A DNA stretch of 37,452 nt. It comes from Candidatus Thorarchaeota archaeon (GTDB lineage Archaea; Asgardarchaeota; Thorarchaeia; Thorarchaeales; Thorarchaeaceae). The DNA lies in assembly GCA_011364905.1 (NCBI GenBank), contig RDNZ01000027.1, forward strand, positions 1 through 37,452, given 5' to 3'. This document shows, piece after piece, positions 1 to 37,452 of this stretch (the first letter of the stretch is position 1; each line of letters begins with the position of its first letter). Both the position numbers and the translations under genes were made by a program. The notes under the pieces are model-generated. The model worked only from the letters and a program-made list of their open reading frames with translations, did not search any database and was not told the origin of the DNA.

Positions 1-223
1 TCCAATGGTCTTGTATACTTCAGTTTCGGATGAGGGACCCCGTTATAAGGAATACGTACTATCCTAGGTTTACATTCACAAGTGAATCAAGACAAGTCGG
101 AATCATGTTCCAGAATCCAGTGATTTTCCCCAGTGATACAACATAGCTCCCTACGTAATCCTTTTATTAGTCCACTCTCGCTAACCGACTTAGTTTCTTC
201 AACAACTAAGGAGAGTAATCACG

Positions 224-538
224 ATCGGAAAAGAAAAGGCAATCGGCGCCCTTATCTTCATCATCGCCCTGCTGGTGCTAATATACTACACTTGGGGGCT
301 AGTCATACTTCAGATATTTCCAGGCCTCATGGATTGGGTTAACACACTTCCAGCCTCCATCCAGCCACTATTCGCTCCAAGCCCAGACTTCCTGGTACAA
401 CTACCGATTTACTTGGGTGTGGTTCTGATCATGGTAATTGCTATGTGGATTGGTTGGACAATGCTCACCACTCCGGCTCCAGAGCCACTCGAGGACTTCG
501 ACTTTGATGAAGAAGAAGTAGCCAAGACTAAAGAGTAA
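224..538 (+). CDS. Small two-TM membrane protein, DPM2-like (Dol-P-Man synthase regulatory subunit-like); start extended to a probable ATC codon
   Basis: The frame is open upstream of the ORF-track GTG (275) and adds (M)GKEKAIGALIFIIALL, which completes TM1. An in-frame TAG lies at 191-193 and an SD (AAGGAGAG) at 208-215. The IYYTW and VQLPIYLG...WIGWTMLTT motifs resemble eukaryotic DPM2 as recalled. ATC 218 is an alternative start. Confidence 0.7.
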   Translation: MGKEKAIGALIFIIALLVLIYYTWGLVILQIFPGLMDWVNTLPASIQPLFAPSPDFLVQLPIYLGVVLIMVIAMWIGWTMLTTPAPEPLEDFDFDEEEVAKTKE

Positions 539-558
539 TCATCAGAATATATCTACTC

Positions 559-580
559 GATAGGGCCGCAAGGCCCCATC
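559..580 (+). terminator. GC-rich hairpin with GNRA tetraloop after the DPM2-like gene
   Basis: GATAGGGCC-GCAA-GGCCCCATC, followed within 10 nt by TTTT. Confidence 0.5.
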
Positions 581-723
581 ATCTCATTTTCGCAAACATG
601 TTAGTCTATTGAAGATTGCCACTCCATCTATGGAGAGCTTTGTTGAATGAGTCAACTCCGAAACTGATGCAAGCAGGCTATGACTTAAGAACTGATGTAG
701 TATTCGAAACTCGGTGTTTTCAG

Positions 724-1263
724 ATGTCACTCTTTGGACGCTCAAAGAACCAAGACTACCAAAAAGCTGCAAAAATGTTGAAGGATGGCAAAGTAAGCGA
801 TGCTATCACAGAGCTTAGAGGCATCATCGAAAAGAATCCAAAACATGTCAACTCTCATGTGACACTTGCCGTTGCACTCATGGAGATACAAGAAAAACCA
901 ACAAAAGACAGCTCTCAGACTATAGAGGCGTTTGCGCATTTGGAAACAGCAGCGAAACTGAACCCCAAGGATCCGACCCCATACTTCAACATGGGTGTGA
1001 TGCTTAGAAGCTTGGGGCAACTTGAGGATTCTCTTGTGAATTTTGAAAGAGTACTGGAAATAGAAAAGCGGCACCCTCTTGCTTTGGCAAACATGGCTGA
1101 AATCAATTACGAGCTAGAACGTTGGGATGAGGCCATTCGACTTGCCAAACTGGCCTTGATAAGAGATCCCGGTCTTGAACCATCCATGGGATGGGTCAGA
1201 GTTGCGATGAGAAAAGCTGGGTTACTTGACCATGATGGTAACGTTATCCATCGATCTGAGTGA
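724..1263 (+). CDS. Tetratricopeptide repeat protein
   Basis: TPR consensus units (NPKHVNSHVTLAVAL, NPKDPTPYFNMGVML, HPLALANMAEINYEL). ATG 724, with GGTG upstream, is preferred over TTG 616. Confidence 0.85.
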   Translation: MSLFGRSKNQDYQKAAKMLKDGKVSDAITELRGIIEKNPKHVNSHVTLAVALMEIQEKPTKDSSQTIEAFAHLETAAKLNPKDPTPYFNMGVMLRSLGQLEDSLVNFERVLEIEKRHPLALANMAEINYELERWDEAIRLAKLALIRDPGLEPSMGWVRVAMRKAGLLDHDGNVIHRSE

Positions 1264-1320
1264 TGGCCCGTACGGCCTAAACAAAAGCCCCATAAATATT
1301 CGGTTTCATTAAAAGATACT

Positions 1321-1920
1321 ATGAGAAAAATAATCGTCATATCTATGATCACCCTAGATGGAGTGATGCAAGCACCTGGTGGGCCTGACGAAGATAAATC
1401 GGGAGGGTTCGAGTATGGCGGTTGGGTTGCGCCTTATGGTGACGAGGCTTATGGTAAGATTTTAGAAAGACAGTTTTGGACTAACCCTACAGACTATCTT
1501 TTGGGCAGAAAGACGTTTGAGATTTTTGCCAGCTACTGGCCTGAGCATGCAGACCTTTGGCAAGGAATTAATGATGGTACAAAATATGTAATGTCCAAGA
1601 CTATGAAAAAGTCAGAATGGAAAAACTCGGTATTCATCAAGAACTTGGCAGATATTAAAGAGCTCAAGAATTCGAAAGGTTCTGACATTCAGGTTCACGG
1701 CAGTGGTGAGCTCATTCAGCTGCTATTGAAGAATGACTTAGTGGACGAACTCTGGCTCAAAATTCACCCTTTGACCCTTGGCAAAGGAAAGAAGTTGTTT
1801 GACGATGGTACGATTCCGACAGCATTTACATTAATTGAGAGTTCTGTTACGCCAAGCGGAGTTATTATGGCCAATTACAAGCGAGCTGGAGAAGTCAAGA
1901 CAGGTACTGTTGAAGCTTAA
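1321..1920 (+). CDS. Dihydrofolate reductase family / RibD C-terminal domain protein
   Basis: MRKIIV..ITLDGVMQAPGG, LLGRKTFE, GSGELIQ.LL..DLVDEL.L.IHP.TLG.GK.LF motifs. TATA-like CATAAATA at 1291-1298 suggests a leaderless mRNA. Confidence 0.9.
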   Translation: MRKIIVISMITLDGVMQAPGGPDEDKSGGFEYGGWVAPYGDEAYGKILERQFWTNPTDYLLGRKTFEIFASYWPEHADLWQGINDGTKYVMSKTMKKSEWKNSVFIKNLADIKELKNSKGSDIQVHGSGELIQLLLKNDLVDELWLKIHPLTLGKGKKLFDDGTIPTAFTLIESSVTPSGVIMANYKRAGEVKTGTVEA

Positions 1921-1992
1921 GGCGGCAACCAGTTGTTACTCCTACACACTGTCAGTACGCAATGCTTAAATTGACACCTCGTGGGTTCTGCA

Positions 1993-2037
1993 CAGTTGTG
2001 AGTCGTCACAAGCGACTCCGTATATCACAATTGGTGA
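1993..2037 (+). promoter_or_regulatory. Structured 5' leader of uS19 (candidate autoregulatory r-leader)
   Basis: Overlapping inverted repeats: CAGTTGTGA/TCACAATTG, GAGTCG/CGACTC and TTGTGA-GTCG-TCACAA. SD GGTGA at 2033-2037; TATA-like CTTAAAT near 1965. Confidence 0.5.
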
Positions 2038-2044
2038 ATTCCCT

Positions 2045-2455
2045 ATGTCACAGAAAGGCGAACCTATGTACCGCGGATATCCCCTGTCGGAGCTGGTCAA
2101 GATGAATATGGACTCGCTCATCGAGCTGCTCCCAACACGCAGGAGAAGGACCCTCAAGCGCGGCTTGCCTCCACGTCAGAAGAAACTGCTCATGAAGCTT
2201 CGAGCGGCAAGGAAGCAGCAGAGGAAGGGAAAAGAGGTCGTCGTTCGCACGCATTGTCGCGACATGGTCATTTTGCCTGAGATGGTGGACCTCACTCTCG
2301 CCATTCACAACGGTAAGGACTTCACTAAGGTCAAGATCATTCCACAGATGATTGGACACGTCCTTGGAGAGTTCAGTATTACTACGAGACAGGTAAGGCA
2401 CGGAAATCCGGGAATCGGTGCTACAAAGTCCTCAGCCTATGTACCATTGAAATAA
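2045..2455 (+). CDS. rps19p: 30S ribosomal protein uS19 (archaeal S19P / eukaryotic S15 type)
   Basis: YRGY.L.EL..M, R.RR.L.RG, RTHCRDMVILPEMV, HNGKDF, MIGHVLGEFS.T, HG.PGIGATKSS.YVPLK. Confidence 0.97.
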   Translation: MSQKGEPMYRGYPLSELVKMNMDSLIELLPTRRRRTLKRGLPPRQKKLLMKLRAARKQQRKGKEVVVRTHCRDMVILPEMVDLTLAIHNGKDFTKVKIIPQMIGHVLGEFSITTRQVRHGNPGIGATKSSAYVPLK

Positions 2456-2479
2456 TAGCAGGGGAAAGTTATCCCTCTA
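2456..2479. terminator. Short hairpin between convergent uS19 and hppA
   Basis: TAG(C)AGGGGA...TCCCTCTA inverted repeat fills the 25-bp gap. Confidence 0.35.
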
Positions 2480-2480
2480 T

Positions 2481-4646
2481 CTAGAATAGTCCTACTAGCC
2501 ATAAATGCAGTTGTGCTATTATTGGTAGGAATAGAGTGGCGGTCAGCGAGATGACCACCAATAGTGTATTGATTGATGGACCTGCAGTATCTTTGAAAGG
2601 ATCACCCACCATGTCCCCGCGTACCGAGTTGCGATGTATCTGTTCATACCGCGGGTCACTGTGATCATACTCGGGTGACTCAATCATCTTCTTTGTATTG
2701 TCCCATGCTCCACCAGCGTTGCTCATGAGAAGGGCCATGATGAAACCAACTATCACTGCACCTCCAAGATAGCCACCCAAGGCCTCGAGTCCCAGAAAAA
2801 TGCCAGTCAGAATCGTGACGCCTATAGCTAGCAATGTGGATGGCATGAGCTCGCGAATGGCCCCAGAGGTGGCAATACTAATACATTTGTCATAGTCAGG
2901 TTTTGAGGTCCCGGCTAAGATACCTGGGTCTGATTGAAACTGCCTACGGATCTCCTTAATCATTCGTCCAGCATTACGGTCCACTCCTAGAATCAGCATG
3001 GCAGTAAATGTCACAGGAACGAGGGCACCTATGAATACACCAGACAGGATGAAGGGGTCTGAAATGTCAACGACGACTTCAGTGGCAATACCCTTGCCTA
3101 ACAAAAAGACCTCCGCAGATTCAATGAATGCTGCGAAGAGAGCTAGGACAGAGATTGCAGCAGAACCAATGGCAAATCCCTTTGTGATGGCCTTGGCTGT
3201 GTTTCCTGCGGCATCTAGCTTATCGCAAGCTATGATTGCCTCTTCACATTCTTCAGCCTGTTCGATAACGCCCCTCGCATTATCGACAATGGGACCATAG
3301 CTATCAGAACTCATGGTAAGACCATTTGTAGCAAGGAGACCAACAGCGGCTATTGCAACTGCGTAGATCCCACCTTCCCAACCACCTAGACCCATGGCTG
3401 TTGCGTTGTTACCGAGTACAAAGGCAGCTACCAGTGCCAAAACTACGCCCAAGACAGATGGAACAGCACTCAGCAACCCATAGGAATATCCTGAGAGAAT
3501 CAGGTTTGCTGTGCTTTTTTCAGCATTCTCCACCATGTTCTGGACTGGCTTGAATCCAAAGAGCCCTTTGTCATTAGTGAACACATCAGATGTGAATCCG
3601 ATGAAAACGCCGGCAAGCAGTCCAAAAATCGCTGAAAGAGAAATGGCTAGGTCAACTTCAAGCACATAGAGAACAACCAGCACTAAAGCCGCAAAGAGTA
3701 CGGTCGTGACGTACGTACCTCGATTGAGTGCCGGTCCTGGTTCATCCTTAGCGTTTGGCCGGACTAGAAACACGCCAACCACAGACGCAAGTGTGCCTAG
3801 ACCAGTGATCAACAGGGGTAGAAGGCCAAATACAATTGACGGATGAACAGTGACATCAATTGCAGCTCCGAGTAAAGCAGCAGCCAAGATTGCGGCTACA
3901 TTGCTGTCAAATATGTCAGCGCCGGTCCCTGCTACATCGCCCACATTATCTCCCACAGCATCTGCAACAGCGGCAGGATTACGGGGGTCATCCTCAGGGA
4001 TGTTCTGTTCTATCTTTCCAACAATATCTGCGGCCATGTCAGCAGTCTTTGTGAAGATTCCACCCCCAGCTTTCGCAAATAAGGCTACAGTGCTAGCGCC
4101 AAAGGAGAATCCTGTCAGGATTTCCCAGAGAGCTGTTTCTCGGAGAACATGAACACCAGTGAAGAATGTTTCAGGAAGGACTGTATTCCAAATCCAGTAC
4201 AGCAAGGAAAGACCTACGAGCGCGATTCCCGCAATCATGAGACCCATGACTGAACCAGCCCGAAAAGCAACCATGAATGCAGGATTAAGACCTCCTTCTG
4301 CAGCAGCGGCCGCAGTCCGACGGTTGGCCCGTGTGGCGATAACTAGACCAATGTATCCGGCACTCATACTTGCAAAAGACCCGAGGATGTATGAGATAGC
4401 AATTGGGATTCCCAAACTTCCAAATGCTAAAGCCATGACCACTGCTAACACAAGTGTAAAGATTGTCAGGATTCTATACTGAATCTTGATGAAAGAGTTG
4501 GCTCCCTCTTGAATCAGGTGGCTTACCTCTTTCATACGATCGTCGCCTTCATCTGCTTTCATGACCTTACGATATGTAAACAGAGCAACAAGTATAGCAA
4601 GAAGGCCGGACAAGAGTCCAGTTAATAGAAATAGATCGCCTGACAT
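2481..4646 (-). CDS. hppA: Membrane-integral ion-translocating pyrophosphatase, predicted K+-independent H+-PPase
   Basis: GGGIFTKTADMAADIVGKIE.NIPEDDPRN, GDNVGDVAG, YGPIVDNA.G, DAAGNTAKA, NAGGAWDN.KK, GDMVGDPFKDTAGP; many TM helices. Confidence 0.95.
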   Translation of the reverse strand: MSGDLFLLTGLLSGLLAILVALFTYRKVMKADEGDDRMKEVSHLIQEGANSFIKIQYRILTIFTLVLAVVMALAFGSLGIPIAISYILGSFASMSAGYIGLVIATRANRRTAAAAAEGGLNPAFMVAFRAGSVMGLMIAGIALVGLSLLYWIWNTVLPETFFTGVHVLRETALWEILTGFSFGASTVALFAKAGGGIFTKTADMAADIVGKIEQNIPEDDPRNPAAVADAVGDNVGDVAGTGADIFDSNVAAILAAALLGAAIDVTVHPSIVFGLLPLLITGLGTLASVVGVFLVRPNAKDEPGPALNRGTYVTTVLFAALVLVVLYVLEVDLAISLSAIFGLLAGVFIGFTSDVFTNDKGLFGFKPVQNMVENAEKSTANLILSGYSYGLLSAVPSVLGVVLALVAAFVLGNNATAMGLGGWEGGIYAVAIAAVGLLATNGLTMSSDSYGPIVDNARGVIEQAEECEEAIIACDKLDAAGNTAKAITKGFAIGSAAISVLALFAAFIESAEVFLLGKGIATEVVVDISDPFILSGVFIGALVPVTFTAMLILGVDRNAGRMIKEIRRQFQSDPGILAGTSKPDYDKCISIATSGAIRELMPSTLLAIGVTILTGIFLGLEALGGYLGGAVIVGFIMALLMSNAGGAWDNTKKMIESPEYDHSDPRYEQIHRNSVRGDMVGDPFKDTAGPSINTLLVVISLTATLFLPIIAQLHLWLVGLF

Positions 4647-4749
4647 GGTTGCTTCGAATTCTCGGATAAGAACAGCATTATAGACGTTCCTATTTGTTTC
4701 CTCAGACTGGGATGATTGCTTGTAGCAGCATTACCACAAAACGAGGGGG

Positions 4750-4834
4750 TGGTGAACACACAGGACGTCGTGGTAGGAGGGGGAGTTCTCGTATGAGGGC
4801 ATTGTCACGAAAAACAAAATCCGTGTGTTCACCA
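4750..4834. ncRNA. Candidate structured RNA (nested long hairpin) between hppA and the upstream gene
   Basis: Perfect 12-bp arms TGGTGAACACAC/GTGTGTTCACCA enclose two further nested stems. Confidence 0.4.
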
Positions 4835-4844
4835 GTGTTTTCAT

Positions 4845-5213
4845 CTACTCTTCAAGAACAAGATAGCCATGCATATCGTTGAGGCTATTGAGTTTTTGAC
4901 GCACTCTGGACGAGACCAGCTCAAGTTCAGATAGTCTGAATGATTCACCCATTTCTTTTTCTAACACTTGCCTGAATCTAGAGTTCAGGTAGTCGTCAAG
5001 CTCTTGTATTGATCTGAGAGTGACTTTCAGGCTCATTTGATTCGCACTATGTTGATACACCTCTATTCTTGCGTTAGTGTATGGTTCTTCGTTGCATAGC
5101 TCTTCCACTACTACTAGAGCACTCCTAATGTCATCCCACCCAGTCAAGGTCTTGTTAAGAAGAAGTAAGCCCTCAGTGTTGAGTGATGTTGGCGTGGCAA
5201 TATCCCTACACAT
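4845..5213 (-). CDS. Hypothetical protein (122 aa)
   Basis: ATG ORF filling the gap, globular composition, no motif recognised. Confidence 0.65.
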   Translation of the reverse strand: MCRDIATPTSLNTEGLLLLNKTLTGWDDIRSALVVVEELCNEEPYTNARIEVYQHSANQMSLKVTLRSIQELDDYLNSRFRQVLEKEMGESFRLSELELVSSRVRQKLNSLNDMHGYLVLEE

Positions 5214-5299
5214 TTTCCTGTCATACAGTCTGTTTGGAACGAGATAATCCTTAATCTCGGCGAGTCCGAGCTGTTTCGAGTAAAGTGTTTAGCATAAGG

Positions 5300-5941
5300 T
5301 CAGCTCCAGATAATTCCATCAAGATGGGGCTTTAGTCCCCTAGGCACCTTGGATTGGGACTTAAGTTTTGCATCTGCAGTCAGAGAAACTTCTTGATCGA
5401 TACCAAACTTAACTAAGTTCGGACAGCGAAAGAGTGATGAGACATCCACAGACCCGAGTTGATTCTTCTCAAGTGTTAAGTTTCTGAGTTTCTTGCATTT
5501 ACTGAGGATCGAAAGGTCTATGCTCTCTAGTCTGTTTTCATAAAGATGGAGCACCTTTAGATCTTTACAGTGCTCCAAAGGTGTAAGATCAATCGTTCTA
5601 ATTCTATTGAAAGAAAGTCCAAGATGCATCAAACTTGTGCAGCCTTTCAAAGGTGTCAAATCAATCAGCTCAATCTCATTACCACCTAATGATAGTTCGA
5701 GAAGCATTTTGCACTCATACAAAGGGGCTAAGTCAATACTCTGAATTTCATTCCCGGAGAGAGTTAATGCTTCGACATTGGAGAATTGATTTAAGACCGA
5801 TAGGTCAGTCGTACCAATTCGTCTGTCACTGAGGTCTATACTTGTAGCATTTGAAGGGAACCGTTCGACTATCTTCCCACCTTTCTTGGTCTCACTCCAG
5901 ATGGTTATCTCTTGCATTTTTGATTCATCCAGTGATATCAC
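5300..5941 (-). CDS. Leucine-rich repeat protein
   Basis: About six 22-aa LxxLxLxxNxIxxIDLxPLxxC repeats; SD GTGAGGT upstream of the GTG. Confidence 0.92.
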   Translation of the reverse strand: MISLDESKMQEITIWSETKKGGKIVERFPSNATSIDLSDRRIGTTDLSVLNQFSNVEALTLSGNEIQSIDLAPLYECKMLLELSLGGNEIELIDLTPLKGCTSLMHLGLSFNRIRTIDLTPLEHCKDLKVLHLYENRLESIDLSILSKCKKLRNLTLEKNQLGSVDVSSLFRCPNLVKFGIDQEVSLTADAKLKSQSKVPRGLKPHLDGIIWS

Positions 5942-6079
5942 AAACAGACCTCACTTATAATCTGGTACGTGTGGTAATACACCACAGCACATCTAATTGC
6001 GAGGCGAAAAGCAACTGCATTCAGCTGGAGTTATTTGGTGGATGTGTTGAGTTATTGTACGACTTACGGAGTTGGTTGA

Positions 6080-6409
6080 GTGAGTCTGAAAGGTCCACTT
6101 CGTGACAAGAAAGGCTACATCAGGACAGTTTTGGAACCGCTTGATATTACTCTACAAAGTCTGATGAACCGAACGACTGGCGATGCGATTTCTTACTACG
6201 ATATGATATGGGACACTCCATCAGCTGATTCAAGAACCGGAGAGATTGAGATTGTGCTTATGTCACGGTTCGATGACCTATTATTCAGGATAGTGAGTGA
6301 AAGCCTGACGAGTCAGAGGGTCGTTCGAAGGCTCACCAGTCGAACCACAAGAGTCTTTTTCAGACACACCGCAAGTCTGGAAGTTTCCATAGACACCTCG
6401 GCAGTATGA
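6080..6409 (+). CDS. Hypothetical protein (109 aa)
   Basis: Longest ORF in the gap, GGAG upstream, no motif recognised. Confidence 0.45.
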   Translation: MSLKGPLRDKKGYIRTVLEPLDITLQSLMNRTTGDAISYYDMIWDTPSADSRTGEIEIVLMSRFDDLLFRIVSESLTSQRVVRRLTSRTTRVFFRHTASLEVSIDTSAV

Positions 6410-6582
6410 GTATTTCATATGTATCTTTACTATGCTCAAATTGAATATTGCCTGAAACCATGAACCATGGAGAGATCTATTCAGAGTTGGATTAGGTCAG
6501 CAGGTGATATCCCTAAGCACCTCATTACAAGTGAAGAGCAAGGCTAGAGGAGGCGATCAGGCTCCACTCATGTATTGAGTTA

Positions 6583-8286
6583 TCAGTGGTTTTTCACAAG
6601 ATAGACAACTACTGCTATAGCTATAATGGCGACTCCAACGACGACTCCGAGGAGAAGAGGATTAAGAGGCTTCTGCGGAGCTCCTAGCGATAACATGAAC
6701 TCAGTGAATCCAGTGTAGTTGTTCCCAATGAAAATGCTTACCCCAGTGCTGTTCAAATCCTCTGAGAGTTCAATCGTTGCTTGACCTGTAAGAGACTGAC
6801 CACCACCCACGGCTATCACAGAATCAAGGGTAGTACCTGAACTATCAAGAATCGAAACACTCTCCCTGCTCCCAAGGCGAGGGCTTAAGCATTCGGTTCT
6901 AGTGGAGAAGGATAGACTTTCACCTGCACTTGTCCCGCCAGAGACACTTGATATTGTCACATCGAGCCGTGGAGTCATTTCAAGGAGATACTCAAAGGCG
7001 GGAGTCATGTCGGCCCAGAGTGGATCAATTCCCGCCTCCACTGGAGCAAAGTAGCCATAGATTCCCTTCCACTCGCGAATGATATGAGTGTCGTTATTCG
7101 AGATGATCACATGGGCCTCCGGCAGGTCTACTGACGCATTGTGGTATAGCTCGAGAGTTATGGGTACAGTGGTGCCGCGTTCATAATACATCCATCCCTC
7201 CCAGGCTCCACTTAGTCCAGATTCCAGTCTGTTCTCAGAGCCAATGTACCCGAGATACTCATTGAATCCATCTGGTAGAATATCTGCATAGTCTGTGGCC
7301 ATCCCATAGTAGAGAACAGGTTCAGTCCAAGCTTCGCTCGCATCAGTGGGAAAGTATGTAGCGTTTATTCCAGAGTGCAACGAGTATGCCATAGCAAACC
7401 GGTGATTCAATGCAAAGTCTCGGAAAGCCTGTGTTTCGGGCTCTGAGAATGGAGCACTTCCACAATAGACCTGGGTGATTGGATTCTGTAGGTCGGGGTC
7501 GTTTAGACCCCAGAAAACGGGATAGTTGCGGTTTAGATCGACAAGTCCAACCTCATCTTCATTCACTAATCCATCTCCGTCGTTGTCGATTCCTTCCCAA
7601 TACTCCCAATCATAGCTATTGATGCCGGGAACTTGTGTTGGATAGTCTTTTTCATAAACGAGGAAATCGGAGATAGCACCATCACCATTCACATCCTCAA
7701 CATCATCCTCAGAAAACAGCCCATCACCATCATTGTCGAAAGGTCTGAGATTCTTTCTTAGCCAATGGTTTCCGTCATTTACTACAATCTCGAGAGCGTC
7801 AGGATTGAGAGTGGGAATGATATAGATCTCCTCCGAGTCTACGTATTCAGTGATGGCATTATCAACCCCATAGTTATTGATCAAGTGTAATGCGAACCTG
7901 AGTGCCATCTCAACCGTGATTTGTTCTCTTCCGTGATGCTGGGCAACTACGAGGGTCTTAGCTTTCTGGATCGTGTTTAACTCGTTCGTGATGCGAAGAC
8001 ATGTTAGATTTCTTCCCTGATAGCTCTGTCCAATTACCTCAACATCGACAAGCTCAGGCACAAGACTTTGCATATTCTCAATCTCTTCGTCAACTTGGTC
8101 TGGATTATGGTATTGCCCATCGTAGAGAAGAGCCAATTGATCCCAGGTTCGAGTTACAGATGGCATTACTACTTTTTCGATGATTGGAACCAGTCCAGTT
8201 GGCTGCGACGCCATGACTTTCAAGGGAGCGACGGTCAGTGTGAGAAGGAGCGCGAGTAGTATGATTCGTGATTTGGTATGTGTGAT
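6583..8286 (-). CDS. Secreted, C-terminally anchored M14 zinc carboxypeptidase; start extended to a probable ATC codon
   Basis: HHGRE (HxxE), NPD, RKN, VDLNRNY, PFSEPET, SLHSG, TLELY motifs; three DxDGDG-type loops; C-terminal TM. The signal peptide THTKSRIILLALLLTLTVAP lies upstream of the ORF-track start, behind SD GAGGTGA. Confidence 0.9.
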   Translation of the reverse strand: MTHTKSRIILLALLLTLTVAPLKVMASQPTGLVPIIEKVVMPSVTRTWDQLALLYDGQYHNPDQVDEEIENMQSLVPELVDVEVIGQSYQGRNLTCLRITNELNTIQKAKTLVVAQHHGREQITVEMALRFALHLINNYGVDNAITEYVDSEEIYIIPTLNPDALEIVVNDGNHWLRKNLRPFDNDGDGLFSEDDVEDVNGDGAISDFLVYEKDYPTQVPGINSYDWEYWEGIDNDGDGLVNEDEVGLVDLNRNYPVFWGLNDPDLQNPITQVYCGSAPFSEPETQAFRDFALNHRFAMAYSLHSGINATYFPTDASEAWTEPVLYYGMATDYADILPDGFNEYLGYIGSENRLESGLSGAWEGWMYYERGTTVPITLELYHNASVDLPEAHVIISNNDTHIIREWKGIYGYFAPVEAGIDPLWADMTPAFEYLLEMTPRLDVTISSVSGGTSAGESLSFSTRTECLSPRLGSRESVSILDSSGTTLDSVIAVGGGQSLTGQATIELSEDLNSTGVSIFIGNNYTGFTEFMLSLGAPQKPLNPLLLGVVVGVAIIAIAVVVYLVKNH

Positions 8287-8584
8287 CTCAATTCACCTCA
8301 GGTTTTACACTAGCATCTTAGACTCGTAGCATTTTTCCAGACAACTGCATCGTCGGGAGTCCACTAGCAGATTGTAACACTTTCTGCAGTCCCTATAATA
8401 GCAGTTTAGTTCAGCGTAACGTCTTACGAAATCGGGGATTCAGTCTCGTTCATTGCAAAATAGAGCACAATCAGGGATTGTAGTTATGAAGAAATCGAAC
8501 CTGAAAGACTGAGGCATATCTTCAGATGTAAACCCAACGATGCACATAAAGGGAAGAACACGAAGACACATGCGGCGACATCAA

Positions 8585-9043
8585 ATGAAGAAAGTGATAA
8601 TCGTCTATGAGAGCGTCTATGGGAACACGAAGATGATTGCGGAGTCCATTTGTGTGGGCATGAATAAAGTGGAGGGTGTGGAGTGTGGTGTCAAAAAGAC
8701 TGGAGAACTACACACCGACGACCTCTGCGAGTTTGATGCCATCGTGTTTGGATGTCCCAACCATGATCAAGAACCAGCGCTCAATATCATTAAATTCATA
8801 GATAGAGCATCTATAGTCCATTTGAAAGCAAAGATAGGGGCTGCTTTTGATACATATACTGGTGGAAACAAGGATGTTGCAGTCACCAAACTAAAAGCCA
8901 AAATTCAAGAGAAGATCCCAGGAATCGAGTTGATTGATACGCTGTCCGCTAAGGTCAAAGGGCGTAAAGGGCCGCTAGCAGACAATGAGGAATCGAAAGC
9001 TCTAGACTTTGGTGCCCGGTTTGCTAAGAGGCTGATTGAGTAG
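8585..9043 (+). CDS. Flavodoxin-domain protein
   Basis: IVYESVYGNTKMIAE FMN loop, DAIVFGCP, GAAFDTY; start set at MKKVIIVY. Confidence 0.88.
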   Translation: MKKVIIVYESVYGNTKMIAESICVGMNKVEGVECGVKKTGELHTDDLCEFDAIVFGCPNHDQEPALNIIKFIDRASIVHLKAKIGAAFDTYTGGNKDVAVTKLKAKIQEKIPGIELIDTLSAKVKGRKGPLADNEESKALDFGARFAKRLIE

Positions 9044-9127
9044 CCTCAATTGTGTGGCCTGACAACAATTACATAAGCATCTGTGTGCAGTGGGTTCTGA
9101 ATTTACATATATTAGGAGGTAGATATT

Positions 9128-9727
9128 ATGCAGTGGAAGAAAATTCTATTCGCAGTAGTAATTGGTTTAATCTTGTTCTTCACTGAGATGTTATTTGGAT
9201 GGATATCAGCTTTCCTTGGTGGAATTTGGACGCTATTCATCATAGTCCTCATAGTTGGGATCCTAGCAGGCGACATCTCAGGAGGATTCGTTGCAGCGTT
9301 ACTAACAGAATTGATAGGTGTCGGAACAATAGCTATAATTCCAGGGTTCTTTTTCCCGGAGATTACTATCACAGCAACTGACATTCTTGGCCGTATGTGG
9401 CTCGTCATGTCGCTGTCAATCTCACATAGTTTGAGATTTCCAGATGAGCCAGTTCCATGGATTGAGGCCATAGTCCTCGTGGTATTATTGGTCTTGCTTG
9501 CGCCTATCGTATACGCTATGTCCCTGATTTTCGCTCTCATTGGTGGCTTAATTGGGAGGTCCATCTACCCGAGGGTGTTCAAACCGAAAGGAGCTCCAAC
9601 ACCTTCACCTTCTCAAGAGCCTCAACCATCGGTCATGCCTCCACCGCAGGAAACACCTATGGAGGATACCTCTGCTCCTGAGGAGGAATCATCGGCACCA
9701 GATTCTGAAGCCTCTGAGTCAGAATAA
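9128..9727 (+). CDS. Multi-TM membrane protein with Pro/Ser/Glu-rich C-terminal tail
   Basis: SD AGGAGGT; several hydrophobic segments; low-complexity acidic tail. Confidence 0.85.
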   Translation: MQWKKILFAVVIGLILFFTEMLFGWISAFLGGIWTLFIIVLIVGILAGDISGGFVAALLTELIGVGTIAIIPGFFFPEITITATDILGRMWLVMSLSISHSLRFPDEPVPWIEAIVLVVLLVLLAPIVYAMSLIFALIGGLIGRSIYPRVFKPKGAPTPSPSQEPQPSVMPPPQETPMEDTSAPEEESSAPDSEASESE

Positions 9728-9739
9728 AAACAGTTATAA

Positions 9740-9785
9740 CATATTATTTACTAATATATAATATGCCACAGACCGCTTGCGGTCT
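9740..9785. promoter_or_regulatory. AT-rich palindrome plus G(CUUG)C tetraloop hairpin upstream of the thioredoxin-like gene
   Basis: CATATTAT-N10-ATAATATG (9740-9765); AGACCG-CTTG-CGGTCT (9770-9785). Confidence 0.4.
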
Positions 9786-9855
9786 AAGCTGCCCCAGATT
9801 TCAGCACGCAATTGTGTCAGCTGATTGGTCTGGAGAACATTAAAGAGACAGAACG

Positions 9856-10188
9856 ATGAATGCTGAAGCGATATCTGTGACAGGCACAGAAACAAAGACA
9901 GCATGCGGAAAATGCAGCTGCATAATCATGTATACCTCTGAATTCTGTGTGTTCTGTGACGCTGCAGAAGAGATACTCATAGAAGCTCTCACCAACTTTG
10001 GTGTTCCCCGAAGTGCCATTCGACAGGTCGACATCGAAACCGAGGAGAGTTGTGGATGTAAGACCGATGATGTGACGATGCTACCTACTATCAAGGTCTG
10101 TGACAAGCATATCACGGGACTACCAGAGGAGCAGTCCATGCACGATGCGGTCATGCAGGCAGTGATGAAGGACTGTTTTTGTGAGTAG
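9856..10188 (+). CDS. Cys-rich thioredoxin/glutaredoxin-fold protein
   Basis: YTSEFCVFC active-site-like motif, VDIE, cis-Pro motif LPTI, ITGLP. Confidence 0.75.
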   Translation: MNAEAISVTGTETKTACGKCSCIIMYTSEFCVFCDAAEEILIEALTNFGVPRSAIRQVDIETEESCGCKTDDVTMLPTIKVCDKHITGLPEEQSMHDAVMQAVMKDCFCE

Positions 10189-10190
10189 CA

Positions 10191-10646
10191 TCAAAAATCG
10201 AGCTGGATTGTTTCCCAGCGTACTCTACCCTGTTCTACAGCTTCTTTGATCTTTCGTTCAGTACGATTGAGTTTGGCATTGCCTGTTTTGATGTCTGCAA
10301 GTATTACCGTAATGGGTTCGTCAGAGTTCATATCCTTGACTGCAGTGTATCCGTCGAAGATGAGATAATCAATGGGAGCTCCGATGAATCGAGCATCTGA
10401 AGGATCATATTTGAAGACCTCTCTGTACAATGGAACCATGTGTTCAGCAATCTTGCCCTTCAATACAAAGCGGCTTCTGTCTGCAGCATCTTTCCGGATT
10501 GCAGACTCTTGTTCTGCCCAGGTCAGACGAAATTCCTTCTCAACCATTTCAATCCTATGACGGAGCTGAATCTTCATTACTAAGTAGACAAGCACCACCA
10601 GGATCAACCCTATAGAGAACCCAATTAGAGTATCTGTAAATGCCAT
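10191..10646 (-). CDS. Membrane-anchored Holliday junction resolvase-like endonuclease (Endonuc_Holl family)
   Basis: N-terminal TM and coiled coil, RSR.VLKGKIAEH, DARFIGAPIDYLIFDG, DIKTG.A.L...E..IK.AV..GRV.W. The start could also be ATG 10670. Confidence 0.85.
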   Translation of the reverse strand: MAFTDTLIGFSIGLILVVLVYLVMKIQLRHRIEMVEKEFRLTWAEQESAIRKDAADRSRFVLKGKIAEHMVPLYREVFKYDPSDARFIGAPIDYLIFDGYTAVKDMNSDEPITVILADIKTGNAKLNRTERKIKEAVEQGRVRWETIQLDF

Positions 10647-10832
10647 AGATTGGATACTGACAGATTGCATATATTCTCAAGTAATCGAGGGATATTCGCT
10701 AGAGATTACAAATCCATGTTGGAAGTGATAGGTTATGTTGGTCGCTAACTGAAGGCTTATCCCAGTATTGATAGTAGATTCAATGCCCTTCAGAGTGCAC
10801 GGCGTCGATAAACTAACGTTTGGTGTTGTATC

Positions 10833-11240
10833 ATGCGGAATCAAACAAAGCTCATCTCCTTTGGAGTCTTGCTCATGATACTTCTTTCTACTGCCATTAT
10901 CCTTGCTGTCTATGCTGATAGAGAAGGGCCATCAATCTATCAGATAGAGGTACTCCCCGTAGATCCAACCCCGGGAAACACCATCAGTGTCATAGCTTAT
11001 GCATCTGACATCTCAGGAGTTTCTAGTGCACAACTTAGTTACTCAGTGAATGGAACAATCTGGGAGGTGCAAGATATGAGCTTCATAGCATGTCTTTGTG
11101 CCACAGGTGGTCGTTGGGTTGGCTCCTTTGGCCCTATTGCCGGGAACAGCATAGTGATGTTTTATGTCACGTTATATGATAATTCGCCAACATCGAATCC
11201 CTCATCCTCGCAGACGTTCTCATTGGAAATCAATGCATAG
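10833..11240 (+). CDS. Secreted or membrane-anchored beta-sandwich (Ig-like) hypothetical protein
   Basis: Signal/TM segment, then D.SGVSSA.L.YSVNG..W pattern typical of archaeal surface Ig-like domains. Confidence 0.7.
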   Translation: MRNQTKLISFGVLLMILLSTAIILAVYADREGPSIYQIEVLPVDPTPGNTISVIAYASDISGVSSAQLSYSVNGTIWEVQDMSFIACLCATGGRWVGSFGPIAGNSIVMFYVTLYDNSPTSNPSSSQTFSLEINA

Positions 11241-11317
11241 AAACACTTTGAAGATAGTAAGATTTGTTTAAGACTGACTCCTAAACGAGTTCGATTCAGG
11301 GAAAGTGGTGGGCCACT

Positions 11318-12367
11318 ATGACTGAGGAAACACTAGACCTCCTAAAGACCTTATCAGCAACCCCAGGGCCGGTTGGAAGAGAAAAAATGGTCCAAGATAT
11401 AATCAAAGACCACTTCAAGGACTATTGTGGCAGTTTCACACAGGATCGGCTTGGGAACGTGGTTGGAACTCTAGAAGGTGGAATCAAGAAGCACTATGCA
11501 GTGGTAGCACATGCGGATGAGGTGGGATTCCTCGTGAGCCATATTGATGAGAACGGTTTCATACGTGTGAAGTGGAACACACAGGGACACATGCCCGATC
11601 TTCGTCTTTTGCCAGGTCAATGGGTCCTCATCTTGACTGAAAAGGGATTGATACCCGGTGTTTTCTGTGTGACAACTGCTCATCTAGCAGGGCCAGAGGG
11701 AAAAAACCGAATCCCCACATATGAAGAAGTCTTCTTGGACACTGGAGCTCAGAGCGCCGCAGACATTGAAGAATTAGGCATCAACATAGGAGACCCCGTG
11801 ATCTATGCTGCGCCTGTAGAGAGGCTCTTGAATAATCATGTTTCTGGGAAATCGATGGATGACAGAGTAGGGCTAGTTGTCATGTTACGTGTCCTACAGC
11901 ATCTATCCAAGATACCCAAGACAAGAAGACCAACCGTGACATTCGTTTCTACAGTAATGGAGGAGATGGGAGCAAAGGGAGCTGCTGTAGTGGCAAAGGA
12001 CCTTGACCTTGATGCAGTTTTTGTTTTGGATATCGGTCTTGCTGATGATCATCCTGGAACAAAGGGAGAAACTGGAATTTCCCTCGGAAAAGGGCCAATT
12101 GTCGTCATTAAGGACAGTGCTTTACACTACTCGCACGAGCTTGTTCAAAGCGTCATCAAAACCGCAACAAAGGAAGAGATACCGATTCAGCGAGCGGTCT
12201 TCCACTCATACGTGACAGATGGCGTTCAATTTGCGTCTCAAGGTCAGATTGTTGCAGTCCTAGCAATCCCTTGCAGATATTCACACTCAAGTTTCGAAAC
12301 TGTGAACCTCTTGGATATTGATATGACGATACATCTGTTGATGAAGATACTTGAAGCTAGTTCATAG
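11318..12367 (+). CDS. M42 family metalloaminopeptidase (TET/Frv-like)
   Basis: AHADEVG, KSMDDRVG, MEEMG..GA, LDIG, RYSHS..E metal-ligand motifs. Confidence 0.93.
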   Translation: MTEETLDLLKTLSATPGPVGREKMVQDIIKDHFKDYCGSFTQDRLGNVVGTLEGGIKKHYAVVAHADEVGFLVSHIDENGFIRVKWNTQGHMPDLRLLPGQWVLILTEKGLIPGVFCVTTAHLAGPEGKNRIPTYEEVFLDTGAQSAADIEELGINIGDPVIYAAPVERLLNNHVSGKSMDDRVGLVVMLRVLQHLSKIPKTRRPTVTFVSTVMEEMGAKGAAVVAKDLDLDAVFVLDIGLADDHPGTKGETGISLGKGPIVVIKDSALHYSHELVQSVIKTATKEEIPIQRAVFHSYVTDGVQFASQGQIVAVLAIPCRYSHSSFETVNLLDIDMTIHLLMKILEASS

Positions 12368-12371
12368 TAGA

Positions 12372-12761
12372 CTAACTAGAAACTGGTTCAACTCTTACTT
12401 TCATGCTCTCACGTGAAACTACTGTAACCGCCGTTCCTTTACTGATTGGACCCACATCGCAACGTGCTTCCCATATCTCGGCACCAACACGTATCTTTCC
12501 AGACCTCTGTGTCACATCCTCAAGCACGGTTCCGGTCATACCCTGCAATTCATAGAACGGTCTGGCAATATCCAGTAGAGAGGGATAGACAAGATAGTAT
12601 TTAGCAGCAACAAATACTGAGGCACCGATAATAAGTAGGATTGTTACTGATATGAACCATTCCGGTTTGAGTACATATACTATGTACATAGCAATAGGCA
12701 CAAGGATTAATTCATCAATTGTGATTGCTATGAACTTGGTTAGAGGAGAGAAACTTACCAC
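12372..12761 (-). CDS. NfeD-like protein (two TM plus C-terminal OB fold)
   Basis: G..G.V......GKIRVGAEIWEA......I.KG..V.VV C-terminal motif; GTG 12761 preferred over TTG 12935. Confidence 0.8.
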   Translation of the reverse strand: MVSFSPLTKFIAITIDELILVPIAMYIVYVLKPEWFISVTILLIIGASVFVAAKYYLVYPSLLDIARPFYELQGMTGTVLEDVTQRSGKIRVGAEIWEARCDVGPISKGTAVTVVSRESMKVRVEPVSS

Positions 12762-13016
12762 ATTTTCACGTCCGACCTGATTTCGAGCTTCTATTAATTT
12801 GAGAAGAAAAAAAGGTTTGCAATAAATAAGGCGCTTCCAAGTGTGAAACAGACAAGACCATTGAAAAGGAAAACAAATCGCCGCCATCGCAGTGACCAAT
12901 TCTTGAAGACGGAAACAATCCAGAAATTGAAACAATATAGAAGAAAAATAGATTTGCGTTGTTAGATTTGTCCATATGCAGTATGAACAATTGGCTATCT
13001 AGTAGGTGCTCGCTCT

Positions 13017-13856
13017 ATGAATATCAGACCAATGTTGAAGCAGGACATTGATTTTGCGCTGCACCTGACGTCCTGTGAAGGCTGGGGAAGTATCGCACTT
13101 GACTTCGAGGAGCTTCTAGCTTTCGACTCGGAGAGTTGTTTCATTTTAGAGATTAATGAGGAATCCGTGGGCATGATTTGCACAATACCGTACGATGGGT
13201 TTGGTTTTATCAGCAATCTCATAGTTCTGAAAGAACACAGAAACAGGGGGCTTGGGGCAATACTGATGAAACATGCTCTCGGACATCTTGAAGGGAGAGG
13301 TGCAAGGTCGCACCTGCTTGATGGAGTTTTGAAGGCTGTACCCCTGTATGAAAGATTCGGATTTGAGAGAAGATACAAATCCTTGCGCCTTGAGGGACGT
13401 GTTGCACCAAGAATATCCGATGACATTCGAGAAATGGTGAATGCAGACCTGAATGATATTAACGGGTTTGATGCCAAGTTTTTTGGAGCATCTCGAAAAG
13501 ACTTCCTTGAGTCTAGACTCAAACACTTTCCTAGCCTCTGCAAAGTCCTAGAAATTGATGGATACATTGAAGGATACATCATGGGTAGTGAGAGACGCGG
13601 ATTCATTAGAATAGGCCCCTGGGTAATGAAGACCCACTCTGAACGCGCTGAAGCACTCTTACAGGATTTTTCTTCGGAGTGTGAAGAGATGCCATTGCGG
13701 ATAGGGATTCTAGAGAATAATGAAGGAGCACTCCATATACTGCAGAAACACGGATTCGCTCAGAAAAGTTATTCTTGGAGAATGATAAGAGGAGTCAGAG
13801 GTAGCTGGACCTTCTCGGATCATCTCTATGCAATACATTCCGCGGCACGTGGCTAG
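13017..13856 (+). CDS. Tandem-GNAT N-acetyltransferase
   Basis: V..EHRNRGLG..LM, AVPLYERFGF; second domain with IGPW and LQKHGF. Confidence 0.9.
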   Translation: MNIRPMLKQDIDFALHLTSCEGWGSIALDFEELLAFDSESCFILEINEESVGMICTIPYDGFGFISNLIVLKEHRNRGLGAILMKHALGHLEGRGARSHLLDGVLKAVPLYERFGFERRYKSLRLEGRVAPRISDDIREMVNADLNDINGFDAKFFGASRKDFLESRLKHFPSLCKVLEIDGYIEGYIMGSERRGFIRIGPWVMKTHSERAEALLQDFSSECEEMPLRIGILENNEGALHILQKHGFAQKSYSWRMIRGVRGSWTFSDHLYAIHSAARG

Positions 13857-13874
13857 ACAAAGGCATCTGGTTGA

Positions 13875-15044
13875 TTATTGTCTACGACGTTGTTTGATTT
13901 GCTCCAGTTTCTGACTGAAGTCTATTCGTGCGACCCTATCGGCTATGAACGGGGACAGCAGCGTGAAGACGAGTGCAAACGATCCAATCACGGTTAGATC
14001 CACAATTATCGTCCCGTAGCTGCCCTCAACAAACATGCGAATTAAACTACGGTATACATTTGATATTGGGAGGTACTCATTGAAGGCACCGAAGGTTACC
14101 CCCACAAGCTCAAGAGGAGCAATACCACCTCCAACTATCCAATAGAAGATTCCACTCAGGGCAGCCAAGGGTACTATGAAAACTGAGTTACGAAAGACTG
14201 TACCAAGTATAAGGCCAATACCTGAGCAAAAGAGGGCCAATAGGAGAGTGAGAATCATGAAACTCAGAATATCACCTTTAGGCCATCCTCCAAATAGAAT
14301 AAAACCTAGACCAATAATGATTGGAGGAGCAATGTAACTTATGGCTACTCCGCTCAACATTTTTCCAAGAAACACTGAGTGGGGAGACTGATTTGACAGA
14401 TTGAGCTCGTCCCAAGTCTCCTGCTCAAACTCTTGGGTCATTGCGGACCCGGCACCAAAAATCGAGCCAACCATAATGGCATAGATTGAAATTGTCCATG
14501 CCATATATGCCAATCTGGGGGGAGTGAAGGAACGAAGATTCTCAACCTCGAAAGTCACCTTTGTATCTTGGCTGAGATACCTCTGATAGAATATGTCGAG
14601 CTTGCGAATCACTGGCATTCTGAGGTTCTTGGTGAGGTCCTCGTGAATATTAGCCACCTGAATGTGAATGGATGTAGACTCGTTGTTAGAGATTGCATGT
14701 TCGAACCCGGATGGTATTGTAATCACGAGAAGAATGCCCCCATTATCAAAGAGGCGTGATGCAGTGTCTGCGTCCATCACGATGGGAACAAGTCTAGGAG
14801 GAATTGGGTCATATTCTTCAAGAATTTCAATGAATGCGTTTGTATAAACACCTGGATTCTGCTCCTCAACTACAAGGGCAACTTCAACTCCAGCCCCATA
14901 GTAGACACCGCCCATCAACAGAGTGAAAGCAGCAAAGAACATCACGGGTAGGAGAACAACAAGCGAGAGCTTTCGTTTGTTTCTCTTCCACACCCGCATC
15001 TCTTTGGTGAAACTAGCCCTGACAACTCTCAGTGATAGGTTCAC
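13875..15044 (-). CDS. ABC-2 type transporter permease
   Basis: TM1, large extracellular loop, then EFE..TW.EL motif and further TMs. The GTG overlaps the upstream TGA (GTGA) and follows SD GGAGGT. Confidence 0.9.
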   Translation of the reverse strand: MNLSLRVVRASFTKEMRVWKRNKRKLSLVVLLPVMFFAAFTLLMGGVYYGAGVEVALVVEEQNPGVYTNAFIEILEEYDPIPPRLVPIVMDADTASRLFDNGGILLVITIPSGFEHAISNNESTSIHIQVANIHEDLTKNLRMPVIRKLDIFYQRYLSQDTKVTFEVENLRSFTPPRLAYMAWTISIYAIMVGSIFGAGSAMTQEFEQETWDELNLSNQSPHSVFLGKMLSGVAISYIAPPIIIGLGFILFGGWPKGDILSFMILTLLLALFCSGIGLILGTVFRNSVFIVPLAALSGIFYWIVGGGIAPLELVGVTFGAFNEYLPISNVYRSLIRMFVEGSYGTIIVDLTVIGSFALVFTLLSPFIADRVARIDFSQKLEQIKQRRRQ

Positions 15045-16174
15045 GAGCGCTCGACCTCCTTTTTCATAAGTCGAGCCGCAAAAGCTGTCAGTACTATCCA
15101 AGTTCCTAGTAGGAATAACATGCTTGGCCAGAGACCAAGAAGCGTATCCGAGAAGAAAATGCGAGTCCAGAGACCAATTGAGTGTGTGGTTGGGATGGCA
15201 AGGAGAACAATTCTAAATGAAAGAGGTGCAAGCCCAATGGGTGCGAGTCCACCACCTGCAAGAAAGCCCACAACTGTCAGTAAAACAGATCCAAGCAGCG
15301 ATTGTTCCCTATCTCTTGCCTTCATACCTATCAATTCACCAAGAGGGGCAAGAGCCAGAATTGTAAGAAGAAGAATTCCGAAAACCAAGAGAGGGTTTCC
15401 TTTTGGGAAGACATTCAAACTCAGGGTGATGATTGGTGCTGAGATCAGCAGAACTAGGAGGGAACGGGGGATAGCTGCAATGGTTCTTCCAATTATAATG
15501 GCAAGTCTTGATGCAGGGGAATTCAGCAACTCATGGATTGCTCCAGTTTCAAACTCGGTGGCTGTCAGCATAGCTTGACTCGCAATGGTGCAAGTCATCA
15601 GAGATAAGAGAATTCCAACAGCGGCCATATACTCGAGGTTTGATGGTGTCATAGGAAGAAATAGTGTTTCATTAATTGCTACCCGAGCATTAGACTGATT
15701 GAAATCAGGAGACAGGGCGCCTTGATTGTACAAAAGCACAGCAACCTCAATTCGATGAACATAGTTCTTCACAACGTCATCATTAGCATTGTTGATGAAC
15801 AACACTACCATTCCTTTTTGTCCTGAACTTATATTCGCTCCAAATCCTTCAGGAATAAGTATGTAACCAATAAGATGTGTGGACTGATAGAGCTCTGATG
15901 CAGTTTCCAAATCGTATCGTTCAATATTGAACCAAGTGTGATTGGTTGTTGAAACCATATTCTCAATAATACCGGCCATGTCATTTGCTTCAGGAGAGAG
16001 GTCCTGAACAACTAGACCACAAGCAAAAGACTCGCCTCCACCAACAGAGGTCCACATTATTGAATAGACTAGGAGAAAAGCAAATGGGATGATGAGGCTA
16101 GGAGCGAGGAATCTAGGATCTCGCTTGGCTTGCTTCAAATCTTTCTTTACGATGGCTGCAATCTCACGTAGCAT
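15041..16174 (-). CDS. ABC-2 type transporter permease
   Basis: AIVKKDL....RD, IP.GF, EFETGAI.ELL.SP.SR..II.G motifs. Confidence 0.9.
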   Translation of the reverse strand: MLREIAAIVKKDLKQAKRDPRFLAPSLIIPFAFLLVYSIMWTSVGGGESFACGLVVQDLSPEANDMAGIIENMVSTTNHTWFNIERYDLETASELYQSTHLIGYILIPEGFGANISSGQKGMVVLFINNANDDVVKNYVHRIEVAVLLYNQGALSPDFNQSNARVAINETLFLPMTPSNLEYMAAVGILLSLMTCTIASQAMLTATEFETGAIHELLNSPASRLAIIIGRTIAAIPRSLLVLLISAPIITLSLNVFPKGNPLLVFGILLLTILALAPLGELIGMKARDREQSLLGSVLLTVVGFLAGGGLAPIGLAPLSFRIVLLAIPTTHSIGLWTRIFFSDTLLGLWPSMLFLLGTWIVLTAFAARLMKKEVERS

Positions 16175-16175
16175 G

Positions 16176-17138
16176 TCAATCCCTCAAGGTCGAGCCTGTG
16201 ATAGCTAAAAACACGTCACCAAGCGATGGTTCTCTCATGGAAGCCTGCTTCACGACGAGATCATTTTCAGAAAGTCGGTTAATCACGAGTGGCAAGTCAG
16301 AAGGGCCAGCCTGACTTCGAATCCAAGCTGTACGGGGACCTCCATTTAATGGTTCAGAAACTTTCTCGACATCTAGTTTGATTTTTTCTGTCAGCCATTC
16401 CGATCCGTGAGCAGATTCCAGTCCTTCAATCAAAACCTCGATTAAATAGTCTCCAATATATTCACGTTTCAAATCAACGGGTGATCCTGTTGCAACAAGC
16501 CTACCATTATCAATCACGATAACTCTGTCAGCCAATGCCTCAGCCTCATCCATATAGTTTGTACAAAAGAGCACTGTGCGACCCTCCTTCTTCATTTTCC
16601 GCACCTGATTCCAAATCAGGTTTCGACTCTGAACATCAACGCCAAGAGACATCTCATCTAAGATTAGAAGTTTTGAATCGTGAAGTATAGACCGCACTAG
16701 AGCAAGCCGTCGCTTCATCCCTCCAGAGTATGTCTTCACAAGGTCATCCTTTCGATGAGTGAGTCCAGCTAACTCAAGCATCTTTTTGATGCGCTCGCTC
16801 ACCTCGGATTTTGAAACTCCATACAGCTCTGCATGATACTCTAGCGATTCATACGCTGTCAAATCCTGATAGAGTGCTGTTTCCTGAGGCATGAATCCAA
16901 TGAGTCTTCGCACTGCATCAAGACTCTGTGACACTTCTTGTCCTGCAACCCTCACACTGCCTGATGTCGGTCTCAGAATACCTGTGATTAGTTTCACAGT
17001 GGTGGACTTCCCAGCTCCATTAGGTCCTAGAAGACCAACAATCTCTCCCTCTCCGACAGAAAAAGAGAGACCTTCCAACGCCTTATGACCGCCCCTGTAG
17101 ATGTGTGTGAGATTCGACACTTCGACTATTGAGGCCAG
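16176..17138 (-). CDS. ABC exporter ATP-binding protein (DrrA-like); probable CTG start
   Basis: Walker A GPNGAGKS, YSGGM signature, LLILDE Walker B, C-terminal PSL.DVFLAITG..LRD. SD GGGTGA lies 5 nt upstream of CTG 17138. Confidence 0.93.
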   Translation of the reverse strand: MASIVEVSNLTHIYRGGHKALEGLSFSVGEGEIVGLLGPNGAGKSTTVKLITGILRPTSGSVRVAGQEVSQSLDAVRRLIGFMPQETALYQDLTAYESLEYHAELYGVSKSEVSERIKKMLELAGLTHRKDDLVKTYSGGMKRRLALVRSILHDSKLLILDEMSLGVDVQSRNLIWNQVRKMKKEGRTVLFCTNYMDEAEALADRVIVIDNGRLVATGSPVDLKREYIGDYLIEVLIEGLESAHGSEWLTEKIKLDVEKVSEPLNGGPRTAWIRSQAGPSDLPLVINRLSENDLVVKQASMREPSLGDVFLAITGSTLRD

Positions 17139-17180
17139 TTGATTCACCCAAGTACTAATAGCTATTCTACAACATAGATT

Positions 17181-17205
17181 TGTTGTCACGAGAGGAGTAA
17201 CAACA
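17181..17205. promoter_or_regulatory. Putative TrmB-family operator, copy 1 (upstream of the ABC operon)
   Basis: TGTTGTCAC-N7-GTAACAACA, one mismatch from a perfect palindrome. Confidence 0.55.
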
Positions 17206-17244
17206 CATACTTCTTTATGACGACATGTCTGAATCTAGTTCATT

Positions 17245-17520
17245 ATGTCGCTGGAGTTCCTGACCCGTCCAGATGTGAGATCCATCCTGTTCGAGCTGAT
17301 GTGGGGAGACAGGTTTGAAAAGGACTTAGAAACCAGGAAGGCATCTGGCATGGAGTTCAAGGAAATAAGGGACCGGCTTCTCCAGGGAGATATAGTCTAT
17401 CAATTTTCAGGCGAGAATGGGTCGCCGTATCTTTCGCTAACTGACAAAGGTGTCGCAATCGTCAACAAGCTCTATGAGGTTGAGAGAATACTCGAAGGAG
17501 AAGATATCGACACAGATTAG
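17245..17520 (+). CDS. Small winged-helix-like protein
   Basis: C-terminal YLSLTDKG..IV..L motif typical of MarR/HxlR/ArnR-type wings. Confidence 0.7.
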   Translation: MSLEFLTRPDVRSILFELMWGDRFEKDLETRKASGMEFKEIRDRLLQGDIVYQFSGENGSPYLSLTDKGVAIVNKLYEVERILEGEDIDTD

Positions 17521-17528
17521 TCAAAACC

Positions 17529-17547
17529 TGTCACTCCTAAAGTGACA
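17529..17547. promoter_or_regulatory. Putative TrmB-family operator, copy 2 (upstream of the TrmB-family gene)
   Basis: Perfect palindrome TGTCACT-CCTAA-AGTGACA directly 5' of TATA-like TTTAAA (17553-17558). Confidence 0.6.
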
Positions 17548-17593
17548 AGAGGTTTAAAGTTCCATTGTGCATACATGTAACCTTGGAACTGAA

Positions 17594-18424
17594 ATGGCTC
17601 AAGATACGATTGTTGCAAACCTTACTAGTCTTGGTTTGACCAAAAACGAGGCGAAGGCGTACCATTCACTTGTCAGGATTGGAAGATCCTCAGCTAGGGT
17701 TATTGCGGAGGACGCCGAGATTCCAAGAAGCAAAGTGTATGAAACACTTGCTCTTCTGGAGAAACGGGGCATCATCAAGAAAGTTTCAGGGAGCGACCCA
17801 ACACTCTTTGATCCAGCTCCGGTAGATGCCGCTTTAGACCATCTTGAGGAGAAGGTCAGGAGTTCAGCGACAAGTGCTAGGAAAGCACTGAAAGGACTTC
17901 AGACGCTAAGAGGAACAGAGGCCAAGGAGTTTGCGTGGGCAGTACAGGGTATGGAGCAGGTCATCATGGGCCTGCGAACAGCCATCGAAAGCGCTCATGA
18001 GTATGTATACATCGCATCAGCATCTCCCATCCTCTTAAGCCATCTTCGAGAAGCATTCAGTGCAGCAAAGAGTCGCAATGTCAAAATCCAGTTGTTCACT
18101 ACTACACCTGGCTCGAAAGAAATCCCTGGTCTTGAGCACTATCTCGACCTGACTGTTGCTATGCCCAGCAAAGACCTTTTGATAGAGAGGTTCAAAGAGC
18201 TTTTCCAAGCACCAATGTTGCCTAAAGAAGAATGGGCCCCAGACAGAATGCTGATCATGAATGTGGACGGACGGGAGAGTATAGGTGTTTTTCTGCCAGG
18301 AGATGATGCCTCACAACCGTGGGCGTTGCACATCAGAAGCCGTCTTGTCGTATTGATACAGTGGCAGGTGGTAAAAACGGTTATTTCAAGTGTGGAAGCG
18401 CTAATTCAAAATGGAGAGTTATAG
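17594..18424 (+). CDS. TrmB family transcriptional regulator
   Basis: LGLT.NEAKAY..L, IPRSKVYETL..LE.RG HTH; C-terminal effector domain (IESA...VYI, VDGRE). Confidence 0.92.
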   Translation: MAQDTIVANLTSLGLTKNEAKAYHSLVRIGRSSARVIAEDAEIPRSKVYETLALLEKRGIIKKVSGSDPTLFDPAPVDAALDHLEEKVRSSATSARKALKGLQTLRGTEAKEFAWAVQGMEQVIMGLRTAIESAHEYVYIASASPILLSHLREAFSAAKSRNVKIQLFTTTPGSKEIPGLEHYLDLTVAMPSKDLLIERFKELFQAPMLPKEEWAPDRMLIMNVDGRESIGVFLPGDDASQPWALHIRSRLVVLIQWQVVKTVISSVEALIQNGEL

Positions 18425-18493
18425 GTCAACATATCCTATAACTTTCGAAAACCCATTTCGATTCATATTTTAGCCGATGCTGAAAGGAGGTCA

Positions 18494-19315
18494 TTGAGTA
18501 GAGTTATGAACGAACCTCATCTAAATGCCCTCAAATGCTCGAAATGTGGCAAGAAACTCCTTTTCAATGGTGCTTTTGGCGCTCAATCTGAAGTTGAGGA
18601 GGGAGAGATTGTGTGTGAAAGGGGGCACATCTGGTCCATAAACGATGGTATCCCTTCGCTTGTTCATCCCCCAATTAATGAGAAGGATGCAAAGTGGATA
18701 GCTGAATATGATGAGATGGCTGATAACTATGACGAACTAGTGAAACAGTACGACGAGTGGCTTGGTGTCGATATGATGAAGGAGCGTGAGAACTTCTCGC
18801 ACTTCGTTCCAAATGAAGGCCCTGTAAACATCATCGATGTCAGCATTGGCACGGGAGCTAACTTCATAGCTTTACAAAACCAGTTCAAGAATCAGATGAG
18901 TAGATTCAATCTTCACGGAATGGATCTCTCCACTGGGATGTTGAAGGTATCCAAAGCCAAGTTCATCGAGAATAAACTATCAGTCAGTCTGACTCACGGG
19001 AGCGTGTACAACATTCCTTACCAGACGTCTTTCTTTGACATCGTCGTACACTCCGGAGGATTGAACACATTCTCAGACATCCCAGGGGCACTCAATGAAA
19101 TGCTTAGGATCACCCATTCGGGGGGCACCATCATTGTGGTGGATGAGGGTCTCTCGCCAAGAAAGAGGGAAACGGAAGAGGGAAAAGAAATCATGAAAGC
19201 AAACACGCTCTTTGCAGCAAGGCCTCCGCTGAAACATATTCCCGTCGGTGCAAAAGATGTTGAAGTCACATATGTGATGAATGAGACCTTCTATCAGATA
19301 GTCTTCAAAAAATGA
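18494..19315 (+). CDS. Class I SAM-dependent methyltransferase with N-terminal Trm112-like domain
   Basis: LKCSKC...EGEIVCERGH.W.I.DGIP.L (Trm112-like); IIDVSIGTG, GMDLS.GML, FDIVVH.GG, ALNEM.R. Confidence 0.88.
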   Translation: MSRVMNEPHLNALKCSKCGKKLLFNGAFGAQSEVEEGEIVCERGHIWSINDGIPSLVHPPINEKDAKWIAEYDEMADNYDELVKQYDEWLGVDMMKERENFSHFVPNEGPVNIIDVSIGTGANFIALQNQFKNQMSRFNLHGMDLSTGMLKVSKAKFIENKLSVSLTHGSVYNIPYQTSFFDIVVHSGGLNTFSDIPGALNEMLRITHSGGTIIVVDEGLSPRKRETEEGKEIMKANTLFAARPPLKHIPVGAKDVEVTYVMNETFYQIVFKK

Positions 19316-19508
19316 CTACAGTTCAACAGACAAGTTTCCAAGAAAGACTCGGTCTGGTGTTAGACTGAATAAACTGAATTTGCGGGTCCGAAATAACCTG
19401 ACTGTTGAATATAGAAATCGTAATGGCAAACAGAACAATTTGGGTAAGAAGAATGATCGCAGTTGCCGAACCTGTCCGTTTAGGCAAAGGGTAGCGGGAA
19501 CTATCGCG

Positions 19509-19548
19509 AAAAAAAGGGAAATGCTCAGGTGGCTTCCCACATGAGCAC
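19509..19548 (-). terminator. Hairpin plus U-tract terminator of the micropeptide operon
   Basis: Minus strand: GTGCTCA-T-GTGG-GAAG-CCAC-C-TGAGCAT-TTCCC-TTTTTTT. Confidence 0.7.
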
Positions 19549-19638
19549 TTCTTCGACTGTTACATCACATTTCTGTGAAGCGCTCACTGGACTATTTTCT
19601 TTCAGGCTAGAGCCACTTGTGTCGTATTCTTGTGACAT
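19525..19638 (-). CDS. Micropeptide 3 (37 aa) MSQEYDTSGSSLKENSPVSASQKCDVTVEEVLMWEAT
   Basis: ATG 6 nt after the peptide 2 stop; SD-like AGGT; N-terminus MSQE resembles MAQE of peptide 2; ends inside the terminator. Confidence 0.65.
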   Translation of the reverse strand: MSQEYDTSGSSLKENSPVSASQKCDVTVEEVLMWEAT

Positions 19639-19644
19639 TGTGAT

Positions 19645-19731
19645 CTACCTGTAAGTGTATGCGTAGGCGATAGCCTCAGTCGAGATCTGCCTTTTAGGCG
19701 TGAACTTCTTGTGTGTGTTTTCTTGTGCCAT
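19645..19731 (-). CDS. Micropeptide 2 (28 aa) MAQENTHKKFTPKRQISTEAIAYAYTYR
   Basis: Strong SD AGGAGGT; C-terminal motif shared with peptide 1. Confidence 0.8.
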   Translation of the reverse strand: MAQENTHKKFTPKRQISTEAIAYAYTYR

Positions 19732-19737
19732 GATTGT

Positions 19738-19845
19738 TTACCTCCTATAGATGAACGCGTACCCGATTGCATCAGTTGTGTAGACCTTTGCAATCTTGTT
19801 TTCCAACGTCTCTCGCTTGTTTGTCGTCAGATTCATGCGATACAT
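19738..19845 (-). CDS. Micropeptide 1 (35 aa) MYRMNLTTNKRETLENKIAKVYTTDAIGYAFIYRR
   Basis: First ATG after the TATA box, GTGA 6 nt upstream; C-terminal motif shared with peptide 2; alternative ATG at 19836. Confidence 0.75.
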   Translation of the reverse strand: MYRMNLTTNKRETLENKIAKVYTTDAIGYAFIYRR

Positions 19846-19878
19846 TGCTTATCACTATACGTACACACACCAAATTTG

Positions 19879-19893
19879 TATATAAGGTTTGTC
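19879..19893 (-). promoter_or_regulatory. BRE/TATA promoter of the micropeptide operon
   Basis: Minus strand GACAAAC-CTTATATA, about 34 nt upstream of ATG 19845. Confidence 0.65.
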
Positions 19894-20062
19894 GAACCAA
19901 CTGTTTCGTTTTTTTACGTTCATGTTATGCACTATTATTGCACTAATGGACCAAAAAGCGATTCATTACAAACTTTTCAATACATAATGGTTCGCCATCA
20001 CCAGCAAATTTAAATAATTAGTTTGTTCAAGAGAATTTAGATTAGGAGCGTTTTAACACGCT

Positions 20063-20095
20063 TCTGATGGATTTGAAATTTCAAAATCCATAAGA
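20063..20095. promoter_or_regulatory. Long near-perfect inverted repeat upstream of the wHTH regulator
   Basis: TCTGATGGATTTGAAATTTCAAAATCCATAAGA, directly 3' of TATA-like TTTTAA (20051-20056). Confidence 0.5.
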
Positions 20096-20172
20096 TGAAT
20101 ACACGGACGATTCCAAGGCTAAGCGAGTCGCTTGATGAATCGACGGGTCAAAATGCATTGGTGAGCAGTAAT

Positions 20173-20928
20173 ATGGGCGATGACTATGCAACAACTGAGA
20201 TTACAGACAGCCTAGAAGGAATTGTCTTAACGAAAGAGGGGGAAACCCCCCAGAAAGAACTTGTTTTTGTGACGAGTGACGAGAGAGCCGAGGTTCTTGA
20301 TGAGCCAGTCCGATACAACATTCTACAGACACTACGAAAAGGCATAGAAGACACTGTGACGACCAAAACGGTGGACGCAGACACGGGAGACACGATTATT
20401 CGACAGAGAGTCGTCACGCGCGATGCGCTTTCGGTCGTAGAGATCGTGAAAATGTCGCCAAAATGTTGTACCGAGGGCGAGGAAATCACTAAGAATCAGG
20501 TATATCATCACTTGCCAAAGCTCATAGAGCATGGTTATGTTATCAAATATGGTACAACAACCACAGGTAAACGGAGCACCGACTATTATCGACGCACAGC
20601 CAAGGGGTTCATGCTAACTACTGGGGCTTGGGGAACTGAAGAGAAGCGAATCCGAGAGAAACTTGAAGGATTCACTGACAAGATGCTTGAAACCTTCAAC
20701 CTGAAAATCTCTAAAGAGAAACGTGAAGAGCTTGTGAATCTGAGTGTAAAACGGGCCCAGATGCAGCACAGATGGAGAACCAAGATTGCAGAGATGGTGA
20801 ATCTGGACATCGCAACCAAAGAAACCCTTGCTATGTATGAGATGCTTTTGGACTACTATTCTGTGGGCTTTGAGGAGTACATGGATACGATTCAGAGAAT
20901 TAGAGAGATCCTCTTCCCAGAAAGTTGA
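20173..20928 (+). CDS. Winged helix-turn-helix (ArsR-like) regulator with insertion and helical C-terminal domain
   Basis: VLDEPVRYNILQTL...ALSVVEI...NQVYHHLPKLIEHGYV...YYRRTAK; SD GGTGA upstream of ATG 20173. Confidence 0.85.
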   Translation: MGDDYATTEITDSLEGIVLTKEGETPQKELVFVTSDERAEVLDEPVRYNILQTLRKGIEDTVTTKTVDADTGDTIIRQRVVTRDALSVVEIVKMSPKCCTEGEEITKNQVYHHLPKLIEHGYVIKYGTTTTGKRSTDYYRRTAKGFMLTTGAWGTEEKRIREKLEGFTDKMLETFNLKISKEKREELVNLSVKRAQMQHRWRTKIAEMVNLDIATKETLAMYEMLLDYYSVGFEEYMDTIQRIREILFPES

Positions 20929-20955
20929 GTTATGAGGAAACAGTTGGTAGAGAAA

Positions 20956-21330
20956 CTAGATGTGCCCACGCAGCTGAATAGCCGTCTTCTTGATGTCTAT
21001 AAGAGCCAGTTCAGGGACTGCGGAGGGGGCGGCAAATGCGATGGCCCAACTGTCTTCATCGATGAGCACAAGAATGAGGTGACCTTTGGCATCGTCCGCA
21101 GTTGCGATGTAGGCGTCCTTTGAAGAGAAAACACGACGATATGTTACACCTCCTGTAGTCAGTTTCGAGGCGTCTTTATCAGCTGCTTTGAGAATCCCAT
21201 CTATTTCATCCACAAGATTCCAGTTATCGGTCTGCCAGATAACAGCTCCTTCTTTGGCCACCGCAAAGGCGTGTATCTTTGGATTGCTCGCGAAGAGGAG
21301 ATTCCATTCATGACCGATTACTAAAGCCAA
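20956..21330 (-). CDS. Profilin-like protein (second, divergent paralog)
   Basis: 124 aa from TTG 21330 behind SD GGTGA; IWQTDNWNL, GVTY, KGHLIL, C-terminal LRGHI; aligns end to end with the adjacent profilin. Confidence 0.8.
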   Translation of the reverse strand: MALVIGHEWNLLFASNPKIHAFAVAKEGAVIWQTDNWNLVDEIDGILKAADKDASKLTTGGVTYRRVFSSKDAYIATADDAKGHLILVLIDEDSWAIAFAAPSAVPELALIDIKKTAIQLRGHI

Positions 21331-21416
21331 AATACAATCACCATATCTATACTGAAATGTATTAGGGGATGACTCTGTTGAAGCTGACCCCCCATTAAAC
21401 ACTTTGTCAGAATGTT

Positions 21417-21803
21417 CTAGATCTTGCCTCTGAGTGTCTTTGCTGCTCTGTCGACATCGACATAGACACCATCTGGTTGCGCTTGTGCGTCTGCCCATGC
21501 CACAACCCATCTATCACTTGTAGTGTCAATCTTTGTAAGAATCAGTATCCCGTTTCCTTGGACATTTCGAGCAACAAGGCTTTCAGGGGTAGACCTCATC
21601 GTGGAATATTTCACCTGATTCTGAATAATGCTGGCTGCTCGAGACTTCACTGCAGACATCAAGTTCTTAGCATCAGCGGTCAAATCCCAATTGTTGCTCT
21701 GCCAAAGGACCTGTCCGGACTCGGATATCACACCAAAGGCTTGGACCATATTTCCTGAACTGTTGTATGCTTGCGTATATGCATCCATTACCGGATCGCT
21801 CAT
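21417..21803 (-). CDS. Asgard (Thorarchaeia-type) profilin
   Basis: GVI...GQVLWQSNNWDL, VKYSTMR, LVARNVQGNG.LI pattern matches Asgard profilins as recalled (Loki-type QTENW, IKYM, GTNITGKGH); SD GGGGTGA. Confidence 0.85.
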   Translation of the reverse strand: MSDPVMDAYTQAYNSSGNMVQAFGVISESGQVLWQSNNWDLTADAKNLMSAVKSRAASIIQNQVKYSTMRSTPESLVARNVQGNGILILTKIDTTSDRWVVAWADAQAQPDGVYVDVDRAAKTLRGKI

Positions 21804-21930
21804 CGTAATTCACCCCGTACTATCTACGGCCTATAACACTCGGGGCAGCCTCTCCAAATAAACAAATCCTTGACGGCCTTGGAACGGTTTCATTAAACAG
21901 ACTCATATGGTTAAACGTTCTGGGAGCCTC

Positions 21931-22230
21931 ATGACCAAAGCGATTTGGGAGACCGCGAGAGGAACATTACTTCGTGTGCTCGTCCGTCCCAACTCAAAGG
22001 CGAGAAACCTAATCGCAGAAATCACTCCAGAGGCAATTCACATCAATTTGAGGGGTCCTGCAAGAGATGGGAAAGCCAACGTTGAATTGTTGAAGAGACT
22101 GTCAAAGAGGCTCGGGCTCTCCACAGCTGACATCAGCATTGTCGCAGGACATCGGTCAAGAGAGAAGACCTTACTAATTGTCGGAGTTGATCAGGACGAC
22201 TTGTCAAAGAGGCTCGCGACTATGACATAA
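21931..22230 (+). CDS. DUF167 / UPF0235 (YggU-like) protein
   Basis: LRVLVRPNS, PARDGKAN.EL...LS, IVAGHRSREK; ATG 21907 is also possible. Confidence 0.9.
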   Translation: MTKAIWETARGTLLRVLVRPNSKARNLIAEITPEAIHINLRGPARDGKANVELLKRLSKRLGLSTADISIVAGHRSREKTLLIVGVDQDDLSKRLATMT

Positions 22231-22311
22231 CCAGTTAAATAGTGGACTAGGCTCGACTCTTTTTCTAAAGAAGAATTAGCTTGGGCTACCAACAACCAGG
22301 AGATAGCACCT

Positions 22312-24858
22312 GTGATAAAGATGGACCGTACTACATTCCTTGGATGTACATACACGGTAGGTCTGATTCTAGTTGGTGCGGCAATACTTACGGGTCGCTA
22401 TGCTCATCCAGATGTCATCATAACCCTAGTCGTGGAAGTGTTTCTCCTCTATTTTTCTCTGTTTAGAGACCCTCTCAAGAGAAACAAACTTGGGGCAATG
22501 GTCATTCTTACTTCTGTATATTATCCACTCAGTGTGCTACTGGGGATTTTCTCAGACATGGTTGTAATTGCCATCGGAGGAGTAGCTATCTATGTGGCTA
22601 TGACTGTCAGAATTGACCTTAATCCAACAAAGGGACTTCTAGCAGGTATATTCTCTGCAGGAATCTTCTTTGCTTTTTACCTGATGGTCCAAAGAGGAGC
22701 AGTGTCGCCCGATGTTTTGATGGCACTTATTATCCACACTCTATTGCTGTATATGGCCCTCAGCAAGAAACCACCAGGCAAGTCAGAATTGGCTGCCATC
22801 AGCATGTTGGTCTTGATTTGTTTATCACTAAGCTTGCTACTCAGGTTCTTCTCCTTCGTAGTCATTTGGACATTAGGGAGTCTTGCATTCTACGGATATG
22901 TCAGGGTAGAGCCAAAGTTTCCTCTTACAAAGCGTGCCATAGGAACAGGACTGATCGTTGGCGTAGTCATGACATTCATGGGAATATATCTCGCTCTGAA
23001 AATTGGTATTGTCTTTCTTGTTGGTGCAGAGATGCTTGGAGCACTCTTTCTAGGCGTGAAAGGGAGGTATACGAGAGAAGAGAATGCAGTGGCCGTGACT
23101 ATTTCCAACACATCATCAATGGTTGCGATAGGAGTCCTACTCACATACCCAGCGATAGCAATTTTCGATCCAGCAAACCCGCTCTTCAATGTCAATAATG
23201 TAGACTATAGTCCCATCATGACACTTTTGTTTATCATGTTCACGACTGGTATTAGTGCAATATTCGGAATTGTTATTCTGGCCCCATTCAGACATCGATT
23301 TGAGAATGAGCCTTGGCCTCGGGTGCAACCACAAGTCGAGTGCATTAACTCAATCGGGAGTGATGCAAAATCGAAAAGGGCTGTGGGCATCGGACTTGTT
23401 GGATCAGGGGCGTGGGTAGGTGCAACAAAGATTAGTGAAACAGCTACCGGGATGACACTAACTACTTTCCCAAATGCCCTTGCTCCGATGATACCGGCAG
23501 TAACAAGCATCCCAGATTGGATTGGTATTAGTAACTCGCCAATGATAGCGGGTATTGGTTTCTTCGTCGGATGGAAACGCTCCCTAGTGATGCTTTTGGG
23601 GGGTATAATCTCGATATTGATATGGATCATCTTGGAGGGAGCAGATGGGACTGTACTCTACACGACGCATCTCAAAAGACCTGAGATCCTGTATCTCGCA
23701 CTGGGGGTCTTTGTTACAGTTATCCTCGCGGATGTGGCGGGATCGAAGGACGAAGGAAATCTAAGTCCTGAAGAGATACAGGAAAAAATACATCCACATG
23801 ACGACGATGTGCTAATGATAGAGACCCCACACAAAAGCAATGAGTTGGCAAGGTCGCTAAGGGTCAAGGAAGAACTATTCTCAATAGAGGCCTTTAAGGA
23901 GGATGTCCGTCAGATCATAGAGGACCCGAGAGAATTCATGCGTTCAAAAAGAGGACAGGTCCCTGTTTGGATTGCATTAGTCTCAATGGGACTTTTCATG
24001 ATTGTAGGACTCATCGTGTTTTGGTTCATCAAACCATTCATGGCAAGTGCAACATCGCCGCTCGAGATCCATTGGCTTTTGATCATCTTTGGTACTCCAT
24101 TGGCACTGGTATCAGCGTATTTCACTGCACGGGCAATAAGTGAAACTGGCATGCTTGCAGGTTACATCTCGGATATGATCTCGATACCTGCAATCCTCCT
24201 CTTTAGGACCACTTTTTCAGCCGTCACCACATTCATGGGAATGCTTGGTGCGATTCAGGATGCTGCAATCGCATTACTTGTTCACTTAAAACTCGGGTCA
24301 ATGACAGGTGTTCGTGGTAGAGACATCTTGAAAGCAGTCTTCATTGGGACTATGCTTGGCTCAACGGTCGGCTCTTTCATAACCTTTGAAGTATTCAGTA
24401 CCTATGGCTTTGGAACAGTGGACTTCCCAAGTCCAGCTGCGCAGCTCTTTGGTTTTCTTGTTCTTAGCCTTCAAGGCTTAGGGCATTTCCAGTTGCCTGG
24501 TGTAAGTGAATTAGGAAACCTAAACCCAATTGTTGCATTTCTTTATCTGCTTGCCTGGGCGATTGGTGGATTTCTCATGGGTAGAACCCTGAGCAAACAT
24601 GGACTGAGCCCGATCAGTCTTGTAGTTGGAGTGCTCATTCCACCGGCCACCTCTGTAACTATCTTAATTGGTGGTTTAATCAACTACAAAGCCAAACATC
24701 CTCATCAACCCTCCCCTATGACAGACCACTTACCTCAGCAGGTGGAGGTAGTAGATGTGGACTATAGCAATACAAGTAGAATCCTAAGCGGAGTTGTAGC
24801 GGGAGAGGCTGTTGTCACAGTTATCTGGATTCTCTTGAACGCATTCAGTTTCCTGTAG
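22312..24858 (+). CDS. OPT/YSL family oligopeptide transporter with extra N-terminal duplicated membrane module
   Basis: LTKRAI..G......Y..LKIG, EEN....TI, RAISETG, LKLG...G, FP.P.A, SGVVAGE motifs. Confidence 0.82.
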   Translation: MIKMDRTTFLGCTYTVGLILVGAAILTGRYAHPDVIITLVVEVFLLYFSLFRDPLKRNKLGAMVILTSVYYPLSVLLGIFSDMVVIAIGGVAIYVAMTVRIDLNPTKGLLAGIFSAGIFFAFYLMVQRGAVSPDVLMALIIHTLLLYMALSKKPPGKSELAAISMLVLICLSLSLLLRFFSFVVIWTLGSLAFYGYVRVEPKFPLTKRAIGTGLIVGVVMTFMGIYLALKIGIVFLVGAEMLGALFLGVKGRYTREENAVAVTISNTSSMVAIGVLLTYPAIAIFDPANPLFNVNNVDYSPIMTLLFIMFTTGISAIFGIVILAPFRHRFENEPWPRVQPQVECINSIGSDAKSKRAVGIGLVGSGAWVGATKISETATGMTLTTFPNALAPMIPAVTSIPDWIGISNSPMIAGIGFFVGWKRSLVMLLGGIISILIWIILEGADGTVLYTTHLKRPEILYLALGVFVTVILADVAGSKDEGNLSPEEIQEKIHPHDDDVLMIETPHKSNELARSLRVKEELFSIEAFKEDVRQIIEDPREFMRSKRGQVPVWIALVSMGLFMIVGLIVFWFIKPFMASATSPLEIHWLLIIFGTPLALVSAYFTARAISETGMLAGYISDMISIPAILLFRTTFSAVTTFMGMLGAIQDAAIALLVHLKLGSMTGVRGRDILKAVFIGTMLGSTVGSFITFEVFSTYGFGTVDFPSPAAQLFGFLVLSLQGLGHFQLPGVSELGNLNPIVAFLYLLAWAIGGFLMGRTLSKHGLSPISLVVGVLIPPATSVTILIGGLINYKAKHPHQPSPMTDHLPQQVEVVDVDYSNTSRILSGVVAGEAVVTVIWILLNAFSFL

Positions 24859-25002
24859 CTCAGCTTCTCAATATGCTCCGCCAGCGGCTGGAGAAACTTA
24901 GGGAAATCGTTGATGTCAAGACTAGCTTCGGTTGCTGCTGGATAGCCTCCTCCAGAACTTCCCTCAAGATTCTTCAGGATAATGTTCAGTGTTTTGTTAG
25001 AA

Positions 25003-26391
25003 TCAACCTTTGTAGGCATCTTCAAGAGCCTTGTCCCATTCATCCACTCCGGTTTCATCACCCTTCCGTTTTTTCCTCTCTTTTGCACGAGCTTTTCGGG
25101 CTTTTTCTGCTTCTCTTCTTTTTCTTGCAAGGTTTTTCTTTCTCGCTTTTGCCTCTTCTTTTTCTTCCTTTGTGAGCTTCTCCCCCTCAACGACTTCACG
25201 TTTGGACATCCAACTAATGACTGCGGCTGAGAATGGAAATAGCAATACAACCGGAACAAGGAATAACATGACAATTTCAGGTTGAATTAGCTCAACACTG
25301 TCACGTATGCCAATTGGAAGATTGAGCAGCATCTGAACAACATTAGGACTGATAAGAATGAATGATAACGCAACTACCGTTAGAAATCGAATTGCAGAAC
25401 CTGTAATTGTTGAACCAATAACATAAGAGGAAGAGGGGGCGGCAGCCTTAGCTGTCAACTCATCTCGAGCCCTCGAGTCGCTCTGAAGTAAGTCATCAAC
25501 GTAGATTTGTAGACGACGGACGTCAGAAACCGCATCTAGGCTTTCAAGAGCTGATTGTCCGCCCATAACCTTGCGCTCCATGGCCTCTCTAAGGAATGAG
25601 AACGCTGTGGCCCCCGTAGACCGGCTCATGCCTGTTGAGCTTACTTTCTCGCCACGTTCAATCGCGTCTTGCTTTCGTGTAGCCTGACGCAAAGCCAGCA
25701 ATTGCTTCTTGAGAGTTTCTTCCCTGTCTTCAACCGGCTTTCCAACAGAGTGGCTGTATATCATCTGATAGCTCACTTCAAGATAGGCAAAGGAAACCAG
25801 AGCAAGAATCTGACCTTGTGTCGTGAGAAACTGAAGGAAGTCAGGAGGTAGAGGATCGATGTTGGGGACAATGAGAGCTCTATACGCTGCAAGAATGACT
25901 ATTGCCTGAATTGATATGAACGCACCTCCAACAAACTTATGGTCCATTCTAGCAAGGGACTGAAGGAAGAGTGCGATTCCCACTCCAGCACAGAGAAAGT
26001 AGAGGAACAAGAAGGTGTTGTTCCATAGTGCAATCAATACATCGTTCAAGTTCGTGAAGAATGATGCCCATACTTGCTGGATATTCGTCAATGGGTCCGA
26101 CACACCATATGGTTGCATATACCAGGTTCTAAGCACAAGCGTATTGTAGAGACCTATGACTAAGTTGTCGGGAAGAGCACCGGCTGCAAATGCACCGGCC
26201 AGACCTCCAACCATTGTGGTAGCCAGGAAGAATACTATCAACGACAGTAGACGGAAAACTGTCACGACAAATGTATAGGGCGCGTTCCAATGCCAGATGT
26301 CGTTGGGATCAAGGATTGAATATACCATAAATGCCATGAGAGAGAACGTGATAATGGAGGCAATCCGAAGAATCCATGTGACGACTTTCAA
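25003..26391 (-). CDS. Polytopic membrane protein, last gene of the MoxR operon
   Basis: TTG overlaps the DUF58 stop codon; multiple TMs, a cytoplasmic coiled segment and a highly charged C-terminus. Confidence 0.85.
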   Translation of the reverse strand: MKVVTWILRIASIITFSLMAFMVYSILDPNDIWHWNAPYTFVVTVFRLLSLIVFFLATTMVGGLAGAFAAGALPDNLVIGLYNTLVLRTWYMQPYGVSDPLTNIQQVWASFFTNLNDVLIALWNNTFLFLYFLCAGVGIALFLQSLARMDHKFVGGAFISIQAIVILAAYRALIVPNIDPLPPDFLQFLTTQGQILALVSFAYLEVSYQMIYSHSVGKPVEDREETLKKQLLALRQATRKQDAIERGEKVSSTGMSRSTGATAFSFLREAMERKVMGGQSALESLDAVSDVRRLQIYVDDLLQSDSRARDELTAKAAAPSSSYVIGSTITGSAIRFLTVVALSFILISPNVVQMLLNLPIGIRDSVELIQPEIVMLFLVPVVLLFPFSAAVISWMSKREVVEGEKLTKEEKEEAKARKKNLARKRREAEKARKARAKERKKRKGDETGVDEWDKALEDAYKG

Positions 26392-27710
26392 AACATTGCC
26401 ACCCCCCTCTGTTTTGCCTGCTCATATGTACGCATAATTGTTGGCAGAAAGTCCTCAGGGCCTACATTGATTACATTGATACCGAATCTTGACAGGGCCC
26501 TAGCAATCTTGTTCCTACGTTCCCAAAGTTCCTCTGAAACAGCCTCAGACAGTACCTTCTCAACTGGGCCAAACTGACCCACTGGTGCTTCGAACCATGG
26601 ACCAAATGGACTGATTATAAGTGCCTTATGGCCATTCGCCACCAGTGTCTTCATTGCGTTGAGAAGTGGAGCAGGACTCTCTTCCAAGTCTGTCATCCAG
26701 ATGATGAGTGATCGTTTCTTAGTCTGAGTGACAACATGGGAGATAGCTGTTTCATAGTCGCTCCATCCTTTGGGTTCGGCCATTGCAAGGATTTCAAGAA
26801 CATCATACATGTGATTGGGACGCTTCCCTGGAGGGACATATCCATGGACGATATCACTAAACACACAGGTACCAACTAGGTCATTCCTCTCCATTCCCAT
26901 ATGAGTGAGAAGCACAGCTGCTCTTATCGCATACTCAAGCTTTGTGTTTTCAGGGTAGCCATTCCCCATGCTACCACTGGTGTCGACCATGCAAATCATC
27001 TGAACATTCTTCTCTTGTTCCCACTGTTTCACAACCATATCGCCGCGTTTGGCACTCGTTTTCCAATCAATCAGTCGAAACTCATCTCCAGGAACATACT
27101 CTCGAAAACCTGCAAAGTCTGTACCCATTCCGACTGTTTTGGTCCTGTGGGCACCAAACATGAGGCCGAGCTGACGCTGTTTAGCGAAGGACTCAAGGCG
27201 ACGTACATCCTTCCATGTGGGATAAACCAGAACCTCAGTATGCTCCTTCAGGATTCTTTTGTAATAATGCATCCCAAGTCTGTCACGCATTATGACCTCT
27301 GTTGGGCCAAGAAAGTAGCGTCCACGCATTCGAGCCTGCAAAATGTAGGAGAAGGTCATGCTGCTGCCTGGTTCAATCCGAGAAGCTATGAAGTTCTCGC
27401 CAATTGCCAGAATCCAGGTCTCTGGATATTGGTCATGAACCTCAATGAAATCAAAATGACGACGAGATGCGTTTCGAACTGTAACTCGGACTCTGAGAAA
27501 GTCACCTGAAAAGAGCTTTACTTTGTCAATCTGACGATCTACTTCAATTCCAGCTAGATTAGCAGTCAATGCAAAGAGAGGCAATGTGACAACCAGACCA
27601 ATCACACAGTATACTCCTAGAAGGACGAGGTAGAAATTAAGGAAGGAGAATCCACTAGTGAGTAGAAGAACTCCCGCAAAGACTACCACAAAGCCTCTCT
27701 GAGTTATCAA
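26388..27710 (-). CDS. DUF58 / vWA domain protein
   Basis: Two N-terminal TMs; G.DF...REYVPGD..R.IDWK.SA; MIDAS VDTSGSM. Confidence 0.92.
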   Translation of the reverse strand: MITQRGFVVVFAGVLLLTSGFSFLNFYLVLLGVYCVIGLVVTLPLFALTANLAGIEVDRQIDKVKLFSGDFLRVRVTVRNASRRHFDFIEVHDQYPETWILAIGENFIASRIEPGSSMTFSYILQARMRGRYFLGPTEVIMRDRLGMHYYKRILKEHTEVLVYPTWKDVRRLESFAKQRQLGLMFGAHRTKTVGMGTDFAGFREYVPGDEFRLIDWKTSAKRGDMVVKQWEQEKNVQMICMVDTSGSMGNGYPENTKLEYAIRAAVLLTHMGMERNDLVGTCVFSDIVHGYVPPGKRPNHMYDVLEILAMAEPKGWSDYETAISHVVTQTKKRSLIIWMTDLEESPAPLLNAMKTLVANGHKALIISPFGPWFEAPVGQFGPVEKVLSEAVSEELWERRNKIARALSRFGINVINVGPEDFLPTIMRTYEQAKQRGVAMF

Positions 27711-27746
27711 TTCAAATCTTCCCCATCTAACTTATGACTTACATTA

Positions 27747-28736
27747 TTATTTAGGACAATCAACTTCTCCCAGAATTTTAGCAACAACACGACTCACTGT
27801 CAATCCTTCGAGTTCGGCTTCAGGTTTGAGAATGAGTCGATGATTTAGAGCCTGTACCGAGAGCCTACGCACATCCTCAGGGATTACATAGTCTCTGCCC
27901 TCCATAGCCGCACGGGTCTTTGAGGCATTCATGAGCACAAGCGATGCACGGGGTGATCCACCTAGCAAAATCTGCGGATCATTTCGTGTGCGGACAACGA
28001 TGTCACGAATATAGTTGATGACATCTTCTTCTATGAAGACTGTCCTGCAGGTGTTCTGCATTCTCACCATTGCTGCAGGATCAGCGAGAACACCCAAATC
28101 AGTTGCTTCACCAAGATGTTTCCTACGTACAATTTCAGCCTCTTCCTGATCTGTAGGATAGTCAAGTATCAGACGGAACATGAACCTGTCAAGTTGTGCC
28201 TCTGGCAGGGGGTATGTGCCTTCCTGTTCAACTGGGTTCTGAGTGGCAATTATTAGAAATGGCTTGGGAAGCTTACGGGTCACACCCTCAATCGATACCT
28301 GTCGTTCTTCCATCACTTCAAGTAATGCGCTCTGAGACTTCGGGGGGCACCTATTGATCTCGTCAGCCAGGACAAGGTTTGAAAACACGGGACCTTTACG
28401 GAACCAGAACTCGCCTGTTCGCTGGTTGAACACATTGCTACCGAGTAGGTCTGCTGGAAGGGTGTCTACCGTAAGCTGGATTCTTTTGAATGCACAACCA
28501 AGAATGGATGCGAATGTCCGAGCCATGTAGGTCTTCGCAATCCCAGGTACTCCTTCTAGTACAACATGACCGTTTGAGAGAAAAGCAACAAGCACATCCC
28601 GAAGGATGTCTTCTTTTCCAACGATTATGCGACCGCACTCTCGGAGGATTTCACTCGTGGCCTTGTGCACCTCATCAATGGACATAGTCGCAGAGGTGTC
28701 GATAACCACAGTGTCGTTCGTTTCTTCTGTTGTCAA
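27747..28736 (-). CDS. moxR: MoxR family AAA+ ATPase
   Basis: GHVVLEGVPGIAKT, RIQ.T.D.LP.D..G, LADEINR.PPK.QSALLE.MEE, ATQNPVEQEGTYPLPEAQLDRF, G.SPR. Confidence 0.96.
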   Translation of the reverse strand: MTTEETNDTVVIDTSATMSIDEVHKATSEILRECGRIIVGKEDILRDVLVAFLSNGHVVLEGVPGIAKTYMARTFASILGCAFKRIQLTVDTLPADLLGSNVFNQRTGEFWFRKGPVFSNLVLADEINRCPPKSQSALLEVMEERQVSIEGVTRKLPKPFLIIATQNPVEQEGTYPLPEAQLDRFMFRLILDYPTDQEEAEIVRRKHLGEATDLGVLADPAAMVRMQNTCRTVFIEEDVINYIRDIVVRTRNDPQILLGGSPRASLVLMNASKTRAAMEGRDYVIPEDVRRLSVQALNHRLILKPEAELEGLTVSRVVAKILGEVDCPK

Positions 28737-28743
28737 ATTTGTT

Positions 28744-30144
28744 CTACCTCATTTTTGTATCTATCACGTGTGATTGGATGTTGCGTATGAAGAAGAAGAG
28801 CTCCATCATCTCACTCTCCTTTATTGTAATGCTCGTATCGGTTGATATCTCCTCGATTCGAGCTATAGTTCTGAAGAATTCACTCTCTTTCAAGTTCGGG
28901 TCTTTGTCATGCATAACCTCCCATAGCTTCTTGGGACTGTATTCACTCCAGTGCTGCGTCTTTTTCAATCCCCGCCGCAAACGGCGATACAGCATCTTGA
29001 CCACCCTTGCATAGTTACCTTCGGTTCGATAATACGTCATTCTTTCACTAAAGTACGTTTGACCTCTTCGTAAGAAGACATCTGAAACACTCTTGACCTC
29101 TGGTTTCTTTATCTCTGGCAAGTACTTCTTAATCCCCAGCGTTGTGATAAGCGGATATGCAGCAGCCAAGAAGGGCAGAGAAGAGAGCCAAAGTATTCTG
29201 CCTAAGTAAAGTCCGAAGAAGAACTCACTCGACCACCAAGGAACCTCAAGTAGATTCTCACAGAACAGAACAGGTTGTGAATTGTCACCATGTGAGAGCC
29301 AGTTGATGACATTATCTCCAAATTGCCTGTTGCCAGAGAACCTTCCCCACATGTCATTGTTGAATATGCTGGGATCGCTGACTGCGACCAATCTTCCTCC
29401 ATTTGGAGTCTGAGGCGTGGAAAAGTCGACCGCCCCGACTACTGGAAGTCTTCCACTTAGTTCGTATGGGTCCGGATCAGGGGTGGGATCAGTGATGTTT
29501 GTTTCGCACCAAGACCTCGGAGTCGTCCAAGCAATTCCTAATTGGCCCAAGAGACAGTATGGGCTAATAGCTGACGCCCAGTTGAGATGTAGCTCTGACA
29601 CTCCTGCGGTAAGTGCACCTTGATCTATGCCATTTCTGACAAAGTCTCTGATGATCGGCAATCTTGGATCTTTTGCCGGATCATAGGAGTCTAAATCGAG
29701 CAGGACTCCATGGACAAATGACAGAAGACCCTTAGTTGTATTGGAACCTATGAACGAGTTCATGAGGAAGTTGAGTAGACTGAGCGATGCGTTGGCTGAC
29801 CCAAAATCATCTGCTATAAGCACGCCTCCACCGTTCATTAAGTGCGTAAGGATAACCACTGCTGCATCTATGGTGAAGTCTCGAACTGGTCCCATGATGA
29901 CTAAAACCGCAGATCCATTGTATCTTGATGCTACACTCATGCTCGCCTGGATGGACATCACATCTTGGCCGTTACTCTCAATGTTGTTAGCGAACTGACT
30001 GAGACCCGAATAACTGTCATTGTAAATAGAGAAATCATAGCCGTAGTTGGCTTGTGCTCCTACCAATGTAGTAGTAGCTAGAATGCCCACTGGAATCCAT
30101 GCCATGATGAATAGGATGACTTGGAGGGTCTCTTTCCAGCCCAT
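28744..30144 (-). CDS. DUF4350-like (GATase/GldG-like fold) membrane-anchored protein
   Basis: SIYN..YSG.S, GG.VLIADDFG.AN, GRLVAVSDPSIF.N.M, N..F..N...WL; position in the MoxR operon. Confidence 0.82.
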   Translation of the reverse strand: MGWKETLQVILFIMAWIPVGILATTTLVGAQANYGYDFSIYNDSYSGLSQFANNIESNGQDVMSIQASMSVASRYNGSAVLVIMGPVRDFTIDAAVVILTHLMNGGGVLIADDFGSANASLSLLNFLMNSFIGSNTTKGLLSFVHGVLLDLDSYDPAKDPRLPIIRDFVRNGIDQGALTAGVSELHLNWASAISPYCLLGQLGIAWTTPRSWCETNITDPTPDPDPYELSGRLPVVGAVDFSTPQTPNGGRLVAVSDPSIFNNDMWGRFSGNRQFGDNVINWLSHGDNSQPVLFCENLLEVPWWSSEFFFGLYLGRILWLSSLPFLAAAYPLITTLGIKKYLPEIKKPEVKSVSDVFLRRGQTYFSERMTYYRTEGNYARVVKMLYRRLRRGLKKTQHWSEYSPKKLWEVMHDKDPNLKESEFFRTIARIEEISTDTSITIKESEMMELFFFIRNIQSHVIDTKMR

Positions 30145-30162
30145 TCTTATCTCTCCATTAAC

Positions 30163-33100
30163 TTACTCTACTGGGGCAGTTGAATCAATTCTGGGATAGA
30201 GGTCAGTGAAGATGCGAACCGCCTCCTCATACCTCTCACGTGTCATTTCATGGTGTGAGAAGCGAGCCTCTTCGTATGTCTGCACGAATTGTTCAACAGT
30301 CGCGCCATCAAGAGGAATCACCTGGAGGACACGGTCAAGATACTCGCGAGCAGTTTCAGAACTGGTCCTCTCGGACCCCATCTTAGAACCACACATCTGC
30401 TCGAACGTACGATATGCCAGGGTGATTGAGGCGCCGTACTTTCCAGAGTCTGCGAGTTTCTTGATATTCCGAAGTTTGGTAGGGATATCTATTCCTCTAG
30501 AAATGATTGGACTGCGGAACATTCCTCTTACAATGTACAGGTACGCCAGAACGGCGATGACTGCACCAATGAGCAAGATACTTGCTATGAGTAAATCTGT
30601 TCCTTGCAATGGATTACCACCTGTTGTTTCTATATTGATTGTGAATGTATTAGACTGAATATTATCAACATCAATTGAAATGAGTACGACTGCGAACCGA
30701 ATAATTGAACGGCTCTGAGCAGGTACATCATGTCTGAATGTTCCAGTTACATCTAGCACATAATTGAACACATTTGTGCTATTGTAATTCAGACGTATGC
30801 GACGAAACATAATTGGATTACCTGATGGATCATGTAGTGTGCACTGGATGGTGAATGGTTGACCTGGATCTACCCTGTGGGGAGTATATGAGAAGACAAC
30901 ATCTTCGAAGACATGGATTCCTTCGCCTGCTATGACGGCGCTTGGATTGATGTATCCAGTACCGCCATATTGAGCGGTGATATTGAAGATTCCATTTCCT
31001 TCACTCCAAGTCAGTGGTACTAGGAGTGAAACATTCATCCTACTGGCATCAGTAAGCAGAACATTGGTAAGATGTGTGGAACCAAGATAGATGGACACCG
31101 ATTGCCCATTAAGGGGAATCCCATCATCATCTATAAGCTGAATGTTTGCTGAAAAATGTTCTCCGGGCATAAGCGATTGAACACTTGTCTGTACATCAAC
31201 ATGTGAGGCAATGTAAACCAGAATAGTCCATTCTGTAGGACCATTCCTGAGCTCATGGTATGTCGATGTGACCTGAATACCAATGTAATATAGTCCTCTT
31301 TGGGCCGTCCCGGGAACAGTGACAGAAATTGAGTAGGTGCCATCTGTAGCAGTGACAGATGTGAAAGACGATGGTGTGCCATTAGCCAATACCTCTACCG
31401 TCACACCATCTGCATTGAAGCCTCCGTCATTAAGAACATGTCCTGTCACAACCAATGTGCCACCGCGGGTCAAGCTATTATCAGCAGGCTGGGGATCCAT
31501 GAAGACATCGACCCGCTCAATCACGGTGACGCTGCTGAAAGGCTGATTTGTATCCGTAACGCCCCAGGCTATCGTTGGCGGCTCAAAGAGCGCATAGCCT
31601 GACAAGACTCCGATAGCGTTGCTATATGGGACTGAGTAAAGATAGCTGAATGAACCAAGCGCGGGATCAGTTATGGTGAGTGTTGTCAGATGGTTACCGC
31701 CCCACCAGATCTGTATATCATAACCTACAAGCGGAGTACCATTCGTGAACTGGAGGGTGCCTGAGAAAGTCACACTCCCACCCAAGTATGTGGTTGTCGT
31801 ATCCACATTTGTCGTGATTGTAGCCCTGTAGATATCTACTGTTACTGGAATGACTGGAGACTCTCCGGATGCTGCGTATCCAGATGAGGCAATGTATGCC
31901 CAGACATGCTGGACGTATGTAAGAAGACCCAAGTCATCAGGGATATCAAAGATGATGGTGAAATCACCAGTCCCGTCAGTCAGATAGTCGTTGACAATGA
32001 CCGTGTTTGCACCATAATAATCGCCCCAATAGATATCCAAAGGCAGATTTGCATATGAAGTTCCATTGTCCCATTGGACTGTTCCTGTTATTCTTAAAGC
32101 CTGGTCCAAGTAGACTGTTGTTGGTGTAACCAAGAATGCAGTGAATTGAGGTTGTGGTGCAATGATTTGTATCTGCGGTAAAGCAAATGATGTACTAGCT
32201 ATCCAGGGATATGGGGAGTAGAATGTAACAAGCAGGTCATAGAATCCGGGGGATACAGTTCCAGGAATACTCCATCGAAGTATGAAAGATCCATCTGACA
32301 GCGTCACATTTGTAGTTCCGAAAACCGTTACATTAACCGTAGCACCACCGTAGGGAACAGAGGGCGATACGTACTCTAAGTATCCAGTTATGGTCACAGT
32401 ATCCCCAATCCGATATGGACCTACAGGAAGATTCACTCCTGTGAATGTAGTCTGCCACTGGTTCAATGTGAGAATATTATGGACGGACTCGTTTGAGGCA
32501 AGAAACACTGTACCCGCATACACTCCATAGACTTCGATACCAGTTCTCACCTGGTCCCAGCTCATACCCGAGTAGTACAGGTCAGCTTGACCAGTCTCGT
32601 TAGTAATGACATCACCTAACCAGGGGATTGGTAGTGTCGCGTTGTTCCAGTAGAGTGAAACGGTCGCGCCTGAAAGCGCGGTACCGTTATGCGCGAAGTA
32701 AGTATAGACATGGACTGTCAACGTTTCATTCTGCTTGACTGGATTGGGGTCAATTGTGACCTCCAGATTGATTGTGTATTTGATACGAGTGATGCTGAAG
32801 TAAGCAACCGTATCATTGTTCAGAGGGTTTGGACTGATGTATAAGACACGAAAGTTGACAATCCCTTCATCATATGTTGCAAAACTAAGAGGTGTGAGAA
32901 AGCCTCCGGTCAGATTTGTCGTTGGATTGTCAAGATCGGTCCAACCAGAGCCATCCCAATAAGAGAGATAGACCATTTCCCCAGACAGTGGTGGTGCCCC
33001 GCCTAGATATGTCAGCACCCCTTGAACATCAAAGGCTGTTTCATCTACATACAGCGGTGTCGGTGCCGTGATTGCTATCTCTAGGTAGTATCGTTGGAGC

Positions 33101-36100
33101 TGAATCTGGGGAGCTAAAGAGCTAGAAGCGTCAGCATATCTAACATCCAAGGAGGTCCAGTTGGCAATGACATCTATCACGCCCGGTTCATCCTGAAAGG
33201 GAGTGCAGTTGTAGTACATCTGGTAATATCCAAAGGAGTCAGTCATCTTTTGAAAATGGAATGTGCCAGTTGAGTTAATCCAGTAAATATCAACAATTCC
33301 AGATGCTATTGGGGTTCCATTGGCAAACTGCAAGTTTCCGTATAGCAAGATGGTTTCATTCACATAGTAGGAGTGGAAGTCCTCTTGAATTGAAATCAGA
33401 GTAGTTGTGGCTTGAATGTCTAGGGGCTCAGGGAGAGACTCGCCATTATAGACATTGTAGTACGGTGAGGTGTAGTTTGCCCAGATATTGACGGTTTCTG
33501 TCGCTTGACCTAGAGGAATTGTATATTGATAGAAGTAGCCGCCAGTGGAGTTGGTCATGTCACTCCCGATATAGTAGACGCCAGTGCTGTTCTGTAGCCA
33601 GAAATCAACCAACTCATTGGGCAATGGAGTTGGAAAGTCAGATATTTGAAGAATCCCTTCAATGTCGATGGGTTGGAGGAGGAACACAGGATTAGGCGTG
33701 ACAAAGATTGGATCCAATGATACATCGAATTTTTTCACAGTAGCGGAACGATGTAATGATTCACAACTTGCAAGAGTCGGTTCTAGTGATGTGAAGTTTG
33801 ACCAATATTCAACTGGTCCCTCATCGGAGAGGAGGATTGTGTAGTTTAATTCATAGTATCCATCTGATGCGGTAAGTACCGATCCTAGAAAGACGGATCC
33901 GTTACTCCAGTAGATATCGACCCAACGACCTCCGATACCTGTTCCATTAGACACATGTGTCAAATATCCAAAGATTGTGATGTTTTCACCTATATACAAA
34001 GGATCAGTGATTATGAGTTGAGCGCTTATATCCATCGAGAGCTGTGTACCACTAGAACCAACATTGATTGGGATAGCATAGCTCCAATTGCCTGCAATAA
34101 GTGGCCAGGGAGAACTCCAGTTTGCGTATGCAAAATAGGTACCATCAGCCTGGGTAACGGGGATGCCATAGCTCCATGTGAAGCCGCCGGTGGAATTCAG
34201 ACCAACTGTGGCATTTGCCTGAGATGAAAAGAAAACACCAACTTGCTGACTCGCTGGAAGAGCTGTCCCATTCAGAAGAAAGGCAACACCGTCATAGAAG
34301 ATGGTTGAGCCTGCTGGAACATCAGTCGGAGAAACATTCAGATTGAAACCTATACGACCCCAGACTGTGACTGTCGAGTTGTTGCTTGATCTAGCGGGAG
34401 TGAGTCGAGGGATTCCATATTGGTCCCAGTCACCCAGATACCAACACCAGACCTCATGACCTCCCACAGTCATATCGAAAAGGTCGAGTGGATCAACATA
34501 GATGTTTAGCTCATAGTAGCCATACTCGTTTATTGTTGCATTCCCCATGAACGTGTTGTCCCAGTAGATGCCAATGTTTCTATTGTCATGGTTCGAACTG
34601 TTGACTGGGACCCCTCCAACCTTCATTGTGCCATAGACATGGACTGTGTCCTCCCAGAACGCAATATGTGTGTCGAGACCTTGGCTCACATTGAGCTGCC
34701 TGGTCTCGCTCAGTACAAAGCTGTCCCCTCTGTCTGGTGGGGAGGAGGTTGAGAGAGGATTAGGTGTTCCTACTGCATAGATTGAGGTCCGGTTTGTGAT
34801 TGTAAACGAACCCGAGTTCCATGTTGCAGCTATGATGTGATAGTCTACAGTGGTGCCGGACGGGAAAGTGTATGTGATATTGGCTATGGGACGGTCAGGA
34901 AACTGACCTATTGTTCGCATGCCAATGAAGACACTGTCAGTCTCATCAACAAAGGTGATAGCTTCGGGGGTTGTGACTGGAACATTATCCACAGAGATTG
35001 CTGCACTAAGACCGAATGGAGTGCCAATCTGTGCATAGGGAAGCCCATTTGATGGCCACACAATGAGCTGGACATTGGGTATTGGTGTGTTTGTTGGATC
35101 CTCACTGCCTCCCATGTTGTCAGGCAATGACGCAGGAATGACCTGGATCCATTCGCCACCGCCCCCAGGCATCGGTATAAAGACCTCTGACCAGAATGTC
35201 ATATGTCGGACCTTGAGGTCTCTATAAGTCATGGTTGGGTCCAAGTCTCCAACTGCGTATCCCAACGCCAGTCGGGCGGGGACACCAAGTTGACGCATGA
35301 AGACGCAATATGCAGTGGCAAAGTCCATGGGGAGACCGCCGCCACGCTGAAGGAACCAGTCAGTCACTTCCTGACTAGCTGGAGGTCTGGAGAGGTCTGT
35401 GTATGTCAGACTGAACGTGCTTTGGAAGTAGAACTGAACAGCCATGGCCTTCTCATAGGCGTTGCTTCCAACCGAGTCGAATTGTGAGATGTTGGCCTCA
35501 ACAAGCGGTGTCAGTGAAGGGAGATTTAGATAGATATCGGTCCATCCCGGAGCTGACGAACCAGGCAAAGCGTTTGTTGCGATATTGGTAAGGTCCTGAG
35601 TGTCGTATGTCACATTGAATGTCACCTGGACTAGATCACCAGTAGTGCCCTGAATGAGTGGGGTGAAGAGGAGCGTGTTGTATGCATCGGTCATTAAATC
35701 ATAGTCCAAAAGGCGACCTGGGTCCTGATAGTAGTTCCCACTGCCATCAATACTCCAAGTCATAAATGAATTCTCAATGACTCGCAAGTCGGGATGGAGA
35801 GAGGGCAGTTCAATTGCTCCCACATTGGCCCCCGCACTGGCGTTGAAGGTAATGGTATAGATAGGATTGGTAGCCTCACTAGATGATATAAGCTGATTAG
35901 TATTGTCAAGAGGCTGTGTGCCAACTTGGGTCTTTCCCCAGCTCGAGCCATCGTACTCGTCATATGCCTCAGTACGCCATAATTGAGGAGGATCAGCAGG
36001 AGAAGCCCTGAATATGAGGTCATCCAAATGATTTTGTATGTCATTCGGAAGTGGCGCATCAAGAGGAACATCGGTGTAGTTGATGTTGTCGAACCAGTTG

Positions 36101-36327
36101 GTTCTGCCCCCAGCCCAGGGGATGTCGTATGGCCAGGGTCCAATTTCATCGTACTCGTAATGAGGCGTGTACTCTCGCACCGCACCAGACTGTACTATTG
36201 CAAAGTTGTAGGTAGCCCAAACTAGACTTGCAACTATGAAGATTGCGCTAATTAGGGTAGTAATACCCATTCTTCTGCGTGATGATTTAGTTGCGGCGCT
36301 CACTGGACTAGTCCTCTTCTTCACCAT
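30163..36327 (-). CDS. Giant surface protein: transglutaminase-like domain, about 13 Ig-like repeats, TM, DUF4129-like C-terminus
   Basis: WR..AYD.YDGSSW; FATAY..FMR.LG.PARLA.GY..G; WSEV; repeated G.L...NG.P..V.IYW...T...G.Y units; SETAREY...YEEARFS. Confidence 0.9.
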   Translation of the reverse strand: MVKKRTSPVSAATKSSRRRMGITTLISAIFIVASLVWATYNFAIVQSGAVREYTPHYEYDEIGPWPYDIPWAGGRTNWFDNINYTDVPLDAPLPNDIQNHLDDLIFRASPADPPQLWRTEAYDEYDGSSWGKTQVGTQPLDNTNQLISSSEATNPIYTITFNASAGANVGAIELPSLHPDLRVIENSFMTWSIDGSGNYYQDPGRLLDYDLMTDAYNTLLFTPLIQGTTGDLVQVTFNVTYDTQDLTNIATNALPGSSAPGWTDIYLNLPSLTPLVEANISQFDSVGSNAYEKAMAVQFYFQSTFSLTYTDLSRPPASQEVTDWFLQRGGGLPMDFATAYCVFMRQLGVPARLALGYAVGDLDPTMTYRDLKVRHMTFWSEVFIPMPGGGGEWIQVIPASLPDNMGGSEDPTNTPIPNVQLIVWPSNGLPYAQIGTPFGLSAAISVDNVPVTTPEAITFVDETDSVFIGMRTIGQFPDRPIANITYTFPSGTTVDYHIIAATWNSGSFTITNRTSIYAVGTPNPLSTSSPPDRGDSFVLSETRQLNVSQGLDTHIAFWEDTVHVYGTMKVGGVPVNSSNHDNRNIGIYWDNTFMGNATINEYGYYELNIYVDPLDLFDMTVGGHEVWCWYLGDWDQYGIPRLTPARSSNNSTVTVWGRIGFNLNVSPTDVPAGSTIFYDGVAFLLNGTALPASQQVGVFFSSQANATVGLNSTGGFTWSYGIPVTQADGTYFAYANWSSPWPLIAGNWSYAIPINVGSSGTQLSMDISAQLIITDPLYIGENITIFGYLTHVSNGTGIGGRWVDIYWSNGSVFLGSVLTASDGYYELNYTILLSDEGPVEYWSNFTSLEPTLASCESLHRSATVKKFDVSLDPIFVTPNPVFLLQPIDIEGILQISDFPTPLPNELVDFWLQNSTGVYYIGSDMTNSTGGYFYQYTIPLGQATETVNIWANYTSPYYNVYNGESLPEPLDIQATTTLISIQEDFHSYYVNETILLYGNLQFANGTPIASGIVDIYWINSTGTFHFQKMTDSFGYYQMYYNCTPFQDEPGVIDVIANWTSLDVRYADASSSLAPQIQLQRYYLEIAITAPTPLYVDETAFDVQGVLTYLGGAPPLSGEMVYLSYWDGSGWTDLDNPTTNLTGGFLTPLSFATYDEGIVNFRVLYISPNPLNNDTVAYFSITRIKYTINLEVTIDPNPVKQNETLTVHVYTYFAHNGTALSGATVSLYWNNATLPIPWLGDVITNETGQADLYYSGMSWDQVRTGIEVYGVYAGTVFLASNESVHNILTLNQWQTTFTGVNLPVGPYRIGDTVTITGYLEYVSPSVPYGGATVNVTVFGTTNVTLSDGSFILRWSIPGTVSPGFYDLLVTFYSPYPWIASTSFALPQIQIIAPQPQFTAFLVTPTTVYLDQALRITGTVQWDNGTSYANLPLDIYWGDYYGANTVIVNDYLTDGTGDFTIIFDIPDDLGLLTYVQHVWAYIASSGYAASGESPVIPVTVDIYRATITTNVDTTTTYLGGSVTFSGTLQFTNGTPLVGYDIQIWWGGNHLTTLTITDPALGSFSYLYSVPYSNAIGVLSGYALFEPPTIAWGVTDTNQPFSSVTVIERVDVFMDPQPADNSLTRGGTLVVTGHVLNDGGFNADGVTVEVLANGTPSSFTSVTATDGTYSISVTVPGTAQRGLYYIGIQVTSTYHELRNGPTEWTILVYIASHVDVQTSVQSLMPGEHFSANIQLIDDDGIPLNGQSVSIYLGSTHLTNVLLTDASRMNVSLLVPLTWSEGNGIFNITAQYGGTGYINPSAVIAGEGIHVFEDVVFSYTPHRVDPGQPFTIQCTLHDPSGNPIMFRRIRLNYNSTNVFNYVLDVTGTFRHDVPAQSRSIIRFAVVLISIDVDNIQSNTFTINIETTGGNPLQGTDLLIASILLIGAVIAVLAYLYIVRGMFRSPIISRGIDIPTKLRNIKKLADSGKYGASITLAYRTFEQMCGSKMGSERTSSETAREYLDRVLQVIPLDGATVEQFVQTYEEARFSHHEMTRERYEEAVRIFTDLYPRIDSTAPVE

Positions 36328-36524
36328 TTGCGAAAGTTGGCGTGTCGTGTAACCTACGGTGGATGCGAGTTACTCTCAAACGTCCTTTCCTAGCAATTAA
36401 AGGGTTGTTCAGCTGGACCCAATCTTGTTTATCGAAAGCATCTTGAGGTATACAAGTCCAAGAAACTACTGCAGTTCTTGATGCTAGGCAATACACCTAA
36501 CATCTGAGAGAGGAGGTCTACATT

Positions 36525-37103
36525 ATGGAGTCTACTCATCGCCTCATTGAAAAGTTTGCCAAGGAGAGCTTGGAGAGAAGTGGCATAGGGGCACACACGT
36601 TTGACCATACAAAGAGGGTCTATGGCCTCTGTATCAAGATTGGTGGAGAGTCAGGTGCAGACCTCAAAATCTTAGGAGCTGCAGCACTTCTTCATGATAT
36701 TGGACGACCACAGGAGGCAGAAACCGGCGTTTCGCACTCAATACTCTCAGGAGAGATGAGTCAGAAAATCCTGAGGAGCGTGGATTTTAGTGATAGAGAG
36801 ATCGAGCAAGTTGCTGATGCAATCAGGACCCATAGATTCAGCGAAGGAGTGAAGCCAACTTCTCTGGAGGGCAAAATATTGAGCGATGCTGACAAACTCG
36901 ATGCGATGGGGGCTGTGGGTGTGTTCCGTGCTATCGCACAAGCCGTGGCAACTGGTGTAGGAGTTAATGGATTCCTAAGTCATGCTGATGAGAAACTACT
37001 CAAATTGAAGGATCTCATGTACACAGATAGAGCAAAGGTTGAGGCGAGCAAGCGGCACAAGATACTGGAAGCATTTGTGTTGCAATTGAAAGAAGAACTA
37101 TAG
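36525..37103 (+). CDS. HD domain phosphohydrolase
   Basis: H..DH..RV, AALLHDIGR, H, HRFS, LSDADKLDA.GA.G; SD AGGAGGT. Confidence 0.93.
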   Translation: MESTHRLIEKFAKESLERSGIGAHTFDHTKRVYGLCIKIGGESGADLKILGAAALLHDIGRPQEAETGVSHSILSGEMSQKILRSVDFSDREIEQVADAIRTHRFSEGVKPTSLEGKILSDADKLDAMGAVGVFRAIAQAVATGVGVNGFLSHADEKLLKLKDLMYTDRAKVEASKRHKILEAFVLQLKEEL

Positions 37104-37117
37104 CTCCAATCATTGTA

Positions 37118-37452
37118 TCATTGTTTATACATGAAAAGCTCGAGGTAGGACTCCCTTATGGACTGCGCCGGATCAAAACCGAGCTCATCAAGTAGTTCAA
37201 AGATTGCCCTCTTTGCTGACTCCATCTCTTTCTTGCCATGTGCAATTGATTCCAGCTCTAGAAATAAGCCAACACTCTCCACATCATCAATACTAATGGT
37301 AATCTCACGAAGACTGTAGAATTTCCTCTTTTTTGTGATATTTCCAACTCGTTTAAAGCCGAGACTCTCCAAAATGGCTGAGAGAGAGTCTGTATCATCA
37401 ATCCCCACTGTGTATTCTAGTCTGGTCTTTGTCTTCTTGTCAATCTTCGGTC
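37118..37452 (-). CDS. cyaB: Class IV adenylate cyclase / CYTH domain protein (5' end outside the window)
   Basis: Frame open to the window edge: PKIDKKTKTRLEY..., LGF, KKR, DDV..VG.FLELE, SYLEL. Confidence 0.9.
   Translation of the reverse strand, partial: PKIDKKTKTRLEYTVGIDDTDSLSAILESLGFKRVGNITKKRKFYSLREITISIDDVESVGLFLELESIAHGKKEMESAKRAIFELLDELGFDPAQSIRESYLELFMYKQ

Follow-up and report, generated by a model that had tools for sequence, protein, structure and literature searches.

Several described systems come close to the locus reported here. In the Firmicutes operons psm-alpha (phenol-soluble modulins), aureocin A70 (aurABCD) and garvicin KS, two to four homologous leaderless peptides of 20–45 residues are encoded head to tail in a short operon that has its own regulator and lies, at some loci, near an exporter gene. 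SpeFL, TnaC and the fungal arginine attenuator peptide, all of them metabolite-sensing leader or arrest peptides, are hydrophilic and basic, 24–35 residues long and conserved in the last dozen, and those of the SpeFL/TnaC type sit directly upstream of the next cistron and are coupled to it. Rgg/SHP, ComR/XIP and PlcR/PapR each pair a peptide gene with a divergent transcription-factor gene, the peptide being conserved at its C-terminus and an oligopeptide transporter lying nearby. PqqA and MftA, small precursors of cofactors, keep a core with Tyr at the C-terminus, and the archaeal and bacterial regulators PH1932, Phr and PadR combine a winged helix and long C-terminal helices with a promoter palindrome. 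The three-peptide locus described here, from a Candidatus Thorarchaeota archaeon, resembles each of these in part. The next cistron, apparently coupled, is an MFS transporter gene in sister loci, and the winged helix and C-terminal helices are those predicted for the neighbouring regulator, with the palindrome as its candidate operator.

Among the prokaryotes known today, none are closer to eukaryotes than the Asgard archaea. Their genomes are nearly all automatically annotated, and ORFs of the size found here are discarded. What annotation misses in this case is an entire gene set, present at five or six loci per genome and under selection across an archaeal family.

Organisation and conservation of the operon

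The original prediction proposed that the window, a stretch of 37,452 nucleotides, contains a hidden but complete minus-strand operon with a TATA box, three micro-ORFs (P1, P2 and P3) and a hairpin followed by U7. We located all of these elements as claimed, the coordinates of the three ORFs matching exactly. The features of the locus, in the order of transcription of the operon, are as follows.

20095–20928, plus strand: gene of the divergent wHTH regulator (weak Pfam HTH_20/PadR match; AF2; Foldseek)
19986–19993, minus strand: GAACCATT, a conserved box between the two divergent units and a candidate regulator site (consensus of a 24-locus DNA alignment)
19508–19898, minus strand: the operon, running from promoter through P1, P2 and P3 to hairpin and U7
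19886–19898, minus strand: imperfect palindrome GGTTCG-A-CAAACC touching the TATA box, a candidate operator (24-locus DNA alignment)
19879–19885, minus strand: TATA box TTATATA (CAAACCTTATAT nearly invariant among genus orthologues)
19851–19855, minus strand: Shine-Dalgarno-like GTGAT, 5 nt upstream of the P1 ATG (GTGA.AAACAATG conserved)
19738–19845, minus strand: P1 ORF, 35 aa and TAA stop
19740–19745, minus strand: GGAGGT, made up of the final Arg codon and stop of P1 and serving P2 as Shine-Dalgarno site (sequence and alignment)
19645–19731, minus strand: P2 ORF, 28 aa and TAG stop
19640–19650, minus strand: AGGTAGATCAC, Shine-Dalgarno-like junction for P3, across the last Arg codon and stop of P2 (alignment)
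19525–19638, minus strand: P3 ORF, 37 aa and TGA stop
19518–19551, minus strand: terminal RNA hairpin, 10-bp stem and 4-bp apical stem (folding and covariation)
19508–19514, minus strand: U7 tract, a likely transcription terminator (T-runs retained in orthologues)

The operon is flanked by a UbiE-like methyltransferase gene and the gene of the wHTH protein.

Conservation goes well beyond what chance would give. The region is present in all 24 genus-mates, and at every orthologous locus examined the three frames are open, with lengths of 35, 29 and 38; frames and lengths are retained even in diverged lineages that the profiles miss. Substitution is frame-specific, with an in-frame dN/dS of 0.31 for P1, 0.18 for P2 and 0.44 for P3 against 0.9–1.7 in shifted frames, and the last 13 codons give lower values still (0.21, 0.10 and 0.24, respectively). 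The amino-acid motifs persist at 40–50% DNA divergence and at paralogous loci. P1, P2 and P3 are genuine genes under purifying selection that form a self-contained three-cistron operon on the minus strand, and we are confident that they are also translated.

The two upstream peptides are closely alike. P1 is basic (family pI about 10) and hydrophilic (mean GRAVY −0.88); its N-terminal part varies, its C-terminus keeps ..AIGYA[YF]xYRR, and its MAL.TNSR-type N-terminus is conserved family-wide. P2 is very basic (pI likewise about 10; mean GRAVY −0.89) and has the conserved ending ..ISTxAIxxxYxYR. The gap-free alignment of the two C-termini and the synonymous differences within it (GCA/GCT, GCG/GCA, TAT/TAC), from which selection on the protein had been deduced, are legible in the sequence itself. 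That deduction is borne out by the in-frame dN/dS of both ORFs and by profile comparison, where hhalign relates P1 to P2 with a probability of 96.7% and an E value of 4.6e-10. P1 and P2 are paralogues. In different genera and in at least five paralogous loci, the P1 and P2 types are kept apart and occur as a pair. P3 is mildly acidic (net charge about −2; mean GRAVY −0.76); its N-terminal part is variable and rich in Ser, Asp and Lys, and its ending, ..TxEEVLMWEAT, is conserved. The looser motif proposed to tie it to the other two did not hold up: hhalign gave no profile-profile signal, leaving a distant P1/P2 paralogue unsupported, and likewise gave none for P3 as a relic of an MFS N-terminus, which we rejected. 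As predicted, none of the three has a signal peptide, there being no hydrophobic segment and GRAVY lying at about −0.8 to −0.9. Hydropathy also revealed no transmembrane helix in any of them, unlike type I toxins and small membrane proteins.

The P2 profile matches 69 of 85 genomes of the Thorarchaeota family, in 15 of 16 genera, and none of the remaining 315 Asgard genomes; the P3 profile matches 59 of the 85. Matches to P2 number 3–10 per genome, the present one having six loci. The P1-P2-P3 triad is one locus of a multi-locus family confined to one Thorarchaeota family.

The original prediction had recognised no described system, and our searches agree. P1, P2 and P3 have no Pfam match at E ≤ 10, no NCBIfam match at E ≤ 1 and no PADLOC match; Rfam returned nothing at gathering score and one chance miRNA match (E 0.56), the ESM Atlas no usable look-alike, and tblastn with P1 against a phage database no match. 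In PDB sequences the only resemblance was to ribosomal protein L20, over 19 residues of one chain (E 0.015), which we judged to be chance given that Pfam L20 was silent. An exhaustive HMMER search of 1.84 billion proteins with P1 yielded 15 matches, all of 33–49 aa and none of them a fused or longer form; five were looked up and carried no protein name. The family was not found in the literature on Asgard or Thorarchaeota small proteins. To judge by these searches, P1, P2 and P3 belong to an undescribed peptide family.

Two motif resemblances were discarded. The acidic position of a PqqA-like Glu/Asp-x3-Tyr motif is freely Arg, Gln, Lys, Phe or Ile, and an HbYX-type proteasome-docking C-terminus does not fit the varying distance from Tyr to the end (YR, YRR, YNR, FRR).

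Translational coupling, control elements and neighbouring genes

Every ORF starts at an ATG preceded by a Shine-Dalgarno site, and short junctions separate one ORF from the next. The gap between P1 and P2 is 6 nt here and 4–7 nt in orthologues, where GGAGGT is constant while the first Arg codon at the P1 end varies (AGG/CGG). Judging by its placement inside the P1 end, GGAGGT couples translation of P2 to that of P1. At the P2-P3 junction, 'aggta....gat..caatg' is conserved and gaps in orthologues are 0–6 nt. Among 22 loci, 8 have one or both junction gaps not divisible by three, so that the ORFs lie out of frame with each other; a single recoded protein made by stop-codon read-through is therefore ruled out. 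AF2 applied to the natural read-through fusion (code 6) predicted, at low confidence (pLDDT 58, pTM 0.23), short C-terminal helices only, with the rest coil and no tertiary packing. A prediction of the P1+P2+P3 complex scored 0.03, with an uncertain partner fold, and speaks neither for binding nor against it.

The terminal hairpin folds at about −21 to −23 kcal/mol (z −2.5). The Glu-Val-Leu codons of P3 make up the 5′ arm, and the 3′ arm begins within the P3 stop codon. Over 29 loci 86% of cells pair, against 29–45% in slid controls, and three pairs show compensatory changes; the covariation score was reached by none of 500 shuffles. Other genera have a different hairpin at the same location. 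One part of the C-terminal conservation of the peptides is due to such overlapping RNA signals, since the terminal Arg codons double as Shine-Dalgarno site for the ORF that follows, and the nine codons at the end of P3 as the hairpin's 5′ arm.

Upstream, applying the usual archaeal spacing between TATA box and start site places the predicted transcript start at about 19855, and hence gives a 5′ UTR of about 10 nt. The palindrome overlaps the BRE position and reads GGTTTG-N-CAAACC in orthologues, within the conserved block 'aatggtttgt....caaaccttatat' of the 24-locus alignment. The distal box GAACCATT is the reverse complement of an AATGGTT-type box beside the peptide promoter. The divergent wHTH regulator probably controls the operon through this candidate GGTTYG-N-CAAACC palindrome. 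A second promoter type has the palindrome AGTCACA-N3-TGTGACT.

The regulator has a predicted Phr/PadR/ArsR-like fold, a winged helix followed by a C-terminal helical domain (AF2 pLDDT 77), and its top Foldseek matches are PH1932 (1ULY; E 2e-08), PadR, VanR and Phr (2P4W). The peptides are syntenic with this gene: in 52 of the 59 loci having upstream DNA, peptide ORFs lie divergently upstream of it, and in one subclade a diverged regulator is accompanied by a diverged peptide. The entire block TrmB-MT-peptides-wHTH-orf184-DUF167-OPT is syntenic throughout the family, so the adjacency of peptides and regulator could be inherited gene order and not functional coupling. Within this block the OPT oligopeptide transporter lies 1.4 kb past the regulator (syntenic in 12 of 18 loci), and a class I SAM methyltransferase is convergent beside the operon in 18 of 21 regulator-linked loci; at some loci (L008, L099 and L100) the methyltransferase is missing and the peptides persist. 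GNAT genes lie near two paralogous loci. ABC-2 genes are found 2.3 kb off with two other genes between, and an adjacent ABC exporter or immunity gene is absent here.

P1-P2 is followed by P3 at 29 loci and by an MFS pump at 8, never by both. The 29 are among 47 loci, and 25 of them are followed by a convergent gene, leaving no co-oriented downstream gene to regulate. In the 8 sister loci the MFS gene begins −1 to 617 nt after P2, and in several genera the pump ATG is only −1 to 16 nt past the P2 stop. Two different MFS lineages occur directly behind P1-P2 or peptide arrays in several genera, one pump being preceded by arrays of 3–6 homologous peptides.

Possible functions of the peptides

We favour, tentatively and at somewhat less than even confidence, a role as co-produced trans-acting small proteins that work through their conserved C-terminal helices. 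One short transcript would yield three peptides at a fixed ratio, each flexible towards the N-terminus and ending in a short conserved helix of about 11–13 residues, and this helix would be the working part, docking on a conserved partner. The partner could be another of the peptides, with basic P1/P2 set against acidic P3, or else a protein such as the Phr/PadR-like regulator of the divergent gene or the MFS pumps that stand in place of P3 at sister loci; taken singly, any one of these is rather unlikely. The stability of the P1 and P2 types, together with the conserved P1 N-terminus, favours a function of the whole peptide over a mere stalling tail. That the products are trans-acting small proteins and not cis-acting leaders, with exported peptides counted among the former, is reasonably likely. 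The link to MFS pumps suits a leader-peptide or an export model at least as well as intracellular docking.

A cis-acting role would make P1 and P2 leader or arrest peptides of the kind of SpeFL, TnaC or the fungal arginine attenuator peptide. A ribosome pause at or close to the stop, governed by a metabolite or by the supply of charged Tyr-tRNA, would gate translation of the coupled next cistron (P3 here, the MFS pump at sister loci). P1-P2 is indeed always the 5′ module while the third cistron varies, the pump start follows closely on the P2 stop in several genera, and, since the Shine-Dalgarno site of the following ORF sits within the last codons, a ribosome pausing there would mask it. The near-fixed, tunnel-sized lengths (28–36 aa), the strongest conservation in the last 12–13 residues and a hydrophilic, basic, aromatic-striped end before Arg-stop that resembles SpeFL all point the same way. 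However, most loci stand alone with a terminator, where the sole cargo would be a 38-aa peptide; a stalling tail needs neither two peptide types paired everywhere nor a conserved P1 N-terminus; an array of 3–6 homologous peptides ahead of one pump also speaks against it; and the overlap with the Shine-Dalgarno site is enough to account for the terminal Arg-stop. We know of no arrest peptides in archaea and consider this role unlikely for P1 and P2. Similarly unlikely is export without a leader. P1 and P2, perhaps together with P3, would serve as a signal, a surface-active agent or an antimicrobial, would leave by the sister-locus MFS pumps and could be sensed again via the OPT transporter and the PadR/Phr-like regulator, much as in the psm-alpha, aureocin A70 and garvicin KS operons or in Rgg/SHP pheromone divergons. 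Tandem homologous 30-aa peptides lacking a leader in one coupled operon, two unrelated MFS lineages directly behind peptide arrays in several genera, the divergent regulator kept at 52 of 59 loci and the syntenic OPT transporter beyond it are what such a system would contain, and peptide pheromones known so far carry their mature signal in the conserved C-terminal part. Yet the peptides are strongly hydrophilic and form no amphipathic membrane-active helix, and their C-terminus is conserved at fixed chromosomal positions throughout an archaeal family, unlike that of weapons and pheromones, which usually diversify and occur patchily. An ABC/C39 exporter, a link to a processing protease and a TPR-type receptor are all absent, the OPT link may be plain synteny, and export of 30-residue peptides by an MFS pump would, to our knowledge, be unprecedented.

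Short peptides with conserved Tyr-rich C-terminal cores in several genomic copies could also be precursors of a RiPP or of a peptide-derived cofactor of the PqqA/MftA kind, the Tyr-rich C-terminus being the modified core, and the convergent methyltransferase and the GNAT genes close to two paralogous loci would be in keeping with this. This is weakened by the lack of a maturase gene (radical SAM, YcaO, LanM/B/C, cyclase or C39 transporter) among 29 scanned ORFs of the window; radical-SAM, YcaO, lanthipeptide, cyclase and peptidase-transporter genes are likewise absent from the paralogous loci scanned. The acidic residue of the Glu/Asp-x3-Tyr motif is not conserved, the methyltransferase can be lost with the peptides retained, and we regard a precursor role as very improbable. 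Least credible of all is a non-coding region (promoter, UTR or small RNA) with accidental ORFs. The conserved hairpin overlapping the P3 end and the high nucleotide-level conservation of promoter and junctions would fit it, but frame-specific substitution, ORFs intact and of fixed length at all loci, motifs that survive DNA divergence and the lack of an Rfam match make it hardly conceivable.

A more specific extension of these ideas is a Thorarchaeota-specific peptide sensing circuit, in which MFS export would be followed by OPT re-uptake and the PadR/Phr-like regulator, whose relatives bind phenolic ligands, would read the Tyr-striped peptides. We consider such a circuit improbable; if true, it would be the first peptide cell-cell signalling proposed for Asgard archaea. 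P1 and P2 as arrest peptides would be nearly as novel, being the first metabolite-sensing peptides of archaea to arrest the ribosome. The family has its own promoter architecture, apparently obligatory translational coupling, a probable dedicated regulator and recurrent links to membrane pumps. If the peptides are regulators, signals or ribosome sensors, they would constitute a lineage-specific control layer in Thorarchaeota biology and offer a synthesisable handle, 30-residue peptides and one regulator, on the biochemistry of organisms that cannot yet be grown. Even with a modest role for the peptides, comparative genomics gains in this locus a clean benchmark for finding small genes.

Relation to described systems

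The precursor peptides PqqA and MftA have the conserved Tyr-containing core in common with P1 and P2, but here neighbouring genes include no radical-SAM maturase or chaperone, and the acidic partner residue varies. In the pheromone systems Rgg/SHP, ComR/XIP and PlcR/PapR the receptors are HTH-TPR proteins, whereas the regulator here is predicted to combine C-terminal helices with a winged helix of the Phr/PadR/ArsR-like type and to lack a TPR, and their pheromone precursors are hydrophobic and strain-diversified where the present peptides are hydrophilic and conserved. The regulator itself differs from PH1932, Phr and PadR in sequence (10–20% identity) and in having an extra N-terminal acidic tail and additional beta-strands.

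Unlike SpeFL and TnaC, the present locus has no downstream enzyme or transporter gene, and its peptides come as paired types with conserved N-termini. With psm-alpha, aureocin A70 and garvicin KS there is no sequence similarity. Those peptides form amphipathic or hydrophobic helices, use ABC exporters and vary between strains or species; the peptides described here are strongly hydrophilic, are associated with MFS pumps and are conserved at fixed loci throughout an archaeal family.

Coding potential and translational coupling of the three peptides

The locus is a real, conserved, translationally coupled three-gene operon of a lineage-specific, multi-locus small-protein family. Its three minus-strand micro-ORFs, P1, P2 and P3, lie in the window where the original prediction had placed them, between a methyltransferase gene and a divergent winged-helix gene (the regulator), and the predicted order of TATA box, P1, P2, P3, hairpin and U7 is likewise seen in the sequence.

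Features of the peptide operon and its flanks
18494-19315, plus: flanking methyltransferase, UbiE-like class I, with N-terminal Trm112-like zinc ribbon
19514-19508, minus: U7, 3' of the hairpin
19551-19518, minus: terminal hairpin, 10-bp stem and 4-bp apical stem
19638-19525, minus: P3, 37 aa, TGA stop
19650-19640, minus: P3 Shine-Dalgarno site AGGTAGATCAC, spanning the last Arg codon and stop codon of P2
19731-19645, minus: P2, 28 aa, TAG stop
19745-19740, minus: P2 Shine-Dalgarno site GGAGGT, made of the last Arg codon and stop codon of P1
19845-19738, minus: P1, 35 aa, TAA stop
5 nt 5' of the P1 ATG, minus: Shine-Dalgarno-like site GTGAT
19885-19879, minus: TATA box TTATATA, upstream of P1
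19898-19886, minus: inverted repeat GGTTCG-A-CAAACC
19993-19986, minus: second related box GAACCATT, on the side of the divergent gene (24-locus alignment)
20095-20928, plus: flanking winged-helix regulator

A DNA search recovered the peptide region in 24 of 24 same-genus species at 67-80% identity. All three frames are open in each orthologous locus fetched, with lengths near-fixed at 35, 29 and 38 residues, C-terminal parts kept and N-terminal parts variable. The protein-level selection proposed originally is supported by Nei-Gojobori dN/dS over 18 orthologues, with full-length values of 0.31 (P1), 0.18 (P2) and 0.44 (P3), falling to 0.21, 0.10 and 0.24 over the last 13 codons, compared with 0.9-1.7 in both shifted frames of the same alignments. 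On this comparative sequence evidence we take P1, P2 and P3, with high confidence, to be genes; a non-coding region is hardly credible, being contradicted by the frame-specific substitution pattern, and tRNA and Rfam searches found no tRNA gene or Rfam family there. In the window the three ORFs share one frame, with a stop and two codons between neighbours. Among 22 loci, in which the two junctions span 4-7 nt and 0-6 nt, eight have one or both spacings not divisible by three, which rules out one recoded protein and identifies P1-P3 as separate cistrons.

Across the 24-locus DNA alignment every one of the three ORFs has its own Shine-Dalgarno site. Because those of P2 and P3 sit in the end of the preceding ORF, the three cistrons are obligatorily coupled, and the Arg or Arg-Arg that ends P1 and P2 is dual-coded. 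The terminal hairpin (about -21 to -23 kcal/mol; z = -2.5 against shuffles) draws its 5' arm and loop from the last nine P3 codons, while its 3' arm starts in the stop codon. Pairing holds in 86% of cells across 29 loci versus 29-45% in slid controls, with compensatory changes at three pairs (such as GTG to GTA balanced by C to T) and a covariation score reached by 0 of 500 shuffles; in some genera the hairpin found here is placed differently. Since the loop codons (Met-Trp-Glu-Ala-Thr) vary synonymously within this conserved hairpin, P3 is constrained at the protein and at the RNA level.

Distribution and properties of the family

P1 and P2 are paralogues, as their predicted C-terminal kinship implied (hhalign probability 96.7%, E 4.6e-10 over 16 C-terminal columns). 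The looser motif proposed to tie P3 to them was not supported, no relation to P1 or P2 being detectable. The P2 profile matched 69 of the 85 genomes of the Thorarchaeota family, in 15 of 16 genera and with 3-10 matches each, and 0 of 315 other Asgard genomes; the P3 profile matched 59 of the 85, with one weak and clearly spurious match in other Asgard genomes. Genomes missed by the profiles still hold diverged peptides adjoining the regulator gene. Among 1.84 billion predicted proteins we found 15 P1 relatives, all of 33-49 residues, and no longer or fused forms; none of the five records looked up bears a name. Pfam, NCBIfam, PADLOC, PDB sequences, the ESM Atlas and a phage collection gave no meaningful match, and neither the databases nor the papers searched for Asgard or Thorarchaeota small proteins describe the family, in agreement with the original remark that no described system was recognised.

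Basic and hydrophilic (GRAVY about -0.9), P1 and P2 contain no Cys; their mean pI values are 10.0 and 10.3 and their net charges +4.5 and +5.7. P3 is mildly acidic (net charge about -2). None of the three has a hydrophobic segment, consistent with the claimed lack of a signal peptide. An AF2 model of a natural read-through fusion placed helices, at low confidence, only over the conserved C-terminal segments, with coil elsewhere. In the P1 profile, residues 17-35 (19738-19794) resemble, over 19 residues, an L20-like ribosomal protein helix (PDB 9g6k, E 0.015), with a common K-hydrophobic-A-R-V start and Y-[AS]-Y-I-x-R-R end. This resemblance is probably due to chance, as it involves one PDB chain only and P1 has no Pfam L20 match, though it would be compatible with a basic, aromatic, nucleic-acid-binding helix.

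The window's genome has six loci of the family. The P3 homologues at two of them start with GTG and escaped the P3 profile as well as a scan limited to ORFs with an ATG start.

Loci of the peptide family in the window's genome (C, contig; L, locus)
The window itself
C53: adjoins superoxide reductase and GNAT gene; GTG-start P3 homologue (L003 about 1290-1400, minus, ends ..TEVLALEAT, same terminal hairpin); second promoter type L003:1671-1685
C11: between PolX and YbaK; GTG-start P3 homologue (L065 about 2960-3070, minus, ends ..AEVLALEAT, same terminal hairpin); second promoter type L065:3341-3355
C17: P1/P2-type array directly upstream of an MFS_1/MFS_3-type pump gene, ATG 5 nt after the last peptide stop (L063:2412-4737); second promoter type L063:4297-4311
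C78: P1/P2-type array directly upstream of an MFS pump of a second lineage (L064:1686-4223); second promoter type L064:4288-4302
C47: single peptide adjoining peroxiredoxin

Promoters, regulator and neighbouring genes

The promoter block CAAACCTTATAT is near-invariant in the 24-locus alignment, with an inverted repeat GGTTTG-N-CAAACC directly 5' of it. A different promoter, in which about 95 nt of promoter and 5' UTR are almost identical, is common to four paralogous loci of the window's genome. Its elements are the perfect palindrome AGTCACA-N3-TGTGACT, another GTGAC copy (the third) and a TATATATA box; the family is thus divided between at least two regulatory inputs. The palindrome and TATA design also occurs 5' of two larger genes (C10:61473 and C32:20025), which suggests a regulon.

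Synteny with the winged-helix gene, a check suggested originally, was recovered from both sides: 21 of the 47 loci surveyed in other genera and the window's genome have a regulator orthologue upstream of the peptides and divergent from them, and a separate search starting from the regulator found peptide ORFs in 52 of 59 regulator loci with upstream DNA. Of the seven others, most are paralogues of low identity, and three belong to MAGs in which a further copy is linked to peptides. The whole block of TrmB, methyltransferase, peptides, regulator, orf184, DUF167 and OPT transporter is syntenic across the family, so that adjacency alone is weak evidence of function; some loci (L008, L099, L100, L105) have lost the methyltransferase and kept peptides and regulator. 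The regulator's AF2 model (pLDDT 77) resembles PH1932/1ULY, PadR, VanR and the heat-shock regulator Phr. In a subclade of genus g25 (L168, L169, L170) the regulator orthologue scores about 265-273 bits, versus >315 bits elsewhere, and its divergent partner is one peptide only, 36-39 residues long and strongly diverged, with a MALAKK/MAFAKK start and YRxSF[VR]R end; judging from these sequences, the two may have co-diverged.

Other genes of the window were also annotated. The methyltransferase fuses its zinc ribbon (NCBIfam Trm112_arch, E 0.001) to a UbiE/COQ5-like class I SAM domain and falls well short of all equivalog cut-offs. Two conserved ORFs at 20956-21510 (minus) and 25003-26391 (minus) have no Pfam or NCBIfam match; one of them, orf184, keeps its synteny with the regulator throughout the family. 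A co-oriented run at 26388-36327 (minus) is a MoxR-VWA type cluster with a giant protein at its head, comprising a 2054-aa ORF (30163-36327), an ABC_transp_aux/DUF4350 protein, a MoxR-type AAA ATPase and a DUF58/VWA protein. The window further encodes an M14 carboxypeptidase (6583-8223, minus), an M42 aminopeptidase (11318-12367, plus) and an OPT oligopeptide transporter (22312-24858, plus); in other genera only the OPT gene is found in synteny with the peptide locus. M14 enzymes are able to trim C-terminal basic residues, the kind that end P1 and P2.

Possible modes of action and likeness to known systems

The 47 loci are built on a P1-type peptide with a P2-type peptide behind it. P3 is added in 29, and in 25 of these the next gene is convergent. 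An MFS pump gene, from either of two different lineages, follows on the same strand in eight loci, all lacking P3, its ATG lying -1 to 617 nt past the P2 stop and within 16 nt in three; peptide arrays running into MFS genes in this way are found in other genera too, P3 being absent throughout.

We tentatively favour the view that the peptides act in trans through the helices conserved at their C-termini; the target would be a conserved partner, which could be one another, the regulator or the MFS pumps. This reading draws on three observations: most loci are stand-alone units that end in a terminator; a pair of distinct peptide types has been retained in every paralogous locus; and the P1 N-terminus is conserved family-wide too. 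That P1/P2 and P3 are oppositely charged and obligatorily co-translated suggests that they act jointly. Among functional clues the recurrent link to MFS pumps is the strongest, and action in trans explains it incompletely. It keeps alive two other explanations, namely that the peptides are leader or arrest peptides or that they are leaderless exported peptides, both of which we consider unlikely, the second marginally more so. Precursors of RiPPs or cofactors are a weak and quite improbable alternative, since scans of the window and of paralogous loci turned up no maturase gene.

The family fits none of the known systems that it resembles: the amphipathic helix and ABC exporter of Firmicutes leaderless operons were tested for and not found, in the window locus P1 and P2 are followed by P3 and a terminator where an arrest peptide would have its target gene, and no TPR receptor of the Rgg/SHP type is present here. 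By anatomy the closest likeness is to Firmicutes leaderless multi-peptide operons (psm-alpha, aureocin A70, garvicin KS), and by logic to SpeFL- or TnaC-type arrest peptides and Rgg/SHP-type divergons.
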